Source: Candidatus Woesearchaeota archaeon (GTDB lineage Archaea; Nanobdellota; Nanobdellia; Woesearchaeales; UBA12501). From it: a DNA stretch of 64,000 bases. Both the position numbers and the translations under genes were made by a program. Location of the stretch: NCBI GenBank assembly GCA_030651375.1, contig JAUSFM010000009.1, forward strand, positions 65,345 to 129,344. The letters are read 5' to 3'. Of this stretch, positions 1 through 64,000 are shown in pieces. Below the pieces are notes generated by a model. It saw only the letters and a list, made by a program, of their open reading frames with translations. It had not been told where the DNA came from and did not search any database. Position 1 is the stretch's first letter, and the number at the start of each line of letters is the position of its first letter.

Positions 1-100
1 TGACTTAGAAGATCAACCAAATCATTCTGGCCTGCGAGACCTTGTAGTCAAATACACCAACCGAGCACGAGAAACAGGAGAAACCATTTTTGAATTCTGA
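1..100 (+). CDS. 3' end of a hypothetical protein (partial)
   Basis: Frame starting at nt 2 is open (DLEDQPNHSGLRDLVVKYTNRARETGETIFEF) to TGA at 98-100, followed by an A-rich intergenic tract. Confidence 0.4.
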   Translation, partial: DLEDQPNHSGLRDLVVKYTNRARETGETIFEF

Positions 101-143
101 ACTTCTTAAACAAACAAAAAAGATAAAAAATAAAATAAAAAAT

Positions 144-548
144 TTAGAAAATTTCTTTCTTCAGCAGCGCCTTTTCAAGCGACCATTTGCCGTTGCCGTG
201 CAGCATCAGCGCAAGGAACAGGCAGAGATACAGAATCGCCATCTCGCCTTTGTTCACGAGCGGATTCCAGCCGCCGCCAGCGTGCACCATAAAGTATGCA
301 ACCAGCATTTGGACAGCACTCACCACTGCGGCAAGCCGCGTGAACAAGCCGACCAAAATCGCAAGGCCTGCTGCAAGTTCAACAATGCCGGCAACGCCCA
401 TGAGCGAAGCAAGGGACGGAACCTGTTGGCCGCCAAACCAGCCCAATAATTTCTGCGCGCCGTGGGAGAAAAACAGAAAACCAGCGAGCAGCCGAATCAC
501 GAAAAAGAACGAATCGTGATGCTTTTGCACATATTTTGCAATACACAT
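144..548 (-). CDS. DoxX family membrane protein
   Basis: RLLAGFLFFSHGAQKL, ELAAGLAILVGLFTRLAA, GEMAILY and GKWSLE motifs; GAGGTG RBS before the ATG at 548. Confidence 0.9.
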   Translation of the reverse strand: MCIAKYVQKHHDSFFFVIRLLAGFLFFSHGAQKLLGWFGGQQVPSLASLMGVAGIVELAAGLAILVGLFTRLAAVVSAVQMLVAYFMVHAGGGWNPLVNKGEMAILYLCLFLALMLHGNGKWSLEKALLKKEIF

Positions 549-701
549 AGAGTACACCTCTTAATGGTTTTTTTATATTTTTATATACACTGGCTGGGGA
601 GTTTATAAAATTAGCGGAACAAAGGGTTTATTTAACCAATCATCACAAACAATATAAATCATGAACCACCTGCTGAAAATTACAAATCAAACGGTGATAC
701 G

Positions 702-2066
702 ATGATGCAGTCCCTCAATCCGGCAACTGGCGAGCTTCTCAAAGAATTTCAAGCACTTTCATTTGAACAAGCAGCCGTGGAAGTAAAAAAAACGAGGAGT
801 GTATGGCAGAAATGGAAAACATCGAAACTTTCGTATCGCCTTGAAATCATCAAGCATGTCGGCGAGAACCTCAAAAAAAACAGCAAAGACTATGGCCGGC
901 TCATGGCGCTTGAAATGGGCAAGCCAATCAAACAGGGCATTGCAGAAGCTGAAAAATGCGCGTCAGTCTGTGATTATTACTGCGCCAACGCGAAAAAATT
1001 TCTCAAGGATAAAAAAGTAAAAACAGATGCGGCAAAAAGTTATGTTTCATTCGAGCCCATGGGCGTGATTCTTGCCATCATGCCGTGGAACTTTCCCTTT
1101 TGGCAGGCCATGCGCTGCGCCATTCCGGCGCTGGCCGCGGGCAACGTTGTCGTCTTAAAACACGCGAGCAATGTTCCTCAATGCGCGCTTGCGCTTGAAG
1201 AACTCTTTCGCCAATCCTGCTTGCCAGAGCACTGCTTCAAAACACTCCTTATCGACGGTGCAACGGCAACAAAACTGATTGATGCAGACCTTGTCGATGC
1301 GGTTTCATTAACCGGCAGCAATGCCGCAGGGCAAAAAGTGGGTGAGGCAGCAGGGCGAAACATCAAAAAAGTGGTGCTTGAACTGGGCGGCTCTGACCCC
1401 TTCATTGTTTTGGAAGATGCCGATGTTGCGGCGGCGGCAAAAATCGGCGCATATGCACGCATGATAAACACTGGCCAGAGCTGTATCGCAGCAAAGCGAT
1501 TTATCGTCATCAAAAAAGTCGCTGAAGAATTCCAACGCTTATTTGTCGAAGAATTCAAAAAACTCAAAATGGGCGATCCGCTCGATGAAACCGTAACGGT
1601 CGGGCCGCTGGCGCGGGAAGACCTTGCCAATGAGATTGATGCGCTGGTCAACGACGCAGTTTCACAGGGCGCAACCGTGCTCATCGGCGGCAAGCGTGCT
1701 GACAGAAAGGGTGCGTACTACGAGCCAACTATTATTACGAACGTGAAACCAACCATGCGCATCAGCAGCGAGGAAACATTCGGCCCGGTTGCGGTGCTCA
1801 TAATTGTTGATACTGAAAAACAGGCGATTCAAGAAGCCAACAACACAGAATTCGGCCTCGGCGCAAGCCTGTGGACAAAAAATACAGCAAAAGCAAAAAA
1901 GCTTGCGCACCAGATAGACGCTGGCCTCGTGTTCATCAATGACTTTGTGAAGTCAGACCCGCGCCTGCCGTTCGGCGGGGTAAAAAAATCAGGCATCGGC
2001 AGAGAACTTTCTGAATACGGCATCAAAGAATTTATGAACGCCAAAAGTGTTGTGGTGAAACAATGA
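702..2066 (+). CDS. NAD(P)-dependent succinate-semialdehyde dehydrogenase (aldehyde dehydrogenase family)
   Basis: IMPWNFP, LKHASNVP, LELGGSDP, NTGQSCIAAKRF (catalytic Cys), EETFGP and PFGGVKKSGIGRE motifs. Confidence 0.9.
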   Translation: MMQSLNPATGELLKEFQALSFEQAAVEVKKTRSVWQKWKTSKLSYRLEIIKHVGENLKKNSKDYGRLMALEMGKPIKQGIAEAEKCASVCDYYCANAKKFLKDKKVKTDAAKSYVSFEPMGVILAIMPWNFPFWQAMRCAIPALAAGNVVVLKHASNVPQCALALEELFRQSCLPEHCFKTLLIDGATATKLIDADLVDAVSLTGSNAAGQKVGEAAGRNIKKVVLELGGSDPFIVLEDADVAAAAKIGAYARMINTGQSCIAAKRFIVIKKVAEEFQRLFVEEFKKLKMGDPLDETVTVGPLAREDLANEIDALVNDAVSQGATVLIGGKRADRKGAYYEPTIITNVKPTMRISSEETFGPVAVLIIVDTEKQAIQEANNTEFGLGASLWTKNTAKAKKLAHQIDAGLVFINDFVKSDPRLPFGGVKKSGIGRELSEYGIKEFMNAKSVVVKQ

Positions 2067-3760
2067 AAACATCAATGAAAAAAGAACTGCCGGAAATAAA
2101 AGCATCCGATCTTCTCGTCCAATGCCTTGAAGCCGAAGGTGTCAAATATATTTTCGGCCTGCCCGGCGAGGAAAACGAGGATCTTCTTTTTTCACTCGAC
2201 AAATCATCCATCAAATTCATTTCAACGCGCCACGAGCAGGGCGCGGCGTTCATGGCTGATGTCTATGGAAGGCTGACGGGGAAAGCAGGAGTATGCCTCG
2301 CGACCTTAGGTCCGGGCGCAACGAATCTTATTACGGGTGTTGCTGACGCGCATCTCGATAAGGCACCGCTGGTCGCCATCACCGGACAAGGAAGTTCACG
2401 CCGGCTTCACAAAGAAAGCCACCAGATTGTTGACATTGTCAATTTGTTCAAGCCGATTGTAAAATGGAATACGTCGATAAACCATCCGGACATTATTCCT
2501 GAAATTGTGCGCAAGGCATTCAAGCTGGCTGAAATTGAAAAGCCAGGAGCGACACATTTCGAATTGCCAGAAGATATCGCAAAACTGAAGGTTGCCGGAA
2601 AAGAGCCAATTGTTCCGCAGCGGGTTCGCCGGTCTGCGCCGGATTACAAAGCATTGCAGGCAACCGTTGACCTTTTGAAGCAGTCAAAAAAACCGCTCAT
2701 CATTGCTGGCAATGGCGCGATTCGCAAGCTCGCCTCAAAACATCTCATTGAATTTGTTGAAACAACACATATTCCCGTGGTCTCAACTTTTATGGGCAAA
2801 GGCGCGATTGGCGACAAAAATCCGCATTCTCTTTTTGCCGTCGGCCTTCGCGGACGTGATTATGTCATGTGTGCGATTGAACAAGCTGACCTTATCATCA
2901 CCATTGGCTACGATATTGGAGAATACGATCCGCAGGCATGGAACCCCGACAAGAAAAAGAAAATTGTGCATATTGACTTTTTGCCTGCTGAAGTCTATGA
3001 ATATTATCAGCCGGACATTGAAGTGGTGTGCGACATCTCCGGCATGCTCTGGGAACTCAACGCGCTCCTCAAAAAAGAAAAAATTTCTTTTGCACAGAAC
3101 TGGTTTGCCCCTATTCGCAACGCCATACAAAAAGACATTGAATCATACGACTTGAAAGAAGGGCAGGCATTGACCGTGCCCGGCGCCCTAAATATCATCC
3201 GCAGCATCATGCGCGATGACGACATCCTCATTTCTGACGTCGGCGCGCACAAGATGTGGATTGCGCGTAATTATCCTGTTTATTCACCAAACACCTGCAT
3301 TATTTCCAACGGCTTATCCAGCATGGGTATTGCGGTACCCGGTGGCGTTGCGGCAAAATTGGCGCATCCGGGCAAGCATGTTGTTGCAGCAACCGGCGAC
3401 GGTGGCTTCATGATGAATTCTCATGAAATTGAGACAGCAAAACGTATCGGTGTTGGCTACACGATTGTTGTCTTTAACGACTTTGATTATGGCCTGATTT
3501 CGTGGAAACAAGAAGACCACCATGGCCGCTCCGTCGGCACAAAGTTGGGAAATCCTGACTTCAAAAAATACGCTGAAAGTTTTGGCATTCGCGGGTATTG
3601 TCCGAAAACAGTTAGCGAATTAAAATCAAACTTGAAAGAGGCAATCGAAAGCGGCGCGTTGTGCCTTGTTGAAGTACAGATTGACGCAGGGGAAAACAAG
3701 CGGCTTGGCAAAAAATTGCAGAGTGATTTATGCAGTGTGTTTTATGGGAAGAAAAAATGA
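2063..3760 (+). CDS. ThDP-dependent acetolactate-synthase-like enzyme, probable 2-oxoglutarate decarboxylase (OgdA-type)
   Basis: FGLPGEEN, RHEQGAAFMADVYGRLTG, SDVGAHKMW and ThDP motif GDGGFMMN...ND; ATGA overlap with the upstream SSADH; no ALS small subunit nearby. Confidence 0.8.
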   Translation: MKTSMKKELPEIKASDLLVQCLEAEGVKYIFGLPGEENEDLLFSLDKSSIKFISTRHEQGAAFMADVYGRLTGKAGVCLATLGPGATNLITGVADAHLDKAPLVAITGQGSSRRLHKESHQIVDIVNLFKPIVKWNTSINHPDIIPEIVRKAFKLAEIEKPGATHFELPEDIAKLKVAGKEPIVPQRVRRSAPDYKALQATVDLLKQSKKPLIIAGNGAIRKLASKHLIEFVETTHIPVVSTFMGKGAIGDKNPHSLFAVGLRGRDYVMCAIEQADLIITIGYDIGEYDPQAWNPDKKKKIVHIDFLPAEVYEYYQPDIEVVCDISGMLWELNALLKKEKISFAQNWFAPIRNAIQKDIESYDLKEGQALTVPGALNIIRSIMRDDDILISDVGAHKMWIARNYPVYSPNTCIISNGLSSMGIAVPGGVAAKLAHPGKHVVAATGDGGFMMNSHEIETAKRIGVGYTIVVFNDFDYGLISWKQEDHHGRSVGTKLGNPDFKKYAESFGIRGYCPKTVSELKSNLKEAIESGALCLVEVQIDAGENKRLGKKLQSDLCSVFYGKKK

Positions 3761-4161
3761 AACAAGGAACACTTGCTGGCGCAGTTATCATTCAGAACAA
3801 GCGGCTTCTCCTAATTCATAACATCAAACATGGCAGGCGCATCGAAGTGCCCGGCGGAAAAGTACATTCCGGAGAAACGCATGAGCAAGCGCTGGTTCGC
3901 GAGTGTCTCGAAGAAATTGGTGTGACTGTTTCTGTCGGCACAAAAATCGGTGTGTATCATACACCCTCCCCTGAAGGCGTGTTCAACTGCCATCTGTATC
4001 ACTGCACTATTCTTCACGGCGAGCCAACCATTTGCGAGCCGCACAAGTGCGACAAAATCGGATGGTATACCTACAACAAGCTCGAACAGCTGAAAAAAGA
4101 CGGTCTGCTCGTGCCGAATGTGGTGGGTGCGATGGAGCATTTGAAGGGGATGATGAAGTAA
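3757..4161 (+). CDS. NUDIX hydrolase
   Basis: Nudix box GGKVHSGETHEQALVRECLEEIG; ATG at 3757 overlaps the upstream TGA. Confidence 0.9.
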   Translation: MKQGTLAGAVIIQNKRLLLIHNIKHGRRIEVPGGKVHSGETHEQALVRECLEEIGVTVSVGTKIGVYHTPSPEGVFNCHLYHCTILHGEPTICEPHKCDKIGWYTYNKLEQLKKDGLLVPNVVGAMEHLKGMMK

Positions 4162-4197
4162 TAAAACATTTAAACAACCTTTTCTGTTCCCTGTTTT

Positions 4198-5655
4198 ATG
4201 AATCTTTCAAGGACCATGTCCACCCAGCACCCCGACAACGTGGCGCTGCCCTTTTTTGGCACCAACGGTGTCATTGGTGACAGTGACGAGGTTCGCGAGG
4301 CGTTCTACGCCTTCGTTGAATTGGGCATTCGCGAGCAGTTGTGGGACTTTGAAGGCAAGGACGTTGACAACAGCGTCGTGCGCAAGTTGTTGCTGGACTA
4401 TCCTGACTTTTTCAAAAAGAAACAGCTCGGCAAGGATGTTTTTCTGACCTATCGCGTGCCAAATCCTGACGTTGAAAAAAATGAAGGAAAAATACTTCTT
4501 GAAACGCTGGAAAGCATCCCCCTCAGTTTCGATACAGCAAAATCATTTTACCAGAATGACATTCCTCCGATTTTCGAGCTCGCAGTGCCGATGGTTTCGT
4601 CGTCAGCCTCCATTATCCGCATCGCTGAATATTATAAACACTATATTGTCGGCAGGCAAACCAGCACCATCCATGACACCACCATCGGAAAATGGCTCGG
4701 CACATTTTCTCCTGACACCGTGCGGATCATGCCACTGTTTGAAGACAAGGACTCAATGCTCAATGCCCACACCATGAGCAAGGAATTTATCGCCAGCCAA
4801 AAAATAAAGGATTATCTCCGCGTCTGGCTTGCGCGAAGCGATCCGGCGCTGAATTACGGTTCAGTCGCCACCGTGCTGATTGAGAAAATCGCGCTCCAGC
4901 GATTGGACGTGTTGTCTGAAAAACTCTCCATTGACATTCATCCGACGCTTGGCTGCGGCTCGGCGCCCTTTCGGGGAAATCTCAAGCCGACAAACGTTGA
5001 GCGAATCATTACGGCGTACCCATCGGTGCAAACATTTACCATCCAGTCAGCATTCAAATACGATTATCCCGAACAAAAAGTCAAGGACGCCGTTGCAGCG
5101 ATTGAGGCGACAAAACCAAAAAAGCCGTTCGCGGTTGATGAAAAAGCTCTGTTTCCCATTATTGAAAAACTTGAGGCGGCGTATCAGAAACAAATAAAAC
5201 TGCTTGCACCAATAATTAACGAATTTTCTGTATTTGTGCCGCGCCGAAGAAAACGAAAACAGCACATCGGCTTGTTTGGATATTCCCGCAGTACAACCGG
5301 CGTGCATCTTCCCCGTGCAATTCCCTTTTGCTGTTCTCTTTATTCACTCGGCTTGCCGCCTGAATTACTGGGCATGCACGCGCTGACCGAGAAAGATGTT
5401 GATACATTGCATCATGCCTATCCATCCTTTGAATACGATATTCGCGACGCTGCACAATTTTTGAACAAGGACACGCTTGATTTTTTTCCCAAAGAAATCC
5501 AGAAAACAGTTTCTGAAGCAGTGCAGCGTTTTGGCGCACCGGTTCACGAGGGCCATAAAAAAATCACGAGTGAGATTGTCAAAGAATTCAAGGCGAAACG
5601 CGTGTCGGCCGACAAGATTGAGGCGGCCGGGAAGATACGGGGATTTTTGGGATAA
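4198..5655 (+). CDS. ppcA: Archaeal-type phosphoenolpyruvate carboxylase
   Basis: MSTQHPDN, WDFEGKD, LARSDPALNYG, GSAPFRG and LPRAIPF motifs; 485 aa fits the archaeal-type PEPC. Confidence 0.92.
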   Translation: MNLSRTMSTQHPDNVALPFFGTNGVIGDSDEVREAFYAFVELGIREQLWDFEGKDVDNSVVRKLLLDYPDFFKKKQLGKDVFLTYRVPNPDVEKNEGKILLETLESIPLSFDTAKSFYQNDIPPIFELAVPMVSSSASIIRIAEYYKHYIVGRQTSTIHDTTIGKWLGTFSPDTVRIMPLFEDKDSMLNAHTMSKEFIASQKIKDYLRVWLARSDPALNYGSVATVLIEKIALQRLDVLSEKLSIDIHPTLGCGSAPFRGNLKPTNVERIITAYPSVQTFTIQSAFKYDYPEQKVKDAVAAIEATKPKKPFAVDEKALFPIIEKLEAAYQKQIKLLAPIINEFSVFVPRRRKRKQHIGLFGYSRSTTGVHLPRAIPFCCSLYSLGLPPELLGMHALTEKDVDTLHHAYPSFEYDIRDAAQFLNKDTLDFFPKEIQKTVSEAVQRFGAPVHEGHKKITSEIVKEFKAKRVSADKIEAAGKIRGFLG

Positions 5656-5677
5656 GAAAAAAAGATAAATAAAAAAT

Positions 5678-5869
5678 TTATTTCAATCCCAGCTTTTCAT
5701 GCAGCCAGCAGTAGCCCCAGAAACTTTCAACCAAGGCAATCCAGCCGATGACGAGCACAGCCCAATTCAGCCACTCGTTGGCAAATTGCAATTTCCACGG
5801 TCCGAGCCACCAGAACGCCAGCGCGAACCGCAGAACGCGGTCGGTTGCATTAAGATTTTGTTTGCTCAT
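5678..5869 (-). CDS. DUF2892/YgaP-like small membrane protein
   Basis: NLNATDRVLR...GYCWLHEKLG pattern with two hydrophobic segments; GGAGGTG RBS before the ATG at 5869. Confidence 0.8.
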   Translation of the reverse strand: MSKQNLNATDRVLRFALAFWWLGPWKLQFANEWLNWAVLVIGWIALVESFWGYCWLHEKLGLK

Positions 5870-5956
5870 AAGAGCACCTCCTTTTTGAACAATATACGCC
5901 AACGGGGTATAAAAAGGTTATTAGCGAATCACTCCTTCGCCTGCTTCCAGGAGCCA

Positions 5957-6364
5957 TCAAAGAGTACAAATAACATACGACGCGACTTTCGAATAGCGCT
6001 GAAAAGATTCTTCCAACGCTTCATGTACAAATTCTCTCGCTTGGTCTGGTTCGAAAAATGAGGTTTGGTATGTTGCTGAAACTGTTTTGTTGTGGCGTAT
6101 TTGTTCACTATATGTGCGGACTCGTTTAGCAAGCATTTGTAGGTACAGGGCGCCGTGTTCTGTGGTGAGATTAAGGCGCACTTCCTGCGTTGCGGTTTTA
6201 GTCCGCGCAAATGCAAGTTTATTCCTGAATCCCACTTTAAAGCGTTGCGACTCGTTGAGCGGCCGTTGAAATTCAGCAAAGATAGTTTCTCGGTTCTCAT
6301 GATTCAATACGCCTACTTCGCGCAAGGCATTTTCAGCTTCAGTCACAAACGTATCAAGATCCAT
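5957..6364 (-). CDS. hypothetical protein
   Basis: 135-aa ATG-started ORF filling the gap between recognised genes; no family recognised. Confidence 0.6.
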   Translation of the reverse strand: MDLDTFVTEAENALREVGVLNHENRETIFAEFQRPLNESQRFKVGFRNKLAFARTKTATQEVRLNLTTEHGALYLQMLAKRVRTYSEQIRHNKTVSATYQTSFFEPDQAREFVHEALEESFQRYSKVASYVICTL

Positions 6365-6428
6365 GTAGTATCAGACTAAAAGAACTGTTCGTTCTATTTA
6401 TCCATTTCACCAGATATATCTGGTATGC

Positions 6429-7064
6429 TTAAATCTGCTGTGCGGCACGATTAATCAGTTTATTTTCTGCCTTGAGAAGATGCTCGCCGACTGTTGCCGG
6501 CGATAATTTCAAGCCGCGTGCAAGTTGCATAATTGTTGTTTTGCGTGGCAGGTGATAATATCCTTGTTCATGCGCATATTGAAAAATCTTTTTCTGCTGC
6601 GGCGAAAGAAGGGTGTGGGAAAAATCAACTTTGCCAATTGAAAGCACCGTCACTGCGCCTGCTTTTTTCAGTTCGGCAAGCATCAGCTTGATAGCATCAC
6701 GGTCAACAACGCCGACGTGCCAGTATTCAAAGCCGCCGTGCACCGTGTGCAGGTCAATAAAAAAGCCGTTATATTTCTGGATAATATTCTGGACAAATCC
6801 TTTTTGGCGAAGAACAACGATGAGCAACAGCGTGTCTTTTGACCGCTCCACTTCTTTTATGGTCTTGTATGCCCCTGTTTTTTGGAGGAAGCCAATAATC
6901 CCCTCAAACTGTTTTTCATCACCGTTGATGTAATAGAAATATTGTTTCTCCTTTGGATTTCGGGACTGGATATCAACGACCGTGATGTGGTGCTTGGGAA
7001 ATCGTTTGCTCAACTCGGTCTCAAAACAGCCGCGATGGTGTATTTTGAAGCTGAATTTGAACAT
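6429..7064 (-). CDS. Bat-type (HTH_10) archaeal transcriptional regulator
   Basis: C-terminal LSPQQKKIFQYAHEQGYYHLPRKTTIMQLARGLKLSPATVGEHLLKAE; starts 2 nt after the polX stop. Confidence 0.85.
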   Translation of the reverse strand: MFKFSFKIHHRGCFETELSKRFPKHHITVVDIQSRNPKEKQYFYYINGDEKQFEGIIGFLQKTGAYKTIKEVERSKDTLLLIVVLRQKGFVQNIIQKYNGFFIDLHTVHGGFEYWHVGVVDRDAIKLMLAELKKAGAVTVLSIGKVDFSHTLLSPQQKKIFQYAHEQGYYHLPRKTTIMQLARGLKLSPATVGEHLLKAENKLINRAAQQI

Positions 7065-7066
7065 AG

Positions 7067-8779
7067 TTATCTCTCCAATACTTTCTCAATCTGCGCTAGC
7101 GTCCTCGTATTCAGCACGTGCCGTTTTTCTAGCCATCCTCTGCGTGCAGTGATGACGCCGTATTTCACATACTCAAGCTGCTCTTTCGCGTGCGCGTCAG
7201 AACTGACCACAAACGAACAGCCAATTTCGCGTGCTGCATGAACGTGCACATCATTCAAATCCATTCGTGCGGGCTGTCCGTTGATTTCCAGAAATACGCC
7301 GTTATCTTTCGCCGTCTGAAACACTTTGTCAGCGTCAAATTCAACACTATTTCGTTGATTAATCAGCCGTCCGGTCGGATGGCCAAATACATTGACTGGA
7401 TACTTTTCCATTGCAGTACAAATCCGTTTCGTCATCTCTGAAGAAGGCATTCGAAACGCCGAGTGAATGGACATCAGCACGACGTCCAGTTTCTTGCACG
7501 CTGTCTTTGACAACGCAAGCTCGCCGTTTTTTGTTATGTCTATTTCCGCGCCCTTGAAAATGCGGATTCCAATTTTTTTCTCTGCTTTGTCAATTTCCGC
7601 GGCCTGTTTCGTCAGCCGTTTTTCATTTAGCGGGTTGACAATCCCCATGCCGCCGACGTGGTCAGTAATCGTGACAAATTTCCAGCCAAGCTGCTGGGCT
7701 TTTTTTGCCATCTCCTCAATGCTGTGTGCACCATCGCTCCAGTTGGTCTGTGTTTGAAAATCGCCACTGATGTCAGGCAACTCAACCAGTTTTGGAATCT
7801 TGTGCTTCAGCGCCAGTTCAATTTCGCCGCGGTTCTCGCGCATTTCCGGTGGCATCCATTGCATGCCGAGTTTTTTATAAATCTCCTCTTCTGTTTTGCC
7901 GGCAACACGTTTCTTGCCTTTCACGGTGAAAAGGCCGTACTCGCTTAAGGTCAGCCCTTTTTTGAGCGCCAGTTTTCGCAGGGCAACTGAATGTTCTTTG
8001 CTTCCTGTAAAGTATTGCAGTGCCGAGCCGTACTGGTTTTTGTTGACCACGCGTGCGTCCACTTGCAGTCCATTCGATAAACGGATACTGCTTTTGCTTT
8101 CGCCGTGCGCCAGCACTTTTGCCACGTCGTTCATTGACACAAAGACATCCATTATTTTTTTATTGTTTTGCCCAACGATAAGAACATCAACATCGCCCAC
8201 AGTTTCCTTGCCGCGTAGGTATGAGCCGGCAGGCATCGCCTTCTCCACGCCTTGCATTTTTTTCAGATACGAAATAATATCTTCCACCATCAGCGATGCT
8301 TCGCCCAACAAGAACCGGTGAGGTGCCCATGTTTGCAGGCGTCCGATGCTTTCCAGAATCTGCTGCTGTTTTTTTTCGCCCATTCCTTCCAATTTGCTTA
8401 TTTTTCCCTGCTGTGCTGCCTTTTTGAGGTCGGGGAGGGTTTTTATTTTTAGTTTTTGGTACAACAACTTGATTGTTTTCGGGCCAATACCTTCGAGATG
8501 GAAGAGTTCTTCTGCAACCGGCATTTCTTTTTTGAGCTTTTCAAAATAAAAGCTTTTTCCGGTGGTGAGATACTCCTCTATTTTTTGCGCAATATGTTCG
8601 CCAACGCTGGGAACGTCTTTCAGTTTCCTTTCTTTTGCAACATCAGCAATATCTTCTGGGTAACTTTCTACACTCTGCGCGGCTTTTCGATATGCTTGCG
8701 GCTTCCATTGCACGTTTTGAATATCGAGAAGATCGGCAATTTGGTACAGAATCTTGGCAACCTCGCTGTTCTTGCGCAT
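7067..8779 (-). CDS. polX: DNA polymerase X family with C-terminal PHP domain
   Basis: HhH motifs (VPSVGEHIA, LEGIGPKT), GSYLRGKETVGDVD, YFTGSKEH, LSEYGLF; PHP motifs TDH, GHPTG and SSDAH; start taken at MRKNSEVA. Confidence 0.93.
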   Translation of the reverse strand: MRKNSEVAKILYQIADLLDIQNVQWKPQAYRKAAQSVESYPEDIADVAKERKLKDVPSVGEHIAQKIEEYLTTGKSFYFEKLKKEMPVAEELFHLEGIGPKTIKLLYQKLKIKTLPDLKKAAQQGKISKLEGMGEKKQQQILESIGRLQTWAPHRFLLGEASLMVEDIISYLKKMQGVEKAMPAGSYLRGKETVGDVDVLIVGQNNKKIMDVFVSMNDVAKVLAHGESKSSIRLSNGLQVDARVVNKNQYGSALQYFTGSKEHSVALRKLALKKGLTLSEYGLFTVKGKKRVAGKTEEEIYKKLGMQWMPPEMRENRGEIELALKHKIPKLVELPDISGDFQTQTNWSDGAHSIEEMAKKAQQLGWKFVTITDHVGGMGIVNPLNEKRLTKQAAEIDKAEKKIGIRIFKGAEIDITKNGELALSKTACKKLDVVLMSIHSAFRMPSSEMTKRICTAMEKYPVNVFGHPTGRLINQRNSVEFDADKVFQTAKDNGVFLEINGQPARMDLNDVHVHAAREIGCSFVVSSDAHAKEQLEYVKYGVITARRGWLEKRHVLNTRTLAQIEKVLER

Positions 8780-8856
8780 ATCTCTGTTCTGGGAAATGTA
8801 TTTTAAATAGTTTATTATCGAAACGCTTATAAACCTCCTCTTTTCTGTCACAGTTT

Positions 8857-9519
8857 ATGAATCCACGCGTACTTGTCATGGCAGGAAAAGACAGTGATGC
8901 TGACCGTATTTTTGAGTACATCATTCGTGCTGGCCGGCAACATGGCCTGTTCTCACGAGCTTCAAGTGCCGTGCTCCAGGCGCGTACTCTTGACGAAGCG
9001 ATTGCAGCATTACCAACCGCCCCGGAATTAATTTTCTCCAGCGTTGCTCCTGCAAAGATTGGTGTTTCAGAGCCGCTTTCTACCGCGTCGATTGCGTATC
9101 TTGCTGCAGTCAAAACCTATCGAGATGCGCAGAGCAGGTATGTGCCTTTGGTGTTGTCCGGAAACTATATCTCAGGCATTCATGACTCCCGAACAGGTTA
9201 TCATCCTCTTGAGCATGGGGCGGTACTCGCACAGCCTGATGTTTGTATTGTTGAGCAGCGCTATAGCGATCCACGATTTTTATCAATCGTCAATAATTTG
9301 GCTCGCTTATTTTCAGAACCAGAACTCTATCGCTCTGCTTCCCGGTTGGTGACCTCGGTTGGCGAGAAGATTTTTCACCAGACACACCTCGAACAGTCTG
9401 TGCCCCAGCATTTCAGTTTTGGAGTTCATGGAAAACGGCAGACGGCTATGGTTTTGCTTCCTGCCTATTTCTTAGAAACTACTCCTCTTTCTGCCGAATC
9501 TATACAAAACCGTCAGTAA
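8857..9519 (+). CDS. hypothetical protein
   Basis: 220-aa ORF with TATA-like CTTATAAA 31 nt upstream; no family recognised. Confidence 0.65.
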   Translation: MNPRVLVMAGKDSDADRIFEYIIRAGRQHGLFSRASSAVLQARTLDEAIAALPTAPELIFSSVAPAKIGVSEPLSTASIAYLAAVKTYRDAQSRYVPLVLSGNYISGIHDSRTGYHPLEHGAVLAQPDVCIVEQRYSDPRFLSIVNNLARLFSEPELYRSASRLVTSVGEKIFHQTHLEQSVPQHFSFGVHGKRQTAMVLLPAYFLETTPLSAESIQNRQ

Positions 9520-10501
9520 ACAATTCTTCCCACTTATTTTTTCCCAGAACAACGAGCGCCTCTTTGAAGGTAATAATCGGTTTCTTGTAGCGCTCAAAAT
9601 CATCAACGGCGATTCTTGGGCAGGCCAGTTCGACAAATCCATCGACGGTGTAAAAATTATATATCTTGTCCGGCGTCATTTCTCTCATCGTAATCAACAA
9701 CACATTTTTCCCTTGCTTTTCAAAACCCTCTTTCAATAGTTGGTACGCGCCGAATTTTTGGCCGACCTTGAGGCCGATGATGATGCCGACGGTTTTTGCC
9801 TCTTTCATTTTTTCTATTGATGCGGCGCGCTGCGTAATTATCTCGCGGCGTTTTTCATCCATGAGCACAACGTCCTCGTTGTAGGTGTCCAGCAAAATAA
9901 CGGGTGTTTCCGGCAGCGCGAGTGCCGCGCCGAGCGCGTGGAACTGGTTGCCGAGCACGACGACTGCTTCAATATTGTTTTCTTTTTTGCTTTTTTTCAA
10001 GCCGCCATATTCGCAGCCGACCACATGGCCGTTGACGTGCGCATAGCCCTGCTTATTTGGAATGAATACTTTTTTTCCGTGCTGTTCGTAGAACTGTTTT
10101 ATTTTTTCAATGAGGTGAATGTGCTGAATTGAACTTACAAGGCCAATGGTTGTGTACTGTTCAAGAAACTTTTTTGATTTTTCAGCCAGCGGCATCAAAT
10201 CTTTGGTGTCTTCTACATACACATACAGAATCGGAAAATCGATTTTCACAAACGGCGCATGGCCAAAGTGCACAATCAGTTCTGCACCAACTGCTTTTGC
10301 CTCGTCCAAATCAATGTCACACCCGCCCCAACAGTGTTCTCCCGAAATAATAAATCGGGTGGCGGGAACTGCTGTTTGCAGCGGCGCCATAATATCCAAT
10401 ACGTCCATCTTGATGCCGAGCGGCAGCTGGACAAGCACAGTTTTTGGCTTTCGCTCTACCAGCTCTTGAATTGTTTTGTCTAACTGAAAATTGAAGCGCA
10501 T
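9500..10501 (-). CDS. dph2: Diphthamide biosynthesis protein Dph2 (2-(3-amino-3-carboxypropyl)histidine synthase)
   Basis: QLPLG, CWGGCD, VHFGH, VVGC and ACPRI motifs include the Fe-S cysteines. Confidence 0.92.
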   Translation of the reverse strand: MRFNFQLDKTIQELVERKPKTVLVQLPLGIKMDVLDIMAPLQTAVPATRFIISGEHCWGGCDIDLDEAKAVGAELIVHFGHAPFVKIDFPILYVYVEDTKDLMPLAEKSKKFLEQYTTIGLVSSIQHIHLIEKIKQFYEQHGKKVFIPNKQGYAHVNGHVVGCEYGGLKKSKKENNIEAVVVLGNQFHALGAALALPETPVILLDTYNEDVVLMDEKRREIITQRAASIEKMKEAKTVGIIIGLKVGQKFGAYQLLKEGFEKQGKNVLLITMREMTPDKIYNFYTVDGFVELACPRIAVDDFERYKKPIITFKEALVVLGKNKWEELFTDGFV

Positions 10502-10552
10502 GAAACCGTCGGCAGAAGGGGAGTATTTAAACGTTTCTCTTTCTTATGTATA

Positions 10553-11254
10553 TTATGTATACCTCTCAATCTTAACATTCTCCGGCGAGACATTCCGGCT
10601 TTTCAGAAGCTGCTGGGTTTCCAGCACCATGTCTTTAAACCCGCAAAGATAAAACATCTTGTTATTCAACTCAGCTGGCACGTGGTGCTGCACACGCCCC
10701 TGAAGCCCGCTCCATTTCTCTTGCGACAACGTGACCAGATAGGTGAAGTTGGAGTACTGCTGCGCCAGTTTTTTCAGCTCGCTATACATCAAAATGTCAC
10801 CTCGAGTCCGACAGCCAAAGAGCAGGGTAAACGGGAATGCCGGATTATTTTTAACGTGCTCCGTCAGCATTGAATAGAACGGCGCGATACCGGCGCCGGT
10901 GCAGATAAGCCAATTTTTCATTCCATCCTTTGCTGCTTTTTTTTCGTCAAACACAAAAAAGCCAAACGGCCCCTGCATCTCAAACACCTCACCTTTTCGC
11001 GCGTTTTTGAGAATGTCAGAGGCAAAGCCGCCCGGAATAATTTTCACGCACAGCTCAATTTTTCCTTTTTCTGACGGCGGATTTAAAATAGAGTATGATT
11101 TTGTTTTTGTCTGGCCATTGTTTGTTATTTTTATGAGTACAAATTGTCCAGCCGTGAAGGTAAACTGGGCGGGCACATCGAATGAAAAGTACGCGATGTC
11201 ATTCGTGAGATACCTTATTTCCGTAAGCGTTGCTTTGAAGATTTCTTTGGGCAT
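10553..11254 (-). CDS. FAD/NAD(P)-binding oxidoreductase (ferredoxin-NADP reductase-like)
   Basis: [27 protein letters not shown] and YLCG motifs; start taken at MPKEIF. Confidence 0.88.
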
Positions 11255-11330
11255 GCCATCTGGGAAAAGGGAAACCTTTTTATACTTTCCGCAAATGTCT
11301 GTTTTATACTCACATTGGGGGTTGATTCTC

Positions 11331-11936
11331 ATGGCACATACCTTACCAAAACTTGATTATGACTACAGCGCGCTTGAGCCGACCATTGACGCAAAAACAA
11401 TGGAGATTCATCACACAAAACACCATCAGGCCTACATTGACAAGCTCAACGCCGCGATTAAAGGGACTGCATTTGAATCAATGGACGTTGTTGAACTGAT
11501 AAAAAAATTAAACGAAGTTCCTGAAAACATCCGAACCGCTGTTCGCAATCATGGCGGCGGCCATCTGAATCATTCGTTCTTCTGGAAAATAATGGCGCCG
11601 AAAGCCGGCGGCGAACCAACCGGAAAAATTGGCGACGCCATCACGAAAACATTTGGCAGCTTTGAAAAATTCAAGGAAGAATTTTCAAACGCAGGGCTGA
11701 ATCGCTTTGGTTCGGGTTGGGCATGGCTCGTTGCAGATCATGGAAAACTTGCAGTAGTCAGCACGCCGAATCAGGACAACCCGCTCACGGACGGAAAAAT
11801 TCCCTTGCTCGGATGCGACGTCTGGGAACACGCCTATTATTTACGCTACCAAAACAAGCGCGCTGATTATCTTGCCGCGTTCTGGAACGTGGTGAACTGG
11901 AAGGAAGTTGAGAAACAGTTTAAGGCATTGAAATAA
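11331..11936 (+). CDS. sodA: Superoxide dismutase (Mn-type signature)
   Basis: [27 protein letters not shown] and DVWEHAYY motifs; ATG at 11331 (the ORF track extends it upstream). Confidence 0.95.
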
Positions 11937-11971
11937 AAAGGCTTAAATATGCCCGCTCTATAGTGACTCTT

Positions 11972-12613
11972 ATGGCAGAAACAACAACCCAAACAACCCA
12001 AACAACCCAATCAACCACAAAACAATTCATCACCCGCGAAACAACCATCGGTGACATTGTTGCGCAGTATCCGTATCCTGAAATAGTTGAGACCTTGATG
12101 GGCTTCGGCGTGCACTGCGTTGGCTGCGGCGCGAGTGCGTATGAGTCGCTGGAAGACGGCTTTGCCGGCCACGGCATGGGCGACACTGATATTGATGAGG
12201 CGGTTCGCCAGCTGAATGAAGTTATTGGCAAAATCGAAGAGGAGCGCAGCGTGGCGCCTGCACCTGTTGAAACAGAATCAAAACAAGACTATAACCTCAC
12301 GCTCACTGAATCCGCTGCTGCAAAAATCAGGGAACTGCGCAGCAGAGAAAAGAAAGATGACCATGCGTTACGCATCAGAATCATTCCCGGCGGCTGTTCT
12401 GGCTTCCAGTACCGCTTTATTTTTGACAACAAGACAACTGCTGACGATACTATTCTTGAAAAGCACGGCGTAAACCTGTGTGTTGACAAAGAAAGTCTGG
12501 CTATGCTCAACAATGCGAAAATAGATTTTGTCGATACGCTGCAGGGCAGCGGATTTAAGATAGACAATCCCAATTCAACTGATAACTGCCATTGTGGGAA
12601 GAGCTTTAAGTAA
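11972..12613 (+). CDS. DUF1858 domain fused to an A-type Fe-S carrier (IscA/ErpA/HesB)
   Basis: N-terminal GVHCVGC...ESLEDG (DUF1858-like); C-terminal GGCSGFQY and CHCGKSF. Confidence 0.88.
   Translation: MAETTTQTTQTTQSTTKQFITRETTIGDIVAQYPYPEIVETLMGFGVHCVGCGASAYESLEDGFAGHGMGDTDIDEAVRQLNEVIGKIEEERSVAPAPVETESKQDYNLTLTESAAAKIRELRSREKKDDHALRIRIIPGGCSGFQYRFIFDNKTTADDTILEKHGVNLCVDKESLAMLNNAKIDFVDTLQGSGFKIDNPNSTDNCHCGKSFK
11984..12010 (+). repeat. 9-bp tandem repeat (ACAACCCAA)x3 encoding TTQ repeats
   Basis: Read directly in the sequence, in frame at the N-terminus of the Fe-S carrier. Confidence 0.85.
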
Positions 12614-12617
12614 CCAT

Positions 12618-13028
12618 TCAGGATTCTCTTCGTTCGATATCACTAACTTTGTCAAACCCTCCATCAAAAGAATAAATTATCGGCACATTTAGTTCACGTG
12701 CAGCGACGATAAGTGAGCAGTCAGTAAGTGTTAATGTTTTGTATTGTGCCATCAATCTTCCGATTTCGTAGTGCATCACTTTATCAACGTACATGACCTG
12801 AATCCGCTCAACATCAGTTAAGGAAACGTAGGCTTTGAGAAGATCTTCAAAGCGTACCTTCTTCATAAGAAAATTAATTACTTCGACAATGACATAATTC
12901 GTGACAATCATCTTTCCTATTTTCTTATCGAGCAACTGATTCATGATATCGATGCTCTTTTGTCGATGCTGATCTCCTTTGTACCAAAGACCGATGAATA
13001 TGTTTGAATCAACAATTACCGTGTTCAT
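12618..13028 (-). CDS. vapC: PIN-domain toxin (VapC family)
   Basis: VIVDSNIFIG, E at VIVEV, LTDC and SFDGGFD acidic motifs; ATGA overlap with the upstream small gene. Confidence 0.88.
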   Translation of the reverse strand: MNTVIVDSNIFIGLWYKGDQHRQKSIDIMNQLLDKKIGKMIVTNYVIVEVINFLMKKVRFEDLLKAYVSLTDVERIQVMYVDKVMHYEIGRLMAQYKTLTLTDCSLIVAARELNVPIIYSFDGGFDKVSDIERRES

Positions 13029-13297
13029 AGTGTTGTGTCTATCTCCTCAAGCCAGTTTTTTCCTAAGTCAATCGGTTTGATGCTCTTCAGTAATTGGGTA
13101 ATCCTTTCCCGTGTATTGTCTTGTTTTTTTCCAAGTCGGCTTGCCAGCTCTTCTTGGTGTTCTGCCGCAATTTCAATGCTTTTTTCGATAAGTGTTTTTT
13201 GCGCAACGGAAATACCACGGTGCTTGAGATGAATCTGAAGCTCATCAAGAAGCAGAACGCTTTCCCTTGCTATCCTGCGTGTTGTGTCTGGTTCCAT
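13025..13297 (-). CDS. Putative antitoxin (VapB-like)
   Basis: Small ORF directly upstream of and overlapping the PIN gene; acidic C-terminus (WLEEIDTTL). Confidence 0.7.
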   Translation of the reverse strand: MEPDTTRRIARESVLLLDELQIHLKHRGISVAQKTLIEKSIEIAAEHQEELASRLGKKQDNTRERITQLLKSIKPIDLGKNWLEEIDTTL

Positions 13298-13386
13298 AGT
13301 GACCACTTGACTACTTGTAGTCAAAACTACTATTTAAAGCTTGTGATATCAGAATGTTTATAAATAACCTCATTTTTCCTTGTTCT

Positions 13387-13953
13387 ATGGCTGACTTCCT
13401 CGACTTTCCTGACTTCGACCCCCCCCTGAAGCAGGTTGAACCTGACGACGCGCTGATTGTTCTTGCAGCGCTCCGCGCCGAGGAACAGGCGCGGCCAGAA
13501 TTGGTTGCTGTTTTCAAACCATTTCCCACACTGACAAGCGATTATCTCTATCTTCCACTGCGGCGCCGTGTTCGTCTTGGAATATTTAATCGCTCCAATA
13601 GTGGTTATCTTCACGGGCAGGGTACCGGCGACTGCATACGTGCATTGGACGGACGCAAAGGGCTGCAAGAACTTGCGCGCACGTGCCGCTGGACCTATCA
13701 AGTCCTCGCATTTTTTGATGCCTACACACAAGAACAACAAGAAGGAACCACACGACCGTTTACCAGCGGCACACTTCGCCAAACGAGCGACGGGAGAACC
13801 GTGCTCAAAAATATCCGCCACAACAGTTCTTCATTAGACACTGTTGTTCGCATTGCTGCCGAAGCCCAGCCAGACATTCTCAACCATTACTGGTCGCGCC
13901 AACGCGCAGAAGAGCAACGAGAAGTCTTAGTTCGCTCACCGTACGTTCATTAA
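13387..13953 (+). CDS. hypothetical protein
   Basis: ATG at 13387 with TTTATAAA 30 nt upstream; no family recognised. Confidence 0.65.
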   Translation: MADFLDFPDFDPPLKQVEPDDALIVLAALRAEEQARPELVAVFKPFPTLTSDYLYLPLRRRVRLGIFNRSNSGYLHGQGTGDCIRALDGRKGLQELARTCRWTYQVLAFFDAYTQEQQEGTTRPFTSGTLRQTSDGRTVLKNIRHNSSSLDTVVRIAAEAQPDILNHYWSRQRAEEQREVLVRSPYVH

Positions 13954-13982
13954 TTTTCTCTATTCCTTTCATCACACAAACC

Positions 13983-14011
13983 TTTATATACAAGTTCGCA
14001 TATACGAACTT
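13983..14011 (+). promoter_or_regulatory. TATA box plus palindromic DtxR/MntR-type operator
   Basis: TTTATATA at 13983-13990, then AAGTTCGCATATACGAACTT (13992-14011, 18/20 palindromic) ending 4 nt before the repressor ATG. Confidence 0.8.
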
Positions 14012-14015
14012 TTCT

Positions 14016-14417
14016 ATGATCACCGCGACCAAAGAGGATTATCTTCGGGCGATCTATCGCTTGGAGGAAAAACAGGGGCGGGCCGTCAAAGCCGTCGAGC
14101 TTGCCAAAGAATTGCACCTCGCTAAATCAACCGTCTCTGAACGGCTTCGGGAACTGTCGCGTGCAAAACTTGTCAAGCCGCAGTACTCAACGCTTTCCCT
14201 GACTGCCCGCGGTTGCGCTCTGGGGCGTACGCTGACCTACAAGCACCGCATCATTGAAGTGTTTCTCCATGACATGCTCAACTTCGACAAAAAGAAAATC
14301 CACGCCGAGGCACATAAATTGGAACACGCATTCAGCGATGAGGCAATCAAAAAGTTAAGCCGACTGTTGGGGAATCCGCGCACGGATCCGCACGGCTCAG
14401 CGATACCAGCGGTGTAA
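14016..14417 (+). CDS. DtxR/MntR family metal-dependent repressor
   Basis: EDYLRAIY, HTH (ELAKELHLAKSTVSERL), KHRIIEVFL, EAHKLEH and DPHGSAIP motifs. Confidence 0.93.
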   Translation: MITATKEDYLRAIYRLEEKQGRAVKAVELAKELHLAKSTVSERLRELSRAKLVKPQYSTLSLTARGCALGRTLTYKHRIIEVFLHDMLNFDKKKIHAEAHKLEHAFSDEAIKKLSRLLGNPRTDPHGSAIPAV

Positions 14418-14419
14418 TC

Positions 14420-15706
14420 ATGTCAAAAAGTTCTTTCTTTCTCGGCGTCCTGCTTTTCGTAGCTGGCATTGTATTTCTTTTTCTTCCTCACGATGTACAC
14501 CTTAAAGTAACCTTTGGCATAAACCTTCCTCACGTCATTCACTCGCTCATTGGCGCCGGTGTTGGACTTATCGGGCTTATCAGTATCTTTAATTCACGCT
14601 TTGAGCGTTCGTTGCCTTTTTTTGCTGTGCATCGCCGTGTGCTGAAAAAAATTGTTGTTATGCTGTTCTTTCTTGTTGTCACTGCCAGCGTTTTTTTTCA
14701 GGCATCAGAAGGAAGCCACGAGCCGGGCAAGGCGAGCATCGAAACTGATGGTCAGCACGTGCCTGATGATTATGCCGATCTACACACGGTTGCACAAGCG
14801 CAAATGGGCGCTGTCGGTGAGGTAAGCGAATTTCCCGGTATTGATCCGACTGTGTATCTAACGGCGTGGAACTTCGACAATCTCCCCCCTGAAGAGCGCG
14901 CCAAATTCTACAAAGAAACTCCTCGCGCCGATGATACCATGCTGCGCGAATACTGGTTTTATGCTGAAGAAACAGAAATTGAAATCGCTCCCGGTGTTTT
15001 TTTTCCGGCATGGGCATATAATGGGCAAGTTCCTGGCCCCACGATTCGCGCAACTGAAGGAGATACGGTCCGCATTTATTTCACCAACAAGGCAGAAAAA
15101 CCCCACACCATGCACTTCCACGGCTTCCACCCGGCAGAGATGGACGGTTCCATGCCGCACCAGCTGGTGCTGCCCGGTGAAACCTTTACGTATGAATTCA
15201 CTGCCGAGCCGTTTGGCACCCACCTGTACCACTGCCATTCAGTTCCCCTTGCCCAGCACATCACCAAGGGATTATACGGCGTCTTTATTGTTGACCCAAA
15301 AACTGACCCGCGGCCGAAGCCAAACACAGAACTTGTCATGCTGATGAATGGCTTTGATCCGAACTTTGACGGCGAAAATGAAGTCTATGCTGTCAACACG
15401 GTTGCGTTTTATTACATGAAACATCCTATCAAAGTAAAAAAAGGCGAGCTGGTTCGCATTCACTTGAGCAACATGCTCGAGATTGATCAGATTAATTCAT
15501 TCCATCTTCACGGAAACTTTTTTGACAAATACAACACAGGCACCACCCTGACGCCGAGTGATTATACTGATATTTTGATCCTTGGCCAGGCCGAACGTGC
15601 AATCCTTGATGTGCGTTTCAAGTATCCCGGCCAGTACATGTTCCACTCCCACAAAACCGAGTTTGCCGACAAGGGATGGATGGGTATGTTTGAGGTGGAA
15701 GAATGA
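14420..15706 (+). CDS. Two-domain multicopper oxidase with N-terminal membrane segments
   Basis: HTMHFHG, YHCHSVPLAQH, FHLHG and MFHSH copper motifs; three hydrophobic N-terminal segments. Confidence 0.9.
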   Translation: MSKSSFFLGVLLFVAGIVFLFLPHDVHLKVTFGINLPHVIHSLIGAGVGLIGLISIFNSRFERSLPFFAVHRRVLKKIVVMLFFLVVTASVFFQASEGSHEPGKASIETDGQHVPDDYADLHTVAQAQMGAVGEVSEFPGIDPTVYLTAWNFDNLPPEERAKFYKETPRADDTMLREYWFYAEETEIEIAPGVFFPAWAYNGQVPGPTIRATEGDTVRIYFTNKAEKPHTMHFHGFHPAEMDGSMPHQLVLPGETFTYEFTAEPFGTHLYHCHSVPLAQHITKGLYGVFIVDPKTDPRPKPNTELVMLMNGFDPNFDGENEVYAVNTVAFYYMKHPIKVKKGELVRIHLSNMLEIDQINSFHLHGNFFDKYNTGTTLTPSDYTDILILGQAERAILDVRFKYPGQYMFHSHKTEFADKGWMGMFEVEE

Positions 15707-16890
15707 GCCGCCGCGCGAACCTCTGGGTTCGGGGGCTTTTGCCGCTCTTGTTACTTGCGGTTCTTCTCTTCAGCTTTGTTAACTTCGGTCCGCTTGGTGT
15801 TTTTAAGGCATCCTTTCCGCCGATTGAAGAAGTCTTCATTGACCGCGTCGTGTTCGCGCCAGAGCAGGTTACGCTCGATGTGCTCAATGACGGCCCGCAA
15901 CCAGTCACCGTCTCACAGGTGCTTGTAAACGATGTGTATTGGAATTTTAAAATGGAACCAAGCTCGACGCTTTCGCCGCTGCAGCGCGGAAAAATTGATC
16001 TGGTGTATCCCTGGGTTGAAGGCGAACCGATTGGATTCACGCTGATTGCCAGCGATGGCGTGACGTTTGATAAAGAAGTCGAGATTGCTTTTTTGACGCC
16101 AACCTTCAATTGGCTGTACTTCAAAACATTTGTCATGCTTGGCTTATATGTCGGTGTGATTCCCGTCCTTATTGGCTTGTTGTGGTTTCCGTTTCTTAAA
16201 CAACTGCACCGCAAATGGTACAGTTTCCTGCTCGCCTTCACCATCGGCCTGCTCATCTTTTTAGGATTCGATGCACTCAAAGAAGCATTCGACTTAGTTG
16301 GGTCAGTTGCAGAAACTCTGAACGGTGTTGGCATCTTTGTCATTGGCTTCCTGCTCTCGATTCTTGTTCTTTCTGCAGTCAGCTACCGGACTGAATTTGT
16401 TAAGCAAAAAAGCGCGCATGTCAAGGCACTTGTCTGGGGCTATCTCATTGCGCTGGGCATAGGGTTGCACAACTTGGGCGAGGGACTCGCCATTGGAAGC
16501 GCCTATGCGTTTGGTGAAATTGCGCTCGGCGCCACGCTGGTCATCGGATTCATGGTGCACAATGTTACCGAAGGCGTTGCGATTGTCACGCCGCTCACTC
16601 GCAGCGGTGAACGGTTTCGCAGCATACTTCCACATCTTGTCGGCATGGGCATTCTCGCAGGAATACCAACTATTCTTGGCACGCTCATTGGCGGTTTTTC
16701 ATACGGTCCGGCGTTGGGCGTATTTTTCTTTGCCATCGGCGCCGGCGCGATTTTTGATGTTGCGTTTGACATCGCACGCCATCTTGCCGAAGAAAAAGGA
16801 AAATGGATTTCCATCTTTACCCTGCCGAATGTTATTGGATTTTTCATTGGCTTATTGGTCATGTACCTGACTGGATTTTTAGTAGTGTGA
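15703..16890 (+). CDS. ZIP family metal transporter with N-terminal extracytoplasmic domain
   Basis: LHNLGEGLAIG and VHNVTEG ZIP motifs; ATGA overlap with the MCO gene. Confidence 0.9.
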   Translation: MSRRANLWVRGLLPLLLLAVLLFSFVNFGPLGVFKASFPPIEEVFIDRVVFAPEQVTLDVLNDGPQPVTVSQVLVNDVYWNFKMEPSSTLSPLQRGKIDLVYPWVEGEPIGFTLIASDGVTFDKEVEIAFLTPTFNWLYFKTFVMLGLYVGVIPVLIGLLWFPFLKQLHRKWYSFLLAFTIGLLIFLGFDALKEAFDLVGSVAETLNGVGIFVIGFLLSILVLSAVSYRTEFVKQKSAHVKALVWGYLIALGIGLHNLGEGLAIGSAYAFGEIALGATLVIGFMVHNVTEGVAIVTPLTRSGERFRSILPHLVGMGILAGIPTILGTLIGGFSYGPALGVFFFAIGAGAIFDVAFDIARHLAEEKGKWISIFTLPNVIGFFIGLLVMYLTGFLVV

Positions 16891-16899
16891 GGAATAAAA

Positions 16900-17268
16900 A
16901 TGGCTAAGCTTTTTCTGCTGCTTTTTTTCTGTATCATGGTTCTGTTGGCAGGGTGCAGTACGCTGCCAGAATCAAACACCGTGCCTACCGGCGCGGTGAA
17001 AGAATTTACCATAACAGCGCAAAACTGGGAATTTTCACCTGCAACTATTCGCGTCAATGAAGGCGACACCGTCGTTATTCATGCACGCACGATTGAAGGA
17101 ATTCACGGCCTACTGTTTCCTGATTTCAATATCAATAAACGGCTTGATCCGGGAGAAGAAGTAACCATTGAATTTGTTGCCGATAAAAAAGGCATCTTTC
17201 CTTTTGCCTGCTCGGTGTATTGTGGGAATGGGCATACTGCAATGAATGGAATTTTGATTGTGGAGTAA
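16900..17268 (+). CDS. Cupredoxin-domain protein with CuA-type motif (lipoprotein-like)
   Basis: Signal peptide ending LLAGC; IHG plus CSVYCGNGHTAM (C-x3-C-x3-H-x2-M). Confidence 0.85.
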   Translation: MAKLFLLLFFCIMVLLAGCSTLPESNTVPTGAVKEFTITAQNWEFSPATIRVNEGDTVVIHARTIEGIHGLLFPDFNINKRLDPGEEVTIEFVADKKGIFPFACSVYCGNGHTAMNGILIVE

Positions 17269-17272
17269 TACC

Positions 17273-18538
17273 ATGCTCTCCTTTCTCAAATCATTCCGCT
17301 GTCTAAAAGACAGAAACTTCTGGACTTTTTTTGGTTCAGGGCTGCTCGTCAGCGTTGCCTACATGGACCCCGGCAACTGGGGCACCGACATCAGCGGCGG
17401 AGCATCGTTTAATTATGATCTTCTCTGGGTGATTTGGCTTGCTTCGGGCATGGGTATGCTTTTTCAATATCTTTCAGGCAAGCTCGGCATTGCCGGCTAT
17501 TCCCTGCCGGAACTCGTCAAGGAACGCTTCAAAAATAAATGGGCAGTGCTCTCATATTGGCTCCTTGCAGAAGTTGCGATTCTTGCGACTGACCTTGCTG
17601 AATTTTTGGGAATTGTCGTCGCGCTGAACTTATTGTTTGGCATTCCGCTCATTTATGGAACGTATCTTGCCATTGCCGATGTGCTCGTCATTATATTCCT
17701 CACTCAAAAACGGTTTCGCTTGCTTGAACAGGTGTTTGTTGTCTTTGTCTCCATCATCGGGCTTGCGTATGTGTACGAATTGTTCATCACCAAGCCAGAT
17801 ATTTCTGCAATCCTCATTCATTCCATCACGCCGAAACTGACGGCGGCGAGCGCGCTCATTGCCGTTGGCATCATTGGAGCGACGGTCATGCCGCATGCGC
17901 TCTTTGTGCATTCATGGCTGCTGAAAAATAAAATAATCAGCAGCAACGGCAAACTGGGCAACAAAAAAACAATCCTGAAATATCACCTTATTGATAATGT
18001 TGTTTCCCTCACGATTGCCGGTGGAATCAACGCGGCAATTCTGATTATGTCAGCTGCTGCGTTTTACCATATCGGCGCGCCGGTAGCAACACTGGAGGAA
18101 GCGTACAAAACGCTGATACCCTTGTTTGGCACGTTTGCGGCGGTCGTCTTTGCCGTTGCGCTGTTATCCGCAGGCATCTCATCGTCGGTGACCGGCACGC
18201 TTGCCGGACAGTCAATCATGGACGGGCTTACCAATTTTAAAATTCCGCTCTGGGTGCGCCGTGTCATCACCCGCGGCATCAACGTGATTCCCGTAACCAT
18301 CGCGATTGTGCTCGGCATTGACCCGCTGAAGATATTAGTTCTGAGTCAAGTTGCGTTGAGTCTTCTGATACCTCTTCCGCTGATTCCGCTCCTAGTGTTT
18401 ACCTCAAACAAAAAAATTATGAAATCTTTGGTCAATAAAAAAATAACCACCGTCTTCGCAGTCCTTTTTGCGGCAATCATTCTCTGCTTTAACGCGTACC
18501 TATTATATTCAGTCTTTACCGGCGGCGTTCAGTTTTGA
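17273..18538 (+). CDS. mntH: NRAMP family divalent metal (Mn2+) transporter
   Basis: AYMDPGNW, GATVMPHALFVHS and GTLAGQ motifs. Confidence 0.93.
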   Translation: MLSFLKSFRCLKDRNFWTFFGSGLLVSVAYMDPGNWGTDISGGASFNYDLLWVIWLASGMGMLFQYLSGKLGIAGYSLPELVKERFKNKWAVLSYWLLAEVAILATDLAEFLGIVVALNLLFGIPLIYGTYLAIADVLVIIFLTQKRFRLLEQVFVVFVSIIGLAYVYELFITKPDISAILIHSITPKLTAASALIAVGIIGATVMPHALFVHSWLLKNKIISSNGKLGNKKTILKYHLIDNVVSLTIAGGINAAILIMSAAAFYHIGAPVATLEEAYKTLIPLFGTFAAVVFAVALLSAGISSSVTGTLAGQSIMDGLTNFKIPLWVRRVITRGINVIPVTIAIVLGIDPLKILVLSQVALSLLIPLPLIPLLVFTSNKKIMKSLVNKKITTVFAVLFAAIILCFNAYLLYSVFTGGVQF

Positions 18539-18554
18539 GAAATAGGCCTGCCAT

Positions 18555-19211
18555 TTACCGCTGTGTCACCACACCAACTTGCTTGCAGTATTTTCGTATT
18601 GGGCACCGGCTGCAGTGCGGGCTGATGGGCGTGCAGGTGTGCTGGCCGAAGGCGACGAGCATTGAGTTAATTTTCTCCCAGTACTCTTTTGGCAGTTTTT
18701 TCCGCAGCGCCATTTCAGTTTCATACGGCGTTTTTGTTTTGACATACCCCAACCGGTTGCTGATGCGGTGGACATGGGTATCAACGCACATGCCGGGCTT
18801 TTGAAAGCCGACAGCCACGACGAGGTTTGCGGTTTTTCGCCCGACACCGGGCAGTTCGATAAGCTCTTCGACGGTCTGCGGAATTGTTCCTCCAAATTTT
18901 TCCTGTAGTACCAGCGGAAGCTGTTTCAAATGGCGCGCTTTTGTTTTGTAAAAGCCGACCGGATAAATAAGCTGTTCGATTTCTTTTTCTGAAAGCGTTC
19001 CGAGGTCTGCGACATGGTGGATGCGGGAAAATAATTTTCTGCAGGCTGCTGCGGTTGTCTGGTCCTTTGTGCGGGCAGAAAGAATCGTAGCAATGAGCAC
19101 CTTTTCAGGATCGTTTGTTTGTATTTTGATTAAATCAACAATCGGGACCTTGTAGTTCTTGACTTCTTTTTCAAGAATCTGGTACACCGTATCAATGCTG
19201 GCGCTGTTCAT
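18555..19211 (-). CDS. nth: Endonuclease III
   Basis: LSARTKD, HhH LPGVGRKTA, VDTHVHR and C-x6-C-x2-C-x5-C Fe-S motifs. Confidence 0.95.
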   Translation of the reverse strand: MNSASIDTVYQILEKEVKNYKVPIVDLIKIQTNDPEKVLIATILSARTKDQTTAAACRKLFSRIHHVADLGTLSEKEIEQLIYPVGFYKTKARHLKQLPLVLQEKFGGTIPQTVEELIELPGVGRKTANLVVAVGFQKPGMCVDTHVHRISNRLGYVKTKTPYETEMALRKKLPKEYWEKINSMLVAFGQHTCTPISPHCSRCPIRKYCKQVGVVTQR

Positions 19212-19236
19212 GGCAAAAAAAGAGAAAAAGAAGCAT

Positions 19237-19407
19237 TTAAAGCTTTAGTTTTTTCTTGATGCTCTTCAAAAACTTGTTCCCGTCAGTCCCTTTTATTTTT
19301 CTTAACAAGCGGACATTTTGGCCGAGAGGGCCATCAAATAGAACACTGTCTTCTTTCTTTTTTACATTGCGTATCTTTCGTCCGCGCGGATCAGATTCAA
19401 GTGGCAT
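19237..19407 (-). CDS. Small basic hypothetical protein (56 aa; not in the ORF track)
   Basis: Hand translation MPLESDPRGRKIRNVKKKEDSVLFDGPLGQNVRLLRKIKGTDGNKFLKSIKKKLKL; GAGGTGA RBS upstream. Confidence 0.65.
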   Translation of the reverse strand: MPLESDPRGRKIRNVKKKEDSVLFDGPLGQNVRLLRKIKGTDGNKFLKSIKKKLKL

Positions 19408-19451
19408 GTGATTCACCTCACTATTTGGTGGAGATTTCCGCGTATAAAAAG

Positions 19452-19694
19452 TTAGTGCTTTTGGCTGCGTTGTGCTCCGCCGGTTTTGTAGGGCGTGTGC
19501 TCTGCTTTTACCTTTTGGGACGTACTCTCTTCAGGAACGATGTCGTAAATAGTGCGTTCATCGTAGCCGCAGTCCTTGCAGACCATGCACATGATGTCCT
19601 GATATTCAGCGACGGTAATTTTTTTTGAATTGCATTTGGGACAGGTATGGATGATACTTTTGAGAAGGTCTTCGCGGTTTTTGGAGGATTCCAA
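19452..19694 (-). CDS. Small zinc-ribbon protein
   Basis: CPKC...CKDC; TTG start preceded by AGGTGG RBS. Confidence 0.7.
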   Translation of the reverse strand: MESSKNREDLLKSIIHTCPKCNSKKITVAEYQDIMCMVCKDCGYDERTIYDIVPEESTSQKVKAEHTPYKTGGAQRSQKH

Positions 19695-19722
19695 TTTCTA
19701 CCACCTAATACTTAATCTCAAC

Positions 19723-19787
19723 CAACCTTTTTTGCAAGCAAAAAAGCTTGACCAAAATGGGGGCATCCTCGCTTCGCTCGGAGCCCC
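19723..19787. repeat. Two adjacent intergenic hairpins (REP-like or terminator-like)
   Basis: CAACCTTTTTTGC-AA-GCAAAAAAGCTTG (19723-19750, one mismatch) and GGGGCATCC-TCGCTTCGCTC-GGAGCCCC (19760-19787). Confidence 0.6.
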
Positions 19788-19792
19788 GCGCG

Positions 19793-20047
19793 TTAATACT
19801 TAATCTCCACATCCCCTTCTTTTATCTTGCACTGGCAGCACAAGCGGTGCTTTTCATCAATCCCCATTTGCGCCTCTGCTTCGGTGCGTTCCGATAGGTG
19901 TTCCATGCCGCTGATTATTTCAACGTAGCACGTGCCGCACAAGCCGTTTTCGCAGCCGAACGGTATTCCCAACTCTTTGCAGGCATCCTTGATGGGCTCG
20001 CCTTCTTTGACGTCGCGCGATTCACCGCTGGAAATGATGGCTGGCAT
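19793..20047 (-). CDS. 2Fe-2S ferredoxin
   Basis: CENGLCGTC...RLCCQ plant/adrenodoxin-type pattern. Confidence 0.92.
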   Translation of the reverse strand: MPAIISSGESRDVKEGEPIKDACKELGIPFGCENGLCGTCYVEIISGMEHLSERTEAEAQMGIDEKHRLCCQCKIKEGDVEIKY

Positions 20048-20177
20048 GAAACGAAAAACCGTGCTGGTGGTTTATATAGGTTGCGGAAATTGATTATTTT
20101 ACTTCAACTATTTCCCTGTTTAGTTCACCCAATCTTTGATAGAAATCCATTTATAGGGGTATCACTTTTTGTTTTTT

Positions 20178-21449
20178 ATGATTAAAAAATCTATTATCTC
20201 AACCATCTTAATACTGCACTTTATACTTTTTAGTTATCCTGTTTTAGGATTAGAGTGTCAATATACTTCAAATCTTGAATATTCAACGGAAGAAGAAGGT
20301 TGGTACTTAAATAATGAGTTATTAGATGGTTCTCCTACTCAGGAAATAATAGGGTCGAATGATAACTTTGAATCTCACAAAGTATACAACCCCTTCGAAT
20401 TTCCCATAACAGTTGAAATTAGTTATGCTACTTTTTCGACATGGTACGGGGGGAGTAATGGTGGAATTACTGGCGTTGTACCTCCTAAACAGTATGTTAC
20501 TCTAATAAGTCATCATACAGCTGATGGGCAGATTCGAGATTTAAAGTTCAAAATTATTGAACCATCCGGAATTATTAACAAACTTGAATTAGTTAAAAAA
20601 AATAAACTTGTCTGTAAAGAATGTGGTGGAAAAGTGTGCATGGATGATGGCTTAACCTGTGAAATAAATTCCGAATGTGGCAGCGGAAAGTGTATAGAAA
20701 AAATATGCTCTCCTAACAATTACTGCTATAATAATAACTGCGAATGCTCCTTTTTTGAAGTTCAATCAAAAGATAACACCAAATGTGAGAATAATAATAT
20801 CTTTTTCGGATTAACATTTATGGCGATGTTACTTATTATCGGCGCACTCATCTTCATCAAAATAATGAGGGAAAAAAGAAAAACAACACAAGCAAAAAAA
20901 GAAGCAGATGTAAAAGTTGAAAAAGAAAAACAGATAACTGCGGAGAAAGAAAGAGAAAAATACGATAAAGAACTTAGTGTTTTAAAAGAACGCCAAGATG
21001 CAATATTAAGAAAAGAAGAGGAATTGGAGGAATTAAAGAGACTTTCTAGTCTAACAAAACAAGAGAAGGAAAATATCCAAAAATTATCAGAAGAAATAAC
21101 TAAAGAAACACTTGAAATGGAGAAAAATGTAAAAAAAAGATTTGCGGTTTCTATGGAACCATATCCAAGTAAATATGCAAGCCATAGGCGTGTTTTTAAA
21201 AATCCCTATCTGGGTGGCTACGAATGTTTTTATGAAGAAAGACTTGACCCCAAAAAATATTCTTTGTCAAAGCTGGTTCATAGGTGGGTTTGGAAAAAAG
21301 CAAATGGGAGGGAACCAAAACAAGGTTATCATATCCATCACATTGATGGAGATAAATACCATAATGATGCAAAAAACCTTGAAGAAATTAAAGGAGACGA
21401 ACATTATGGACTGCATAGAAATGAAAGACAAATTCCCCCTCAATCTTGA
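20178..21449 (+). CDS. Membrane-anchored protein: signal peptide, Cys-rich ectodomain, TM helix, coiled coil, C-terminal HNH nuclease
   Basis: Hydrophobic N-terminus; Cys cluster CKECGGKVC...CIEKICS; TM segment FFGLTFMAMLLIIGALIFI; VHRWVW...HIHHIDGDKYHNDAKNL...EHYGLH; visibly AT-rich DNA. Confidence 0.8.
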   Translation: MIKKSIISTILILHFILFSYPVLGLECQYTSNLEYSTEEEGWYLNNELLDGSPTQEIIGSNDNFESHKVYNPFEFPITVEISYATFSTWYGGSNGGITGVVPPKQYVTLISHHTADGQIRDLKFKIIEPSGIINKLELVKKNKLVCKECGGKVCMDDGLTCEINSECGSGKCIEKICSPNNYCYNNNCECSFFEVQSKDNTKCENNNIFFGLTFMAMLLIIGALIFIKIMREKRKTTQAKKEADVKVEKEKQITAEKEREKYDKELSVLKERQDAILRKEEELEELKRLSSLTKQEKENIQKLSEEITKETLEMEKNVKKRFAVSMEPYPSKYASHRRVFKNPYLGGYECFYEERLDPKKYSLSKLVHRWVWKKANGREPKQGYHIHHIDGDKYHNDAKNLEEIKGDEHYGLHRNERQIPPQS

Positions 21450-21628
21450 TCTCATGCCTCTTTTTTCCATTTTTTTTATCGAGTAATCTCCCCGTTCATC
21501 CCACCCACTGGACATCCCCATTCTGCCTTAAAACCCCCGATCACAGGCCATAAGCCCCAAACTCCGTAGCACTGGACACTGGACAGATGCGCGTGAGGTT
21601 TATATAGTACCACTCCCTCAACAAAGTA

Positions 21629-22474
21629 ATGGATCAAAAAACTGCTTTGGTCGTGTTTGAAGACAAGAAAATACGAAGAATCTGGCATAATGACGAATGG
21701 TATTTCTCTGTTGTTGATATAATCGGTGTACTCATTGATACTCCCGATGCTCGGAACTACTGGAAAGTTCTCAAACATCGTTTATTAAAGGAAGGAAGTG
21801 AAGTGGTTACAAAATGTAACCAGTTGAAATTACCCGCCCCGGATGGTAAACTAAGGGAAACCGACTGTGCGAACACCAAAAACATGTTCAGAATCATCCA
21901 AACAATACCTTCTCCCCGTGCAGAAACGTTTAAGATGTGGCTCTCTCAAGTCGGCTACGAGCGCGTCCAAGAAATCGAAAATCCGGAATTAGGCCAAGAC
22001 CGCATTAAAAAATATTATGAGCTGAAAGGCTATCCCCAAGACTGGATTGACAAGCGCCTTCGGGGAATTGCTATTCGCCAAGAACTCACCGATGAATGGA
22101 AAAACAGAGGCGTTGGTGAACAGCGTGAGTACGCCATCCTCACCAATGAGATTTCACAGGCAACATTTGGCGTTCCCATCAAAACGCACAAGGAAATCAA
22201 AGGCCTTGACCCGAAATTCAAGAACCAAAACCTGCGCGACCACATGTCTGACCTCGAACTTATTTTTTCAATGCTGGGCGAACGGCTGACCACTGAAGCA
22301 GCGCGCAAGAAAGACGTTCACGGTTTTACCGAGAATCTTGAAACAGCACAAGAAGGCGGCGCGGTTGCCGGCCGCGCGCGTACCGACGCTGAAAAGACTT
22401 TAGGCATTGCTGTTGTTTCTCCAGAAAATGCACTTGATATTGTTCACCAAAAGAAGCGCATAGAAAAAAAGTGA
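21629..22474 (+). CDS. BRO-N domain (phage antirepressor-like) protein
   Basis: IRRIWHNDEWYFSVVDII, RNYWKVLK, IIQTIPSPRAETFKMWL and NLRDHM motifs; TTTATATA 30 nt upstream. Confidence 0.85.
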   Translation: MDQKTALVVFEDKKIRRIWHNDEWYFSVVDIIGVLIDTPDARNYWKVLKHRLLKEGSEVVTKCNQLKLPAPDGKLRETDCANTKNMFRIIQTIPSPRAETFKMWLSQVGYERVQEIENPELGQDRIKKYYELKGYPQDWIDKRLRGIAIRQELTDEWKNRGVGEQREYAILTNEISQATFGVPIKTHKEIKGLDPKFKNQNLRDHMSDLELIFSMLGERLTTEAARKKDVHGFTENLETAQEGGAVAGRARTDAEKTLGIAVVSPENALDIVHQKKRIEKK

Positions 22475-22499
22475 TTACCCAATTGCTCGTCGCACATCG

Positions 22500-22787
22500 C
22501 TATTTTCTCACATATGTTGCGAGTGTTCTTTCAACTTGATTTCCAGGATGTCTTAAATCGAGAGGGTGACCAATCTGGCGCAGGCGTCCAACCAGTTGGC
22601 GTTTGGTATAATAACCCTCGATCGTGCCACCTTTTTGATCCCTGAACCAAATTTCGAAACCGCGCGGTTCATGATTAAGAAATGGTGGAACATATGCGAC
22701 TGAAAGTTTTGTTCTGCCCTCTTCCGTTCGTAAATACCAGCTTGTATCTGTATTTTGTCTCCAGTACGCTTGTTCCATAAGGTTCAC
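22500..22787 (-). CDS. hypothetical protein
   Basis: GTGA overlap with the EF-1beta stop; no family recognised. Confidence 0.5.
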   Translation of the reverse strand: MNLMEQAYWRQNTDTSWYLRTEEGRTKLSVAYVPPFLNHEPRGFEIWFRDQKGGTIEGYYTKRQLVGRLRQIGHPLDLRHPGNQVERTLATYVRK

Positions 22788-23059
22788 CCAATCGTCCGTC
22801 TGACATCAATCACATCAACCGAGCCAACGCCGGGTATTGTCTGGATTTCTTTTTCAAGCTCGTCGGTTGAGCCGCGGCTTTCATCCAGTAGGAAAACCGT
22901 CTTGAGGCACTTCAGCCCGAACGCGACTTCCTCGACGTCGGTCTTGCCGTATTCTGCCCCGAATTCAGTGATCTTTTTTTCTAATTCTTTTTGCACAAGA
23001 GAAAGGTCATTCTCAGCAGATTCCGGCATAATTCGCAGGGTAATAACAACTGTTGCCAT
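22784..23059 (-). CDS. ef1B: Archaeal translation elongation factor 1-beta
   Basis: MATVVITLRIMPES...EEVAFGLKCL...GVGSVDVIDVRR; start taken at ATG 23059. Confidence 0.93.
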   Translation of the reverse strand: MATVVITLRIMPESAENDLSLVQKELEKKITEFGAEYGKTDVEEVAFGLKCLKTVFLLDESRGSTDELEKEIQTIPGVGSVDVIDVRRTIG

Positions 23060-23063
23060 GGTG

Positions 23064-23243
23064 CTAATTCGGCCCGAGAAAGCCGCAGGTGCACTGGTAT
23101 TGCGCCACAATGCGGCGGCACTTGCCACAGCGGATGATTTCCTTGCCGCACTTTGGGCAGGGGAATCGGGTGACGTCTTTGGCGCCGGCGACATTGGTCT
23201 TGCACGACATGCACTGTATAGTGTGTTCGTTTGTTGAGGACAT
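23064..23243 (-). CDS. Double zinc-ribbon protein (DUF1610/HVO_2753-like, 59 aa; not in the ORF track)
   Basis: Hand translation ...CMSC...FPCPKCGKEIIRCGKCRRIVAQYQCTCGFLGPN; this family typically lies directly upstream of aEF-1beta in archaea. Confidence 0.88.
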   Translation of the reverse strand: MSSTNEHTIQCMSCKTNVAGAKDVTRFPCPKCGKEIIRCGKCRRIVAQYQCTCGFLGPN

Positions 23244-23291
23244 ACGACTGCAAGGAAAGGCGGGGGTTTATAAAGCTTTTGGGTTCCACGC

Positions 23292-23777
23292 TTATTTAGA
23301 AAACACACCTTCTGTTGCCTTGATTTTTTCAAAGACTTTTTTCATATCCTCTGTTTTGACTTTAACTGAATGAGTTCGGAGGCCGATATTAAAGGCGCTG
23401 TCTTGATTATCATACACTCCCGTGTCTACCATCACCGGCACGGTTTCTTTGTGGCCGAACGGCGGCACTGCGCCGATCTCACAGCCGGTTTTTCGCATCA
23501 CTTCTTCCGGAGTTGCCATTCGTATTTTATTTTTTGACCAGCCAACCTGTTCTGCTACCCGTTTCACATCCACTTTTTTATCTGCGGGAATATTCACCAC
23601 CACCCACGCATTGGCATCATTCGTAAACAGAAGTGCTTTGATTCCTTGGTGTAATGCGAATCCTCTGGTCTTAGCCGCGTCTTCGCTGGTAATCACTGCT
23701 TCATGCTCAAGATAGGTTGGCTTGATATCTAACTCGGAAAAAAATGCGCGTATCCGTTCAACTTCTTCGTAGCCCAT
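23292..23777 (-). CDS. YbaK/ProX aminoacyl-tRNA deacylase domain protein
   Basis: GIKALL, MATPEEV and GAVPPFG motifs. Confidence 0.9.
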   Translation of the reverse strand: MGYEEVERIRAFFSELDIKPTYLEHEAVITSEDAAKTRGFALHQGIKALLFTNDANAWVVVNIPADKKVDVKRVAEQVGWSKNKIRMATPEEVMRKTGCEIGAVPPFGHKETVPVMVDTGVYDNQDSAFNIGLRTHSVKVKTEDMKKVFEKIKATEGVFSK

Positions 23778-23860
23778 ATCCCCACAGACTTTTGGATTCT
23801 TTATATACTTTTCTAACCATCACAACAATCATTATAAACCAAACACTTTTTCTTTTTTGT

Positions 23861-24640
23861 ATGGTTGTCGCTGGTGCTGATGAGGGGGATGACATCCCCA
23901 TTGAAATTGATATGGCTGAATTTGATGCTGCATCCTCGGTGCAGGCTCCACCAATACCAAATGCATCTTTTGCATCTTTTTCTGTTACCCATTTTTTCCG
24001 GCTTGCCGTGCTTTATGGGTACCCGTCTGACGCGGAAAAACTGGGGCGCCTGAAAGACTCCGAACCTGCTGCGCGGGATTATTTCCTGAACAACGCGCCG
24101 GGCGCTGCGTATTTTCAGGGTAAGATATTTGACCTTCCTGAATTTGTCGAGCGGGGGCGTTCGGCATTTACGCATCCTCCCGATCGAACCACTATCAATG
24201 GTGCACGTGGTGCAGGTGCTCGTTCATGGCTGATGACCGCATATTGGCTTGCCGAGTACGCAGGCGATGATGAACTTCGGCAGCAGATTGGCAGTCCAGC
24301 GCTTGAGCGTGTGCCGTACCTTGCGTATAAAATCGGGCGCCAGACACGCAACGAATCCTTGGCCAATACCGCGCGCGGGCATATTACCGACACTGATCCA
24401 CTTTTCGGCATTATTCTCGGCATGATTGAGGACGATGATGGCCTGCTGCGTGCCTGCGCTGGAAATTATATCCCCCCTAATGCGCGGTTTGTTTCTGACG
24501 TGGCAAAACGAAGAGGATATCACGAACTAACCGAGCGAGTTAACGACTATCTCTTTACCGCAGTGGAACAAGGCCTCCCATTGGGCGACAAAAAAACCAT
24601 CCAGACTGTTGATTATCTCGTTGAACTCTTTAACGCATAA
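23861..24640 (+). CDS. hypothetical protein (alpha-helical)
   Basis: Long open frame; start uncertain (ATG 23861 chosen); no family recognised. Confidence 0.6.
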   Translation: MVVAGADEGDDIPIEIDMAEFDAASSVQAPPIPNASFASFSVTHFFRLAVLYGYPSDAEKLGRLKDSEPAARDYFLNNAPGAAYFQGKIFDLPEFVERGRSAFTHPPDRTTINGARGAGARSWLMTAYWLAEYAGDDELRQQIGSPALERVPYLAYKIGRQTRNESLANTARGHITDTDPLFGIILGMIEDDDGLLRACAGNYIPPNARFVSDVAKRRGYHELTERVNDYLFTAVEQGLPLGDKKTIQTVDYLVELFNA

Positions 24641-24750
24641 CTTCCCTTTCAACATAAAAAATATAAAAAATTCATAAAAATTCATTCTTGAGTACTAACA
24701 AACCTTTTTATATCAATCTGCCTGTGTACTACTCACAAGGGGGTTGATTG

Positions 24751-26832
24751 ATGGCGAATAAGCATTTTCAGCGCATGGACAAAGTTCTTGGCCTCCCGCC
24801 TGCGCCGCATGGTGCACCTGCCAAAGAAAAAAATGCCAGCCATCACCATCCCGAACATACCTCTCCTGCTTCACCTACTGCAACGCATAGGCATGGTTTT
24901 CTCGCGCGATTCAAAAAGCACCCATCGCATCCCTCTATTCAAAACGCTCCTGCCGGTGCTTATCCGAGTGACTTCGCACAACAGGAGCGCGCTGACGTTG
25001 ACGAGCTGAAAAAGCACCAGATTGAGCTCGATCACCTCGCACTTCAACAGCAGGCCAGAGAACAAGCTCGAGAAGAGCAAGAGCCTACCGGCGCGGAAAA
25101 ATATCTTCTCAAGGAAAAAGAAAAACTGCTCAAAGAGCGGTTCACGCTTGAAGGCGACATTGTTGCGCTCACGAAACGTCGCGCCCAGCTTGTTGGCCAG
25201 ATGCGAGTCGGCATCACTGAAGAAGAAAAAAAAGCCCGAACAAAAATTGAAAGCTCCCTGCGCGGCCTCGCGAACGAGCGCGAACGGCTCCTCACCGTGG
25301 TCAAAAATCTCAAGCCGCAGGCTGATGAGCTCCGCCGGCAGATGTCACCTAGTTTTTTCACCATCGAAAAGCATGAAAAAGAACTCGCAGCGCGCGAAGA
25401 AAAAATATCGCTTGCTGACGCACGATTGAAAAAAATCAGCGATGAGCTCCGCCACCATGAATTTGAGCTCGGAAAAAAACAGGCAGGCCTTGCCCATGAA
25501 GAGCGCGAGCTCACTGAACAGCAGCGCGCGCTCAAGGAACGGCTTGCACAGGAAAGCCAGCGCGTTGCGCTCATGCTCGCGGAAAAAGAAGCGCTGCTCA
25601 AAAACAAGTACAAAATATGGGAGCAACAGATTGACCGGCGCGAGCACGCAATCGCCGGTGCCGAGCGAAACTTCAACAAGGAAAAAGGAAAACTCTACCT
25701 TGAATTTGAAAAAGAGCACGAAAAACTCGGCCACAGCCTCGAAGAAGAGCGCACCAAGCTCTACGGCGACTTGCAGCAGCAGAAAGACCATCTCAGCCGG
25801 GATCTCGTCGATCTGGAAACCAAAAAGCGACAGCTTGAGCAGGCAGTGCTCGAGAAAAAAGAGACCATTCACGATATCGCTGAAACTGAACGCCTGCTCA
25901 ATGAAAAAGAAGAGCATCTGCTCAACAAAATCCGGATGCTTGAGACGGACGAGCATCGCCTCCACTCTCGCGAGAATGAGATTATCGGCAAAATCAAACA
26001 GCTCGAGAGCGACCAGCAGCTGCTCGATGACAAGGAAAACGAGCTCATTGACGTGCTGAAAAAACTGGATATGCGTGAAGGCGAGCTGCGTAATCATGAG
26101 CGTATGCTGAATGTCAAGGGCAACGAACTCACGGCTCGGGAGCATGACATCCAGAAAAAAATGGACGAGGCACAAGAAAAGCTTGACGCCATCAAAACGA
26201 ATAATTCACTCAAGCTGAACACCGCCGAGCTCGAAAAGGCCGCCACTAAAATCGTCGGTGAAATTGAATCTCTCGCACACAAAAAAGAATCTCTCATCAA
26301 ACAGCAAACACTCCAGCACGACATTGAGGCGCTGCAAAAATCAAAAAAACTCATTGCAGCCGAACTTGAAAAAGAGCGGGGCGCGCTCGAGCAGGAGATC
26401 AACAAGCTCGTTGCCAAAGTTGCTGACATGGAACAGGTCTTTGTCGCTGACGACCGGCTCAAGCAGCGCCAGGACTTCATGGAACGGAAAGAAGATGCGC
26501 TTGAGCAGGAGCATGCCCACATTCAGGAGCAGCTCAACCAGCTTGAAACCAACAGCATAAACGCGGTTGCAGCATTGTCATCAGTTCAGCAGCAGAAAAA
26601 TACTGCAAAAGAGATTTTCGAGGCCGACTCGCGCGAAAAAGTTGAGATCTACGCAATGATTGAGCAGGCGCGCGACGCCATTGTCGCCGGCACCTTCGAT
26701 CTTGCCAAGCAAATCTACGCGGCGATTCAGGAAGCGTACAAAACATTCAACCTTGCTGAAGCAGACCGCCGGAAAATTTACTTTGATGTGGTTGAGCTCA
26801 AGACGGACATTGAGCTCGGCGCGCTCTGCTGA
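24751..26832 (+). CDS. Long coiled-coil protein
   Basis: About 550 aa of E/K/L/Q-rich heptad-like sequence with a His/Pro-rich N-terminus; no Walker motifs. Confidence 0.8.
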   Translation: MANKHFQRMDKVLGLPPAPHGAPAKEKNASHHHPEHTSPASPTATHRHGFLARFKKHPSHPSIQNAPAGAYPSDFAQQERADVDELKKHQIELDHLALQQQAREQAREEQEPTGAEKYLLKEKEKLLKERFTLEGDIVALTKRRAQLVGQMRVGITEEEKKARTKIESSLRGLANERERLLTVVKNLKPQADELRRQMSPSFFTIEKHEKELAAREEKISLADARLKKISDELRHHEFELGKKQAGLAHEERELTEQQRALKERLAQESQRVALMLAEKEALLKNKYKIWEQQIDRREHAIAGAERNFNKEKGKLYLEFEKEHEKLGHSLEEERTKLYGDLQQQKDHLSRDLVDLETKKRQLEQAVLEKKETIHDIAETERLLNEKEEHLLNKIRMLETDEHRLHSRENEIIGKIKQLESDQQLLDDKENELIDVLKKLDMREGELRNHERMLNVKGNELTAREHDIQKKMDEAQEKLDAIKTNNSLKLNTAELEKAATKIVGEIESLAHKKESLIKQQTLQHDIEALQKSKKLIAAELEKERGALEQEINKLVAKVADMEQVFVADDRLKQRQDFMERKEDALEQEHAHIQEQLNQLETNSINAVAALSSVQQQKNTAKEIFEADSREKVEIYAMIEQARDAIVAGTFDLAKQIYAAIQEAYKTFNLAEADRRKIYFDVVELKTDIELGALC

Positions 26833-26896
26833 TTTTTGTGTTTTTTTGTGCTCATTTTTCTTGTTGTACGCTCTATTGTCTCGATGTACATTCATC

Positions 26897-26952
26897 ATTT
26901 TGTTTTCTCGTTTTGTTTCTCGTTTTGTTTCTTGTTTTGTTTCTTGTTTTCT
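26897..26952 (+). repeat. 12-bp tandem repeat GTTTTGTTTCT(C/T) upstream of the parA-like gene
   Basis: Full units at 26910-26921, 26922-26933 and 26934-26945 with degenerate flanking copies. Confidence 0.8.
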
Positions 26953-27052
26953 ACAATCAAAATATTTATAAACCAGTGGCGAGTGTGATGTGTTGAAACC
27001 TGTATACACTTAAAAGAGAAAAAGAAAAAATCAGCCAAAAAGAGGGGATAGC

Positions 27053-27862
27053 ATGAGAAAAATCTGCATTATTAACCAAAAAGGCGGCGTGGCAAAAACA
27101 ACCACCGCTGTAAACCTCGGCGTTGGTCTTGCCAAGGAAGGAAAAAAAGTTCTCATTATCGACCTTGATGCGCAAGGAAACGTCGGCACCTGCCTGCCAG
27201 CAGAGTCAAAAAAAGACCTGTACGACTTTCTGGTTGAAAACGCCGACATCCGCGAGTGCATCTCCGGCGTCACCGAAAATCTCGACCTTATCAAAAGCAG
27301 GGAAACACTGGCAAAAGCCGAGCTCATTCTCGTGGGCGAAAGCTCCCGTGAAATGACACTTCGGAGAAAACTGCAAAACCTTGCAGGCTATGATTACGTG
27401 CTGCTTGACTGCCCGCCGAGCCTCGGCCTGCTGAACCAGAACGCCATGCTGTTTGCAACCGAAGCGCTTATTCCGGCATCCACCGACATTCTCGGGATTG
27501 ATGCGCTGCGAAAAATGCGCTTTATTGTTGACAAAATCAATGACGTGTTCGGCCACAGCCTGACCATCAGCAAGGTGGTTCCCACGCTCTACGATGTACG
27601 CAATAAAGTGTGCAATACCGTGCTGAAACAAATGCAGAGCGAGTTCTACGAGCTGGTCTCTGACCCGATTCGTGTCAATGCAACGCTCAAAGAGGCGCCG
27701 GCAGAGAAGAAGTCAATCTTCGACTACGCCCCAAACTCGCGCGGTGCTGAAGACTACCGCAAGCTCGTCAAGCAAGTATTGCGCGACGAGGAGAAATACG
27801 TCAAACTTGCGCGCTCTCCCGCGTCAATGCGGATGCAAGTGAAAGAAGCGGTTATTGGATAA
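27053..27862 (+). CDS. ParA/Soj family ATPase
   Basis: Deviant Walker A KGGVAKTTT, IDLDAQGN, DCPPSLG and IRVNATLKEAP motifs; GAGGGG RBS. Confidence 0.92.
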   Translation: MRKICIINQKGGVAKTTTAVNLGVGLAKEGKKVLIIDLDAQGNVGTCLPAESKKDLYDFLVENADIRECISGVTENLDLIKSRETLAKAELILVGESSREMTLRRKLQNLAGYDYVLLDCPPSLGLLNQNAMLFATEALIPASTDILGIDALRKMRFIVDKINDVFGHSLTISKVVPTLYDVRNKVCNTVLKQMQSEFYELVSDPIRVNATLKEAPAEKKSIFDYAPNSRGAEDYRKLVKQVLRDEEKYVKLARSPASMRMQVKEAVIG

Positions 27863-27951
27863 ATATGTTTTTTTATCTTTTTTTCTCTACTTCTTTTGTC
27901 TTTTAATTTTTTAGATATATTTTTATGCTTTTAGAATTAATTTTTTTTCAC

Positions 27952-28407
27952 TTATTGATCCGGCCCATAGTATCGCCGATTGCCCGGAAGCACCATGCTA
28001 TTGAGTCGGTGTTCGCCAACAGAGGTATATTCTTTTGTTGGGGTGGGTATCTTTTCCGGCTCGTCTCCCACGGTAAAACAGCCGCCATAGAAGCATTGGC
28101 AGGTGTCTGCGTAGGAGCAGGTGCAGCGCTGGTAGCAGCCGTACTTGGTTCTGAATCGATATTGTGACGGTGTTTCATCCATCAGCCGCTTGACTGCAAG
28201 CGGTGGCTGTTCGCTGACGAGATTTCCCGTCAGGCTCTGGCTTCCTCCTGCAGGAAGCTCGTTCGTGTATTCCACCAGCACATAGTTTGTTTGTGGTGTT
28301 TCATTGATTGACTGCGAGTATTGGTAGATGCCGCCCAGCGCAACTGCTGCGGTGATTAAGACTAACAGAAGGTCACGGTGGTCACTCATTCCTCTTTTTA
28401 TACTCAT
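27952..28407 (-). CDS. Membrane-anchored or secreted protein with Cys-rich motif
   Basis: N-terminal hydrophobic helix LLLVLITAAVALGGIY; CYQRCTCSYADTCQCFYGGC. Confidence 0.65.
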   Translation of the reverse strand: MSIKRGMSDHRDLLLVLITAAVALGGIYQYSQSINETPQTNYVLVEYTNELPAGGSQSLTGNLVSEQPPLAVKRLMDETPSQYRFRTKYGCYQRCTCSYADTCQCFYGGCFTVGDEPEKIPTPTKEYTSVGEHRLNSMVLPGNRRYYGPDQ

Positions 28408-28473
28408 AATGTGTGTTGGTGGCTTTTTTATTTAAATAGTTTGTGGATTGGTCATTCGAAATCTACTCATTCT

Positions 28474-29826
28474 CTATTTCTGGTACAAATCAGGATATTC
28501 TTTAACAAGCGCTTGGCGCATTTTTTCCTTGGCGCGGTTTTCGAGCTGCCTCGTTCGCTCACGGGTGATGCCCAACTGGTCTCCAATTGCCTCGAGTGTC
28601 ATTGGCTCTTCGCGGAGCAGGTGGCAGTCAACAATATATTTTTCGCGTTCGTCCAGTACATGAAGTACCCCGCGAATTGCCTGATTGGCAAATGGGGCGT
28701 TGGGAGTAATCATCTCTTCCGGGGTTGGAGCATTTGACGCAACCCTTGAATATAAATTCTTGTCGTCAGCTGTTAGGCTGTCAAGAGACGCATCACCATC
28801 TGCCAAGCGCTGCTGCATGCCTCTTACTGACTTTGGCGAAACGTTAAAGTGTGCAGCAATCTCTTCAGGTGTTGCTTCATGGTCTTCATATAATAATTCA
28901 GGCATACGGCTTGTTCCTACTTTTGGCAGCAGATAATATAATTTTCTTTGCACTTGGCTTGTTCCTATCTTCACCATTCTTCTGTTCGCTATGTTGTCAG
29001 CATAGATTTGTGCTTTTATCCAATGCACGGCATAGGTGATAAAATTCTTGCCTTTTTTAGGGTCATATTTCCGCGCGGCGCTCATGGCGCCCAAATAGCC
29101 ACTGCTCACTGATTCATCCCATGCTTGTTTGTTCGTACGAGGGTGTATGCCCATCTGATGTACGACCTGATAGACAAAGTGTACTGATGACTCAACCAGG
29201 CGCTTAACCGCTTCTTTTCCCTCTTCACTGTCCGGGCCGTACGCTTGTACCGTGTGGCCCCATTCATACTGTTGCTCTTTTAATGCCTGTCTATCTTCCA
29301 AAGGTAGTTTTTGTGCACGTTGAGGCATTGGTTTTTTCAATTTCTTAACCGGAAGCCGGACAATCTCTGCTTCCGGCGGCGTTTCATAAGGTGTCCTGTC
29401 AAATGCGGTCGTGATGAAACGTTCGAGAATAAAATCAAGTGAACTGACAGACACATGCTCATTTCGTACCTCAATCTCCCCTTTTTCTTTCAGATAGTGG
29501 AGTCTCTCTCTCACATTTGTCTCTTCGAGCTTCACGCCACCAATTTTTTGGAGTACGAGATCATCAAGCGGAATTTCAGTTGCAAAGTGTTCTGCTTTTG
29601 ATGGGTCTTCTGCAATCATCTGTGCGACAATTGAGCCGACAAAATAATAGGGCTCTTGAGAAAAAGAATACAGGGGAAATGCTCGGTCTGCATAGCGTTG
29701 GAGGCCAAGAGCAATAACTGTTTCTGTTGACATGGTATCAAGAAGTGGAAGTGCTTGCAGCTCTTTACGTAGATGAGGGGGAAGTTCGCTTGAACCCTGC
29801 TTTAAAAAAGGGAGCACCGTTGCCAT
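28474..29826 (-). CDS. RNA polymerase sigma-70 family factor (RpoH/sigma-32-like) fused to an unknown N-terminal domain
   Basis: Region 2 GYLGAMSAARKYDPKKGKNFITYAVHWIKAQI; RpoH-box-like VKIGTSQVQRKLYY; region 3 EEIAAHFNVS...DASLD; region 4 LDEREKYIV...TLEAIGDQLGITRERTRQLE. Confidence 0.9.
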   Translation of the reverse strand: MATVLPFLKQGSSELPPHLRKELQALPLLDTMSTETVIALGLQRYADRAFPLYSFSQEPYYFVGSIVAQMIAEDPSKAEHFATEIPLDDLVLQKIGGVKLEETNVRERLHYLKEKGEIEVRNEHVSVSSLDFILERFITTAFDRTPYETPPEAEIVRLPVKKLKKPMPQRAQKLPLEDRQALKEQQYEWGHTVQAYGPDSEEGKEAVKRLVESSVHFVYQVVHQMGIHPRTNKQAWDESVSSGYLGAMSAARKYDPKKGKNFITYAVHWIKAQIYADNIANRRMVKIGTSQVQRKLYYLLPKVGTSRMPELLYEDHEATPEEIAAHFNVSPKSVRGMQQRLADGDASLDSLTADDKNLYSRVASNAPTPEEMITPNAPFANQAIRGVLHVLDEREKYIVDCHLLREEPMTLEAIGDQLGITRERTRQLENRAKEKMRQALVKEYPDLYQK

Positions 29827-29849
29827 AAAGTTCTTGTGTGGTGTTTATT

Positions 29850-29860
29850 ATTTTAAAAAG
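29850..29860 (-). promoter_or_regulatory. Archaeal TATA-like box for the RpoH-like gene
   Basis: Minus strand CTTTTTAAAAT, about 30 nt before the ATG at 29826; same spacing as housekeeping genes in this window. Confidence 0.6.
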
Positions 29861-29894
29861 GTGTTGGTACTGATTGGCTAATCTCGTAATTTCA

Positions 29895-31193
29895 TTATTC
29901 AAAATCATCAGGATTCAAACAACGGCGAAGATTTACTAAGGCTGCCGAATGGAGTTGGCTGGCGCGAGATTCAGTGAAACCCAAAATGCGGCCGATCTCT
30001 TTTAAATTTAAATCTTCTTTGTAATACAATCTTAGAAAAATTCTCATATTTTGTTGTGTTTCCGGCCTACAGGGAACTCCTTCTGCAGTTGAAAAGGTAA
30101 TGCTATCCAACGCGCCCCACAGCATTGATTCTTCTTGGCGTAGCGCTGCCATCGTGTCAAGATAGACACTTTTTTCATCAGGTACTACTCGGGGAACATC
30201 AATATATTTTCCATTTTTATCTTTAGGCTTATCATCCAAACTCATAACCCTTGGTGCGCTCACTTGTGCTTCGTCATATTGTTCTTGTGTAATGCCGGCA
30301 CGCTCAAGAATCTGTTCGAGTGGAATATCCGTTGTTCCTGTTTCAAACAGCAATGCAGCGCGCGCATCTTCCACATCCTTGAGCCGTTCACGCACGCTGC
30401 GAGAAACCCCATCAAGGTGGCGTAAATAATCCAATATCGTGCCGCGGATGCGCATTTCTGCATACGGCCTGAAACCACCTTGTTTTGCATCAAATTTTTT
30501 TTTGGCGTCCAAAAGGCCGAGGTATCCTTCACTGATTAAATCATCAACCTCAACGCTGCGCGGCAAGCGTTGAGCAATGCGATATGCTAAACGTTTTACC
30601 AGCGGCATATACTCCGTCGCAAACGCTTCTTCTTCGCCATCGCGTATCTCTCTCCTTTTTTTCTCTTTTGTTTCTCTTGTTTCTTTCTTCGGCATTCCCA
30701 CTACTTTTTTTTCATATTCAACCGGCAGCCCATACGTTGCATACAGCACATCCCACAAGACAGCATTAACCAACTGCAGGGGAACATTCCCTTCCGGAAG
30801 AATGCCGGCTTCTGTCAGATACGCAAGCCGTTCGTCGACGGTGTTTTTGTTTAGTCCAACTCCTCCCAACTGGGTGACGGTAAATTCGCTGTGCGGTATG
30901 CCTGCGAGTGTATCGCCAGCTTGTTTTCGTAGCTCCGGATATTCCTGCAGTGCCGCAGCAATGACTGACGCGACAAAATACGTTGGCTCGCCGGAAAAAG
31001 AATACAGCGGAAAGCTTTTGTCGACTATTCTTTCCGGCGTGCCGCGCTGGAGCAATTCGGCTCTGGAATATGCCCTGAACATTCCTCCGACAGCGAGCTG
31101 ATACGCCGTTGCTGTCATAAATGTTTCTGCGAGCTGCTCCAGACTTCTATCTTGCTGCGGTGCAGGAAAGGGGAGAACGGTTGCGGCGGACAT
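29895..31193 (-). CDS. RNA polymerase sigma-70 family factor (FliA/WhiG/sigma-28-like) fused to an unknown N-terminal domain
   Basis: YMPLVKRLAYRIAQRLPRSVEVDDLISEGYLGLLDAKKKFD...YAEMRIRGTILDYLR...SRSVR; region 4 LYYKEDLNLKEIGRILGFTESRASQLH. Confidence 0.92.
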   Translation of the reverse strand: MSAATVLPFPAPQQDRSLEQLAETFMTATAYQLAVGGMFRAYSRAELLQRGTPERIVDKSFPLYSFSGEPTYFVASVIAAALQEYPELRKQAGDTLAGIPHSEFTVTQLGGVGLNKNTVDERLAYLTEAGILPEGNVPLQLVNAVLWDVLYATYGLPVEYEKKVVGMPKKETRETKEKKRREIRDGEEEAFATEYMPLVKRLAYRIAQRLPRSVEVDDLISEGYLGLLDAKKKFDAKQGGFRPYAEMRIRGTILDYLRHLDGVSRSVRERLKDVEDARAALLFETGTTDIPLEQILERAGITQEQYDEAQVSAPRVMSLDDKPKDKNGKYIDVPRVVPDEKSVYLDTMAALRQEESMLWGALDSITFSTAEGVPCRPETQQNMRIFLRLYYKEDLNLKEIGRILGFTESRASQLHSAALVNLRRCLNPDDFE

Positions 31194-31205
31194 GGCATCA
31201 CTCGT

Positions 31206-33026
31206 TTATTTTTCTAACTCAAAGAGCACTTCTTTCGGTGCAACCAGTTCTTTATCAGGTACGATTTCTCGGTCAAATGTAGAGTCTAACGCTTCTGATA
31301 CGGAATGTAATGGTGCAAAGCCTCCCGGCGATTGTTCTTCTTCCTTCTCGTCATCGCCCAAGAAGTCAATGTCCTCAATGGATCCATACGTTTTGTCTGT
31401 TTCAGAAACTATTTCTGGCCTACGCCCTGTTCTTTCTTTTGGCCTATACTGCTCATCACGTTCCCGATAGAATCTTCCAATGGGAGTTTCAGTATCCGCG
31501 CACTGCATTTCCTCAACGTGATACCCATGTTTCAGCATTGCAATGACTCCTGCTTCCAAATCCTCCCGCGTTATCAGCTCACCACTTTTTTTCGGTTGTA
31601 GGTATGCTGGTTTTTTTCCGGTGACTGCACCCAATCTATCAGTAATATCCTGCTCCGGCACGAGCGTGTACTTGGGCAACCGGTCAACCAACTCGCGCGA
31701 AACATACGGCATTCTTCTGACACCATACGATTCTTCATATTCCCGCACGAGATTCAATGCCAGTGCCGCCGGCAAAATTCTCATTTCATCAAGGTCAGGA
31801 AGGGGAATCTCACACACTTCCTGTACTCGCCGAGGATCAAAATATTCAACGCCATTAAATTCTATCGGCCTGCACCCGATATACAGCTCTGACAGCATTT
31901 TTCCGATATTTCTGCCGTGCATATCAAAGCGAGATTTTGCCGCACGATACATAAGATAGCTTGCCACTTCCTGCCCCGTTATCGGATAAAATGTTTCAAG
32001 TACTTGTCGGTATGCCTCAATAAAGTCTTTCTTTTTCAGTGTTCCGGCACTGCCTCCCATGGTTCGTAACCCACCATATCTTTTCAACAATTTCTGCATG
32101 CCATAGTTAGGAAAGCCGGGGTCAATGGAGTATTTTAATGCCGTCATGACCTCAAGGGTTTGGGTGTACGTTAATTGTTTCGGTGCCTCAGCAAGTATCT
32201 GTTTTGATGTTTTTCCTCCTTCGTCCAATTCTTTTTCAAACTCCTCTAACTCTTCAGGTGTCATCTCTGCAAGTTCGTGTTCAAATTCCCTGACAAGATT
32301 TACGCCATAACTTTTATGTTTTAATGTGTTGGGTGAACTCGTTGCTCCTATGTGATGATTTGTCGCTGGTTTTTTACGCTTGTACAGAGATTTATCAGGA
32401 ATGTCTTGTTTTAATTTTTTAAGCGCGCGTTCCAAGCTTCGTGACGGCGTGCCAAAGTCACGCGTGCGCAAAGTGACTTTTCTTTGTATGATAAAGGCAT
32501 CGTCACTATTCCCTGTTTCTTCTTCTCCTTCTGGTTTTCGGTATGCTTCAATGGGCATAATATCCGCAGCCGGATGCTCGCTTTCATAGGCTGGTGGATT
32601 TCCAAATGTCATTGCAATGAAATCTCGGAGTACAAAATCTATGGTGCTTATCGAGACATTTTGGTTAGGAAGCATTGCAATCACACCATTTTCTCTCAAA
32701 TAGTCAAGCCTCTCTCTCTCATTTGCCTCTTCCAGCCGCACACCGCCAATATTCTGCAGCACGAGACGTTCCAGTGGAATTTCAGTTGAAAATAAGGGTG
32801 CCTGTGCAGGATCGTCCACCAGTATCTGCGCAACAATGGAGCCGACAAAATATTCTGGCTCTTGAGAAAAAGAATGCAGTGGAAATGCGCGCTCTGCATA
32901 GCGTTGCAGCCCAAGACTTTGCACTGTTTCTTGTGACAGCCGGTCAAGGAGACTAAATTCTTGCAGCTCTCGTAGAGTGCGCGGAGAAATTTCTTCAGGT
33001 TTGCTGAATTGAAGAACATCGGCCAT
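31206..33026 (-). CDS. Hypothetical protein sharing the N-terminal domain of the two sigma fusions
   Basis: LGLQRYAERAFPLHSFSQEPEYFVGSIVAQ matches LGLQRYADRAFPLYSFSQEPYYFVGSIVAQ of 28474-29826; GGTGA RBS before ATG 33026. Confidence 0.8.
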   Translation of the reverse strand: MADVLQFSKPEEISPRTLRELQEFSLLDRLSQETVQSLGLQRYAERAFPLHSFSQEPEYFVGSIVAQILVDDPAQAPLFSTEIPLERLVLQNIGGVRLEEANERERLDYLRENGVIAMLPNQNVSISTIDFVLRDFIAMTFGNPPAYESEHPAADIMPIEAYRKPEGEEETGNSDDAFIIQRKVTLRTRDFGTPSRSLERALKKLKQDIPDKSLYKRKKPATNHHIGATSSPNTLKHKSYGVNLVREFEHELAEMTPEELEEFEKELDEGGKTSKQILAEAPKQLTYTQTLEVMTALKYSIDPGFPNYGMQKLLKRYGGLRTMGGSAGTLKKKDFIEAYRQVLETFYPITGQEVASYLMYRAAKSRFDMHGRNIGKMLSELYIGCRPIEFNGVEYFDPRRVQEVCEIPLPDLDEMRILPAALALNLVREYEESYGVRRMPYVSRELVDRLPKYTLVPEQDITDRLGAVTGKKPAYLQPKKSGELITREDLEAGVIAMLKHGYHVEEMQCADTETPIGRFYRERDEQYRPKERTGRRPEIVSETDKTYGSIEDIDFLGDDEKEEEQSPGGFAPLHSVSEALDSTFDREIVPDKELVAPKEVLFELEK

Positions 33027-33059
33027 GCCTTTCACCGTTATTTTCTTCTTTTAAAAATA

Positions 33060-36000
33060 TTACTCAAGCAATCTCGGCGCCATGGCTTCAACATCGTTGA
33101 CATGCGCCAATCCGAAAAGCGTTTTTCCTGCCTTTCGCAGTTGAGTTTCAAGTGCATGATATCCTGCATCAGCAGGGACACCGTGTTGTGTCAGCACCTT
33201 CATGGTTTGGTTCTCATCAAGGAATCCAACCTGTTTCATCAATTCTGCCCGCGAATCATCGTAATGCATTGCCTGCGCCCATCCTGCTGCCAGCTTCCAA
33301 TATGCTTTTGAAAATACGTCATACCCTATGAGTTGTTGATCGCCCAACTTTTCCGTTGCCATATACTCCCGGATGTATTTTTCCAACTGTAGGTCTGGTT
33401 TTTCTCCATCAAGCAACAGCGCAGGCATGATGCGGTTCACAGGAATTTTTGTTCCATCCGATTTTTTCCATGAAAACGGCTCATACAAAATCGCCGCTGC
33501 AACAAAAGGAGAAACATGATACCCTTCTCCAGTCACTGCTTTTCGCATAGTGTCAGGGAATTGGCGTATGGCCGCGTTGATGCGCCCGGGTGTTACTTGC
33601 GGAGGCATCAATTCAGCAAGATCAGAGGTGAGCACAATATCTTCAACGCCGTAGGCGTGCTCTGCGTCATTGCCTTTCAGGACAATCTGGTCGGCTGCAA
33701 ATCTGCCTGATCTTCTCATGTACTCAAAGAGCCGCCGTGAAAATTCCGGCTGATATGCGGCCACAAGCAACGCGACGGCTTCTTCTTCATTCTTCGGTGC
33801 AGTGCTCAGGCGATACTGGTACACACCATCTTCGGCGCGCGGTGTTATTCGTGCGCCGAGAGAGCCGGATCTTCGTTCTGGCTGTACTAACACCGGTGTT
33901 TCTTCTCTTTTTGAAGGTGTTGTTCCTGCGGGAGCTGGTGCAGTATATCCTGTTGTTTCTGCCGCCGATGCTGGTGCAAGTGGTGCCTGTTCTCCTGCAG
34001 GCGATGCAACCTTTTCTTCCAGCGAGGGTATCACCACTTTTGTTCCCTTGGGAAGCCCGACAACATCTTCAACCGTTGTGCGTCCCGTCAATGATTCCAA
34101 TGCATAATCAAACGCTTTGAAATAGACTTCACGTTGGCGCGCCTTGATGTCTGATGCCGTTGGAGTGCCTGATTCAGGCGTAAAAAGATTTGTTTTTGAA
34201 TACACCTGTAGAAGTTCTGGGCCAAGAATAGCGTACAGTGCCGCATGGTTTGGCGGTGCTAATGGCTCTGGCTTAAGGTCAACTTCTGCCCATAATTTAA
34301 TTTTCAATGCCGTGCTTGCGGCGATGCCTAATCCTGATGCTTTTAATCTATGGGTATTGACAAACTCGTGCAGTTTTCCAACAGCTTTTTTCGTGACTTG
34401 AGCTGCAACAACATATTCCACAACCATGTTTGGCACATACAAATGTTGGTCATCAAATCGTATCCGGCGCTGTGCTGTATTATAGTATCCTTTCTCCAGA
34501 ATTTTATGCCGTAACGCCGTTGCGAGGTACGCCATTGCGTATGTGTCGTCGAATGGATGGGTTGATGATGAAGTGGCAGGAGCGGGAACTTCTGGGCGTG
34601 CTGAAGCTGGTGAAGCAGGAGCAGGAACCGAAACAAGTACGTCATCAATTGATGCAGCTATTGGTGTTGGCGCAGGAGCTGGCGATGGTGCCGGAGGAGG
34701 AACTGGTATTGGTGAGAGAGCTGGAGATGGCGCAGGGGCAGGTCGAGTGGCTGGAGAATCTACATTCGCGGATTCTGCCGCAACATAGTCACCCAACAAT
34801 GTGCCGCCTGCTTTCATCGTGTCGAAGGCGAGGTTGAATGATTCACGGAATCGCTGGCGGACAGGCGTGGCTGGTTTAGCGAATTTTTCAACAGCGGCAA
34901 AGTATTTTTGTCCTTGTAATCTTTGGATGGCTTCAAATGGCACACCAAAAAATCCAGCTATTTCTACATCCAAATATTTCTTTACATCTGTAAGATCACT
35001 CAGATGGATGGCAAGAATATCCTCCATCATTACTCCTGCAGGTGCATCATGATGATGGCGCAGCAATGGATGCTCTTTTCCTTTCCATTGTTGAAACGCC
35101 CCATCGGTTATTCTGGTTTTTAATAGTTCACGAACTTTGTAATACCGGGGAACATCCCCACTTTTAATCGGCTTGTGGCCGGGAAGCGTAATCATATCTG
35201 TCGTCGGATCATACAGCTTTTGATAGCGTATTCCCCTTTCTATTCCCTGCGCAAGATAGCGGAGTGGGTCGGTGAGAAGTAAATCATCGGACAGAACGAA
35301 TTTTCTTCCGGCAGATGCTGCTGAAGCGGCAGGATGTGGTGGTGCGGGCGCATCCGGTGCATCCGGTTCAACCACCGTATCAATCGTTGCGGCACGAGCT
35401 GCTATTCTCTGCTCTTCTGCTTCTGATGGTGCTTCACCAGCCACTGCGCCGCCGGTAAGCTCTTGATACCATACTGACTGGTGCTCCCGCACAATCGGAA
35501 ACAGTTGAGGAAGGAGATTATTGATGCTTGGCCAGTCAAGGTCAACGGTCTTTGCTTTTTTCAGTAAACCATCTTCCACTGCGCGATGTGCAAGGGCAGA
35601 ATCAATGCCGAGAGATGCTTCCAAATCAGCGTAGGTTCTGATGCGAACATCGCCCGCTGATTTGTAAAGCCCAAAGAATTTGACATCAAGGGGAGAGAAT
35701 TTTTGATGGAGGGAAAAGGGAACATGGCCAAAAGCGTCTGCATAGACTTCGTTAACATAGCGTTGGTATGACGTATAGCGAGCGTTATATCCATCGCTTC
35801 CTTCTCGTGCTTGGTGTGGGGTTACTGCAAGCAAAGGAATATCGGCAGGGGATGATGGGGTCAGTGTTTGGCTGTGCGCAACAAGTTGTTGGTGCTCGGC
35901 ATCGTAGCCAAGCATAATTCCTTCAGCAGTGTACTGGCCGGTTTGCACGAGGTGGCTAAACACAGCCTGCGCAAGTTCTTCGAGCAGGGGACGTGAAGGA

Positions 36001-37169
36001 ACAGAACGGGGAGAGGGAGGTGGAGCAGGAGTTACAGGAGCTGGTTCAACCGCTGGTACAGATTCAGGCACGCGTGGCGCTGGTTCAGCCACGCGTGGTG
36101 GCACTTGTTCTGGTGTTTCACTTTCATATTCTTTTACCGCCTTTTCCAATGCTGTGTCAAACACTTCAAAAAATACTTTTTCCTGCGCGGTTTTAAACCG
36201 GCTTGCATCTCTTGGCTTGTATTCGTGTTTCGGATTAAATACACCTGAATTATGTGCGTTGATTATTTCATCTTCAGAAGCACCAAATAAATCTGCAAGT
36301 TCATCGAGTGATAACGATTGTGTTGGTGTTTTACCAGGAGCACTTTCGCGCCATAATTTTACTTTGAGCACGTTTCGAGCTTCTGCACCGTCGTCTTTTC
36401 GTAATCCTTTACTATCCATATACTTGTGTGCTGTTCCACCTGTTGTAAATCCTGCTAAACTTTTTGCAATGCCATATCCAACAATATGGTCCGAATCATA
36501 TCTTATTCCTTCTGCAAATTTTATTTGTTTTCGTTCACCGTCATAATAGTCTTTGCGTATTCGTTCGTATAACCGTTCGACAAGAATGTCCTGCATATCT
36601 TCAGCTGTTGTATCTTTTGGCGGCGTCGGTTCTTTGTGAAGGGGTGCCGGTGCAATTGGTTCAGGTTCACGTTCACGAATAGGCGCTGGCACCGGTACAA
36701 CTATCTCGGGTGGTGCTGCCCTAGCCGGAGCTGCTGAAGCTGCTGCACGCTCCTCTCGTTCCGCCAAACGATTTCGTGTGCGTTCTGCCAGAGAATCCGT
36801 GCTCAATTCAATAACTTCAATCTGGCGATCGGATTGTTGAACATACGTGAGAAACAACGGTTGAGAAGAATCGCGCGCTTCAACATAGTGTGCTGCCTCT
36901 GAAAAAACACCGAGCGGAATGCCATTTGCTGCAACACCGACATCTTTTCCAACTGATTTTACTTCAATGGCAGTTCGTGAGATGAAACCATCAAGGCCGA
37001 CGATGCCGGTCGATCCGTGGTATGTTTTGTCAGGTGTTCCGTGCAGTTGAATTTCGAGTGGCCTGCCAAGTAAGGCAGCAGTAACTTCGTCAATGGTTGT
37101 TGTGGCACTCGTTGCAGAATCAAGCGGTATAATGCCTGCCCTTCCTACCTTAAACCAGTGTTCAGCCAT
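33060..37169 (-). CDS. Large (1369 aa) multidomain protein with diverged internal repeats and Pro/Ala linkers
   Basis: Uninterrupted 4.1-kb ORF with repeated blocks (e.g. LKVKLWRE / LKIKLWAE and VFFEVFDTALE / VYFKAFDYALE) separated by PAPAP-type linkers. Confidence 0.8.
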   Translation of the reverse strand: MAEHWFKVGRAGIIPLDSATSATTTIDEVTAALLGRPLEIQLHGTPDKTYHGSTGIVGLDGFISRTAIEVKSVGKDVGVAANGIPLGVFSEAAHYVEARDSSQPLFLTYVQQSDRQIEVIELSTDSLAERTRNRLAEREERAAASAAPARAAPPEIVVPVPAPIREREPEPIAPAPLHKEPTPPKDTTAEDMQDILVERLYERIRKDYYDGERKQIKFAEGIRYDSDHIVGYGIAKSLAGFTTGGTAHKYMDSKGLRKDDGAEARNVLKVKLWRESAPGKTPTQSLSLDELADLFGASEDEIINAHNSGVFNPKHEYKPRDASRFKTAQEKVFFEVFDTALEKAVKEYESETPEQVPPRVAEPAPRVPESVPAVEPAPVTPAPPPSPRSVPSRPLLEELAQAVFSHLVQTGQYTAEGIMLGYDAEHQQLVAHSQTLTPSSPADIPLLAVTPHQAREGSDGYNARYTSYQRYVNEVYADAFGHVPFSLHQKFSPLDVKFFGLYKSAGDVRIRTYADLEASLGIDSALAHRAVEDGLLKKAKTVDLDWPSINNLLPQLFPIVREHQSVWYQELTGGAVAGEAPSEAEEQRIAARAATIDTVVEPDAPDAPAPPHPAASAASAGRKFVLSDDLLLTDPLRYLAQGIERGIRYQKLYDPTTDMITLPGHKPIKSGDVPRYYKVRELLKTRITDGAFQQWKGKEHPLLRHHHDAPAGVMMEDILAIHLSDLTDVKKYLDVEIAGFFGVPFEAIQRLQGQKYFAAVEKFAKPATPVRQRFRESFNLAFDTMKAGGTLLGDYVAAESANVDSPATRPAPAPSPALSPIPVPPPAPSPAPAPTPIAASIDDVLVSVPAPASPASARPEVPAPATSSSTHPFDDTYAMAYLATALRHKILEKGYYNTAQRRIRFDDQHLYVPNMVVEYVVAAQVTKKAVGKLHEFVNTHRLKASGLGIAASTALKIKLWAEVDLKPEPLAPPNHAALYAILGPELLQVYSKTNLFTPESGTPTASDIKARQREVYFKAFDYALESLTGRTTVEDVVGLPKGTKVVIPSLEEKVASPAGEQAPLAPASAAETTGYTAPAPAGTTPSKREETPVLVQPERRSGSLGARITPRAEDGVYQYRLSTAPKNEEEAVALLVAAYQPEFSRRLFEYMRRSGRFAADQIVLKGNDAEHAYGVEDIVLTSDLAELMPPQVTPGRINAAIRQFPDTMRKAVTGEGYHVSPFVAAAILYEPFSWKKSDGTKIPVNRIMPALLLDGEKPDLQLEKYIREYMATEKLGDQQLIGYDVFSKAYWKLAAGWAQAMHYDDSRAELMKQVGFLDENQTMKVLTQHGVPADAGYHALETQLRKAGKTLFGLAHVNDVEAMAPRLLE

Positions 37170-37251
37170 AAGTCCCCAGCAAGCATGTGGAGAAGAAGTG
37201 TTTAATAAGGCTTTATATGGTGGAGAATATATGAATAACCATCCTTAAAAA

Positions 37252-38304
37252 TCAGGCATGAATCGTTTTTCCCTCAATCTCTATTTTCTTCCCCATCATC
37301 TGCTCCACCACAAATACATTCGTCTTGGTGTGGTTCGTTATCTCGCTCGTTTTTATTTCCCCGCCAAGCAATCCAAGAAGCGGAATCAAATTGTCAGCAA
37401 GGTGCTGGTCAACCGCAGCGCCGCTCTGAATTTCAGCAAGCAGTTTCTGCGCGCAGTCACTTCCCACTTCCTCTGCCCGTTTTCCTTTTTCACCCAGCAC
37501 GTCAGCGCCCAGCCGAATCGGATTTTTGGCATCAATATCATTTTTGTCTTTGGAGAAAATCGCCCAGAGCGTGATGCCGCAGCCGTCGCTTGGCGTATTC
37601 ACATATTCTGCTGTTATATTTATCGGGCATGACACTTTCTGACCCAGCGCGACTTTTGCACCCCGTGCCATGCGCTCGGAAACCTGCGCGTCTTGCAAGG
37701 TTGCTGAAGCGTGCGCAATTCCTTTGATGTGGATGAGGTGGTGTTGTTCTGTAAGCGCAAACGGCACACTTTTTTTCCCCTCGTCAAGCGTGGTGTGCGA
37801 ATCAATCTTTATATCAACTCTGCCGGCGCCTTTTGGATAATAGCCGCGCTGCTCAAGCTTGCACATGATGTCTGCATATCTCCGAAATTGCGGCACAATA
37901 ATTTCGCAGAAATAATCCCAGCTCGGGCTCCATGCAACATCAGTGCCGCCGGTTATTTTGAGGCGGAATTTTTCGCCGGAAAAGGCCAGCGGCAGAAGAA
38001 GGGATTGCATCAGCAAGGTAATTGAGCCGGCCGTGCCGATGTCCAATGACAGCGTGCGGCCTTTTAGCTTTCCCGGAACGTAGTTAATCGTGGTTGAGCC
38101 GAGTACGGCGTCATCACCATATGCATTGCACAGTTGTTCCATGGCTTTGATTGCCGTGAGGTGCTGCGCCTTCAAGCCGGGTTCGGCACGGCCCGCACGA
38201 ATTTTATCAACGGTAACTGCTTTGCCCATGAGCGTTGAAATGCCGATTGCGGTTCGCACGATTTGCCCACCGCCTTCAAGATACGAGCCATCGATGGTGT
38301 TCAT
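37252..38304 (-). CDS. rtcA: RNA 3'-terminal phosphate cyclase
   Basis: IDGSYLEGGGQIVRTA, PGLKAQH, TAGSITL, GGTDV, RGYYPKG and DQHLAD (catalytic His). Confidence 0.95.
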   Translation of the reverse strand: MNTIDGSYLEGGGQIVRTAIGISTLMGKAVTVDKIRAGRAEPGLKAQHLTAIKAMEQLCNAYGDDAVLGSTTINYVPGKLKGRTLSLDIGTAGSITLLMQSLLLPLAFSGEKFRLKITGGTDVAWSPSWDYFCEIIVPQFRRYADIMCKLEQRGYYPKGAGRVDIKIDSHTTLDEGKKSVPFALTEQHHLIHIKGIAHASATLQDAQVSERMARGAKVALGQKVSCPINITAEYVNTPSDGCGITLWAIFSKDKNDIDAKNPIRLGADVLGEKGKRAEEVGSDCAQKLLAEIQSGAAVDQHLADNLIPLLGLLGGEIKTSEITNHTKTNVFVVEQMMGKKIEIEGKTIHA

Positions 38305-38378
38305 ACCATTCGCTAACAAGGATGTTTTTATAAATTTTAGGAAAAACTATTTATATGCCACAATGTATTGTTTGTGCT

Positions 38379-38789
38379 ATGGCATCAAAAAGAGGGAAAA
38401 GAAGGGGAACAAAGAAGCCGGCGAAACGAACAACACGGCACGCGGCAAAGAAGGCGACAAAACGAACGCAAAAACGCGTCGTTAAAAAACCCGCGAAAAA
38501 ATCAAAATCATCTCCAAAAAAATCAAAATCAACACAAACGACACCAAAGCAAAAAATTGTTGGCCTTGTCACTCATTTCTATCCGCACATCAGCGTCGGG
38601 ATTGTTGAAGTCAAAGCGCCGCTCAAGATTGGTGATTCTATAACCATATCCGGCCACGGCAAGAGCTTCAAGCAAAAAATAACATCGATGCAGATTGAGC
38701 ACGAATCAATCAAAACCGCGCGGAAAGGCGATTTTATTGGGATTAAAACGCTCCGGCCGGTAAAGGAGAAGGATGTTGTGATGAAATAA
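38379..38789 (+). CDS. Translation-factor-like beta-barrel protein with Lys/Arg-rich N-terminal tail
   Basis: VGLVTHFYPHISVGIV...LKIGDSITISGH...SMQIEH...GDFIGIK; basic histone-H1-like N-terminus; TTTATATG 29 nt upstream. Confidence 0.75.
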   Translation: MASKRGKRRGTKKPAKRTTRHAAKKATKRTQKRVVKKPAKKSKSSPKKSKSTQTTPKQKIVGLVTHFYPHISVGIVEVKAPLKIGDSITISGHGKSFKQKITSMQIEHESIKTARKGDFIGIKTLRPVKEKDVVMK

Positions 38790-38794
38790 TCTTT

Positions 38795-39715
38795 TTATTC
38801 TTGCTTCTTAAACCATTCCACCGTCTTTTTCAGCCCATCTTTGAATGGGATTTCCGCGTGCCAGTCAAGCACCTTCTTCGCTTTTTCACTATTCAAAAAG
38901 CTGTGCCGAATATCACCCGGTCGTTCTTGGCTATGTGCCGTTGTTCCTTTTCCCACAATTTCCTTCAACATTGTTGCCAAGTGATTTACGCTTGTCTGCG
39001 CGCCGGTGCCAATGTTAAACACATCATTCTCCCCTTTGGTCAATGCAAGCACATTCGCCGCTACAATATCATCAACAAAAATATAGTCACGCGTCTGTTC
39101 GCCATCCCCGAAAATGGTGCACGGCTTTCCTGCCAACATAGCGCGAATAAAGAGCGGCACCACACCAGCTTCGCCGCCATCTTGGTGCGGCCCGTACACG
39201 TTCGCATACCGCAGAATCACAAAGGGGATTTTGTACAAATTCTGGTAACAGCGCAGGTACAATTCACTCGTCATCTTGCTGGCGCCGTACGGTGAGAGTT
39301 GGAGGAGCGCATCTTGTTCATTCAGCCCGTTTTTTCCCGGCTCTTTGTCACCGTACACCGCTGCTGATGAGGAAAAAATAATTCTTTTAACACCATTTTT
39401 TCTGGAACATTCAAGCACGTTAATGAGCCCGAGCACATTTATTTCATAATCTTTCACTGGGTCGCGCACTGAAGCCTCGGCGCTTGCCTGCGCGGCGTGA
39501 TGGTTCACCACATCTGGCTTTTCTTTTTCAAAAATGCCAGTAAGTTGGGCGGCATTGCGGATGTCCGCGTGATAGAAGCGCATTCCCGTGGGCACGCGTT
39601 GTTTTTTTCCGGTGCTCAAGTCATCAACTATAGCAACATCGTGCCCTGCTGCTGCGTAGGCCTGCGCGATATGGCTGCCAATAAATCCAGCGCCTCCGGT
39701 AATAAGAATTTTCAT
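38795..39715 (-). CDS. NAD-dependent epimerase/dehydratase (UDP-glucose 4-epimerase-like)
   Basis: TGGAGFIG, SSSAAVYG, YGASK, RYANVYGP and GDGEQTRDY motifs. Confidence 0.92.
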   Translation of the reverse strand: MKILITGGAGFIGSHIAQAYAAAGHDVAIVDDLSTGKKQRVPTGMRFYHADIRNAAQLTGIFEKEKPDVVNHHAAQASAEASVRDPVKDYEINVLGLINVLECSRKNGVKRIIFSSSAAVYGDKEPGKNGLNEQDALLQLSPYGASKMTSELYLRCYQNLYKIPFVILRYANVYGPHQDGGEAGVVPLFIRAMLAGKPCTIFGDGEQTRDYIFVDDIVAANVLALTKGENDVFNIGTGAQTSVNHLATMLKEIVGKGTTAHSQERPGDIRHSFLNSEKAKKVLDWHAEIPFKDGLKKTVEWFKKQE

Positions 39716-39748
39716 AATGAAACCTTACGATGGTGAAGTTTTCGGTGG

Positions 39749-39931
39749 TTAGCGCCGCTTTTTCCGCTGTAGTCCGGTAATCTGTGCAAGTTTGGTAAAT
39801 AATTTTGATGCATGTGACGCCTCGCCCATAAATGCTTTGTTCTGCTGTTCGAGCTGTTTTTTTGTCGGGAGTTCCGCATCTTCCTGCTCAAGTTCCTGCA
39901 ATTCTTTTTTTGCAAGGGAAGGAATCTTCAT
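39749..39931 (-). CDS. small hypothetical protein
   Basis: Fills the gap between co-oriented genes; start uncertain. Confidence 0.4.
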   Translation of the reverse strand: MKIPSLAKKELQELEQEDAELPTKKQLEQQNKAFMGEASHASKLFTKLAQITGLQRKKRR

Positions 39932-39944
39932 TGCTGAATGCCGT

Positions 39945-40787
39945 TCAAGACTGCTTTTTCGCCTGTTTTTCATGTCTGCCCTCTTTTTCTTTTTCCTCTT
40001 TGGTATCTTTAGTGTTTAGAATGATGATATTACCCCTGCCTTTTTTAATTTTTCTTATTTTTCCTGCGGTTTCAAGCTCGGTGAGGACGAGGCTGATTTT
40101 TCCCTCTGAAAGTGGCACCTGCTTGCGGAGCTCTTTTTGCGTGGTACGGCCGTCTTGTTCCTTGATAAATTCCATGACTTGCTGTGCCACTGCGTCTTCT
40201 TCTTTTTTTATTTCATTGTCTTCATCGTTTTCGGTGCTTGTTTCTTCTGTTTCATTTTCATTATTTCCCTCATTTTCACTACTTACTTTTTTCTTTTTCC
40301 GTTCCGGACTGTTCATAAACTTATAAAAAACATAAATAACTACAAGCACAATGATTCCCGCAACACCAAAAAGGGCGTACGTGGTAAACCGCTTCTCTTC
40401 GATAAAGATGTTGTCCACATCAAGCGCGCTTTCAGCGAGAATATCATCTTCTGCGGCGAAGCTCGGAAGGAGGAACAGGTCAAACACATACGATCCGTCT
40501 TCCTTGACCACGACACGCTCTTCTGTTGTCAGGAGGGATGCATTTTCTTTGTACTGCGCGCGGATAATATACTCACCCTTGTCAACAGTAAACGCGTAGG
40601 TGCCATCGGTTGAAACCATGCGCTGCTTGGGGCTGGTGCTTATCTCGGCAACGGCTTTTTCAAGTTTTTTGAGGTCAAGATTGTAAATTGTGCCGTGGAT
40701 AAGTGCCGCAGCGCTTACCATCTGAAGCGATATAAGCATAGCAAGAAGCACAAAAATTCCTATGGCGGTTATTCGCTTGGCTACCAT
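39945..40787 (-). CDS. Membrane-anchored winged-HTH regulator with extracytoplasmic beta domain
   Basis: Signal peptide, beta-rich domain, TM segment YALFGVAGIIVLVVIYVFY, C-terminal TQKELRKQVPLSEGKISLVLTELETAGKIRKIKKGRGNII. Confidence 0.85.
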   Translation of the reverse strand: MVAKRITAIGIFVLLAMLISLQMVSAAALIHGTIYNLDLKKLEKAVAEISTSPKQRMVSTDGTYAFTVDKGEYIIRAQYKENASLLTTEERVVVKEDGSYVFDLFLLPSFAAEDDILAESALDVDNIFIEEKRFTTYALFGVAGIIVLVVIYVFYKFMNSPERKKKKVSSENEGNNENETEETSTENDEDNEIKKEEDAVAQQVMEFIKEQDGRTTQKELRKQVPLSEGKISLVLTELETAGKIRKIKKGRGNIIILNTKDTKEEKEKEGRHEKQAKKQS

Positions 40788-40919
40788 TTTTACCCAAGGG
40801 GCTGGTCGAAGAGGGGGTATAAAAGCATTATGGTTTTCGAGCAAAATACGTCGATAATGTGGGCTTTAATCGGGTACACATAGTCAAAAAAAGCCGTAAA
40901 ACAGCGTATTTTCAATTTT

Positions 40920-41000
40920 AAAGCTTCAGTAAAGTTTTATTCGTTTCATGCACGTTGAATAAAGTTTTATCATGAAGCTTTTGGCAAGTATCTTTATAAG
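40920..41000 (+). promoter_or_regulatory. Direct and inverted repeats upstream of a TATA box (candidate regulator sites)
   Basis: TAAAGTTTTAT at 40930-40940 and 40960-40970; AAAGCTTCA (40920-40928) / TGAAGCTTT (40973-40981); CTTTATAAG at 40992-41000. Confidence 0.55.
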
Positions 41001-41106
41001 CACTTTCGCCTCATATTTCCTTGGTGGTTGTTGCAGGGGCGCAATGGCCGTTGCATCACCGACCAAAAACATTCAAAAACTATTCAACCAAAACTGGAGG
41101 GATACC

Positions 41107-42753
41107 ATGAAACAAATTAAAAGATATGGATCATTGATTGCCCTTTTTTTGATGGCCATTCTGGCCATGGCAGTGCCTATTGCTGCACGAGAACACCAAG
41201 GCCTCGGGCTTGGAATTGGCGTGCGAGCATCCGCAGCTGCACAGGCAGATACTGATGCGGCTACTACTGATATAGGTGTACCTGCTGACACTGCTGTTTC
41301 GGCAGACGTCTCCGGCATGCCTCGAATTGGCGCCCGACGTCCCTTTGCTATGCCCATTGGCATAAAAAACGCACAATGTGTGCACGCATGTATTGAATCA
41401 ACTGCCCGGGCATCTTCGAGCGGCACCGTCTCCGATGACCAGCGCAGGCAATGCATGGAAAAATGCAACGCTGAAAAAAAAGCTGAAAAGGAACAGCGCA
41501 AAGAACAGCGTGACGAAAAAAAGGCATGGCACGGAAATTTTTCAGGAGCAGTGCGCGCCATTACTGGACAGCAAAAAATAATCCGCGAGGACTTCAAAGA
41601 CTTCAGAAAATCAATGAAGAATGAAACATCGAATGAAACGTCCGATGAAAAACCAAGCATGACCGACGAAGAAAAGGCAAAGCTTCAGGAAGCAAAGAAA
41701 GCAATGCTCGATCAAATTGATAATCTGCGCGAGAAAAAGCAGGAACTCTTCGAATCAATTCCCGCAGCGTTCAAAACCCCTCGGCTTATTGCCCGTGGTG
41801 AAATGATGCAGCTCAACCATGCACTTGGCCGCACCCAACAGGATTATGCGGACGCGAAAAAGCTGCACGTTGAGTCACGCGCGAGAATTGAAGCACAGAA
41901 AAAGGCGTATCACGTCTGCATGCAGAACACCAAATCCGCAGTTAATGATGCTGATGCAACGCGATCCGCAGAAGCGCAGGTTGATTTCAGCCACTGCAAA
42001 GAAATAAAAAAGGAATTTTCAGGCGATGTGAAAACATTTCTCCTGAAAACAGCTGACATGGTTGTTGAATCCCTCAACAAGCTCAAATATCAAGTGAAGC
42101 TTTCCGAGGACATCACCGACGAGGCATCAGTAACACTGGTTGCGGAAATTGAACAGCGGATTATCGATGTTAAAAACGCCCGCGTTACCGTTGAAGAGCT
42201 AAAAGATGAGGCTGATAGCGTGCAGCTTAAGGCTGCGGCAAAAACAATTCGCGACGCATGGCAGGAGACCAGAGTCCTTTTCAAAAAGGACGTTGGCGTA
42301 CTCATGCAGGCAAAGCTGGGCAACATTATCAACCGCATGGACCAACTCAAAGAAAAATTCAGCAAGGCACGTGACCTGCTGAAAGGCAAGGGCGCTGATG
42401 TGTCGTCTCTCGACGACATGCTCGGTTCCTTTGACGCGAAATTGAGCACAGCACGAGCAGACTATGAACAGGCCGTGACGCTTTTTGCACAGGCGCAGTC
42501 AGCAAAAAATGCAGACAGCGTGGTGAAACAGGCGCATGAGCTGGTTAAGCAGGCGCGGACTGACCTCAAATCTGCACAGGAAGAGCTTCGTAAGCTCACT
42601 GCAGAACTGAAGGTGCAGCTCCGGGCAACCGCAGAAACAGAAGCAGCTGCATCTGCACAACCTGCATCTTCAGAGGCACGCGAAAGCACTGTCTCTGCTG
42701 ATGTAAATGCGCAGGCCGAGGCATCTGCTGAAGTATCTGCATCGAGCGACTAA
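41107..42753 (+). CDS. Secreted alpha-helical/coiled-coil protein
   Basis: GGAGG RBS before ATG 41107; signal peptide MKQIKRYGSLIALFLMAILAMAVPIAA; long helical body with paired Cys. Confidence 0.8.
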   Translation: MKQIKRYGSLIALFLMAILAMAVPIAAREHQGLGLGIGVRASAAAQADTDAATTDIGVPADTAVSADVSGMPRIGARRPFAMPIGIKNAQCVHACIESTARASSSGTVSDDQRRQCMEKCNAEKKAEKEQRKEQRDEKKAWHGNFSGAVRAITGQQKIIREDFKDFRKSMKNETSNETSDEKPSMTDEEKAKLQEAKKAMLDQIDNLREKKQELFESIPAAFKTPRLIARGEMMQLNHALGRTQQDYADAKKLHVESRARIEAQKKAYHVCMQNTKSAVNDADATRSAEAQVDFSHCKEIKKEFSGDVKTFLLKTADMVVESLNKLKYQVKLSEDITDEASVTLVAEIEQRIIDVKNARVTVEELKDEADSVQLKAAAKTIRDAWQETRVLFKKDVGVLMQAKLGNIINRMDQLKEKFSKARDLLKGKGADVSSLDDMLGSFDAKLSTARADYEQAVTLFAQAQSAKNADSVVKQAHELVKQARTDLKSAQEELRKLTAELKVQLRATAETEAAASAQPASSEARESTVSADVNAQAEASAEVSASSD

Positions 42754-42782
42754 TACCAAGAATAATAAGAAATACCACCTTC

Positions 42783-42843
42783 CCGCGCTGTCGGTTATCC
42801 AATCCCAAACCCGGCTATGACAGCGCGGTTTTTTATTTTTTTT
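42783..42843 (+). terminator. GC-rich hairpin followed by a T-tract
   Basis: CCGCGCTGTC (42783-42792) pairs with GACAGCGCGG (42819-42828), followed by TTTTTTATTTTTTTT. Confidence 0.8.
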
Positions 42844-42926
42844 AGGTGGGACGTGAGTGGTTTGCTGTAGAAATAAACTAAAAAACTCAAATAGAGCAAT
42901 AACAAAAAAAATGGCGGGGTGTCCTC

Positions 42927-43184
42927 ATGAAAAAAATCCTACATATCATCGTATTAATTGCCGTTGTCTTTGCATTGTCCGGATGCGTGTTTGGGCCAAA
43001 GAAAAGCAAATTGGTGCCGGACGGGCCTGCGCAACCTCTTGGTTCAGGAGCATCTGCCCTTTCCAATTCAGCAAATACAGTCATCACTGACCATGACGAA
43101 CAAGAACTGGCAGACTTGTCAAGGGAACTTGATGAGGACATCAATTTCGATGACATTGAAGAATTGACCAAATTAGATATCTGA
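42927..43184 (+). CDS. Small lipoprotein-like acidic protein
   Basis: Signal peptide ending ALSGC; acidic C-terminus; GGGGTG RBS-like site. Confidence 0.7.
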   Translation: MKKILHIIVLIAVVFALSGCVFGPKKSKLVPDGPAQPLGSGASALSNSANTVITDHDEQELADLSRELDEDINFDDIEELTKLDI

Positions 43185-43319
43185 TTTTGTTTTATTTATT
43201 TTTGGTTTCATGTGCGCATAGCCACTAGGCTCTGCCGTATTTTTTTTTGAATTCGTGCAGCGGGCACGCTATCATCATCGTATAAAAAACAAAAAAATAA
43301 CTACAACGAGGTGTAACTG

Positions 43320-44312
43320 ATGGTACAAGCAAGAACGCAAGCAAGAACATTTGATGAATACGAAGAAGTTAGTGCAGTATATGAGCGCGACTATGTGGAG
43401 TGGGAATCAGAGCTGCTTCCGCTTGAAGTGCTGGCAGCAGAAGAAGGAGTGGCATTAGACCCGTGTCATCATCCGGGAAGCGATGCCCAGCCCATTCTGT
43501 TGACCAAGCGGAAAGAGCGGGAAAAAACATTCCAACCTGATGAGCTCGATGCGTTGCTCGACTCCATCGTCGCCACCAGCACGCCGATCACTGGCAAGCC
43601 AGCACCACCTGAATCATCTCACCAGCCCTACAAAGATGTTGCAACGCTGCTTTCTGAATTTCAGGCTGCGCATGACGAGCTTCGATCCTATGCATTGAGC
43701 GACTTGGCTGATGGCGCCAACCGGCAGGAGTACCAACGTGCACTCGGAACAGCGGTCGGCGTTCTTGACGGGCTCAAGCACCATTATGTCGGCCTTGCTG
43801 ACACGCTAGCGGCGCTCGAAGAAGAACAGTATCGGCGAATGGAACAAAAAACCGGACATCTTGCTGAAGAACAAAAGCAGCTTGGACTGGATCGCGATAT
43901 GTACGACTTGATTCGGCACGATGAAACTGCTGGAGTTGCCTGCACCAGCGGCACAGTGTTGTTTCGGGCAGAAAGCAAACTCGCTGCACAGATTGGGCAA
44001 CGAACTCGCCGGATAACCACACTTGAAAAATCGTTTGCTGCAGACCGGAGCGTTAACTATGTGCTCAACAATTCCTTGGGGAGAGCGTGGACTGCCGTCG
44101 AAAGAATTGAAGATATGCAAGGCAGCATGGCCAACGGCTTTGCGCTGTATGCAGCGTTGCGCATGGCGCCCCATGAGCATGCGCTTGACCATCTTCAGCA
44201 AACGCTTGCTACGGTGCAGGCAGAAACCTATCGGGACTCACTGTCTGCTGCGCTGAGTATAATGCATGGACAAACCGTGCCGCAGCAGGCGTATCTTGGA
44301 GCAGTGCAGTAA
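43320..44312 (+). CDS. hypothetical protein (acidic, helical)
   Basis: 330-aa ORF with GAGGTG RBS; no family recognised. Confidence 0.7.
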   Translation: MVQARTQARTFDEYEEVSAVYERDYVEWESELLPLEVLAAEEGVALDPCHHPGSDAQPILLTKRKEREKTFQPDELDALLDSIVATSTPITGKPAPPESSHQPYKDVATLLSEFQAAHDELRSYALSDLADGANRQEYQRALGTAVGVLDGLKHHYVGLADTLAALEEEQYRRMEQKTGHLAEEQKQLGLDRDMYDLIRHDETAGVACTSGTVLFRAESKLAAQIGQRTRRITTLEKSFAADRSVNYVLNNSLGRAWTAVERIEDMQGSMANGFALYAALRMAPHEHALDHLQQTLATVQAETYRDSLSAALSIMHGQTVPQQAYLGAVQ

Positions 44313-44363
44313 ACGCAGTAACAATGCAAGCTGAGAAACTTTTTATTTTTGTTTTATTCTTCT

Positions 44364-46088
44364 TTATTTTTCTATCTGGTACACATGTACTTTTTTCCCT
44401 TGAACATCAGAATACGCAAGCAACCCGCCTCTGCTGATGGCCATGGTGCGAACTGTTTCTGCATTTCCCTGATAGTTTTCGGGGTAGAAATGGCTCAAGA
44501 AAGTTCCAGGCTCTCCCCGTTCTGTTGGAAGGCGGTACGCTTTAATGCTGCCCACTTCTTCGTCGGGCATTTTCGTGAGGGCGTACAAGACACCATTATG
44601 GATCGAATGGTTCATGGGAAGGCACCTGCGCTCAATCTCTTTCGGATCGATAAGGGGGAATGGTTTTTGGCTCTCTGTTAATTGCCCTAATCTCCGATCA
44701 ACCGCCATGATATTGGCTGCTTTGAAATATAACCTCTTTCCATCAATCACAATACGTGAACCATCACTCCACTCACTTGTTTTTATGCCACCTGACCAGG
44801 GGTGGTATCTGATGGGCGTTCCAATAATTTGCTGTCCATTTGATGCAGCAATAATATTATTGTGGCTCCGTTCTATCGCATTGTTTGGGCTGAGATTAAA
44901 ATAGAAAACTCCATCTTGTTCAGTAACCTGGCTAATCTCTCGTGGATATTGAAGTATATCTTCTGCTTTGAGCAGTTGTATTGCGCGGTTAAATTTGTCC
45001 TCTGTTTCCGTTATCTCCTGAAGATTAGGAGTGTATCGCTTGACCATCTTATTCTGTCGCGCATTAGCGCCAACAACATACAATGTGCCATCGCTTCCAA
45101 TGCTGAGGCTGCCTTCGAAACTGGTCGTACCTACAGCACCATCAAAGAGTGCTTTCATCCCGGTCTCTATTGTGCGTCCTGAATACGTTGGAAGGGTATC
45201 CGTTCTGATGAGGTAGAGCACCATATCTGCATATTCATGCTGTCGGATGTCATCTTCACTATCTTCTGGCTTTACCAGTACTGCAAGTCTTTGGTCAGAT
45301 AAAAATGCAAGCGCTAATGGTGTAAATTCTGACAAAGTAAAGTCAATGGTCTTATCAGAAAGCAACTTTGGTGGCGACGTGAGGTTGCGTGTGCGTAATT
45401 GTGCATCGAAAGCTTCATGGCGTTTCAATCTTTTCCCTTGTCCTTCTTTTGCTCGATGATATTCGTCTCTCACGCCATCAATGCCCTCTCCGCGGCCGGT
45501 AACACCACCGTCGTCTCGCGTCATAAAACCGAACTCTGATTCAAACATCCCTCTGAAATATCCGACACCGGAATCGCGTGCGAGCAGTTTTTCACGAACC
45601 TCTTGTACTGGCAGCTCGTGCCCGCGTGCTTTGACCAACCCAAAGAGAATCGTACTATCGAGCCACGCGTTTAAATCACTCTCTCCGCCCTCATTCTCCA
45701 ATCCCCTTTCAGCAGTCAGAACGCCGTACTCACGCGGAGATAGGGTCATCATCTTTAGTGCAGCTTCTTCGAGTTGAGAAACATCAACATGGCGAACATC
45801 TATATCAACTAAGTGTGCAACTCGGTCTAATGCAGCTTCTTCTTTTCTAATATGATAATCTAACACATGGGCTAAATCTCGATCTAATATCCCCCTCCTC
45901 GTGAGGTCATCAAAATTTTGGTACATAAGGGCAGGCAGTTCCTGCGCAGTGACTGGGCGTTCCATTGCTGCACTAAGTGCAGGGAGCAGGTCATCAAGTC
46001 TTTTTTTGCGGAGTTCTGTATCCTTAAACTGGTTTCCATACTCAACGATTGCTTTTCGCATTCGAGTGATATCTTCATACGTAACCAT
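44364..46088 (-). CDS. hypothetical protein (helical N-terminus, possible beta-propeller C-terminus)
   Basis: 574-aa ORF; TTTAAATA about 30 nt upstream on the minus strand; C-terminal half has short beta-strand repeats (LSIGSDGTLYV, MAISRGGLLAYSD). Confidence 0.7.
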   Translation of the reverse strand: MVTYEDITRMRKAIVEYGNQFKDTELRKKRLDDLLPALSAAMERPVTAQELPALMYQNFDDLTRRGILDRDLAHVLDYHIRKEEAALDRVAHLVDIDVRHVDVSQLEEAALKMMTLSPREYGVLTAERGLENEGGESDLNAWLDSTILFGLVKARGHELPVQEVREKLLARDSGVGYFRGMFESEFGFMTRDDGGVTGRGEGIDGVRDEYHRAKEGQGKRLKRHEAFDAQLRTRNLTSPPKLLSDKTIDFTLSEFTPLALAFLSDQRLAVLVKPEDSEDDIRQHEYADMVLYLIRTDTLPTYSGRTIETGMKALFDGAVGTTSFEGSLSIGSDGTLYVVGANARQNKMVKRYTPNLQEITETEDKFNRAIQLLKAEDILQYPREISQVTEQDGVFYFNLSPNNAIERSHNNIIAASNGQQIIGTPIRYHPWSGGIKTSEWSDGSRIVIDGKRLYFKAANIMAVDRRLGQLTESQKPFPLIDPKEIERRCLPMNHSIHNGVLYALTKMPDEEVGSIKAYRLPTERGEPGTFLSHFYPENYQGNAETVRTMAISRGGLLAYSDVQGKKVHVYQIEK

Positions 46089-46190
46089 GTCTCTAAGAAT
46101 CCTGCTCTTTTATTTAAAGATATATGGTTTCTATTTGATATATGCTCACTCTTTATCACCGACTACCTACCGCACACCACCGACAGCCGA

Positions 46191-47195
46191 TTACACAACC
46201 CACATCTTTCCTTTGTGGTGCACCACATTGACTTTTTTCCCGATGGGGAGCGGGCCGAGGCGAACATTTGAGATGCGCATGGGCTGGTAGGTTTCAGGGT
46301 CCATCACTTCGCCGAAGGGCTTGTTCTTAATCACCGTCGCGAGCAAGGGCTCGACTTTTTCTGCCTTCATCAGTGTGCCTGATTTGGTGCTGGTGCTGGT
46401 ATTTTTTTCAAAATCAAAATACACAATCTGCTTGCCGCGCCGCAGGAGTTTCATAAGCACGCCATCCAGCAAAAACGCGTCGCCTTCTTTCAGCGGCATT
46501 GGTTCAAAATAGATGTTCAGCCGGTACACATCTTTGCTGGTGAATTTGTCCAGCGTAAAGATTCGCACGCTGCTTTTCAGCACGCCGCCGAATTTCTTGT
46601 GCAGCAGCACCCCAATTTTTTTGAGAAACGCCTGTTTGGTAATGTAAAAATCCATGCCGTTCTGCACGCGCAGTTCAGTAGTCGCCTGCGCTCCTTTTCC
46701 TTTTTCAAGGTCGAGTTTTTTCCGGATGTACGCGTACACATCTTCCGGCGCTTTTCGTATCTGCAAAATTCCTTCAAAGTATTGCGTGCCGCTCTTGCCG
46801 CAGTGGTTGCAGATGGTTAAAAAAATCGCGAGCGGTGTAAGGTGGGGCATTTCTTCGCCTTTACGCTGTATCCCCACTTGTATTTCTATTTCAAGTCCGG
46901 GTTTGGGGCTTGCATATGCTTCCTTGAGCCGCTCGAGTTCATGTTCAGGAATAATCACTTTGCCGGTCTCCTGTTTCTTCTGCTTTGCCATCCCTTTTCC
47001 AACTGCTTCGCGTATGATTTCACGGAAACCCTTAAAGGCGAGCCAGGTGTTTTTGCGTTTGTACCTGCGGCAGTGCACGCAAATATCAAGCCGTGTTTCT
47101 AATGGCTCGAGCGGGTTTTCTCGGTGTGCGCACGCAGCGCAGAGCTCGCCTTCAATGTCCTTTTTTCCGCAGCGCGGGCAGAAGTGGGGTCTCAT
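46191..47195 (-). CDS. nmd3: NMD3 family ribosome biogenesis protein
   Basis: FCPRCG...LCAAC, ICVHC, ICNHC and YFEGILQIR motifs; start taken at MRPHFC. Confidence 0.9.
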   Translation of the reverse strand: MRPHFCPRCGKKDIEGELCAACAHRENPLEPLETRLDICVHCRRYKRKNTWLAFKGFREIIREAVGKGMAKQKKQETGKVIIPEHELERLKEAYASPKPGLEIEIQVGIQRKGEEMPHLTPLAIFLTICNHCGKSGTQYFEGILQIRKAPEDVYAYIRKKLDLEKGKGAQATTELRVQNGMDFYITKQAFLKKIGVLLHKKFGGVLKSSVRIFTLDKFTSKDVYRLNIYFEPMPLKEGDAFLLDGVLMKLLRRGKQIVYFDFEKNTSTSTKSGTLMKAEKVEPLLATVIKNKPFGEVMDPETYQPMRISNVRLGPLPIGKKVNVVHHKGKMWVV

Positions 47196-47247
47196 TCTTC
47201 TGCGCAGGAAGCAAACCTTTTTAAATCTTTGTTTATAAGCCAATCCC

Positions 47248-47844
47248 ATGAACCGCGCACAACTGGGCACATTTCTCAAAAGGGCATGGCGCTTTCTCTG
47301 GCACGACGAATCGGTCTGGAGCTGGGTTGCCAATGTGGTCATCGCCTTTGTGCTTATCAAATTCGTTGTCTATCCTGGCCTTGGCTGGCTTCTCGGCACG
47401 CCGTTTCCTATCGTCGCTGTCGTGTCCGGCAGCATGGAACATCGCGGCGGATTTGACACCTGGTGGGCAGACCATGAAAAATTTTATGAACAGCATGGCA
47501 TTGCCAACGATGTTTTCAAAACATTCCCCTTTTCCAATGGCTTCAACAAAGGCGACATTATGATACTGCGCGGGCTGAAAAAAGAAAATATTAAAAAAGG
47601 GACGGTGATTGTCTTTCACACATCACGGCTTTCTGAGCCGGTGATTCACCGTATTGTGGAAGTCGGCGATACCGGCTCCACAGTTACCACCAAAGGTGAC
47701 TTCAACAGCCAAAGCCACTCATTTGAGCAGGACATTCCTCTCAACCAAATCATTGGCGAGGCAGTTGTCAAAATTCCTTATCTCGGATACATCAAAATTT
47801 GGTTTGTGCAATTGCTCAACGCCATCGGCGTTGGCTCTTCATAA
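47248..47844 (+). CDS. sec11: Signal peptidase I (archaeal/ER Sec11-type, S26B)
   Basis: VVSGSME, VIHRIV and TKGDFN motifs (Ser-His type). Confidence 0.9.
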   Translation: MNRAQLGTFLKRAWRFLWHDESVWSWVANVVIAFVLIKFVVYPGLGWLLGTPFPIVAVVSGSMEHRGGFDTWWADHEKFYEQHGIANDVFKTFPFSNGFNKGDIMILRGLKKENIKKGTVIVFHTSRLSEPVIHRIVEVGDTGSTVTTKGDFNSQSHSFEQDIPLNQIIGEAVVKIPYLGYIKIWFVQLLNAIGVGSS

Positions 47845-47889
47845 CCACCTACCCTAACCACCTAATCATCAAGCAACGGAGGCACTACT

Positions 47890-48210
47890 ATGTTTTGTCC
47901 AAAATGCGGCGGTATGCTGATGCCGAAAAAAGACGGTAATCGGCGCATTCTCGTCTGCAGCTGCGGCTTCAAGGACGTGAAAGCAGAAGAAACCCTCATC
48001 ACTGAAATTAAGCGCGAATCAAAAAGCGTTGAAATAGTTGACATTGACCAGTCAGAGACCCAGTCTCTGCCAGTTACCGACGCGAAGTGCCCACAATGCG
48101 GCCATGAAAAAGCGCACTACTGGATGGTTCAAACCCGCGCGTCTGACGAGCCGGAAACAAAATTCCACCGCTGCAAATCCTGCAAGCACGTCTGGCGGGA
48201 CTATAGTTAG
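47890..48210 (+). CDS. tfs: Transcription factor S (TFS/RpoM)
   Basis: FCPKCG and CPQC...QTRASDEPETKFHRCKSC with the acidic DE pair. Confidence 0.95.
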   Translation: MFCPKCGGMLMPKKDGNRRILVCSCGFKDVKAEETLITEIKRESKSVEIVDIDQSETQSLPVTDAKCPQCGHEKAHYWMVQTRASDEPETKFHRCKSCKHVWRDYS

Positions 48211-48272
48211 GCGTTGGGTGTTGGCTTTCGGTATTTTGGCGTTGGGTGTTTGGTATCTGGTCGGGGTGACTG

Positions 48273-48518
48273 ATGGATTTTTTTCCGTACCTTTCTGACA
48301 AAAAATCGGTTTCAATTATCGTCCGCCCACGGGCTCCAGAAACAAAAATAATGAAATGGGACACTGAAAAAAATGCGTTGCGCGTTGATGTTGCCGCACC
48401 GCCGGAAGACAACAAGGCGAACCGAGAGATTATCAAATTCTTTTCCAAGCTGACGAAGAAAAAAGTCACCATACTCACTGGTTTGACGAGTAAAAAGAAA
48501 GTACTTCGTATTGCATAA
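48273..48518 (+). CDS. DUF167 (UPF0235) protein
   Basis: VRPRA, LRVDVAAPPEDNKANREII and GLTSKKK motifs. Confidence 0.9.
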   Translation: MDFFPYLSDKKSVSIIVRPRAPETKIMKWDTEKNALRVDVAAPPEDNKANREIIKFFSKLTKKKVTILTGLTSKKKVLRIA

Positions 48519-48591
48519 CGATTCTCCACAACCACAAACTTTTTTAATAGTTGTTTCTCTTGTTGGTCTATTCTTTTTTCGAGGTTTTGCA

Positions 48592-49302
48592 ATGGCTGAA
48601 GAACAGGTGATGGATCACGGAAAAGACTATTTTATTCTCGCACGTAAATTTGCAACGGTGTGCACACTCGCTGAACTGGTGAGTCGGCGAAAGAGAGATG
48701 GGGATGCGCGCGCTTCGTATTTCTGGCTTGCGAATTTTGTGGTGTACGACCCCGGCAGCGCCGAAGAAGACAGCCCATATCTCACCGTCTGTGGTGATGG
48801 CCATCTCAATCCGTTTAAAAAAATGACTCATCGGTCCGAGTTTGAAGAACATCTATCTGGTGGCGAATATCCACTCACTCCCGAGCTTGATCATACAGTC
48901 AAAGAAGCTCTTGTTCGCGGAACAGCGGTTCGCATTTCGTACGCAGGGCTGAGCAATTCTGGTGGGCCGCGCCTTGAGTTGCCGTCTAAAAACAATACCA
49001 CCTACCTCATCATTAATCCCCTCGAACTTGTTCGTTTCCAAGAACATCGGCCTTATTTCAATGAGTCCCAGCGTGCTCTGCTTACTGCCCTGTATGGTGC
49101 TCCTCAAGACCACGGCAGAATGTTGATGGATGCAGGCGGCCGGAACACTGCAATCATCATGCTCGCTGAACCATATGTGCGCGAACAGCCGCACCCCTTT
49201 GTGCGCGCGTGCTGGACCAACACGGTGGACGCGGGTTCGCTTGTTGAGCTCTGTGAGAACTTCAAAGAAAATGATGGTTTCATTCTTGGTGTGCTTCGTT
49301 AA
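48592..49302 (+). CDS. hypothetical protein
   Basis: GAGGT before ATG 48592; no family recognised. Confidence 0.6.
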   Translation: MAEEQVMDHGKDYFILARKFATVCTLAELVSRRKRDGDARASYFWLANFVVYDPGSAEEDSPYLTVCGDGHLNPFKKMTHRSEFEEHLSGGEYPLTPELDHTVKEALVRGTAVRISYAGLSNSGGPRLELPSKNNTTYLIINPLELVRFQEHRPYFNESQRALLTALYGAPQDHGRMLMDAGGRNTAIIMLAEPYVREQPHPFVRACWTNTVDAGSLVELCENFKENDGFILGVLR

Positions 49303-49319
49303 ATACAACTACCGCATAC

Positions 49320-52300
49320 TTAAAATTCAAATTTTTTATCCTGCTCTCCTTGTGCTGCTTCTCCTTCTTCAAACAAATATTTTTTCTTGTGCGGCAATTT
49401 CTGTTTCAGTTTTTCAACAAGTGTCTTGCTTTTCTGGCGGACGAAACTCAATGCGTCACTCGCAATGCCCAAACTGCCGATGCTCGTTTTCAGGCGCGCT
49501 GCAGAGTCGCTGTCAAGATGCGTTATTTTCCGGTAGCTGAAACTCCCCAGCCCAAGTGCACCGAGCGTGAGAAGGGTGAGAATCGAGCCCAGTCCAAACA
49601 TGCTAAACTCTCCGTCCTCTTTGACAAATCCAAGCGCTTTTCCAACGCCGGCGATGCGGCCGGTTAGCAGATCGTTGGATACCGTTTCTGTTTGTTCTGC
49701 TGTTGCAGCGCCGGTCACACCATCTCCTCCTGCTGTTTCTGATTCAGTTGCTGACTCGAACGATGATTCTGATTCTTGCGCAGCAGCTTCACCATCTGAT
49801 GATGTTTCACTCGTCGTGCCGATACTGCTTATCGATGCAGGTGCTGATGCGGGCAGGGTGCTTGCCGGTCTGCTCTGCTGCTGACTCTGTGTTGGCCCGC
49901 CACCGCCTCCTCCGCCGCCACCGGCTGCTCCTCCTCCTGTGCTTCCTGTTCCAGTATTTCCCGTGCTACTTGTATTCGGGGCGCTCAGTGAGATATTAAG
50001 TATGCCTTCTTCTGAAAGCTTGGTGAAGAGCACACCATCGCAGGTTGCATTGTACCGATACAGCCCTTCTGCGGTAAAACTCTGCACACGTTCATAGCGA
50101 TTGCTTGCTGCATTGAACGCTGCAATACTCGTGTCGTTGTTGACCGTTAAGAAACAAACCGCATCAGTAATCACCTCATTTGACGTCGAATTGCGGTAAT
50201 TCAGCTGCATCGTCACCGTCTGATTTGGCTGTTTTGGCGAATCACTGCTCAACACAACCCCCGCATTTGGCTCAACGGTGAAGCTGCTGAAATGGTTGGC
50301 GGTAAAGCTGACAGCGTTGTCCGTGCATACCACATTAATGCAGGCCGTGCTGCTATTTTCGCTGCATACGAATCCTGCTGCGCGCACTTTGTCAGCGGCC
50401 GTGTACACTGCTTCTGCGGCGACAATCTTTGTTGGGCACGTCACATTTTTTATGGTCACGCGAGCTGTGTTGTTATATTCACTGCCAAGCATCGTTGTAT
50501 TAACGCTGACCAGCCGATCGCTCAATCGTATCGCATTGTCAAAATCCCTGCCGCGTGCGTCCTTGCCGCCGGTAAAATTGACCGAGCCGCGCTCTTTTTT
50601 CTCGATGAAAAGGTCTGAACCATTTGCGAGATTTGGCGCTGCGTTGAAGTTCGTAGTGTTGCCGTCAAATGTTGCAACGGAAGGAAGTTGGCTCAACACC
50701 ATAGTAAGCGCGGTGCTCATTGTTTGGCTGAGATTGATTATTTTGTTTTGTTTTGTATACGTTCCCGCCTCAACCGTGACGGTGTGCGGCGTCAGAATAT
50801 CATTCACTGCTCCGTATACTCCTTCGACGAGCAGGAAGTTCATTGCACTTACATTTTTTGTGGTGATGGTTGAGCCATTCTGAAGAGTTATAGTCATATT
50901 CGTCAGGAGCGGCTGGCTGTTGTTATTCGTTGTGTTCACGGAAAGGTACCAGTCCAGTTCAACGCTTGTCGTGGTGTTTGCCTCAATTGTTTTCGACGTG
51001 GTTGTTGTGTTAATCAGCTGGTTTCGCCCGCCAAACCCTTTCATGCCCAGCGCGCCGTTTGTTGCAGAATCATTCACCTGTGCATTCGCCGCGCCATCAA
51101 ACAATATGCCCGTCGAGAAATTCGTGAGCGTGCACGATTTCACGCGCGCGTTGTTGGTGGTCATCGCCATCCCTGTTCCCACATTCGTATTCTTGCTGAC
51201 GAATGAAAATCCGTCGCAATCAAGTGTGATGTTGTCTGCTGAAAGCGTCATACAGGTTCCATTTCCTCCATACTCAAGCGACGCATTCATCAGAATGTTT
51301 CGGTTTGGTTTGGTATACTGTTTGCACGCCGCCACAAACGGATATATCGTTATCGTATCCTGCGCAGCAGCAGGAGTTGTATCCGACGCACTGCATGACC
51401 CGTTCCAGTCAATGCTTTTTTCTGTCGTGAAAAACGTGGTGTACTCGTAATATGATGATGTTGCATTGTATACCATAGCATGAGACACATTTTCGATGGT
51501 AATCGTGCAGTTTGCGTTTCCCACAATAGGCGCGCCGGTCGTATTCGTATAATTTGCAAAGAAGGTTATGTCGTCATCAACCGTGCTGTTTTTGCTGCCG
51601 CGCTGCGCATCATTGTCGTCAAAAATAGTCAGCACCGCGCTTGCGCTTGTGGTGAAGTTTCCATAAGCGTCAAAGTTTGTGACGTTAAAGGTGGTATTGT
51701 CTCCTGATGAGCTCATAACCATACAACTGGCACATTTTTTTCCATCGTCAAAAATAAATCCATTAAGCACTGGCGGATTTTTCATCGTGACAACAGCCGT
51801 TGCATTAAGGCGCGGCTCGCGTGAGATGTTGATAATAATGTTTCCCGGCTTGATACTGATTGACTCGTTGAGATTCATTTTCACAAAATTAACCGCGCCG
51901 GGATAGGCAACCAGCCCATCGCCATTTCCAATTTGCGCGCCGGCCAGCATTTCAAGATTTTCCAGCGTTTGCGCAGCGAAGTTTGTTGTCGCTGAATTGT
52001 TGAACTGGCTGTATTTGATCGGCTCTTGAATTGTTTGAACCAGCTCAAGCGCGTCAATGCGCAGGAACGTGAGGCCGGTGCCTGCATCAGCTATTTTTTT
52101 CCCCGTGTTTCTCAACAGCACACGCAGTTCATCAACACGCAGAATACGATTCTGGAACTGCTGTGAGAATTGGTTTGCGAGCGCAACAAGTCCGGCAACA
52201 TGCGGTGTTGCCATGCTGGTGCCTGACAACGTGGTGTACCGATTGTTGTTGCATACTTGTCCGCTTCCGCCGGCAGGGCAGTTTTGCTGTGCCGTTGAAT

Positions 52301-53390
52301 TTATCGATGAGCCCGGCGCGAGAACATCAAGAAGGATATTTCGATTGGTGAATGCTGAAATTGCGTCTGCTTTTGTCGTCGAGCCAACCGCCGTGACATT
52401 GGAAAGGCATGCCGGAAGCGCAATGCCACCCGTGTTGGCGCTGTTGCCTGACGCCGCGAGCATCATAATGCCCTGTCCATACGCCGTGTTCGCCGCGTCA
52501 GTGAACGCAAGAGTTTGTCCATTTGCATCACAGCTTGCGGCGTCGCTGAAGATGCCCGTGCCCAAGCTCATGGTGATGACATCAATGCTGTAATTGTTTT
52601 TGTTTGCAATACAAAAATCAATCCCTTTGAGAATATTCGAGAGATCCGTGCTGCTGTCCTTGCCAAATACTTTGACCGCGACAATGCCTGCGTTTTTTGC
52701 CACACCCACCAGATTATTTCCTCCTGCTGTGGCCGGAGCGTTTGCCGCCACAATGCCGGCAACATGGGTGCCATGGCCGTTTTCATCGGTTGCGTTGCCA
52801 AACAGTTCGGTCTGATTATTTGGGCAGCACGCCGAGCCGTTGTTAGTACAATAACAGTATTGCGCAACAATATTGTTCTTCAGGTCAGGGTGAGTCGGGT
52901 CAATGCCCGTGTCAAGTACGCATACACCTCTCCCTGTCCCGGTGATGTTTGCCCCTCCCACCACTAATTGGTGCACCGTGGTTGCTTTGATAAGCGGTAC
53001 GCTTTGCTCAAGCAGCAGGTGCATTTTCGTGTCAGGAATGATTGCCGCAACGTTAGGATTGTTCTGCAATTCAGCCAGCGTGTCCTTTGGCACGGTCGCA
53101 GCAATCATATTAAGCATTTCAAATGTTTCAATATTTTTTACGCCCGGGGCATCGAGCGAGTCGCTGATGACGCTGTCTTGTTTTTCACGAACACCCTCTT
53201 GTACTGTTGCGAGTGACATTCCTGCTGTGGAAGCAGTCTCTTTGAGTACAATAATCACATCATTGGTTTGCTGGGGGACGAGGTTCACCGCAGTGTCTTC
53301 AGCGGTGCTTCCAGCGGTAAAAAGAGCCAGACTAATAAGTACAGTAAAAAGAACTACCATCCTCTTTTTTTGAATGTCCATCACCTTCAT
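49320..53390 (-). CDS. Cell-surface S8 (subtilisin-like) serine protease with C-terminal membrane anchor
   Basis: Signal peptide, propeptide, catalytic triad LDTGID / NGHGTHVAG / GTSMATPH, many N-x-S/T sequons, Gly/Ser linker and TM helix. Confidence 0.93.
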   Translation of the reverse strand: MKVMDIQKKRMVVLFTVLISLALFTAGSTAEDTAVNLVPQQTNDVIIVLKETASTAGMSLATVQEGVREKQDSVISDSLDAPGVKNIETFEMLNMIAATVPKDTLAELQNNPNVAAIIPDTKMHLLLEQSVPLIKATTVHQLVVGGANITGTGRGVCVLDTGIDPTHPDLKNNIVAQYCYCTNNGSACCPNNQTELFGNATDENGHGTHVAGIVAANAPATAGGNNLVGVAKNAGIVAVKVFGKDSSTDLSNILKGIDFCIANKNNYSIDVITMSLGTGIFSDAASCDANGQTLAFTDAANTAYGQGIMMLAASGNSANTGGIALPACLSNVTAVGSTTKADAISAFTNRNILLDVLAPGSSINSTAQQNCPAGGSGQVCNNNRYTTLSGTSMATPHVAGLVALANQFSQQFQNRILRVDELRVLLRNTGKKIADAGTGLTFLRIDALELVQTIQEPIKYSQFNNSATTNFAAQTLENLEMLAGAQIGNGDGLVAYPGAVNFVKMNLNESISIKPGNIIINISREPRLNATAVVTMKNPPVLNGFIFDDGKKCASCMVMSSSGDNTTFNVTNFDAYGNFTTSASAVLTIFDDNDAQRGSKNSTVDDDITFFANYTNTTGAPIVGNANCTITIENVSHAMVYNATSSYYEYTTFFTTEKSIDWNGSCSASDTTPAAAQDTITIYPFVAACKQYTKPNRNILMNASLEYGGNGTCMTLSADNITLDCDGFSFVSKNTNVGTGMAMTTNNARVKSCTLTNFSTGILFDGAANAQVNDSATNGALGMKGFGGRNQLINTTTTSKTIEANTTTSVELDWYLSVNTTNNNSQPLLTNMTITLQNGSTITTKNVSAMNFLLVEGVYGAVNDILTPHTVTVEAGTYTKQNKIINLSQTMSTALTMVLSQLPSVATFDGNTTNFNAAPNLANGSDLFIEKKERGSVNFTGGKDARGRDFDNAIRLSDRLVSVNTTMLGSEYNNTARVTIKNVTCPTKIVAAEAVYTAADKVRAAGFVCSENSSTACINVVCTDNAVSFTANHFSSFTVEPNAGVVLSSDSPKQPNQTVTMQLNYRNSTSNEVITDAVCFLTVNNDTSIAAFNAASNRYERVQSFTAEGLYRYNATCDGVLFTKLSEEGILNISLSAPNTSSTGNTGTGSTGGGAAGGGGGGGGGPTQSQQQSRPASTLPASAPASISSIGTTSETSSDGEAAAQESESSFESATESETAGGDGVTGAATAEQTETVSNDLLTGRIAGVGKALGFVKEDGEFSMFGLGSILTLLTLGALGLGSFSYRKITHLDSDSAARLKTSIGSLGIASDALSFVRQKSKTLVEKLKQKLPHKKKYLFEEGEAAQGEQDKKFEF

Positions 53391-53482
53391 TTACTGCCTC
53401 GTTCGGCAGGGAATATGTATCCTTTTTCTTTTATAAATCTTGTGAAGATAGGTTTATATATGGCCACCTGTCCCGCTCCACT

Positions 53483-53980
53483 ATGCGACCTGAACTTGAA
53501 ACAAAAACCCTCGTTAACCGGTTAAAAGATACTGACATTGGCAAGGCAGGAGTATCCCGCCCTGAATGTCAACGCATGATAGCAGATGTTGTGCGTGAAT
53601 ACGTTGAAACAGCGTATGCAGTGACTAGTACAGTCATTGCACGGGCGCTTGAGGAATTACGCAACAATGCTGATTACCGCGCTGAAGGAAGAACCCCATT
53701 CTGGACACGCTCCGCCACTGACTGGGACCTCTCTCGTTTTACCAGTGCACAACGAAATCCCTATCTCACCGTAGTGCCGCATAAAAAAATTGGCGATGCT
53801 GCACGCTATTTTATTCAGAAAAAAAATCCAGGTATCTCAGTTGATATCAGCTGGTCAAAAGACCATGCCAGCGCTTTTGCGCAACAGCTCATTTATTATC
53901 GGGATGATACTGCGTTAGAACTATACATCAACAAACATTTCAGGCCAAAACGCATAATCTACCAATTTCGCGAGAGTTAG
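53483..53980 (+). CDS. hypothetical protein
   Basis: TTTATATA exactly 30 nt upstream; no family recognised. Confidence 0.65.
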   Translation: MRPELETKTLVNRLKDTDIGKAGVSRPECQRMIADVVREYVETAYAVTSTVIARALEELRNNADYRAEGRTPFWTRSATDWDLSRFTSAQRNPYLTVVPHKKIGDAARYFIQKKNPGISVDISWSKDHASAFAQQLIYYRDDTALELYINKHFRPKRIIYQFRES

Positions 53981-53990
53981 TTAGCTGTCG

Positions 53991-55025
53991 TTACATTCTC
54001 GGCTGCTGCTGGCTCATGCAGTGAATCGTGCCAAAGCCGAACACGACGTGGTAGCAGTTGATGCCGACTACTTTTCGCTGCGGGAATTGTTCCTGAATAA
54101 TCCTCAGCGCTTTCTCATCATTCTTGTGCCCAAAAATAGGCACGAGCACAACCGTATTGCCGATGTAGAAATTCGCATAGCTTGCCGGCACCCTTCCTTT
54201 GTCATCGCCCACCACACCGGGCATGGGCAGTTTGATGACCGTAAGTTTTTTCCCATCCTGATCCGTTTCTTTGCATAGAATGTCATAATTTTCTTTCAGC
54301 ATCGGATAATTTTCATCGTTGGCATCATCTTCATACGCGCATAGCACTGTTGTGGGGTTTACAAACCGCGCAAGGTCATCAACGTGGCCATCGGTGTCAT
54401 CACCCACAATGCCTTCATTGAGCCAGATAATTTTTTTGACGCCCAAAAAATCCTTCAGATACTGCTCAATCTGCTGTTTTGAAAGCTGTGGATTCCTATT
54501 TTTGTTAAGCAGGCACTGTGCCGAGGTCAGCAGCGTTCCCTTACCGTTGACATCGATTGAGCCGCCTTCGAGCACAATGCCGGGCGCGAACCGCTCAATC
54601 TTCATTGTTTCGTTAATCCATTCGGGAATGTGAGAATCTTTGAGCAGTTCTTCGTACTTGTTGCCCCACGCGTTGAAAATCCAGTGCGTCATGGCGAGCT
54701 TTTTTTCTTTTTTATTCACCACAAAGATTGGGCCGTAGTCACGAAACCAGACATCGGCATACTCATGGACATGGAGCGTTATTTTTGAGAAATTGCATTT
54801 TTTCTTTTCAAGCGCCGCCATCACTTTTTTCTTCATCGCTTCATTTTTGACGAGTAAATTCACCTGTTCACTGGAATGAACTGCTGCAATAATCTCTGCC
54901 ATGGCCTTTTCTGCCTCCGGCATATTCGGAAACGTAAGTGGGTCATGCGGCCACGAGAGCCAGATAGCATCGTGCGGTTCCCATTCTGCGGGCATCTGAT
55001 AACCGAGCTGAGAAGGCGTTTTCAT
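53991..55025 (-). CDS. aguA: Agmatine deiminase
   Basis: MPAEWEPH, WFRDYGP, LEGGSID, DDTDGHVD and GTIHCMSQQ motifs; start taken at MKTPSQ. Confidence 0.93.
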   Translation of the reverse strand: MKTPSQLGYQMPAEWEPHDAIWLSWPHDPLTFPNMPEAEKAMAEIIAAVHSSEQVNLLVKNEAMKKKVMAALEKKKCNFSKITLHVHEYADVWFRDYGPIFVVNKKEKKLAMTHWIFNAWGNKYEELLKDSHIPEWINETMKIERFAPGIVLEGGSIDVNGKGTLLTSAQCLLNKNRNPQLSKQQIEQYLKDFLGVKKIIWLNEGIVGDDTDGHVDDLARFVNPTTVLCAYEDDANDENYPMLKENYDILCKETDQDGKKLTVIKLPMPGVVGDDKGRVPASYANFYIGNTVVLVPIFGHKNDEKALRIIQEQFPQRKVVGINCYHVVFGFGTIHCMSQQQPRM

Positions 55026-55029
55026 TGTC

Positions 55030-55875
55030 TCACTTTTTACACAAACGTCCATACGTTTCCGGCCGGCGGTTGCGCATGAATCCCCATGCGTCGCGGATGT
55101 CCTTGTTTTTGCTGGTATCAACATCAACAATCAGAATTTCTTCCTTGTCGCCGGCGCGCTGAATCACATTGCCAAATGCGTCGCATACAAATGAGCCGCC
55201 CCAGAAATGCAGTTCATTTTCTTCGCCAACACGGTTGACCGCAGCGACAATGACACTGTTTGCAATGGCGTGGCTGCGCTGGATGGTTTCCCACGCATCG
55301 TGCCACTCACCCTCATGTGCTTCATGGTTTTTGATAGTGCCGATTGCCGTGGGGTAGAAAATAATTTCAGCGCCGTTGAGCGCGCATACCCGTGCCGCTT
55401 CAGGAAACCACTGGTCGTAACATATCAGGACAGAAAAGGTGGCATACTTTGTTTTGTAAACAATATACTCGTCGCTACTTTCCTTGAAATAGTCCTTTTC
55501 ATAAAACAGCGGGTCGTGGGGGATGTGGTGCTTGCGGTAGGTGTCGAGCTGTTTTCCGTCGGCGTCAAACACCAGCGCAGAATTGTACTCTGTTTTTCCT
55601 TTTTTTTCATAGAATGGCACAACAAGCACCACTTTTAATTCATCTGCAAGCGCAGAAAACCGTTCACTGAACTGGTTTGGAATGGATTCAGCCAGCGCCG
55701 AAAAATCTTTTTTTTGTTCGCGCGGAAAATAGCGCGTCGCGAACAGTTCCTGCAGGCAGATGATTTTGGCACCTTTCTTCGCTGCAGCCCTAATTTTTTC
55801 AATAGTTTTCTGTATGTTTTCGGGCTTGCTTTCACCGGCAGCACTTTGAATGAGGCCAATGGTTACGTTGGTCAT
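55030..55875 (-). CDS. aguB: N-carbamoylputrescine amidase (CN hydrolase family)
   Basis: LQELF, YRKHHIP, FYEKDYF and ICYDQWFPE motifs; directly upstream of aguA. Confidence 0.88.
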   Translation of the reverse strand: MTNVTIGLIQSAAGESKPENIQKTIEKIRAAAKKGAKIICLQELFATRYFPREQKKDFSALAESIPNQFSERFSALADELKVVLVVPFYEKKGKTEYNSALVFDADGKQLDTYRKHHIPHDPLFYEKDYFKESSDEYIVYKTKYATFSVLICYDQWFPEAARVCALNGAEIIFYPTAIGTIKNHEAHEGEWHDAWETIQRSHAIANSVIVAAVNRVGEENELHFWGGSFVCDAFGNVIQRAGDKEEILIVDVDTSKNKDIRDAWGFMRNRRPETYGRLCKK

Positions 55876-55927
55876 GGTTCATCTAATAAAAAAAGAAGAA
55901 GTATTTAAAGGTAGCTGCTCGTCACTG

Positions 55928-56599
55928 CTACTCAACCATCCCTTCACAGGTAAATTTGAGTTCAGTGTACAAACCAACCGTGTTTCCAGCGAGCTTGTTG
56001 ACCAGTTCTTTTTGCCAGTACGTCTTTCCCTTAAGGAGTTTTTCCTTGACCGTGCATGTTGCCTTCTGGCCAGGCTTGAGCACTTCAGTGCCACATTCTT
56101 TTTGTGGTTCAGTTACCCGGTTGCTGTTCAGTTGGATTCTCATAGCATCTTTTTCAGTGACCTCTTCAACGCCGATGCGGGTGAGCTGATATTCTTTTTT
56201 GCCCTTGTTTTCAATCGTAAACGTTACCATTGACTCTCCGTCGGGGAATAGTTTTCCGCAGACCACATTTGAGAACCATGATGTTTTCTCCTCTTTCTTT
56301 TGAACGTCAGCAGCGCTGCCGATAACTGTTTTTTCAGAAACAGTTACGCTGTTTGGTTGGGAGTATTCAGGAGCGAGTTGTGGTTTTTCTTGCTGTTCTT
56401 GTTTGTTTTCACCTGCTATTACTTCTGGCTGTTCAGCTGCTTGCGCTGCCGGTTCTTGAGCATCTGCCATTGCAGGCTCTTGATCTTCTGGGCTTTCCAG
56501 TTGTGCAGTCACTTCAGGAGCGGTTTGTTGTTGGGTGCGGGCGCAGCCGCTCAAGGCAATAACTCCAACAAGAATCAGGACAAAGAGCATTTGTTTCAT
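55928..56599 (-). CDS. Lipoprotein-like secreted protein (paralog 1)
   Basis: AAGGTG RBS; signal peptide ending ALSGC; Q/E/A/P linker; Cys-containing C-terminal domain. Confidence 0.75.
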   Translation of the reverse strand: MKQMLFVLILVGVIALSGCARTQQQTAPEVTAQLESPEDQEPAMADAQEPAAQAAEQPEVIAGENKQEQQEKPQLAPEYSQPNSVTVSEKTVIGSAADVQKKEEKTSWFSNVVCGKLFPDGESMVTFTIENKGKKEYQLTRIGVEEVTEKDAMRIQLNSNRVTEPQKECGTEVLKPGQKATCTVKEKLLKGKTYWQKELVNKLAGNTVGLYTELKFTCEGMVE

Positions 56600-56612
56600 A
56601 GGTACACCTTTT

Positions 56613-57365
56613 TTATGTTCGGCATTTAAAATCAGTTTGCGTTGAGACAAATCTCGAACGTGCTTCAACGCTGTTAATCATTTCTTGCTTTTCCTTGATA
56701 AATTTGTGTGTTTCAGGATAGCGTAGGCTTGCTGGGCAGCGGTTACATTCAAGCGTTTGGCCAGCCTTGACAATCATCGTGCCACAGCAGGCGTTAATCT
56801 GCTCATTCGTGAGCCGGTTGCCATTTATTGCTAATTTTATGGGCACATTGGTTGCTTCGTCGGCTCCAATTCGGGAGTATGCATTGGCCCACGTGAGATT
56901 GTATTCACGATTGTCATTATTGGTGAAACGGAAGGAAAGCGCATCTTCATGTTTCGTGCCGGTGCCAAACGTTCCCTGTTTTTCACCAGTGTACCGTTCA
57001 CATTGCAAGCCGGCAAACCAGCTTTTTTCCTCGGTTTTTCGGGTGTCGCGCGTTTCGCCGAGTACTGTTTCCTGTTTTGTTACTTCAACATTTGTTTCAA
57101 GCTGGGCAAGTGCAGATGCTGGTTTTGGGTCAAGCACAGAATTGCCCGTGAGGCCGGTGCCTGCTGCAGAATCAGCATTTTCTGGTGCAGTTTCAGATTC
57201 TGGCACTGCGGCTGGTGCTGCTTCTGCAGTTTCTTCAGGTGCAGTTGCATCTGGTTGTGATGGCTCTTGCTGTTCTGGCTTTATTTCCTGTTTTGAACAT
57301 CCTGCAAGACTCAACATCAATATACTTATAGCAAAAAGGACAGAGAATATGTGCATTGTTCTCAT
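56613..57365 (-). CDS. Lipoprotein-like secreted protein (paralog 2)
   Basis: GAGGTG RBS; signal peptide ending LAGC; C-terminal domain aligns with that of 55928-56599. Confidence 0.75.
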   Translation of the reverse strand: MRTMHIFSVLFAISILMLSLAGCSKQEIKPEQQEPSQPDATAPEETAEAAPAAVPESETAPENADSAAGTGLTGNSVLDPKPASALAQLETNVEVTKQETVLGETRDTRKTEEKSWFAGLQCERYTGEKQGTFGTGTKHEDALSFRFTNNDNREYNLTWANAYSRIGADEATNVPIKLAINGNRLTNEQINACCGTMIVKAGQTLECNRCPASLRYPETHKFIKEKQEMINSVEARSRFVSTQTDFKCRT

Positions 57366-57486
57366 AGCGATTGCCACCTCACATGGGTATACATCAATTG
57401 ATGCGAAATAGTATATAAATATTGTGCATTTTGAAACAGCTTATTTGAGGGGAATACTCTCTGATTTTATCTGATTTCTCTCGCTC

Positions 57487-57990
57487 TCATCTGAAGAAAT
57501 ACGACCAAATAACGAGAATAGCCAGTGCAATCGTGCTAATCTTCCAGAGAATGTCACTCTTTATCTCGACAAACTCATCTTCTGCCGGTACTGTTGCCGT
57601 CGATGTGCTGTTTTTTGCTTCTTTTTGTTTCTTTTCTTCCGGTTCGTTGCGTTCTTGTATCTCTACTATTTTTGAAATCCGCGCTGGCTTTGGTGCAGGC
57701 TTTACTGCCGCTGCTTTTATTGTTTTTTTTGCCGGCGCTGCGCGCGTTTTTGCTTTTTGCTCTTTTTCTTTTTTCTGGCTTTGCTGCTTTTGTTCAGTTT
57801 TTTGCTTTTGTTTTTTGGGCGCCGGCGCAGGTTCGTGTACTGATGCTCTTGATTCGCCTGATTCTGATTCTCCCGCTACCTTTCTGACGCTTTCTGCAAT
57901 AGAATACATTGGGTCACTGGTGCCGGTGCCAGCGCTGGATGCGTATTCGCTTTGGTAGATACCCGTCTTATCAGCCATATTCATAAGCAT
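57487..57990 (-). CDS. Hypothetical protein with low-complexity body and C-terminal TM helix
   Basis: K/Q/A/P-rich middle; C-terminal ILWKISTIALAILVIWSYFFR. Confidence 0.65.
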   Translation of the reverse strand: MLMNMADKTGIYQSEYASSAGTGTSDPMYSIAESVRKVAGESESGESRASVHEPAPAPKKQKQKTEQKQQSQKKEKEQKAKTRAAPAKKTIKAAAVKPAPKPARISKIVEIQERNEPEEKKQKEAKNSTSTATVPAEDEFVEIKSDILWKISTIALAILVIWSYFFR

Positions 57991-58112
57991 TGGCCTGTTT
58001 TTTTATAAAGTTTGTTGTCCTCGAATATCCGTATCTATCTCCCCCTCTATTATTCCAAACAGAATAAACTGGGCAATAACCTTTTTAAAAACCTGCTTCA
58101 GTGAATCGAATC

Positions 58113-59327
58113 ATGGCACGAAAATACCTTTTCACCAGCGAAAGTGTCAGCGAAGGACACCCGGACAAACTCTGCGACCAGATTTCAGACGCGATTCTCG
58201 ACGCCATCCTCGCCAAGGATCCCAACGGCCGCGTCGCGGTTGAGTGCCTCGTCAAGACCGGCTTTGTCGTTGTCGCCGGCGAAGTGACCACGACCGCGTA
58301 TGTTGATATTCAAAGCATTGTGCGCAGCGTCATCTGCGAAGCAGGCTACGACCGCCATGATTTGGGATTTGAAGGCCAGACGTGCGGTGTTCTTGTCGCG
58401 CTTTCAGAACAATCACCTGACATCGCGCAGGGCGTTGATGAGCGTTCTGCAACGGGAAAAGAAACTGCCGAACAAGGCGCCGGCGACCAAGGATTAATGT
58501 TTGGCTATGCCACTAATGAAACCCCTGAATTCATGCCGCTGCCCATTAGCACCGCGCACAAGCTTCTCTTAAAACTGCGCGACCTTCGCAAAACACATGT
58601 GCTTCCGTACCTTCGGCCTGACGCAAAAAGCCAAGTCACGGTTGAGTATGACGGTGGAAAACCCGTGCGTATTCACACCGTTGTTTTGTCCGCTCACCAT
58701 TCGCCTGATGTTACGCACGCGCAGATAAAAAAAGACCTCATCGAACACGTCATCAAGCCGGTGTGCGGAAACTACCTCGACGATTCAACCATCTATCACG
58801 TTAATCCAACCGGAAAATTTGTGGTCGGCGGGCCGGTTGCCGACGCAGGCCTTACCGGCAGAAAAATAATTGTTGACACCTATGGCGGCCACGGTAGCCA
58901 CGGCGGCGGCGCATTTTCCGGAAAGGACCCCAGTAAAGTTGACCGGTCCGGGGCATACGCCGCGCGCTACATTGCAAAAAACATTGTCGCCGCGGGACTC
59001 GCCGACAAATGCGAAGTCCAGCTTGCGTACGCCATCGGCGTTGCCGCTCCTGTTTCCATTTTGGTCAACTGCTTTGGCACCAACAGGGTTTCGGAAGAGA
59101 AACTTTCTGAACTGGTGAGAACCCACTTTCCCATCAAGCCCGCTGACATTATTTCTCATTTGAAACTCCGCAGGCCCATTTTCAGAAAAACAGCAAGCTA
59201 CGGCCACTTTGGCAGGGACGACCCTGATTTCACGTGGGAAAAACTGGACAAGGTTGACGCGCTGAAACAGGACGCGGGGCCGCTGCATGCTCCTGAACAT
59301 ACAGGGAAAGATGTGGCGCTGGATTGA
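58113..59327 (+). CDS. metK: S-adenosylmethionine synthetase (bacterial/eukaryotic type)
   Basis: [35 protein letters not shown] and GGGAFSGKD motifs. Confidence 0.96.
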
Positions 59328-59337
59328 ATTGGTTGAT

Positions 59338-60345
59338 ATGGCTGCTCTTCGTAATTCTAACAAGAATCTTAACTCAAACAAAGCTACGGGAAGGAAAATA
59401 GTCTGGTTCTTGGGGGCAGGAGCTTCTCGAGGTGCTGGTGCCGCACTGCGGGTCGGCGGGTCGGGAGGTACAATTAAAATTCCAATTCAAGCCGACTTTT
59501 GGGACGTTGTTCTAAGGTATGGATCTAAAAAGGATGCTGACAAAATACAATCTTTTTTATTTAGATATTTTGCAGGTTATGATAGGACACCTGCGCGTAG
59601 TAATCGAAAAGAACGAAGAGAAGTATTGAAAAATATTGATGTCGAAGAAGTTTTTACTTTTTTGAGTGAGAGAATCAAAACCAAGCAAATTCCTGACTCT
59701 TTAAAAACTTATTTTACGGAAATTCAGTCAAAACTAATACGCACGGTGACAAAAACCCTTCGTAAATTCGAACCAAATGCCCAAACTAAGAAAACCTATG
59801 CCACCTTCTCTAAAAATCTTCTGCGAACAAGAGACGCTGTTGTATCTTTTAATTACGATACTATCTTCGAATATTCTTTGCCAAAAAACAAACCCTTCTT
59901 TTATCAGGATGTTTCGAAAAAAACTAAATTTTATGCTGTTTTCAAGCCGCATGGTTCTATAAACTGGAAGATGGGGGAAAACAAAAAACTTGAAGTTGAC
60001 GATTATGTTGACGAACCCGAACTAATCCCTCCAACACATCTAAAATTTATCGGAGAACAAATTGACCCAATAAAACTGCTTTGGAAAAAAATGGAAATTC
60101 AAATGCAAGCAGCCAAAACTTTTGTTTTTATAGGTTATTCATTTCCTGATGCTGATTTCTACTTTTCTTCTGTTATGCGATCTGTTTTAACAAAAACTAA
60201 AAGAAATGTTAAAATAATCCTTGTTGACCCCGATGCTCAGCGATTGTCAGAAAAGTTTGGTAAACGTTTCTCAATAACTCAAAACAGGATTCTAAAATAT
60301 TTTGATTTATCACAACTTCTTCAAATTAAGCGTAAGACATTATAG
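59338..60345 (+). CDS. SIR2-like (SIR2_2) domain protein
   Basis: FLGAGAS, SFNYD, KPHGSINW and FIGYSFPDAD motifs; AT-rich DNA. Confidence 0.85.
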   Translation: MAALRNSNKNLNSNKATGRKIVWFLGAGASRGAGAALRVGGSGGTIKIPIQADFWDVVLRYGSKKDADKIQSFLFRYFAGYDRTPARSNRKERREVLKNIDVEEVFTFLSERIKTKQIPDSLKTYFTEIQSKLIRTVTKTLRKFEPNAQTKKTYATFSKNLLRTRDAVVSFNYDTIFEYSLPKNKPFFYQDVSKKTKFYAVFKPHGSINWKMGENKKLEVDDYVDEPELIPPTHLKFIGEQIDPIKLLWKKMEIQMQAAKTFVFIGYSFPDADFYFSSVMRSVLTKTKRNVKIILVDPDAQRLSEKFGKRFSITQNRILKYFDLSQLLQIKRKTL

Positions 60346-60510
60346 TTCGGTCATTTCAGATAAGTCCGCTTTTGAATTTATTTTTCTGCCTTTTAATCCC
60401 GCCAAAACTATCTTTACCAATACGTTCCCTTCCTCTAACTGTATTCGTTTAGGTCTCATTTGATCTATCTCACCGAAAGCTTTATATATACATATACATT
60501 AATACTCTCT

Positions 60511-60723
60511 ATGTCGAAACTTATCAGCGTCTCGGATGATGTGTACACAACCCTTAAAGAGATGAAGGGTGAGGAAAGCTATTCTGTTGCCATAAGAAAA
60601 CTCTTTACCCCTAAGTCGAATAAAGAGAAGATACTCAGTTTTTACGGGAAAGGTGGGATTGACAAAGAAATGATAAAAGAGGTTCAAAAATCATGGAAAC
60701 AGTGGTCAGAAAAATATGTTTAG
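60511..60723 (+). CDS. vapB: VapB-family antitoxin (RHH-like)
   Basis: KLISVSDDVYTTLKEMKGEESYSVAIRKL; overlaps the downstream PIN gene; TTTATATA 30 nt upstream. Confidence 0.85.
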   Translation: MSKLISVSDDVYTTLKEMKGEESYSVAIRKLFTPKSNKEKILSFYGKGGIDKEMIKEVQKSWKQWSEKYV

Positions 60724-61076
60724 ATTCTGATGTTGTTATCTCTTTATTGAACAAAGATGAACCTACCTATGTTTCTCTTCAAAAACTTAATGCAACCTTT
60801 TGCATCACCGCAATAACCTCATTTGAAATATGGTGTGGAAAGAACAAACCAGAGACCGTCTTTGAAATCCTCGAGTCCTTTCACACGCTCGACTTTGATA
60901 CTCATGCAGGCCGCCTTGCGGGCGACATTTTTCGAAAACTCAAAGAACAAGGACGGCTTATCGAAATGCGGGATATTTTCATTGGCGCAATATGCATCAA
61001 AAATAATATGGAACTGTTCACCCTCAACAAAAAACATTTTGAGCGGCTAAAAGAATTTGGCTTAATTCTAGTATAA
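60693..61076 (+). CDS. vapC: PIN-domain toxin (VapC family)
   Basis: ICLDSDV, FEI, DIFIGAIC and TLNKKHF motifs. Confidence 0.9.
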   Translation: METVVRKICLDSDVVISLLNKDEPTYVSLQKLNATFCITAITSFEIWCGKNKPETVFEILESFHTLDFDTHAGRLAGDIFRKLKEQGRLIEMRDIFIGAICIKNNMELFTLNKKHFERLKEFGLILV

Positions 61077-61081
61077 GGCTA

Positions 61082-62359
61082 TTATCTCATTCCCATCACT
61101 CGCTCTGCTTGAGCAATCGCATAGTTTCTAAGATACCGTTCTGCTTGTTTCGATGCATTCGCAGGCAAGTTTCTTCCCCGCATGATATGCTCGTCAAGAG
61201 CTGCATAATCATGGCTGCGTACATAGAATTCAACTGCTTTTCTCACGGCACGGAGCCGGAGATTGTCAGGCAATACGTCTGCGCGCGCTATCCATAAAAA
61301 ATCAGATGCGTGGGGCTTCTGCGGCCACGTTTGTGAAAGCAGGTAGCTGATGCCGTATGCTTTCATTTCTGGGGAGAGATCATCGTGGTCCAAAATAGTA
61401 AGCCGTATATTGCTATATGAATCCCGATCTTTTTGAAACCGAATAAAATCACTCAATGCTTTTTTTCGCAGCGTTTCTGGAAGCGCAGTGTCTGCAATAA
61501 ACGCTACGACCTGATCTCTATACCTCAAATGTTCATTCTGTCTAATCCATGTTGATGCAACACTGGTGGCTTTTTCACGCGCTTTTTTTCGTACTTCTTT
61601 TGGAAGGAATCTTTCATTTGCCATACATTTGAGTGCAAGATACTCATTCTCTCGGGTATGTTCTTCTATTGCTTTTTCTGCAGCGGGGCCAAGAGCGGCT
61701 CGTATCTGTATGCGATGGGGAGCAGGGATTCTTTTGTTTGTTCTACTCTCTTCATACAAATGTTCATACGAGCCCTGTTCAACACAGTTGGTTATATACG
61801 CTGATAGCGCAGCATCCATCCCTGCTTCTGCTGCATGCCGTACTTCATCAGGAACTTTACGGTTGTGGGAAAGTGCCAGGACTTCAATATAATTTCCTTT
61901 TTCCACATCGAACTCAACAAGATTTTTTCCTGCAGCAACACGAGTTTCATCAGGAGCATATTTGTTTTGGACGAGATTGAGAAGACGATACTGTCCTCCG
62001 TCTCCTCCGCGCGCCACATACAATTCGATCAGCTTTTCCCCGGCGGCACGGCGAATGTCATCGGGAAGTGTTGTATCTAGTGCCAGAACTTCTAATTCAC
62101 CGGTATCTTTTTTTTGCAGTACTTTTCGCGCCGCAGCGGGAAGGTGTTTTTCTGCATCTTCTGGTATTCCTGCTGGAAGAGAATCTCTATTCTCCTCCAC
62201 AGTAAGAATGGAAAGAGCAGTGTACATTCCGCGTTGGACATAGGTTGATACTGCCAGTTTTCCTGCGGCAAGACGCTTTGCTTCATCCGGATGCCAGCGC
62301 ATGACGGCCAGCAGCGATTCCAGCGTATCGCGCGGTTCAAGATCAGGAGTTGGTCCCAT
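61082..62359 (-). CDS. Hypothetical alpha-solenoid repeat protein
   Basis: Recurring LPDDIRRAAG / APDETRVAAG / VPDEVRHAA / LPKEVRKKA / LPETLRKKA / LPDNLRLRA helical units. Confidence 0.75.
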   Translation of the reverse strand: MGPTPDLEPRDTLESLLAVMRWHPDEAKRLAAGKLAVSTYVQRGMYTALSILTVEENRDSLPAGIPEDAEKHLPAAARKVLQKKDTGELEVLALDTTLPDDIRRAAGEKLIELYVARGGDGGQYRLLNLVQNKYAPDETRVAAGKNLVEFDVEKGNYIEVLALSHNRKVPDEVRHAAEAGMDAALSAYITNCVEQGSYEHLYEESRTNKRIPAPHRIQIRAALGPAAEKAIEEHTRENEYLALKCMANERFLPKEVRKKAREKATSVASTWIRQNEHLRYRDQVVAFIADTALPETLRKKALSDFIRFQKDRDSYSNIRLTILDHDDLSPEMKAYGISYLLSQTWPQKPHASDFLWIARADVLPDNLRLRAVRKAVEFYVRSHDYAALDEHIMRGRNLPANASKQAERYLRNYAIAQAERVMGMR

Positions 62360-62477
62360 ACAAAAGAACTAAGTATAGATGTTTATATAGTTTGTTGGGG
62401 TGGAGAATAAAACCCCCTGAACGTTTAAAAATCAACCACAACAATATTTATAAATATGCTCCCGTGCCACCGACGAT

Positions 62478-64000
62478 ATGACGTTTAGACACCGCACCAC
62501 GCCGGAACAGCGCCGGAGAAAGCTCAAGGAACTTCTTGCAGCAGGAAAACTCGTGCGCGTTATCGAGGCACACAACGGCTTGAGTGCGTTGGTAGCGACC
62601 GAAACAAAAGTGGAAGTTGGCGGAGAGTTAAAAGAATTCGACGCAGTCTGGGAAAGCAGCCTCACTGATTCCGCCTCAAAGGGCCAGCCGGACATTGAAG
62701 TCGTTAGCTATGATTCCCGCATCAACACCATCCAAGAAATTTCAAACGTCACCGACAAGCCGATTATTGTTGACGGTGACACCGGCGGCGATCCGAGCCA
62801 TTTTGAATATTTTGTCAAGCGGCTGGAGCACATCGGCGTCTCTGCGGTCATCATCGAAGACAAAGTGTTTCCGAAGCGTAACAGTTTGGATGCCGACGCG
62901 AAACAAGATCTTGAAGACCCGCATCTCTTTGCCACAAAAATCAAGCGCGGCAAGAGCATGCTGCTGACGGATGAATTTCTGATTTTTGCGCGCCTTGAAA
63001 GTTTGATTGCCGGCGCTAGTGTTGAAGATGCGCTGAAGCGCGCGCGCATCTACCTGCAGGCAGGCGTTGATGGCATCATGATTCATGACAAGGCAAAAGA
63101 CCCAGCGCAGGTGTTCCGGTTTGCTGAAGAATACAAAAAACTTTGCAGCGAGCTCGGCGTCAGCAAGCCCTTGGTCAGCGTGCCCACCACCTACAACACC
63201 GTGACTGAAGAAGAGTTGGCTGCACGCGGATTCAACATTGTCATCCACGCAAATCATTTATTGCGCTCTTCGTACAAGGCCATGCAGGCAGTGGCAAAAA
63301 CAATCCTCACCAACGGCCGCTCCTTTGAGGCGGACGCGCAGTGCGCTGCCGTCAAAGACATCTTTGAGATTGTCGGCTTTTCCGACGTCAAAAAGAAAGA
63401 TGAACAATACGCACCAAAATACACGGGCTTCCGCGCCATCATTCCGGCAGCAGGCGCCAGCAGTGTTTTTTCTCATCCAAAGGCATTGCTGGATATTAAC
63501 GGCAAAACCGTGCTTGAGCGCCAGCGGGACACGCTCCAGCGCGCCGGCATCCGCGAAGTGTCGGTCATCCGCGGCTTCAAAAAAGAACTGTTCACCGTGC
63601 CAAAAATAAAATACCACGACAACGACCAGTACCAGACTACCCACATTCTTGATTCGTTGTTCTGCGCCAAGGATGACATGGGCAATGGCTTTGTTCTTGC
63701 CTATGCGGACGTATTGTTCCACGAGTCACTTATCAAAAACCTGCTCGATGCGCATGGTGATATCGTCCTTGTCGTCGATAATACGTATCGCCACCACACG
63801 CATGAAGTGGACAAGGAACTCGACCTCGTTATTGCAACGAACGAGCCCTCGCTGCGCCACCTCAACCCCTCCCTGCACCGCCACGTTTCCCGCATCGGCA
63901 AAAAAATTCAGAAAGAAAACGCAACGCACGAATTTGTCGGGCTTGCAAAATTTACGCCTGCAGGAGCCGACGCATTGTTAAAACTGTATGATGAATGCCG
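62478..64000 (+). CDS. pepM: Phosphoenolpyruvate mutase fused to a C-terminal nucleotidyltransferase (partial, runs off the window; not in the ORF track)
   Basis: Hand translation from ATG 62478: IEAHNGLSA, WESSLTDS, VDGDTGG, EDKVFPKRNS (EDK-x5-NS), ARLESLIAG, VPTTY; then AIIPAAG...PKALLDINGKTVLERQ...YADV; TTTATAAA 31 nt upstream. Confidence 0.92.
   Translation, partial: MTFRHRTTPEQRRRKLKELLAAGKLVRVIEAHNGLSALVATETKVEVGGELKEFDAVWESSLTDSASKGQPDIEVVSYDSRINTIQEISNVTDKPIIVDGDTGGDPSHFEYFVKRLEHIGVSAVIIEDKVFPKRNSLDADAKQDLEDPHLFATKIKRGKSMLLTDEFLIFARLESLIAGASVEDALKRARIYLQAGVDGIMIHDKAKDPAQVFRFAEEYKKLCSELGVSKPLVSVPTTYNTVTEEELAARGFNIVIHANHLLRSSYKAMQAVAKTILTNGRSFEADAQCAAVKDIFEIVGFSDVKKKDEQYAPKYTGFRAIIPAAGASSVFSHPKALLDINGKTVLERQRDTLQRAGIREVSVIRGFKKELFTVPKIKYHDNDQYQTTHILDSLFCAKDDMGNGFVLAYADVLFHESLIKNLLDAHGDIVLVVDNTYRHHTHEVDKELDLVIATNEPSLRHLNPSLHRHVSRIGKKIQKENATHEFVGLAKFTPAGADALLKLYDEC

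Follow-up and report, generated by a model that had tools for sequence, protein, structure and literature searches.

The window, a 64,000-nt stretch of a Candidatus Woesearchaeota genome (G000 below; other G-numbers are comparison genomes), carries on its minus strand four co-oriented genes separated by gaps of 33, 12 and 68 nts. Two of them specify proteins related to bacterial sigma-70 factors, both fused to the same N-terminal domain. The features are:

33060..37169, minus strand: gene for a 1369-aa modular protein (open reading frame)
31206..33026, minus strand: gene for a 606-aa protein (open reading frame; an alternative in-frame GTG at 33035 gives 609 aa)
29895..31193, minus strand: gene for the shared domain plus a FliA/WhiG-like (group 3) sigma, 432 aa (open reading frame, NCBIfam)
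28474..29826, minus strand: gene for the shared domain plus a putative RpoH-derived pseudo-sigma, 450 aa (open reading frame, NCBIfam)
32577..33026, minus strand: shared N-terminal domain, copy 1, in the 606-aa protein (sequence comparison)
30714..31193, minus strand: shared N-terminal domain, copy 2, in the FliA fusion (sequence comparison; dN/dS 0.12)
29383..29826, minus strand: shared N-terminal domain, copy 3, in the RpoH fusion, the copy that was modelled (AF2 model)
37201..37218, minus strand: two TATA-like boxes 5′ of the 1369-aa gene (sequence pattern)
33049..33057, minus strand: TATA-like box 23–31 nts 5′ of the 606-aa gene (sequence pattern)
29851..29859, minus strand: TATA-like box 25–33 nts 5′ of the RpoH-like gene (sequence pattern)

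The open reading frames are as first annotated and rtcA (37252–38319) is the upstream neighbour of the cluster. Among other archaeal genes reported in the window, tfs (47890–48210) and an nmd3-like open reading frame (46191–47360) were both recovered by motif, but aEF-1beta was unmatched by a crude motif search. The TATA-like boxes noted 5′ of 29826, 33026 and 37169 are present, though not distinctive, since the loose pattern used also has upstream matches at 327 of the 620 long open reading frames; with it, none is found upstream of the FliA-like gene. The impression by eye that the cluster lacks an AT-rich shift is borne out, its GC being 0.46–0.49 versus 0.37–0.40 for the islets. Its GC3 is low, 0.37–0.43, which is the 6th to 17th percentile of the 620 long open reading frames.

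The four genes are real, resident in the archaeon and correctly assembled. A single contig of 50,986 nts at depth 13.6 covers 22000–41900 without a difference (run X1, possibly the source data), and a related strain with 90–92% nucleotide identity, assembled twice separately, keeps the FliA–RpoH order in both assemblies, one of which includes the end of the 606-aa gene. Mis-assembly or contamination is ruled out by the spanning contig, the gene order in the related strain and the archaeal polymerase genes. Selection is purifying, not relaxed (dN/dS 0.12–0.25): in the strain comparison the FliA gene has a ratio of 0.25, its N-terminal domain one of 0.12, and the N-terminal 146 codons of the RpoH gene one of 0.23. 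Strain contigs diverge by 6–13% in the cluster versus about 1–5% among the flank pieces listed, an excess that was counted in favour of action on a host.

The 432-aa protein has the FliA/WhiG model TIGR02479 as its best NCBIfam match (E 3e-49), as its first assignment implied, though its 167.8 bits are below the equivalog cut-off of 189.6. It has sigma2 and sigma4 domains and no region 1.2, as in group 3. Of its invariant residues 10/10 are kept in region 2.2, 9/11 in region 2.4 and 17/18 in region 4.2. With the contact residues of P. aeruginosa FliA as reference (PMC12784957; here, as for all papers cited, in the part of the text available), the docking region 2.2 and the promoter residues (R74, D81, R84, R91; ESR..Q in 4.2) are present. 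D43 is kept in 12/12 archaeal FliA-like rows, and region 3.2 is hypervariable between strains. By alignment, the fusion thus retains both the residues expected to dock on polymerase and those expected to read promoters. Regions 2.2, 2.4 and 4.2 are conserved with those of bacterial sigma-28 (PDB 9wsf, 6pmi), from which it differs by a 160-aa N-terminal fusion, a divergent region 3 and a cell without core polymerase to form a holoenzyme and drive flagellar promoters, bacterial rpoA, rpoB and rpoC all being below cut-off in G000. Its nearest named relatives are FliA of Bdellovibrionales and Geobacteraceae.

The 450-aa protein likewise matches the model expected of it, RpoH TIGR02392 (E 2e-42), again below the equivalog cut-off. 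However, the claim that regions 2, 3 and 4 are intact in both sigmas stands only for the FliA-like one, as here regions 1.2–2.2 are eroded. Retained are the RpoH box (8/9), region 3 (8/8), region 4.2 (14/14) and also region 2.4. With recognition and interface residues taken from PMC10216364, 43/58 conserved promoter-reading residues are kept, while the docking face has 10/31 versus 22–25/31 in the bacterial sister group. The sigma2 surface for the beta′ clamp helices (D77, E81, I84, M87) is lost and region 1.2 eroded, and the four residues changed by R59H, D77E, Q80S and E81S are invariant in 117/117 bacterial rows. The contrast recurs in all three members of the clade, docking being 8/24, 7/24 and 7/24 versus 44/50, 40/50 and 42/50 for promoter reading (Fisher p 3e-6 to 6e-5, a result that holds whichever background is chosen). 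Judged by these residues, the protein is a pseudo-sigma that would have lost its docking face and kept promoter reading. It shares with bacterial sigma-32 (PDB 8hkc) the RpoH box, H107/W108, T128, L253 and E265/R266/R268, and differs by the changes at R59, D77, Q80 and E81, the eroded region 1.2 and the N-terminal fusion. Its sister group is a bacterial subfamily of 275–281 aa (P0034–P0046; support 99/96, with long branches flagged), and its nearest named relatives are RpoH of Syntrophales, Desulfomonilaceae and Deltaproteobacteria.

The domain heading both sigmas, an acidic stretch of ~150 aa, also heads the 606-aa protein, a carrier that the first-pass annotation had missed; that copy is 55.6% identical to the one in the RpoH fusion and 38% to the one in the FliA fusion. 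A search across genomes finds it in 29 proteins, with all named carriers in Woesearchaeota-type archaea and homologs assigned to Woesearchaeota/Nanoarchaeia; P0030 (4110 aa, NOMO repeats, 40-residue match) is excluded from this count as spurious. Twenty-one carriers are sigmas of four groups and one, P0019 of G007, is a sigma-54 activator. The proposal that the two sigmas were captured separately onto a common module is supported. The domain is mostly N-terminal (C-terminal in P0019 and P0029), net acidic by sequence in 24/26 aligned rows, and patchy, being found in 5/17 genomes of the family. Scans for its locus found none in viral or genome contigs, though these were insensitive, that of genome contigs missing known carriers. 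The two halves have no detectable sequence repeat (probability 2%), and a different shared domain in G055 has no detectable kinship to it (score 12.9, within shuffles).

In the model of copy 3 (pLDDT 82.4, pTM 0.72) there are two predicted alpha/beta units, the second MerR-HTH-like. Its best fold match is MerR-type CvkR (Z 5.2, rmsd 3.2 over 58 aa), but like all matches of the domain this is in the range below 8 where Z may reflect mere common arrangement. The second half is weakly like the MerR/excisionase winged HTH proteins (CvkR, Rv1828, CarA, CbpM, GIsul2 Xis; Z up to 5.2), the first half weaker still (Z 3.6), and P0006 has HTH_17/MerR_1 matches. Unlike those proteins the domain is net acidic and has no sequence-family match, and its DNA binding is doubtful. 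Foldseek gave no match at E<=0.001, and a family or fold name was found in none of Pfam, NCBIfam, PHROGs, ESM Atlas and Foldseek. As in secreted effector families with a shared translocation domain, it is at either end of varied cargo; in contrast to that of a generic secretion tag, the cargo includes no enzyme toxins.

The 1369-aa protein consists of an N module (aa ~15–135), M1 (~190–350), M2, M3, M4 (~880–1045) and a C module of ~250 aa, with Pro/Ala linkers between modules; M1 and M4 are duplicates (E 1e-11). Pfam and PHROG searches with the whole protein gave no match. Homologs are in G001, G007 and G008; the one in G007 adjoins a sigma-54 activator fusion and the one in G008 a FliA-like gene. 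Modules of the protein are shuffled onto the same cargo as the shared domain: the RpoH-like P0032/P0033 begin with the C module, and in G001 it forms the end of a GHKL-ATPase. Its model (pLDDT 82) has no clear fold match, and Pfam, NCBIfam, PHROGs, ESM Atlas and Foldseek searches left it nameless; there is no detectable homology between it and the shared domain, the sole match being within sigma region 4. In the 606-aa protein the shared domain is followed by a basic/acidic linker and a conserved C-terminal region of ~240 aa that matches no known family in Pfam, NCBIfam, PHROGs or Foldseek; the protein has no usable ESM Atlas match. Its orthologs, P0018 and P0025 (G001), are 37–42% identical.

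The genome has four sigmas and, as the check for a bacterial polymerase required, no rpoA, rpoB or rpoC above cut-off. Archaeal RpoA′, RpoB and TFB are above theirs and a TBP-like open reading frame is present. At the positions of beta′ R275/R281/E295 (reference residues, with others of the sigma interface, from PMC10216364) the archaeal clamp has I/E/L, and the flap-tip helix is absent; on this alignment its own polymerase lacks the sites on which a sigma would dock. An ECF sigma is between hisS and RNA polymerase genes in G000 and G001, and the FliA fusion of G008 is just 5′ of the polymerase operon. Three matches to SLT (lytic transglycosylase) are above cut-off and a gene for a class A penicillin-binding protein (PBP) adjoins an SLT gene; G001 conserves this pair. 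In 1200 gene upstreams of the genome, sigma-28, -32, -70 and -54 motifs number 19, 10, 14 and 5 versus shuffle means of 15.6, 9.4, 19.6 and 2.9, and are not enriched.

Across the order sigma-70 genes are in 102 of 301 genomes. Sigma-54 activators are in 17/301, a few of which may be bacterial contigs in bins (e.g. L063), and sigma-54 itself is above cut-off in 0/301. Among the 15 activators listed GAFTGA is exact in 9 and a sensor domain absent in 14; of 33 sigma-like rows from the order 30 keep the docking residue D403 and 26 keep E407. SLT is in 54/102 sigma-bearing and 113/199 sigma-less genomes (no association, p 0.54), and co-occurrence of activator with sigma (p 0.29) or SLT (p 0.81) is non-significant. 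In L031 the erosion, by eye, is inverse, docking residues being kept and promoter residues lost.

The cluster had been put forward as an undescribed system. Sigma-70 genes in Woesearchaeota were in fact published in 2021 (Castelle et al., fam00359, mis-binning excluded; PMC8204110) and are common. They are likewise bacterial-type and resident, and the present locus is a further case, its contig being archaeal and its genome of Woesearchaeota type. What is new is the architecture of shared domain, shuffled modules and pseudo-sigma. The available part of that account mentions neither sigma groups nor fusions to a shared domain, and neither a pseudo-sigma nor sigma-54 activators nor a host-directed role, and in the literature searched no description was found of the architecture or of a cross-domain transcriptional effector system. 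Phage-encoded sigma factors, by which a parasite supplies host-type sigmas (PMC9429907), are an analogy in mode of action, though in the present case a cell from another domain carries the sigmas and would have to deliver them as proteins; a PHROG search and a viral-contig scan with the shared domain gave no sign of a phage context.

Two proposals had been made: that the sigmas are delivered into a bacterium to redirect or jam its polymerase, or that they were repurposed as DNA-binding regulators in the archaeon. In favour of the former are the sigma-54 activators, the peptidoglycan enzymes and a FliA fusion that is intact; the latter predicts the RpoH docking loss. That loss also fits a repressor-type effector, and because of this the suggestion that failure to bind bacterial core would refute delivery is wrong for the RpoH-like protein. 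The evidence suggests, short of proof, that the shared-domain sigmas act on genes of a bacterial host. Modulation of host transcription is our best reading, held tentatively. The cluster would then be an instance of a lineage-specific shuffled kit directed against a bacterial partner, in which transcription parts captured from bacteria (sigmas of sigma-70 groups 1, 3 and 4, and sigma-54 activators without sensors) are joined to a small set of modules found only in archaea. Expressed from the archaeon's own TATA promoters, the proteins would reach the cytoplasm of host or prey after cell-wall contact, the bacterium probably being from the deltaproteobacterial groups that gave the sigmas. The FliA fusion would dock on host core polymerase and redirect or titrate it; the RpoH-derived protein, predicted not to dock via region 2, may read sigma-32 promoters and so block the heat-shock regulon. 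The acidic domain could be a protein-contact handle (for delivery, a chaperone or assembly) rather than a DNA binder, and the 606-aa and 1369-aa proteins scaffold or DNA-binding partners.

Counted for action in a bacterium are the docking residues kept although the archaeon's polymerase offers no sigma docking sites, the shared domain on a sigma-54 activator and activators in an order without sigma-54, the unenriched cognate motifs, the SLTs with a class A PBP, the bacterial relatives of both sigmas, and earlier proposals of bacteria-directed predation by Woesearchaeota (PMC9723730; PMC12352652). Counted against it are that neither a delivery route nor, by eye, a signal peptide was found, that sigma and SLT presence are unassociated across the order, that the cargo has no enzyme toxins and some activator matches are possibly bacterial contigs, and that region 2.2 residues are perhaps kept for folding. 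The RpoH-clade docking loss, HTH-like accessory modules and, in three genomes (G000, G001, G008), sigma genes near the polymerase operon also count against it, being equally expected of, or suited to, regulators at home. It is nearly as likely that the captured sigma-2/3/4 and Fis domains bind specific sequences on the chromosome of the archaeon itself. Sigma-32 on its own, without core, fails to bind DNA (PMC10216364), and MerR/Xis-like modules would supply the missing affinity while the docking face gradually decays, a process that would have reached the RpoH clade but so far not FliA. The selective loss in all three RpoH-clade members agrees with this, but the acidity of the domain, the unenriched motifs, the retention of GAFTGA and docking residues in divergent members without a partner in the cell, and the opposite erosion in other members of the order (e.g. 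L031) do not.

Less probable by far is that the sigma parts are decoys which titrate bacterial-type regulators (FlgM, DnaK/DnaJ, FtsH) or that sit on promoters of bacterial, plasmid or phage DNA entering the cell, and in neither case drive transcription. A RpoH box kept at 8/9 while docking is lost would suit this, as would DnaK-DnaJ-GrpE in DPANN (PMC8204110) and the weak fold matches to CbpM and DafA, which bind J-domains and have a MerR fold (Z 4.7 and 3.9, in the range of perhaps just common arrangement), but the invariant −35 recognition helix (14/14) and GAFTGA are left unexplained. Operation of the sigmas with the archaeal polymerase as an alternative form of basal initiation is very unlikely: the nearby polymerase operon in three genomes favours it, but the clamp and flap tip do not, nor do TFB and the TBP-like frame. 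An artefact or decaying functionless transfer, already largely refuted, has the slightest chance of all, since the low GC3 and patchy distribution that hint at it are outweighed by the spanning contig, the strain order, dN/dS and the 29 carriers.

The locus bears on two puzzles, the hosts of Woesearchaeota and the role of their sigma-70 genes, and it offers side by side an apparently docking-competent FliA fusion, a seemingly natural docking-defective RpoH and a small foldable domain, with the donor groups of the sigmas nominating a candidate host. According to a preprint (10.1101/2023.02.24.529834), every DPANN archaeon in cultivation depends on an archaeal host. Action in a bacterium would be a new archaeal manipulation of bacterial transcription; action at home would be a new conversion of sigma factors to polymerase-independent DNA-binding regulators. 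The fullest version, in which these Woesearchaeota are bacterial parasites delivering a tagged cocktail of sigmas, promoter-blocking pseudo-sigma and sensor-less sigma-54 activators that rewires host motility, stress and housekeeping transcription, is on balance doubtful; if true, it would amount to a transcriptional effector system acting across domains.

The ClpX zinc-binding domain is absent from the genome. A V/I-V/L-x-F/L motif is N-terminal in 12 of 23 proteins with the shared domain versus 10 of 784 of the genome's own open reading frames, the pattern having been derived from those proteins, and it may resemble a ClpX-binding motif.

The four co-oriented genes reported by the first-pass annotation are real. 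Locating and translating the ORFs bore out their sizes and gaps and put them on the minus strand (28474..37169), where they encode a 1369-aa modular protein, a 606-aa protein, a 432-aa FliA-like sigma and a 450-aa RpoH-like sigma. Pfam recognises sigma regions 2 and 4 in the last two and gives no match for the 1369- and 606-aa proteins; the FliA and RpoH calls hold, FliA/WhiG (432-aa) and RpoH (450-aa) being the top NCBIfam models, each below its cut-off. The N-terminal domain said to be common to both sigmas, ~150 aa and acidic, also heads the 606-aa protein, so that three of the four genes have it; no other ORF in the genome carries a copy. Composition at the cluster is genome-like with GC3 mildly low, in agreement with the claim of no AT-rich shift. 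The assembly also stood up to checking: positions 22000-41900 lie inside one 50,986-nt contig with zero differences (from a sequencing run possibly the same as the source), and the FliA-RpoH gene order is intact in two separate assemblies of a related strain (90-92% identity), which is present, in pieces, in three other groundwater runs. The FliA gene has a dN/dS of 0.25, its N-terminal domain 0.12 and its region 3, which includes a divergent stretch of ~30 aa, 0.7; the value over codons 1-146 of the RpoH gene is 0.23. [The gene immediately downstream, which has a TATA-like box of its own, encodes a 151-aa Cys-rich predicted membrane protein (27952-28407) for which no family match was found; convergent with the cluster are genes for a 694-aa coiled-coil protein and then a ParA-like ATPase (24748-27862; AAA_31 E 2.5e-46).]

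The genome (1.30 Mb, completeness score 100%, contamination 0.91%) has RpoA', RpoB and TFB exceeding archaeal cut-offs, and the proposed check for bacterial polymerase genes found rpoA, rpoB and rpoC all below cut-off. Names on homologs are Woesearchaeota or Nanoarchaeia. The presence of sigma-70 in Woesearchaeota is already known: part of Castelle et al. 2021 (PMC8204110) describes its genes there as prevalent, without anti-sigma and of unclear role. Of 301 order genomes, 102 encode sigma region 2 (this tally, that for lytic transglycosylases (SLT) and the 2x2 tables, and these only, take in the unpublished genomes G198, G128, G259, G147, G137, G287 and G224). Two further sigmas bring the genome's total to four:

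Contig C16, 235780-239304 (locus L043): RpoD-like sigma, 740 aa, whose N-terminus is uncharacterised and which has an Xre-type HTH at its C-terminus; next to it comes a 414-aa protein of no assigned family.
Contig C13, ~68.1-68.7 kb (L003, L042): ECF sigma, 195 aa, between hisS and RNA polymerase genes, syntenic in G001, a second genome of the genus (contig C9, L040:15357-16091).

In the RpoH-like protein the surface for docking (regions 1.2-2.2, contacting core polymerase) has fared differently from that for promoter reading. With the sigma-32 interface residues from part of PMC10216364 as reference, R59, D77, Q80 and E81 are invariant in 117/117 bacterial-type homologs; at these positions the 450-aa protein has H/E/S/S, and the homologs P0032 and P0033 have N/T/S/A and N/I/S/A. 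Counting only positions with bacterial conservation of 90% or more, the 450-aa protein retains 8 of 24 in the docking regions versus 44 of 50 in the promoter-reading ones (p 3e-6). Because the first background had been picked by query similarity, the count was redone with four backgrounds, and the contrast gave p 2e-4 to 2e-3; as a control, the docking-region residues kept, out of 31, number 22-25 in the 13 sister rows and 10 in the 450-aa protein, and those of the promoter region, out of 58, number 43-48 and 43. In a tree of 41 selected rows, with long branches flagged, the three archaeal RpoH-like proteins come out as a clade (100/100), and its sister group (99/96) is a bacterial sigma-32 subfamily; the suggested donor phylogeny places them among RpoH of which those with names belong to Syntrophales, Desulfomonilaceae and Deltaproteobacteria. 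The FliA fusion keeps 10/10 conserved residues in region 2.2 and 17/18 in region 4.2, and its closest named relatives are FliA of Bdellovibrionales and Geobacteraceae (~40% identity). The resident archaeal polymerase is without R275, R281 and E295 and without the flap-tip helix. Judged from sequence, the 450-aa protein is a docking-defective pseudo-sigma and the FliA fusion is predicted to be docking-competent; these modular bacterial transcription parts are under selection and appear unable to dock with the cell's own polymerase.

When 1.84 billion representatives were searched with a profile of the shared domain, 25 matched, and an indexed search gave five more; one was discarded as spurious, leaving 29 proteins. 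Sigmas make up 21 (11 FliA-like, 5 ECF, 2 RpoD-like, 3 RpoH- or group-2-like; five grouped via NCBIfam, the others by eye), the rest being a sigma-54 activator, three proteins of the 606-aa type, a mix of 606-aa and 1369-aa modules and three fragments. The domain is C-terminal in two of the 29. Carriers occur in 5/17 family genomes and, in a separate search, in 2/401 order genomes, both from the same family. Since named carriers number only four, all archaeal, a bacterial carrier is possible. The structure model is confident (pLDDT 82.4); residues 82-148 best match MerR-type N-terminal domains, with middling scores (Z 5.2, 5.1, 4.8), and residues 29-76 weakly match an excisionase (Z 3.6). As net charge is negative in 24/26 rows, we infer an HTH-fold-derived protein-contact module rather than a DNA binder. 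[Close to the start of proteins that bear the domain (window 29826, 31193, 33026) a V/I-V/L-x-F/L motif recurs, as it does in P0029, whose shared domain is C-terminal; it is possibly a separate signal.]

Parts of this kit recur and recombine; only the source species and the close strain are known to have all four genes in exactly this order. Homologs of the 1369-aa protein occur in 3/16 other family genomes (G001, G007, G008), following a fusion of sigma-54 activator and shared domain in G007 and a FliA-like gene in G008. P0032 and P0033, the closest RpoH-like relatives, have at their head, in place of the shared domain, the ~250-aa C-terminal module of the 1369-aa protein (C module). A GHKL ATPase ending in the same module precedes the 606-aa ortholog in G001, near another sigma-54 activator:

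G001 contig C4, L053:9707-18067: sigma-54 activator, GHKL-ATPase/C-module fusion and 606-aa ortholog, all within 8 kb.

In G013 the shared domain is on two tandem genes, for RpoD-like and RpoH-like sigmas. The C-terminal tail of a FliA in G001 resembles a module of the 1369-aa protein by eye only, and an HMM search did not recover it. In another family, G055 has a parallel architecture (contig C3, L041:6361-17854), in which four tandem sigma-like genes are immediately preceded by three paralogs; the paralogs share a different N-terminal domain (~115 aa), with no detectable relatedness to the shared domain.

There is close to an even chance that the sigma parts have their effect inside a bacterial host, where the FliA fusion would compete as a sigma or redirect transcription, the RpoH derivative would block promoters of the host heat-shock response, and the shared domain would serve as a handle. 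Almost as plausible, though somewhat short of even, is that they serve at home as DNA-binding regulators, which fits the docking erosion in the RpoH-like protein, the HTH-like modules and the location beside the polymerase operon. Both can be true, for different members. A cross-domain effector reading is rated rather unlikely. No description of the shared domain, shuffled kit or pseudo-sigma was found in the literature searched, most subscription journals lying outside it.

As to a bacterial partner, passages in Vigneron et al. 2022 (PMC9723730) and a 2025 peptidoglycan-hydrolase paper (PMC12352652) propose bacteria-directed antagonism for the group. The source genome has three SLT matches above cut-off and a penicillin-binding protein (PBP) gene:

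Contig C16, ~116-121 kb (L079, L088), with a counterpart on G001 contig C21 (L089): class A PBP, 792 aa in the source genome (PF00912 E 1e-38, and a transpeptidase-like region with motifs recognised by eye), adjoining a divergent SLT gene.

The pair is conserved across two genomes of the genus, the SLT start being twin-arginine-like, and PF00912 is in 3/17 family genomes. SLT genes are common (167/301 order genomes), which counts against a specific sigma-SLT link, and the 301 genomes gave no association between the two. The regions upstream of the archaeon's genes showed no enrichment of bacterial promoter motifs (consensus sequences). Sigma-54 activator domains are present in 17/301 order genomes (E<=1e-20), and no genome of that set has sigma-54 above cut-off. 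Among 15 of 19 activator loci, GAFTGA is exact in nine, and in 14 the protein begins with the AAA+ domain; a few activator hits may come from bacterial contigs within the bins.

Sensor-less sigma-54 activators are seen at L059-L076 and L053:15761-18067, several amid archaeal genes. More SLT-like proteins are encoded on C3 at ~43 kb (L080) and ~140.7 kb (L078) and on C16 at ~47 kb (L081), one of them as a domain at the C-terminus of a large membrane protein amid surface-protein-like genes. In G001 (contig C9, L040:6131-9137), genes that by eye are isocitrate lyase-like and malate synthase-like, unexpected for DPANN, adjoin a FliA-like fusion.

Follow-up and report, generated by a model that had tools for sequence, protein, structure and literature searches.

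An uncatalogued domain carried by bacterial-type sigma factors and other proteins of Woesearchaeota

Results

We found that three adjacent genes of a tiny groundwater archaeon share a domain with no counterpart among catalogued families; in most members, it is joined to transcription-related proteins. With a probability of roughly 0.4, we read it as a tag that binds protein and dimerizes, carried by transcription effectors whose putative target is a bacterial host. The window, that is, the whole 64,000-nt stretch analyzed, covers positions 65,345 to 129,344 of the forward strand of contig JAUSFM010000009.1 (Candidatus Woesearchaeota archaeon, assembly GCA_030651375.1; GTDB lineage Nanobdellota; Nanobdellia; Woesearchaeales; UBA12501), and its genome is called G000 here.

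The three genes are on the minus strand (A, 28474 to 29826, 450 aa; B, 29895 to 31193, 432 aa; C, 31206 to 33026, 606 aa from its ATG). The initial annotation had described a shared N-terminal domain followed by different C termini, and this domain is real by the protein starts (MATVLPF in A, MSAATVLPF in B, and MADVLQF in C), by three common motifs (FPLxSFSxEPxYFVxS, (I/L)GGVxL, and ERLxYLxExG), and by alignment. The estimate that A and C are about half identical and still similar as DNA held up (55.6% identity over 169 aa, E value = 2.7 × 10−50; 74.8% over 302 nt), as did the greater divergence of the copy in B (38% identity to C over 113 aa, E value = 2.7 × 10−17), which belongs to a second subfamily. 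The copies lie on the minus strand at 29383 to 29784 in A (about residues 15 to 148), 30711 to 31130 in B (about residues 22 to 161), and 32583 to 32990 in C (about residues 13 to 148), and a search for a fourth copy in the same genome found none. Because the modeled folded core corresponds to about residues 15 to 148 of A, with disordered flanks, we set the size of the domain at ~135 aa. By eye, and in agreement with the earlier description, none of the three proteins has a signal peptide or TM helix.

B starts 12 nt past the stop codon of C, and the list of ORFs shows no small reading frame in the gaps separating the three genes. The gene order was backed by a contig of a related strain (L018), which carries B-A at 89% amino acid identity, and contigs from X2/X3, two runs that may be one data set, spanned both the C-B and the B-A junctions. 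A TATA-like box of the archaeal promoter type was recognized by eye 24 to 33 nt upstream of A (29850 to 29859, minus strand) and is also kept in L018; another, also seen by eye, lies 23 to 31 nt upstream of C (33049 to 33057, minus strand). Directly upstream of C is gene D (33060 to 37169, minus strand), which encodes a 1369-aa repeat protein. The last ~80 aa of D form a second module, which adjoins a domain gene in 4 genomes, and D, via this module, is a candidate partner of the domain. A shared origin of the domain and the D repeat module was rejected, the two being unrelated by hhalign. GC3 of the locus was below the median (7th to 18th percentile of 472 ORFs).

In A, the domain is followed by a basic/Pro linker and a sigma factor with region 2 at residues 210 to 275 and region 4 at residues 387 to 438. 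Its best NCBIfam family was rpoH_proteo at 145.9 bits, below the cutoff of 323.1, and it keeps the HWIKA helix and the QRKL box; on these grounds, we call A RpoH (sigma-32)-like. B has a Lys/Glu linker and a sigma at residues 193 to 423, which we call FliA/WhiG (sigma-28)-like because it scored 167.8 bits against FliA_WhiG, below the cutoff of 189.6, and is 35 to 47% identical to bacterial FliA. C carries an orphan cargo, assigned to no family, with conserved counterparts in P0004 and P0147; it had no match in the PDB or Atlas and no relative among 400 other sampled genomes of the order, and its single-sequence model reached a pLDDT of 34.5. An acidic stretch in C, region 1.1-like by eye, was not supported by an HMM search.

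A profile search against 1.84 billion representatives returned 24 credible clusters, 21 of them non-fragment (P0140, P0152, and P0157, at 100 to 112 aa, were dropped as fragments); word-seeded homologue searches were insensitive here, returning the query alone or 4 proteins. One fragment carries a Bdellovibrionales label. Two candidates were rejected, namely, L019, with a match on the strand opposite the real genes of a GC-rich bacterial contig, and P0158, a repetitive protein of 4110 aa with a match spanning 38 positions. Among the 21 non-fragment clusters, 16 carry sigma-70 domains, 1 carries a sigma-54 activator, and 4 have orphan cargos; RpoD-, RpoH-, FliA-, and ECF-type sigmas all bear the domain. 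The proposal of an unrecognized modular domain that tags transcription-related cargo was thus borne out in 17 of the 21. The N-terminal position, true of A, B, and C, is not a rule of the family, since the domain is C-terminal in two of the 21 (P0003 and P0155).

The domain is lineage-restricted, being found in 5 of the 17 genomes of its family and in none of the 394 examined from other families. Of the 201 genomes of the order, 85 have sigma-70 region 2. Many Woesearchaeota sigmas, G000's own RpoD-like and ECF sigmas among them, lack the domain, so not all of them need it; this counts against our reading of it as a tag. No match for it was found in Pfam, among PDB sequences, in PHROGs (best E value = 0.17), in the ESM Atlas (best value = 0.85), or with Foldseek against the PDB at E values up to 1 × 10−3. 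Sigmas in Woesearchaeota are already published, and the domain matches nothing catalogued. The passages on the DPANN sigma-70 family fam00359 in PMC8204110 describe bacterial-type factors that coexist with an archaeal polymerase, have no anti-sigma factor, and are of unclear function. The sigmas studied here are likewise bacterial sigma-70 factors in archaeal-polymerase genomes; those passages describe no accessory domain, whereas here one module is common to four sigma types and an activator. Our literature search found no paper on the domain or on archaeal sigma delivery, and Supplementary Table 3 of PMC8204110 may include these proteins.

The model of the A domain (pLDDT of ~90 in the core) is alpha/beta, with two lobes. 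Lobe 2 (residues 82 to 148) matched CvkR (Z = 5.4, rmsd = 2.6, 58 aligned), Rv1828 (Z = 5.2), CarA (Z = 5.0), SoxR (Z = 4.7), CbpM (Z = 4.5), many more MerR structures, and a chain of the DafA complex (Z = 3.9), and lobe 1 (residues 29 to 76), folded within the whole domain, matched Xis (Z = 3.8, rmsd = 2.3, 45 aligned) and TorI (Z = 3.7), every one of these Z-scores being below 8. We predict that the domain consists of two winged-helix lobes, the first possibly Xis/TorI-like and the second with the fold of the MerR N-terminal domain; a sequence comparison revealed no similarity between the two. The domain is also predicted to pair with itself, which lends model support to the oligomerization module suggested in the initial annotation. 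The homodimer scored 0.48, versus 0.00 for the best control, with contact agreement of at least 86% and pLDDT of at least 79. It thereby passed a mark that 20 of 30 solved pairs, but also 1 of 23 single chains, attained. In the predicted interface, however, the two strands that form a hairpin within the monomer pair between chains instead, and what passed may therefore be intrachain contacts reassigned by a domain swap.

Discussion

In our preferred reading, archaeal TATA promoters would drive the genes, and the tag would dimerize its cargos or dock them on a shared partner, for which D is the candidate. The tagged sigmas would then reach a bacterial host or prey and load on the host core polymerase, where they could redirect the transcription of housekeeping, heat-shock, flagellar, and envelope-stress genes or jam it. 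G000 encodes an archaeal RNA polymerase only, and positions 275/295/302 of E. coli beta', for which the relevant part of PMC8321222 describes a sigma-docking role, are I/L/H in the archaeal clamp; the sigma-docking residues are thus missing from the archaeon's polymerase. Sigma-28 consensus sites in G000 were not enriched over simulation (20 versus 17 to 23), and those for sigma-32 (3 versus 3 to 5), sigma-70 (0 versus 0 to 2), and sigma-54 (35 versus 17 to 30) were also judged not enriched, with 0 to 1 consensus matches in the 1146 upstream regions. The sole archaeal polymerase, its clamp residues, and the lack of enrichment argue that the target of the sigmas is not in-house. Predation on bacteria is proposed in PMC9723730. 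G000 encodes two lytic transglycosylases bearing twin-arginine (Tat-like) leaders, and SLT occurs in 12 of the 17 genomes of the family; among the 5 genomes with the domain, however, G007 (94% complete) and G013 (72% complete) yielded no SLT.

The alternative that survives best, though we think it unlikely, is that the domain dimerizes captured sigma DNA-binding domains, which, without core polymerase, would act on the genome of the archaeon itself as repressors or as chromatin proteins. The homodimer prediction, the absence of an export signal by eye, the TATA-like promoters, and the further HTH repeats of P0145 and P0151 are all consistent with such regulators. So is the cargo of A, in which the -10 and -35 recognition helices are retained while the core-binding region 2.2 is changed (D/E/S/S at E. 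coli positions 402/403/406/407), so that A may bind core polymerase poorly. However, region 2.2 is intact in most other aligned cargos, and consensus sites in G000 are not enriched for any of the four sigmas. Furthermore, the activator cargo of G007 retains GAFTGA, which is useless without a sigma-54 holoenzyme, and no sigma-54 DBD was found in that genome (94% complete).

We give little credence to a built-in anti-sigma device, in which the acidic domain would fold back on the DNA-binding surfaces of sigma in the manner of region 1.1 until removed or displaced. Net charge is negative in 21 of the 22 copies in our alignment (which excludes P0156, a partial domain), the domain directly precedes region 1.2 in P0002 and P0139, and, according to PMC8204110, anti-sigma factors were not identified in DPANN. 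Against this, an AAA+ activator and orphan cargos bear the domain too, and it can stand at either end; moreover, most positions conserved in at least 75% of copies hold hydrophobic residues or Gly/Pro and do not form an acidic patch. Region 1.1 (PF03979), a small all-helical fold confined to the N terminus of group 1 sigmas, is acidic as well, and in most members the domain likewise precedes the sigma core, but it is about twice the size, is alpha/beta, and also occurs on ECF and FliA sigmas, on non-sigmas, and at C termini. PF03979 matched no domain copy in the 5 genomes at E values up to 10, and region 1.1 was not among the 50 structural matches listed. The initial annotation had allowed for a characterized fold of ordinary bacterial sigmas; the predicted fold is indeed a known one (Xis/MerR winged helix), but it is not that of ordinary bacterial sigmas, and the domain is not sigma region 1.1.

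It is also improbable that the tandem Xis/MerR lobes form an arm that binds DNA nonspecifically, or polymerizes on it, and tethers the cargo. Excisionases and DNA-binding MerR N-terminal domains make up most of the best structural matches, and R108 is kept in 19 of the 22 copies. Yet the domain is acidic, and the DNA-contact wing motif R-x-x-x-G-[YFHQ]-R, present in the four E. coli MerR regulators SoxR, CueR, ZntR, and MlrA, is absent in 22 of 22 copies; the Arg/His position of the recognition helix varies freely. Charge by itself does not settle the matter, since the N-terminal domain of CueR is near neutral. At the sequence level, the domain has no match to these families (hhalign probability of 1.6%), and its last helix (residues 127 to 141) gives way to a low-confidence linker and unrelated cargo rather than to the long dimerization coiled coil and effector domain of MerR regulators. 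By MerR rules, the domain is likely not a DNA binder and probably binds protein instead. Such a case is described for CbpM, which in the relevant part of PMC4063869 has an acidic MerR fold without the DNA-contact residues. Lobe 2 is similarly a predicted MerR-like three-helix wing, and the domain is acidic and misses these residues. CbpM and DafA are small stand-alone chaperone modulators that bind a J-domain co-chaperone encoded beside them, whereas the domain is a two-lobed fused module, and CbpM dimerizes by a coiled coil, whereas the domain has no long one. To our knowledge, no J-domain binding is known for the domain.

AU tests rejected a single clade for domains on FliA cargos (P value = 0.0005), for domains on ECF cargos (P value = 2 × 10−7), and for A+L018_A+G013 (RpoH cargo; P value = 0.0002); a clade of C and its G001 orthologue was not rejected (P value = 0.147). 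The trees thus reject a single domain-cargo history, which makes the domain a swappable module. On a quick tree with 10 of its 19 branches open, cargo changed 11 times, only slightly fewer than with shuffled labels (in 26 of 300 shuffles, the count was no higher than 11). The weakest reading, in which the domain is a leader for stability or expression that has no specific partner and was spread by gene conversion among the tandem genes, would suit the 58% identity of the A and C copies (versus 25% for C and the copy of its same-genus orthologue) and the low GC3, but the domain genes are under purifying selection (dN/dS versus strain L018 of 0.13 for B and 0.24 for A), the domain is retained across genera at 18 to 42% identity with its core fixed, and its strong bias toward transcription cargo makes a mere leader very doubtful.

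In polymorphic toxin systems, too, tandem genes pair one constant module with differing cargos, and such exchange of cargo is seen here. Toxin domains as cargo, an adjacent immunity gene, and a known secretion system are further features of those systems. The cargos here, however, are mostly transcription factors (17 of 21), there is no known trafficking domain, and the module may stand at either end. The initial framing as a polymorphic effector or toxin family is unsupported because the cargos include no toxin or enzyme Pfam family except the activator ATPase (the 4 orphans have no Pfam family) and because the domain can be C-terminal. The working analogy for a tag on effectors aimed at a host is that of phage-encoded sigmas (PMC9429907), host-type sigmas with which a parasite alters host transcription. 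Phage sigma genes are expressed inside the host, whereas an archaeal cell would need to deliver protein, and neither a delivery machine nor a secretion signal came up in our analysis.

Taken further, Woesearchaeota may be parasites of bacteria that deliver captured sigmas and sigma-54 activators into the host cell to reprogram its transcription, with the domain as address tag or assembly module. We offer this tentatively, with the odds rather against it; it would have no described counterpart. The domain gives a direct handle on the retention of bacterial sigmas, seen in those 85 genomes of the order, by archaea whose polymerase is archaeal. A role as a delivery tag would imply that Woesearchaeota have bacterial hosts and that proteins pass from one domain of life to another; a role as an in-house dimerizer would mean that sigmas have been repurposed as archaeal regulators.

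Cargo of the shared domain and the polymerase of the archaeon

The three neighboring minus-strand genes A, B, and C, and the motifs that the initial annotation quoted for them, were present as described. A and C, which had been judged about half identical and still alike as DNA, are 55.6% identical over 169 amino acids (E value = 2.7 × 10−50) and 74.8% identical over 302 nt, and the FliA-fused copy in B is indeed more diverged (38% amino acid identity to C). Outside the domain, A carries an RpoH-like cargo and B a FliA-like cargo, both under curated cutoffs, and the cargo of C is an orphan. The source genome, G000, whose family has proteins recorded under Woesearchaeota, is assembled to 1.30 Mb at 100% completeness and is contained in a groundwater run; housekeeping genes, RNA cyclase and EF-1beta among them, share the 195-kb contig of the sigma locus, and gene order is identical in a related strain. 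The start of B (window 31179 to 31193, minus strand) reads MSAAT, as it does in the closest bacterial FliA relatives (P0008 and P0009), either by chance or as a trace of domain insertion behind an ancestral start. Genes for a 694-amino-acid coiled-coil protein and, after it, a ParA-family ATPase (window 24748 to 27862, plus strand) adjoin the locus, and the N terminus of a Bro-N domain protein (window 21629 to 22474, plus strand) recurs almost identically in another G000 open reading frame (ORF).

The RNA polymerase of G000 is archaeal only and is unsuited to these cargos. Where E. coli β′ has R275, E295, and A302, residues that one account describes as required for holoenzyme formation (PMC8321222), the clamp of G000 carries I, L, and H. 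Four sigma promoter consensuses were not enriched across the G000 genome. TATA-like boxes were seen by eye at the genes, A and B keep their DNA-recognition helices, core-binding region 2.2 of A is changed, and intact GAFTGA activators occur in two of the five domain-bearing genomes (G001 and G007). That the proteins act in-house, as dimeric regulators of the archaeon itself, is unlikely.

The closest database match of the FliA cargo is bacterial (47%). The stand-alone ECF sigma gene of G000 (C13:68445-68639; L035 1204-1791), beside hisS and polymerase genes and with a counterpart at the same site in G001 (L032), means that this genome has RpoD-, RpoH-, FliA-, and ECF-type sigmas; its RpoD-like and ECF sigmas are without the domain. 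The RpoD-like group 1 sigma (740 amino acids; C16:235780-238002, L001 7781-10003) has a C-terminal HTH_3 domain; in an exact-word scan from which 80 loci were retained, its best matches are Deltaproteobacteria (64 to 66%). By eye, its N-terminal region resembles the N terminus of the giant repeat protein D, encoded directly upstream of the locus, and the following ORF (414 amino acids) resembles D modules. Two further archaeal genes have bacterial transcription parts: a stand-alone sigma-54 (RpoN) C-terminal fragment in G013 (L038 982-1986) and a G001 protein (L039 1462-2592) whose C terminus is a well-conserved bacterial RNA polymerase alpha-CTD, with what looks by eye like a sigma-4-like helix in front of it.

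Predicted fold, charge, and pairing

The AlphaFold2 model of the domain (seven rows) had a mean pLDDT of 80.4, a core of ~90, and a pTM of 0.73. A Foldseek search with it gave no match at E values up to 1e-3; an exhaustive aligner matched its two predicted lobes separately. Residues 29 to 76 of A aligned to excisionases (Z = 3.8 and 3.7), and residues 82 to 148 aligned to MerR N-terminal domains (CvkR, Z = 5.4, root mean square deviation 2.6, 58 aligned; CarA, 5.0; SoxR, 4.7; CbpM, 4.5), modest values, the MerR case resting on many MerR rows matching one range. Sigma region 1.1 did not match the domain, and a role as a built-in anti-sigma is unlikely. The MerR wing motif is absent from all 22 domain copies, and net charge is negative in 21 of 22 whole domains and in 18 of 22 second lobes taken by themselves; an extra DNA-binding arm is slightly less likely than the anti-sigma role. 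A published precedent for a DNA-binding-deficient MerR fold is CbpM, described as binding protein without DNA-binding residues (PMC4063869).

Two copies of the domain were predicted to pair with a score of 0.48 (best control, 0.00; contact agreement at least 86%; pLDDT at least 79), a mark that 20 of 30 solved pairs attained, as did 1 of 23 single chains. Because both strands of the FPLYSFSQEPYYF hairpin pair across chains in the model, the interface may reflect either a genuine swapped dimer or reassigned intrachain contacts.

Distribution, portability, and selection

The domain was found in 5 of 17 family genomes and in 0 of 394 genomes from other families of the order. A profile search gave 25 matches among 1.84 billion representatives; one repetitive giant was dropped and 3 fragments were set aside, leaving 21. 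Sigma-70 domains occur in 16 of these (14 in one domain scan, plus P0002 and P0006), the others being a sigma-54 activator, three C-type members, and another orphan cargo (P0156). The sigmas comprise 8 FliA-like, 5 ECF, 2 RpoH-like, and 1 RpoD member, with subtypes of P0139 to P0155 assigned by eye from Pfam pattern and motifs. The members that carry a taxon name (P0002, P0003, P0149, and P0151) are labeled Woesearchaeota or Nanoarchaeia. A 211-amino-acid partial in cluster P0150, labeled Bdellovibrionales and on a 1.2-kb contig, is likely misbinned, since P0150 resembles (218/289 identical) a G008 protein whose contig carries archaeal polymerase genes.

The description of the domain as N-terminal holds for most members and fails for activator P0003 and FliA-like P0155, where it is C-terminal. 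A quick tree of 22 rows gave two subfamilies (support, 99), both with FliA and ECF cargos. A single clade was rejected for FliA-borne copies (P value = 0.0005), for ECF-borne copies (P value = 2e-7), and for copies on RpoH cargos in G000, L018 (the related-strain contig), and G013 (P value = 0.0002); a clade of C with G001 was not rejected (P value = 0.147). Of the 22 members, 11 have a short N-terminal motif, [VIL][VIL][PQEKHV]F, versus 6 of 745 other G000 ORFs, and it remains N-terminal in P0155, where the domain is not; this enrichment is a lead only, because the motif was defined post hoc and the copies are kin. In most members a second hydrophobic motif (Y-E-x-K-V-V-x-L type), resembling the N-terminal VLPF motif, follows the domain (window 29330 to 29385, 30680 to 30715, and 32530 to 32585, minus strand; low model confidence) and may itself be a peptide that binds in trans.

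Compared with the related strain, the domain is under purifying selection, with a dN/dS of 0.13 for the copy in B and 0.24 for that in A; that the domain is only a passenger is the least likely of the rival readings. Synonymous changes in the sigma segments of B are too few for such a judgment. Region 2 of B (window 29895 to 30640 versus L018) has a dS of 0.02 and the domain one of 0.39, hinting at recombination inside the gene.

A candidate partner, proposed bacterial prey, and interpretation

The last ~80 residues of D form a module that 4 of 17 family genomes encode, always adjoining a domain gene, and that was not found in the 12 family genomes lacking the domain; only the absences count as independent, because these four genes were the source of the profile. 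In G013 the domain occurs but the module does not, and in G001 the module recurs at a second site. Beside the C orthologue of G001 (L012 10486-17067) lie a GHKL ATPase fused to the module and a 768-amino-acid GAFTGA activator with extra repeats; a similar ATPase is upstream of an RpoD-like gene in G010 (L021). In G013 (L010 4366-6743), a membrane LysM protein and a transglutaminase-like protein are encoded in divergent orientation to the two domain-bearing sigma genes.

Woesearchaeota have been proposed to prey on bacteria (PMC9723730, PMC12352652, and PMC10936187). G000 encodes lytic transglycosylases with twin-arginine leaders, assigned by eye (C3:140249-141337 and C16:117186-118178), and two more large proteins with SLT-like domains (C3:41832-44414 and C16:44395-47937). 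Such enzymes occur in 12 of 17 family genomes and 123 of 201 order genomes, tallies for the order that take in four unpublished genomes (G198, G128, G147, and G137); none were found in domain genomes G007 and G013.

Sigma-70 genes of Woesearchaeota are already on record, with function given as unclear (PMC8204110), and our literature search found no description of this domain; the type of fold is known, and the domain family and its proposed use would be new. Our leading reading, to which we give a probability of roughly 40%, is that the domain is acidic, pairs with itself, binds protein, and serves as a tag on transcription factors of bacterial type, which would bind a partner, be delivered to a bacterial host, and act there on the polymerase of the host.

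Follow-up and report, generated by a model that had tools for sequence, protein, structure and literature searches.

A leader module shared by bacterial-type initiation factors in Woesearchaeales, including a FliA-like sigma fusion that may act on a bacterial host

In a Woesearchaeal genome we identified a 432-aa protein in which an N-terminal leader is fused to a C-terminal FliA-like sigma factor, encoded by a single open reading frame at 29895-31193 on the minus strand of the analysed window (the whole stretch of DNA, 64,000 nt). Finding sigma-28 in a DPANN archaeon is not in itself a novelty; the leader is an undescribed module: a literature search returned no account of a shared leader of this kind, although subscription papers and supplements may hold one. 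As a tentative leading explanation, we propose that the fusion is a FlgM-insensitive sigma cargo that acts on the RNA polymerase (RNAP) of a bacterial host.

The gene assignment is based on an NCBIfam match, an AlphaFold2 model (mean pLDDT 82.7), for which sigma folds ranked first in structure searches, and gene order on an independent contig. The FliA-like part, spanning residues 187-428, contains sigma2, sigma3 and sigma4. An earlier note on this DNA had recognized the FliA domain correctly, and its six motifs all fall in the single minus-strand frame (residues 197-203, 209-227, 244-258, 264-268, 367-382 and 389-415), but it had cut the gene short and missed an N-terminal extension of ~165 aa. 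This extension begins with a VLPF motif (residues 6-9; 31167-31178) found by strict pattern search and typical of the leader family, followed by the leader domain proper (residues ~12-162; 30708-31160), an alpha/beta, net acidic domain delimited by alignments and the model. Sigma region 2 (30417-30617; PF04542, E 3.8e-15) has its core-docking, -10 recognition and melting residues, and region 4 (29925-30044; PF04545, E 2.7e-9) has its -35 residues, with L200 and A203 of the FlgM groove changed.

The next gene on the same strand turned out to encode a second sigma factor: a 450-aa protein with the same type of N-terminal extension joined to an RpoH-like sigma (28474-29826; TIGR02392 E 1.7e-42, under cut-off), with a putative TATA-like element 21-33 nt ahead of it (29847-29859). 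On the other side lies a minus-strand gene for a 609-aa protein (31206-33035) consisting of a leader, 56% identical to that of the RpoH-like protein, and a C-terminal region of undefined function with relatives P0088 and P0095. This protein had no Pfam, NCBIfam or PHROG match, and its residues 270-540 no usable match in the ESM Atlas. The FliA fusion is probably co-transcribed with it, as the two genes are 12 nt apart, and a putative Shine-Dalgarno-like hexamer (31198-31203) sits in that gap after the upstream stop codon. A candidate TATA-like element (33049-33057) lies upstream of the 609-aa gene (ATG at 33026) and is followed in the upstream direction by a 1369-aa gene without leader (33060-37169, minus strand), relatives of which adjoin sigma or leader genes in two other genomes (G007 and G008). 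The three genes recur in identical order on an independent metagenome contig (L152). A ParA/MinD-family ATPase is encoded on the opposite strand at 27053-27862, 2 kb from the fusion.

Both genes flanking the fusion thus start with its leader, and the module extends further. A profile built from seven leaders recovered 25 proteins among 1.84 billion representatives; after removal of P0106, a repeat-like match over 36 positions, 24 were left, three of them fragments. Bacterial initiation factors accompany the leader in 17 of the 21 non-fragment proteins, comprising eight FliA-like factors (counting the truncated P0003, assigned by eye), five ECF, two RpoH-like and one RpoD-like sigma and one sigma-54 activator with an intact GAFTGA loop (P0087, also L020); the remainder are three regions of the 609-aa type and one other region without assignment. 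The leader is a movable module, since it is C-terminal in P0087 and P0103. It is present in 5 of 17 genomes of the family and, in the order as a whole, in 2 of 301, both from this family. Because one leader carries RpoH-, RpoD- and ECF-like sigmas and a sigma-54 activator, the motility-specific purpose suggested in the earlier note is doubtful. That five factor classes, all needing a bacterial holoenzyme, share the leader argues for cargo of a host-directed kind. Counting against this reading, the RpoD-like and ECF sigmas of the genome that carries the fusion (G000) have no leader, nor do nearly all sigmas of the order.

Could the locus stem from chimeric assembly or contamination, or be a transferred gene in decay? 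We consider this extremely unlikely and largely refuted. The 1.30-Mb G000 genome has a completeness of 100% and a contamination of 0.91%, and it encodes TBP. The bacterial RpoC model picks up nothing in it but the split archaeal subunits, which score under cut-off, and G000 therefore has no bacterial RpoC. Archaeal markers (EF-1beta, RNA cyclase, NMD3 and diphthamide genes) lie on both sides of the locus within the window, itself part of a 195-kb contig, and L152 repeats the gene order. A genome-wide search for FlgM found no match, and none of the 42 ORFs scanned in the window belonged to a che or flagellar family, which bears out the earlier note's description of an organism lacking a bacterial flagellar context, with no flgM or che neighbours. 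All four leader relatives with names carry archaeal labels, Woesearchaeota (P0085, P0087 and P0098) or Nanoarchaeia (P0101); an archaeal origin was assumed for the 16 other leader representatives looked up. In favour of an artefact or decay are the long branch of the archaeal FliAs in a quick tree, a GC3 of 0.43 for the fusion against a genome median of 0.52, and a 211-aa fragment in the P0099 cluster deposited as Bdellovibrionales on a 1.2-kb contig, which we read as mis-binned because its sister gene L017 precedes an archaeal RNAP operon. Decay is also at odds with the substitution pattern. Compared with L152, dN/dS was 0.27 for the whole gene and 0.13 for the leader (dS 0.39). Selection on the leader, a check proposed in the earlier note, was therefore purifying, and the sigma part was uninformative, with one to three synonymous changes per segment. 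The gene looks mosaic between strains, since dS in the sigma2-sigma3 part was 0.02-0.03 compared to 0.39 in the leader.

We assessed how close the sigma part is to bacterial sigma-28. The fusion matched TIGR02479 (FliA_WhiG) with an E value of 2.9e-49 and 167.8 bits, under the cut-off of 189.6, and PRK06986 with 163.7 bits, under 201; Pfam Sigma70_r2 and Sigma70_r4 both exceeded their own cut-offs. FliA was the nearest of the sigma models and FliA chains were the best matches among PDB sequences. By cut-off and cellular context the fusion is outside the FliA family, and on its DNA face it is FliA-built. An insertion reported in the earlier note does exist: the span from R97 to Y206 is 125 residues, compared to 98-117 (median 112) in 72 bacterial FliAs. 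It corresponds to a lineage-specific segment near regions 3.2/4.1 (residues 367-382; 30048-30095) with a net ~10 extra residues and pLDDT < 50 at 366-375. Its placement before region 4 is ambiguous: residues 358-365 align to the first helix of region 4.1, and the insert may therefore sit inside region 4.1. The segment was seen solely in the fusion and its 89%-identical relative P0002 and is absent from the other leader-FliAs. The special role suggested for it, altered FlgM binding, is unsupported because the insertion is private to one lineage.

Next, we examined residues that contact promoter DNA, core RNAP or FlgM, using Pseudomonas aeruginosa sigma-28 structures for the DNA contacts (PMC12784957) and a complex structure for those of Escherichia coli (bioRxiv 10.1101/2020.01.02.893370), as described in the available portions of both sources. 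In P. aeruginosa numbering, R40, K64, D66, Y76, R80, R82, L86, D87, R90, D93, R97, S224 and Q228 are identical in the fusion, as are E. coli K208 and R220; at the positions of H100, R101 and R104 it shares the most frequent residue of the 72 nearest bacterial FliAs, whereas S72 and I79 are changed. We compared seven leader-FliAs, excluding the near copies P0002 and L017. At 16 DNA-contact columns 85% of cells were kept; conserved columns of other kinds numbered 74 and were kept in 59% of cells (p 0.0006). The bacterial controls had been picked by similarity to the query, and kin are not independent of one another. The seven FlgM-only columns were the least conserved class, with 41% kept, a difference not significant for that class alone (p 0.07). 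In region 2.2, where sigma-70 residue numbers were placed by pattern, the equivalents of D403, E407, G408 and G411 are present in the fusion and those of Q406 and N409 are changed; D403, G408 and G411 are kept in all seven leader-FliAs. These results uphold the retention of promoter-reading and core-binding residues claimed in the earlier note, as both sets are kept above other conserved columns, although the region-2.2 residues may be retained for folding. They lend no support to the selection for FlgM binding that it also envisaged.

On its FlgM surface the fusion keeps L204, Y206 and L210, and P96, L200 and A203 are changed. A small residue at position 203 occurs in 72 of 72 bacterial FliAs and in none of 11 archaeal FliA-like proteins. 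W94 follows the same split (72/72 of the nearest bacterial FliAs, 0/11 archaeal) and was kept in 80 of 80 bacterial loci among the matches listed in a named-genome scan, almost all proteobacterial. One option of the earlier note was action with FlgM, which would make the protein a decoy titrating the anti-sigma factor of a host. The retained equivalents of R40, R82 and R90, together with L204, Y206 and L210, would suit such a decoy; the altered groove would not, and DNA contacts, of no use to a decoy, are the best-kept class. Because leader-FliAs keep promoter contacts and tend to lose FlgM contacts, we regard this role as very improbable. Loss of FlgM contacts is also what is expected in any cell without FlgM, which counts against the host-directed reading.

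We then asked how the sigma fits the transcription machinery of the archaeon itself. Substitutions at R275, E295 and A302 of the E. coli beta' subunit impair holoenzyme formation, according to the part of PMC8321222 available to us. The RpoA' of G000 has I, L and H at these positions, retaining none of the three sigma-docking residues, and the two helices of the clamp coiled-coil read alike in G000 and G008. In 654 upstream regions of G000, delimited with a crude ORF caller, TATA-like motifs numbered 377 compared to 177 expected. The sigma-28 pattern was not enriched (12 versus 8.2 +/- 2.2 expected), and sigma-70, -32, -54 and ECF patterns were at or near expectation, the highest being relaxed sigma-70 (156 versus 140 +/- 8); the patterns were textbook consensus sequences, the sigma-28 one appearing also in the accessible text of PMC12784957. 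Genome-wide, 11 of 12 sigma-28-like sites were inside called ORFs. An excess of the sigma-28 -10 octamer (118 versus 63 expected) was rejected as a sign of promoters and attributed to a codon effect, with 79 of the 118 antisense in one frame. The sigma genes of G000 have TATA-like boxes ~25-30 nt before their starts and would thus be transcribed from archaeal TATA promoters. Because neither the RNAP nor the promoters of the cell fit the sigma, action with a bacterial RNAP, as the earlier note had proposed alongside its less successful FlgM option, is the leading idea.

The same data bear on a quite improbable alternative, that the leader is an adaptor tethering bacterial initiation factors to archaeal RNAP, TBP or TFB for hybrid initiation. 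One module serving many initiation factors would be expected of such an adaptor, and sigma genes lie directly upstream of the RNAP operon in three genomes (G000, G001 and G008). Set against this are the clamp coiled-coil without sigma-docking residues, alike in G000 and G008, the TATA-type promoters, and the sigma-54 activator cargo, which lacks a cognate target in its own genome (G007).

Sigma factors are common in the wider group. Castelle et al. 2021 found sigma-70 genes prevalent in Woesearchaeota and excluded mis-binning; in the portion of that paper available to us (PMC8204110) no anti-sigmas were found and the mechanism was left open. Of the 301 genomes examined from the order (a set including five flagged as unpublished, G198, G128, G259, G147 and G137, on which the leader and gene claims do not depend), 118 had sigma region-2 matches, as did 10 of 17 genomes of the family. 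G000 encodes four sigmas, one each of the FliA-, RpoH-, RpoD- and ECF-like types. Strong FliA-type matches (over 130 bits) were limited to 3 of the 301 genomes. Sigma-54 activators with an intact GAFTGA loop occur in the relatives G001 and G007, and neither genome (90% and 94% complete) had a sigma-54 match of its own. A sigma-54 match in G151 was set aside, since by eye it looks like a bacterial contig. An RpoN-like gene lies amid archaeal genes in G013, and sigma4-alphaCTD fusions occur in G001 and G006; together with the activators, these would support a host-directed role.

In the quick tree, the fusion grouped with five further proteins that have a full leader and with L017, which is broken by a gap, in a clade of seven archaeal FliAs (SH-aLRT 95). 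This clade was nested in a group (SH-aLRT 95) with 25 bacterial FliAs, of which three bear the names Bdellovibrionota or Bdellovibrionales; the leader-bearing P0103 fell in the bacterial group and outside the archaeal clade. The closest bacterial clade, which the earlier note had asked for, may lie near the Bdellovibrionota-named FliAs, in a tree with long branches and narrow sampling that held no named Desulfobacterota, Myxococcota, Firmicutes or spirochaete FliA. The matches listed in the named-genome scan came largely from gamma- and beta-proteobacteria and do not identify the FliA donor. In the parts available, a preprint on myxobacterial viruses and another on complete Nanobdellota genomes contained nothing on archaeal sigmas.

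The leader itself was modelled with confidence (pLDDT 91.6, pTM 0.86) and is net acidic, with 11 K+R versus 18 D+E. It had no match in Pfam, NCBIfam, PHROGs or PDB sequences and no usable match in the ESM Atlas. Structural comparison with Foldseek (PDB and viral) and VIA-align likewise gave no clear fold (best structural Z 5.2), which does not by itself prove a new one. Both lobes gave background-level hints of excisionase/MerR helix-turn-helix domains (Z 3.1-4.3, Foldseek E > 0.1). That the two lobes are repeats of each other was not supported (hhalign probability 0.8%). N-terminal extensions of the FliA-like proteins of G256 and G286, leader-like to the eye, were rejected because their scores were within those of shuffled controls. 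A predicted homodimer scored 0.29, compared to a mark of 0.42. A strict motif pattern in the first 14 residues, chosen after inspection of the family, matched 12 of 26 leader family members compared to 2 of 1061 other G000 ORFs (5 of 1064 in total, three being family). A reading of this motif and a hydrophobic motif after the leader as possible ClpX-adaptor tags was set aside. No ClpX zinc domain scored above cut-off in the 17 family genomes, and a literature search gave no direct support for a ClpX-adaptor reading of such motifs.

A second explanation is somewhat unlikely but stands close to the host-directed one, with the other rivals trailing: the fusion may be a DNA-binding regulator repurposed within the archaeon, its sigma domains reading sequence without polymerase and its leader binding a partner (for example, the 1369-aa neighbour) or DNA. 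The best-kept class of residues, DNA contacts, is what this would require, helix-turn-helix units are frequent fusion partners of the family's sigmas (L001, L019 and P0101), and no export route would be necessary. The leader's excisionase/MerR hints (Z 3-4) weakly fit a DNA-binding role in the archaeon; its acidic composition does not. Moreover, sigma-28-type sites are not enriched upstream of G000 genes, and melting residues, core-docking residues and the activator GAFTGA loop are kept, none of which a plain repressor needs. The repeated capture of solely bacterial initiation factors would also go unexplained.

We therefore return to the proposal of a sigma directed at a bacterial host and to signs of such a partner. 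Among the proteins of G000 is a class A PBP-like transglycosylase-transpeptidase, which matched Transgly at E 3e-38 and the PBP1A family at E 4e-76 (under cut-off). Three more have SLT domains, and two of these look by eye to have twin-arginine-like starts. Transglycosylase genes were found in 23 of 301 genomes of the order and co-occurred with sigmas (14/23 sigma-positive versus 104/278; Fisher p 0.043, kinship ignored). The peptidoglycan enzymes, this co-occurrence and the Bdellovibrionota-near tree placement would all lend support. Delivery is the weak link. Candidates in G000 amount to one T2SSE/pilus ATPase (two families searched), with no match to the TraG/VirB4-type PF19044, and no signal peptide is visible in the fusion. 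A folded domain of 150 aa is unusual as an export tag. Bacterial hosts have been proposed for Woesearchaeota and not demonstrated in the available text of PMC8204110, PMC9723730 and PMC12352652, being inferred only in what Castelle 2021 and Vigneron 2022 report there; our literature search returned no paper demonstrating a bacterial host of a Woesearchaeon. An improbable variant that makes export unnecessary places the action in the archaeon's own cytoplasm, on bacterial DNA or polymerase drawn from a partner, which it would sense, bind or express. The residue and promoter evidence fits this equally, but no sign of such uptake was found, and importing a large polymerase has no more support than exporting the sigma.

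Under the host-directed model, the sigma genes would be transcribed in the archaeon from TATA promoters, and the undescribed folded leader, joined to a FliA-like sigma with its promoter-reading residues kept, would serve with the N-terminal motif as a common handle by which a chaperone, a carrier or an export pathway takes hold of its cargo. Given a bacterial host that receives the protein, the fusion would work inside that cell by binding the host RNAP, and could redirect or block sigma-28 promoters, likely escaping FlgM. The fusion and the RpoH-, RpoD- and ECF-like sigmas of G000 would make up a kit to take over host transcription and not a tool specific to motility. The broader form of this idea, in which a Woesearchaeal lineage lives as a parasite of bacteria and sends into them a leader-tagged kit (an FlgM-insensitive sigma-28, RpoH-, RpoD- and ECF-like sigmas and a sigma-54 activator), is more doubtful still; if true, these would be protein effectors passed from an archaeon to a bacterium and tagged by the leader, and the Bdellovibrionota-like ancestry of the FliA would point to the host group. 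Whichever explanation holds, a common handle on five kinds of bacterial initiation factor turns a known DPANN sigma oddity into a testable system, and touches two questions raised since 2021: why DPANN archaea retain bacterial sigmas and whether they have bacterial hosts. A host-directed role would amount to cross-domain transcriptional manipulation by a cellular archaeon and give a clue to host identity; otherwise, bacterial promoter readers have been rebuilt as archaeal regulators.

Several known systems resemble parts of this one. Each leader lobe, as read from the model, has a strand-helix-helix-wing-helix order similar to that of excisionase/MerR-type winged helix-turn-helix domains (CarA N-domain 2jml, GIsul2 Xis 8c3t and TorI 1z4h), but with background-level scores, no sequence match and a net acidic composition. 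The DPANN sigma-70 family fam00359 (PMC8204110) is likewise a sigma-70 family gene in Woesearchaeota-like genomes that is not mis-binned and has no anti-sigma, just as the fusion is a sigma-70 family domain on a true DPANN contig without FlgM; in the available text, that account gives no subtype, fused leader, tandem array or cross-class module, although its supplement may list the present protein. Phage sigma factors with effects on the sporulation of their hosts (Schwartz et al. 2022, PMC9429907, as far as its accessible text describes) offer the parallel of a parasite with host-like alternative sigmas acting on the host polymerase, as modelled here. They are expressed inside the host, whereas the archaeon would need cross-domain protein delivery, by a route not seen. 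Another close system is bacterial FliA itself (TIGR02479; P. aeruginosa 9WSF/9WSM and E. coli 6PMI). The fusion differs from it in its N-terminal leader, the loss of W94, P96 and E88, the changed FlgM groove, the extra segment near region 4.1, a score under the family cut-off and a cell without FlgM or bacterial core RNAP; the two share the sigma2-sigma3-sigma4 fold, up to ~47% identity with the nearest bacterial FliAs, and nearly all mapped -10/-35 contact residues.

Between the leader–FliA fusion gene of the window (29895-31193, minus strand) and its counterpart on the independent metagenome contig L152 (155-1441), dS was 0.39 in the leader as compared to only 0.02-0.03 in sigma regions 2 and 3, and the region-3.2 linker was swapped for another. 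This mosaic divergence suggests that modules of the fusion have been exchanged among strains. On a second contig (L153:1094-1650), the neighboring RpoH-like leader gene carries a frameshift close to an AG run, which may be either an assembly error or slippage; the same gene is open on L152. Another type of FliA fusion, with a different kind of N-terminal extension, occurs in other families of the order (L162:1456-2715, genome G256; L164:1474-2706, G286). The G256 copy adjoins a protein that by eye has numerous Fis-like HTH repeats.

Elsewhere in the window lie a coiled-coil protein of 694 aa with a ParA/MinD-family ATPase after it (24748-27862), a peptidyl-arginine deiminase and CN-hydrolase pair (53991-55875) and a SIR2-like protein behind a SAM synthetase gene (59287-60345). 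A long protein starting at L146:10451 in related genome G013 resembles the coiled-coil protein. In the source genome, G000, the region L149:7184-14424 (about 117180-124420 of contig C16) encodes a 792-aa class A PBP-like transglycosylase-transpeptidase, whose gene diverges from that of an SLT protein bearing a twin-arginine-like start; unknown genes come next. These are putative cell wall-building enzymes in an archaeon. Related genome G001 has a transglycosylase frame of equal length.

Sigma-like genes in G000, G001 and G008 recurrently neighbor hisS and/or the archaeal RNAP operon, the latter immediately downstream (L025:10149-12117, L018:13970-16091, L017:14550-15674 and L024:1129-4258). 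A 740-aa RpoD-like protein (L001:8781-11003, C16 of G000) has well-preserved regions 1.2-4, a C-terminal XRE-like HTH and an unknown N-terminal part. Among archaeal genes in G013 lies a 310-aa RpoN (sigma-54)-like gene (L146:3131-4063), whose product has a region-I-like start, a shortened middle and a DNA-binding end. Archaeal contigs of G001 (L021:14761-17067) and G007 (L020:2258-3967) encode GAFTGA-bearing sigma-54 activator AAA+ domains with a Fis-type HTH, both without an N-terminal regulatory domain; sigma-54 itself had zero matches in these two genomes. Finally, proteins of G001 (L157:1462-2592) and G006 (L158:185-1312) end in a sigma region-4-like unit joined to the C-terminal domain of a bacterial RNAP alpha subunit, two elements that each contact the promoter within the bacterial holoenzyme.

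Follow-up and report, generated by a model that had tools for sequence, protein, structure and literature searches.

A PEP mutase-nucleotidyltransferase fusion gene of a small-genome archaeon as predicted entry of a 2-hydroxyethylphosphonate-branch pathway

The 64,000-nt stretch of DNA analyzed here (the window, positions 65345-129344 of contig C10 of genome G000) ends within a long open frame on the plus strand, which raises the questions of which enzyme this frame encodes and which product the corresponding pathway would deliver. The frame starts with an ATG at 62478 and is uninterrupted up to the final full codon in the window (62478..63998, 507 aa, open at the 3' end), and the initial annotation, which had reported it together with the sequence EDKVFPKRNS at 62856-62885, is confirmed on both points from the sequence and from an open-ended list of open reading frames. 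It is missing from the default list because that list drops frames running off the source. The window portion of the gene (62478..64000, +) covers the first 507 of 566 codons; the stop lies at C10:129522, 178 nt past the window end, and the complete gene occupies C10:127822-129522 (L002:823-2523) for a protein of 566 aa. As to the host, its description as a small-genome archaeon stands, with a genome of 1.30 Mb that is 100% complete and named LysRS relatives that, among the best 120, are all Woesearchaeota, Nanoarchaeota, Nanoarchaeia, or "archaeon".

The N-terminal half of the fusion protein is a genuine PEP mutase (PepM or Ppm) as judged by its sequence, with the predicted activity of making the C-P bond. 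The domain (62523..63374, +, aa 16-299) is delimited by its match to the PEP mutase equivalog model TIGR02320, which scores 343.6 bits for a cut-off of 319.55, and PF13714 (PEP_mutase, Pfam) covers aa 16-277 with an E value of 2.6e-51, far above chance. The sister models all remain below their cut-offs (phosphonopyruvate hydrolase (PPH) TIGR02321, 152.5 versus 374.4; PrpB, 103.5 versus 354.4; CPEP mutase, 42.4 versus 420). Furthermore, EDKVFPKRNS (62856..62885, +; GAA GAC AAA GTG TTT CCG AAG CGT AAC AGT) is an instance of the EDKxxxxxNS signature, a motif that serves as a filter for Ppm proteins (PMC6697681, consulted in part). Among PDB entries, the mutase domain matches the PepM structures 5UNC (E 2.7e-45) and 1M1B (E 4e-44). 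In the alignment with 1M1B, D72, D99, D101, E127, K133, N135, S136, R172, and H203 fall on D58, D85, D87, E114, K120, N122, S123, R159, and H190, which belong to the active site and the Mg site in Mytilus PepM. None of these nine positions is substituted, and an insert of 9 residues (aa 43-51) falls elsewhere. That the enzyme could instead be a catabolic phosphonopyruvate hydrolase, or another member of the isocitrate-lyase family, is scarcely credible: the PPH structure 2DUA is indeed a strong match to the domain (E 1.7e-40), but this is because the PPH and PepM families are close, and the hydrolase model fails while the PepM equivalog cut-off is passed, the EDKxxxxxNS motif is intact, and Ppd, a biosynthetic partner, is encoded next to pepM. 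The assignment as PEP mutase rather than hydrolase made by the initial annotation is thereby upheld.

Downstream in the same frame comes a PF12804 (MobA/LicC-like) nucleotidyltransferase domain (63435..64000, +, from aa 320), cut by the window end and extending to aa 566, so that the proposed in-frame fusion of Ppm to an NTP-transferase domain holds. The Pfam model (NTP_transf_3, PF12804) matches aa 320-440 with 46.7 bits for a cut-off of 27. An AF2 model of aa 315-566 (pLDDT 91.3) finds in Foldseek, as best match, the Tde1415 PntC-AEPT structure 6PD1 (E 5.8e-15, TMq 0.74), and LicC 1JYK aligns with a TMq of 0.76; LicC is also the best match by sequence (E 4.5e-8), and a search with the sequence of the fused domain does not retrieve Tde1415 at E values up to 1. 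By structure, the fused domain therefore comes closest to Tde1415 (6PD1/6PD2) and to LicC of S. pneumoniae, from which it differs in being only 17-19% identical and in having no loop Arg. According to this structural model, the C-terminal half is a divergent nucleotidyltransferase domain of PntC/LicC fold.

The divergence bears upon the nucleotide-binding loop. In the available text of PMC6697681, the PntC loop follows the consensus GXG(T/S)RX4-8PK with Arg15 and Lys25, R15A and K25A mutants were studied, and the loop-Arg alanine mutant of Tde-PntC retained <10% activity. The loop of the fused domain, AAGASSVFSHPK (63447..63482, +, aa 324-335), keeps the Lys, is shorter than the consensus, and has neither Arg nor Lys between AAG and PK, so that the catalytic-loop Arg is missing. 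None of the 30 related fused domains matches GXG(T/S)RX4-8PK as written, and some distant ones display K/R-L following an insert. Catalysis by the fused domain may thus be impaired. On the other contig considered below, a stand-alone nucleotidyltransferase of the same genome has the canonical loop AAGMSKRLMPITTNLPK.

What surrounds the fusion gene orients the search for its pathway. The initial annotation had predicted a ppd gene downstream, and it is found there, 0.5 kb away (L002:3025-4155; TIGR03297, 446.6 for a cut-off of 312.5), with a HicAB pair inserted between both genes. A 148-aa plus-strand ORF in this gap (L002:2582-3028), Cys/Phe-rich and with no family, was discarded as a shadow of the opposite-strand HicA/HicB genes. 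Contig C16 carries, in this order, the stand-alone nucleotidyltransferase (C16:3306-4115), an Fe-alcohol dehydrogenase (Fe-ADH, C16:4112-5245), HxlR, a radical SAM/SPASM protein (rSAM, C16:5701-7221), and GlmS. The link between this contig and pepM comes from a congener, G001, whose PepM-nucleotidyltransferase protein is 70% identical and in which PepM-nucleotidyltransferase, Ppd, Xth, nucleotidyltransferase, Fe-ADH, HxlR, rSAM, and GlmS are encoded on a single contig; as the genes of G000 are unclustered, their linkage rests on synteny in this relative and on co-occurrence among related, non-independent genomes. The Fe-ADH is the sole PF00465 match in the genome, among NCBIfam models it scores highest with the phosphonate-associated TIGR03405 (PhpC/FomC type; 213.5 bits, below the cut-off of 423.7), and an Fe-ADH adjoins pepM in 6 of 10 neighborhoods of the phylum.

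On balance, we favor the view that PepM, together with its divergent PntC/LicC-fold domain, is the predicted entry of a 2-hydroxyethylphosphonate (2-HEP)-branch pathway whose genes are distributed over four loci. The PepM and Ppd steps rest on family tests, and we infer the later ones. Ppd would draw the unfavorable mutase reaction onward to phosphonoacetaldehyde, which the Fe-ADH would likely reduce to 2-HEP; a homolog of MpnS/HEPD could then trim 2-HEP to methyl- or hydroxymethylphosphonate, the stand-alone nucleotidyltransferase with its canonical loop would likely produce a CMP-phosphonate, the conserved rSAM may catalyze some tailoring step, and a CDP-alcohol phosphotransferase encoded in an island of contig C13 would transfer the phosphonyl group to a surface glycan containing nonulosonic acid. 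Given this gene set and the contiguity of its core in the congener, the predicted product is 2-HEP or a C1 derivative, carried by surface glycans, and not 2-aminoethylphosphonate (AEP).

The initial annotation had a different product in mind, with PepM and Ppd feeding an AEP transaminase expected downstream, the fused domain making CMP-AEP, and AEP decorating glycans or lipids. AEP is the commonest branch, representing 56% of ppm neighborhoods in the consulted part of PMC8942020, and in a relative (G306, locus L057), a Tde1415-like nucleotidyltransferase-Aminotran_5 fusion adjoins Ppd; G000 itself possesses a PS-synthase/decarboxylase lipid locus and, in its glycan island, a class-III aminotransferase-PseF-like fusion, both of which would suit this scheme. 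However, whole-genome searches with the PhnW models TIGR03301 and TIGR02326, and also with PF00266, did not find a PhnW-type AEP transaminase in this 100% complete, 1.3-Mb genome (best TIGR03301 match 49.8 bits versus 360.8), and the two strong class-V PLP (PF00266) proteins were rejected as candidates, being SufS-like. The class-III aminotransferase obtains its highest score as a protein of GSA-aminomutase-like type and is located in the nonulosonic-acid pathway, and it is Fe-ADH that accompanies pepM in the congener and in the six phylum neighborhoods counted above. In place of the expected transaminase, the genome thus offers the Fe-ADH and the MpnS/HEPD homolog, both encoded away from pepM, and the AEP scheme appears highly improbable.

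Whether the favored 2-HEP-branch pathway would stop at 2-HEP or proceed to a C1 phosphonate depends on the MpnS/HEPD homolog, which is encoded at C16:158773-160056, isolated from the other pathway genes, with a KefC-like and an OTCase gene as its neighbors. Its PDB matches are 6B9S (E 4.2e-28) and 6B9R (E 9.8e-25), and the His/Gln/His metal-ligand columns (H148, Q152, and H190 of 6B9S) are kept. Phe162/Ile184 are reportedly specific to MpnS, and Tyr/Gly to HEPD (Born and colleagues, 2017); in our alignment, these discriminating columns read Phe/Ile in MpnS 6B9S, Tyr/Gly in HEPD 6B9R, and Tyr/Ile in G000, the Phe/Ile, MpnS-type form being present in G001, G101, G186, G247, and L070. The G000 protein is only 26-38% identical to the versions of its relatives, and neither it nor the relative L096 matches an NCBIfam family at E 0.001. 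The homolog requires O2, and this counts against our main reading. One may consequently ask if 2-HEP is the end product, cytidylylated and attached to a glycan, with the oxygenase homolog being unrelated or inactive. The isolation and divergence of this homolog and its Tyr/Ile columns would fit, as would the 19 of 23 PepM-positive sampled genomes that are devoid of it, and HEP-decorated polysaccharides are known from Stackebrandtia (PMC8942020, consulted in part). The conserved ligand columns, on the other hand, speak against it, as do the Phe/Ile form borne by the congener and three relatives and the distribution of the homolog, confined within the sample to PepM-positive genomes (4/23, versus 0/378 PepM-negative ones) and adjacent to pepM in the other three. 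We therefore regard 2-HEP as end product with an unrelated or inactive oxygenase as unlikely.

The rSAM is similarly restricted. Its family occurs in 4 of 23 PepM-positive and 0 of 378 PepM-negative genomes; its members from archaea and from many bacterial phyla share 55-84% identity, and only PepM-bearing genomes were found to encode it. Of the 39 metagenome loci where a homolog of 58-99% identity occurs, 30 encode PepM, Ppd, a nucleotidyltransferase, or Fe-ADH alongside. Its domains are PF04055 and SPASM PF13186 only. The best NCBIfam match (41.5 bits) is far under any cut-off and source names are generic, Foldseek returns generic SPASM/twitch enzymes (anSME 4K38, TMt 0.64 with 15% identity; SkfB, CteB, BlsE, DesII, and viperin), and an ESM Atlas search retrieves "radical SAM" clusters only. 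A literature search of a limited library found no described role for a SPASM radical SAM enzyme in phosphonate pathways.

The presence of a radical SAM enzyme nonetheless recalls the early fosfomycin pathway (Fom1, Fom2, FomC, and Fom3), which likewise leads from PEP through PnPy and PnAA to HEP, with cytidylylation of HEP. The set of PepM, Ppd, Fe-ADH, cytidylyltransferase, and radical SAM parallels these four proteins, the Fom1 CyTase makes CMP-HEP (PMC6697681, seen in part), and no transferase is adjacent in G000, all of which would accommodate a diffusible small-molecule phosphonate, with CMP-HEP handled by the radical SAM enzyme, rather than a surface tag. Fom1, however, has an N-terminal PF01467 CyTase, a form that exists in the phylum (L059-L062) and is absent from G000. 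Fom3 depends on B12, and the G000 rSAM is not of this type, since it contains a SPASM domain and was not found to have a B12-binding domain (PF02310); B12-rSAMs are present in the clusters of other relatives. Neither an epoxidase nor a hydrolase was observed as a partner, the clusters of relatives lie among glycosyltransferase (GT), flippase, NeuB, and DegT genes, and two nucleotidyltransferases with a CDP-alcohol transferase suit conjugation. A diffusible product is accordingly improbable.

A surface destination for the 2-HEP-branch product would fit the surroundings of the CDP-alcohol transferase. The initial annotation had proposed to look for glycosyl or CDP-alcohol transferases in the next stretch of DNA; none adjoins pepM, and the CDP-alcohol transferase resides on C13 inside a 30-kb nonulosonic-acid glycan island (NeuB/PseB/DegT/GT/flippase). 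It aligns along its entire length with the pepM-adjacent transferase of G133 (35% identity), and homologs are found in 11 of 23 PepM-positive and 28 of 378 PepM-negative genomes, the latter counting against the main reading. In the 39 metagenome loci, DegT (11 loci) and NeuB (5 loci) are recurrent neighbors of the rSAM. These gene contents make surface sugars the likely recipient of the predicted hydroxyethyl- or methylphosphonate tag. A more elaborate proposal, to be taken as tentative and somewhat doubtful, is that a DPANN groundwater archaeon makes a methylphosphonate-type tag for a sialic-acid-like surface glycan, with the rSAM/SPASM enzyme performing one step and the fused domain being a crippled partner while the separate canonical enzyme activates, and that Woesearchaeota are a subsurface source of methylphosphonate. 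The class-III aminotransferase-PseF-like fusion mentioned above is encoded in this island too.

A methylphosphonate (mpn) cluster in an archaeon was reportedly described in Nitrosopumilus maritimus by Metcalf and colleagues in 2012. It resembles the present gene set by an archaeal PepM, Ppd, an Fe-ADH-type reductase, and an MpnS-family oxygenase, with nucleotidyltransferases and polysaccharide genes alongside and a product carried on exopolysaccharide (PMC9381506 and PMC8942020, each consulted in part). G000 differs from this thaumarchaeotal system in being DPANN, in having no single cluster and an extra radical SAM/SPASM enzyme, and in the Tyr/Ile instead of Phe/Ile residues of its oxygenase. 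The bacterial Ppm-PF12804 fusions of phosphonyl-tailoring (Pnt) clusters show the same order, PepM then MobA/LicC-like NTP transferase, and these clusters (Fig. 3c of PMC6697681, in the part available) also share with G000 a second stand-alone nucleotidyltransferase and a predicted cell-surface destination; what sets G000 apart is its archaeal, Woesearchaeota-type host, the predicted HEP rather than AEP branch, the dispersion over four loci, and the deviation of the fused-domain loop from the consensus. Ari1348 and Tde1415 were assayed in that study, whose available text does not report that a PF12804 domain fused to Ppm was assayed. The Borg "Cobalt 308" offers another archaeal-associated PepM with a C-terminal cytidylyltransferase, inside a glycoconjugate gene set; in contrast to G000, the gene belongs to an extrachromosomal element, hosted by Methanoperedens, for which a partner of AEP type (PntC-AEPT-like) is reported (bioRxiv 10.1101/2024.11.05.622173, seen in part).

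The initial annotation overstated the rarity of such a protein, since 33% of Ppm proteins overall are fused in this manner to a nucleotidyltransferase (Rice et al. 2019, PMC6697681, in the part consulted) and, of the 401 genomes sampled in this phylum, 20 (about 1 in 20) have a PepM above cut-off. A search of titles and abstracts in a limited library found no literature joining Woesearchaeota and phosphonates, with the proviso that supplementary tables of PMC9381506 and PMC8942020 may list such genomes; one retrieved study, as far as its accessible part goes, ties phosphonate genes to Borgs and not to Woesearchaeota, and Nitrosopumilus is the experimentally confirmed archaeal phosphonate producer named in another (bioRxiv 10.1101/2020.11.04.368217, likewise seen in part). 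The kind of pathway is already known and is new for this archaeal group. Several PepM-bearing genomes of Woesearchaeota/Nanoarchaeota type also carry an MpnS-type gene, and these PepM/MpnS-type genes would extend phosphonate capacity to host-dependent, small-genome groundwater archaea. Phosphonates are a large organic-phosphorus pool, and methylphosphonate is a methane precursor, of which Woesearchaeota would, if the tentative proposal above is true, be an unrecognized subsurface source. A phosphatase-resistant surface tag could also matter for attachment or phage evasion.

Two features of composition and context complete the description of the pepM gene. Its GC content is 51.4%, with 51.5% for ppd and 51.0% for the rSAM gene, versus 46.9% for the genome, where the 95th percentile of 1.5-kb windows is 51.5%. 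Gene transfer was considered and set aside, the signal being too weak for such a conclusion. A TATA-like box, TTTATAAATA (62447..62456, +), read by eye, is centered ~27 nt 5' of the ATG, a position consistent with a predicted promoter and an archaeal leaderless transcript. A similar TATA-like element, TATTTAAAT, is located 24-32 nt 5' of the ppd ATG.

The genome under study (G000) appears to encode phosphonate surface tailoring of the known 2-hydroxyethylphosphonate (HEP)/methylphosphonate type. What sets it apart is that the pathway is scattered among four loci of a DPANN genome, that the nucleotidyltransferase domain fused to its PEP mutase has a degenerate-looking loop, and that an uncharacterised radical SAM family is included. 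Of the interpretation offered by the initial annotation, the enzyme, its fusion and the phosphonopyruvate decarboxylase (Ppd) stand, and the transaminase and the rarity do not.

The open frame and the EDKVFPKRNS motif that had been read at the window end are confirmed: the pepM-NT frame starts with ATG at 62478, stays open through the last full codon of the window (507 aa in a six-frame ORF list including open ends) and encodes the motif at 62856-62885. It is missing from the default ORF track because ORFs overrunning the window are unlisted by default. The window corresponds to G000:C10:65345-129344, and the full gene (L002:823-2523, on the extracted pepM region) has its stop 178 nt past the window end and encodes a 566-aa protein, in which Pfam assigns PEP_mutase to aa 16-277 (E 2.6e-51) and, in frame as proposed, NTP_transf_3 to aa 320-440 (47 bits, cut-off 27). 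Its identity as a PEP mutase is supported by the curated equivalog TIGR02320 (343.6 bits, cut-off 319.55). The model for phosphonopyruvate hydrolase, an identity named at the outset as one that would overturn the reading, gives 152.5 bits (cut-off 374.4), and the methylisocitrate lyase and carboxy-PEP mutase models give 103.5 (cut-off 354.4) and 42.4 bits (cut-off 420). The best solved-structure relatives of the domain are PepM 5UNC (E 2.7e-45) and Mytilus PepM 1M1B (E 4e-44), and the alignment shows all nine 1M1B columns D58, D85, D87, E114, K120, N122, S123, R159 and H190, which we take to be active-site and Mg-site positions, to be identical. A TATA-like TTTATAAATA, read from the sequence at 62447-62456, is centred ~27 nt 5' of the pepM ATG, and a similar TATTTAAAT lies 24-32 nt 5' of the ppd ATG; both fit candidate archaeal TATA boxes of leaderless mRNAs. 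Upstream of pepM lies a divergently transcribed gene for a 425-aa repeat protein without a Pfam family (window 61082-62359, minus strand); in the congener G001, pepM is preceded on its own strand by large proteins, HEAT-repeat and unassigned (925 and 977 aa; L022:3412-9936).

A 148-aa plus-strand ORF after pepM-NT was rejected as a shadow, the real coding being a HicA/HicB toxin-antitoxin pair on the minus strand (G000:C10:129525-129970, L002:2526-2971, 181-626 nt past the window end; HicA PF07927, 56.3 bits; HicB PF15919, 31.6 bits). Behind this insert, and with its own TATA-like box, lies the predicted ppd, whose 376-aa product reaches 446.6 bits with TIGR03297 (cut-off 312.5); in G001, pepM-NT and ppd are 12 nt apart without an insert. 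A convergent TPR-like gene closes the locus 3' of ppd, and neither a transaminase nor a transferase occurs within the 17 kb downstream examined. Farther along, a minus-strand gene (G000:C10:135365-137305, L002:8366-10306) encodes a 646-aa fusion of an N-terminal class-1 fructose-1,6-bisphosphatase with a C-terminal DeoC/LacD-type aldolase (PRK06852, 479 bits).

The predicted AEP transaminase was not found in a profile search of the genome (1,297,443 bases, 23 contigs, 100% complete score) with TIGR03301, the best match reaching 49.8 bits (cut-off 360.8); the two strong PF00266 matches are both SufS-like (TIGR01979, 587.8 and 269.3 bits) and give at most 52.5 bits with PhnW models. The single Fe-ADH of the genome (C16:4112-5245) has the phosphonate-associated TIGR03405 as its best NCBIfam model (213.5 bits, under the cut-off of 423.7). 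Directly upstream is a 269-aa stand-alone PF12804 nucleotidyltransferase (NT), 28% identical to the fused domain, and downstream follow an HxlR-type regulator, a radical SAM/SPASM protein (rSAM) and GlmS. G001 belongs to the same genus, its PepM-NT being 70% identical, and it carries on a single contig, in this order, PepM-NT, Ppd, exonuclease III, NT, Fe-ADH, HxlR, rSAM/SPASM and GlmS; the G000 genes therefore represent one cluster since split. A tyrosine-recombinase/integrase at the contig start (G000:C16:186-1001, on L021), separated by 2.3 kb from the NT-FeADH-rSAM block downstream, may bear on this splitting. The 2-HEP branch is thus likely to be present in place of the AEP branch.

Among 401 genomes sampled from the phylum, each at least 90% complete, 20 exceed the TIGR02320 cut-off and three more reach 314.9-318.3 bits; these 23 are referred to as PepM-positive and the other 378 as PepM-negative. 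Matches of 114-137 bits in three further genomes are put down to other members of the family. PepM comes in two architectures, either frames of ~430-460 aa that begin with a PF01467 CyTase (Fom1-like) or frames of ~545-590 aa with a C-terminal PF12804 as in G000. Ten pepM neighbourhoods were annotated with Pfam; of their 147 ORFs with 110 aa or more, 136 were covered, the five longest being omitted together with six located at locus ends or close to them. In all ten, pepM is surrounded by glycosyltransferases, flippases and sugar-nucleotide enzymes; Ppd is found in eight (not seen in L056, a 7.6-kb contig, or L061), Fe-ADH in six, a CDP-alcohol phosphotransferase in five, B12-radical SAM genes in three, and LicD and a Tde1415-like NT-Aminotran_5 fusion in one each. 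Earlier studies put Ppm-PF12804 fusions at 33% of non-redundant Ppm proteins (PMC6697681), which, with the 20 of 401 genomes over cut-off, indicates that rarity had been overstated; they also place Ppm in 1.6% of RefSeq archaea and the HEP branch in 8.5% of ppm neighbourhoods (PMC8942020), report methylphosphonate on the exopolysaccharide of N. maritimus (PMC9381506, PMC8942020) and describe a Borg element with a PepM fusion similar to that of G000 (bioRxiv 10.1101/2024.11.05.622173). A limited literature search returned no report linking Woesearchaeota to phosphonate synthesis or assigning a SPASM radical SAM enzyme a role in phosphonate clusters. Within 40 closer relatives, the PepM part is matched in G001 and G012 only. 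The G001 contig (L003) bears the public title 'uncultured Methanosarcinales archaeon', a label that looks wrong given LysRS relatives; for the G000 LysRS, the named relatives among the best 120 are Woesearchaeota, Nanoarchaeota, Nanoarchaeia or 'archaeon'.

The rSAM/SPASM protein (G000:C16:5701-7221, L021:5575-7221), of an uncharacterised family, appears from its distribution to belong with the phosphonate genes. It is present in four of the 23 PepM-positive genomes (G000, G101, G197 and G186) and in none of the 378 PepM-negative ones, and the 40 relatives hold it in G001 only (65% identity), besides a weak 26% match in G021. In 39 metagenome loci with a homologue (58-99% identical), PepM, Ppd, NT or Fe-ADH adjoins it in 30 (tblastn with G000 proteins), several loci being near-duplicates and the independent cases therefore fewer than 30; the other nine are six contigs below 5.1 kb and L071, L084 and L100. 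The best 120 of 159 database proteins at E<=1e-20 are 55-99% identical, always bear the generic name 'radical SAM protein', and come from Woesearchaeota, Rhodospirillaceae, Acidobacteria, Patescibacteria, Gamma- and Deltaproteobacteria and Omnitrophica; identity across archaeal and many bacterial labels is 55-84%. In an alignment of 28 sequences, nine cysteines are invariant in addition to the CX3CX2C motif. The AF2 model (pLDDT 84.6) resembles SPASM/twitch enzymes generally, with anSME 4K38 the best match (E 7.5e-12, 15% identity), and a domain search found no B12 domain in the G000 protein.

Clustering the ORFs of the 39 loci into families revealed a 412-aa family without a Pfam match, located between pepM and rSAM in L095/L096, that matches methylphosphonate synthase (MpnS) 6B9S (E 3.6e-33). 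The G000 homologue (G000:C16:158773-160056, L112:6773-8056, minus strand, 427 aa) matches 6B9S at E 4.2e-28 and HEPD 6B9R at E 9.8e-25, and is isolated between a KefC-like and an ornithine carbamoyltransferase gene. Homologues occur in four of 23 PepM-positive genomes (G000, G101, G247 and G186, adjoining pepM in the last three) versus none of 378 PepM-negative ones, and in G001 a homologue lies on a different contig. G000 retains the His/Gln/His columns. At two discriminating columns 6B9S has Phe/Ile, 6B9R Tyr/Gly and G000 Tyr/Ile, with Phe/Ile in G001, G101, G186, G247 and L070; Phe/Ile is the pair that Born et al. are said to have described in 2017 as marking MpnS. As judged from these residues, the product of the G000 oxygenase would be either methylphosphonate or hydroxymethylphosphonate.

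As for nucleotide activation, the AF2 model of the fused domain (pLDDT 91.3) is closest to Tde1415 PntC-AEPT 6PD1 (E 5.8e-15, TMq 0.74), with UDP-glucose pyrophosphorylases close behind and LicC 1JYK at TMq 0.76; by sequence, LicC alone was found (E 4.5e-8). Rice et al. (PMC6697681) give the PntC consensus as GXG(T/S)RX4-8PK and less than 10% activity for Tde-PntC R15A and K25A; the assays in the passages and discussion consulted concern Ari1348 and Tde1415, with no Ppm-fused PF12804 domain among them. The G000 fused-domain loop, AAGASSVFSHPK, keeps the Lys, lacks the basic loop residue and is too short for the consensus; that of the stand-alone NT is AAGMSKRLMPITTNLPK. In a survey of 34 sequences (the query and 33 matches), 30 with the EDK motif were aligned, one fragment and three motif-less sequences being dropped. 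The consensus, taken literally, is matched by none of the 30; ~20 keep the PK lysine, and the short loop recurs in the ten nearest sequences. In several more distant ones an insert is followed by K/R-L (e.g. KTRL), which may be equivalent. The W-x-E-x-D position near the C-terminus is His in seven of nine fused domains and Asp in all four stand-alone ones. With modest confidence, we infer for this clade that activation falls to the stand-alone NT; the fused domain would then be weakened or have some other role, for example in binding or assembly.

Transfer could involve one of the two CDP-alcohol phosphotransferases that G000 encodes. The one on C1 adjoins phosphatidylserine decarboxylase and is therefore probably a lipid head-group builder. 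The likely candidate for the transfer would be the other (C13:108786-109490), which along its entire length shares 35% identity with the pepM-adjacent enzyme of G133, its best sample match. Homologues (E<=1e-10) occur in 11 of 23 PepM-positive and 28 of 378 PepM-negative genomes; this type is enriched in PepM-positive genomes and not exclusive to them, and related genomes do not count as independent cases. The C13 enzyme sits inside a ~30-kb glycan island (C13:82-113 kb) with PMT_2, three GT1, two GT2, a polysialyltransferase-like protein, a PseB-like dehydratase, DegT, a type-I phosphodiesterase-family protein, a flippase, a fusion of NeuB with a UDP-GlcNAc 2-epimerase (C13:100172-102436, L063:173-2437) and a fusion of a PseF-like cytidylyltransferase with a class-III (GSA-aminomutase-like) aminotransferase (C13:105542-107668, L063:5543-7669). 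DegT and NeuB also occur beside rSAM in 11 and five of the 39 metagenome loci, respectively, and their G000 counterparts fall in the C13 island.
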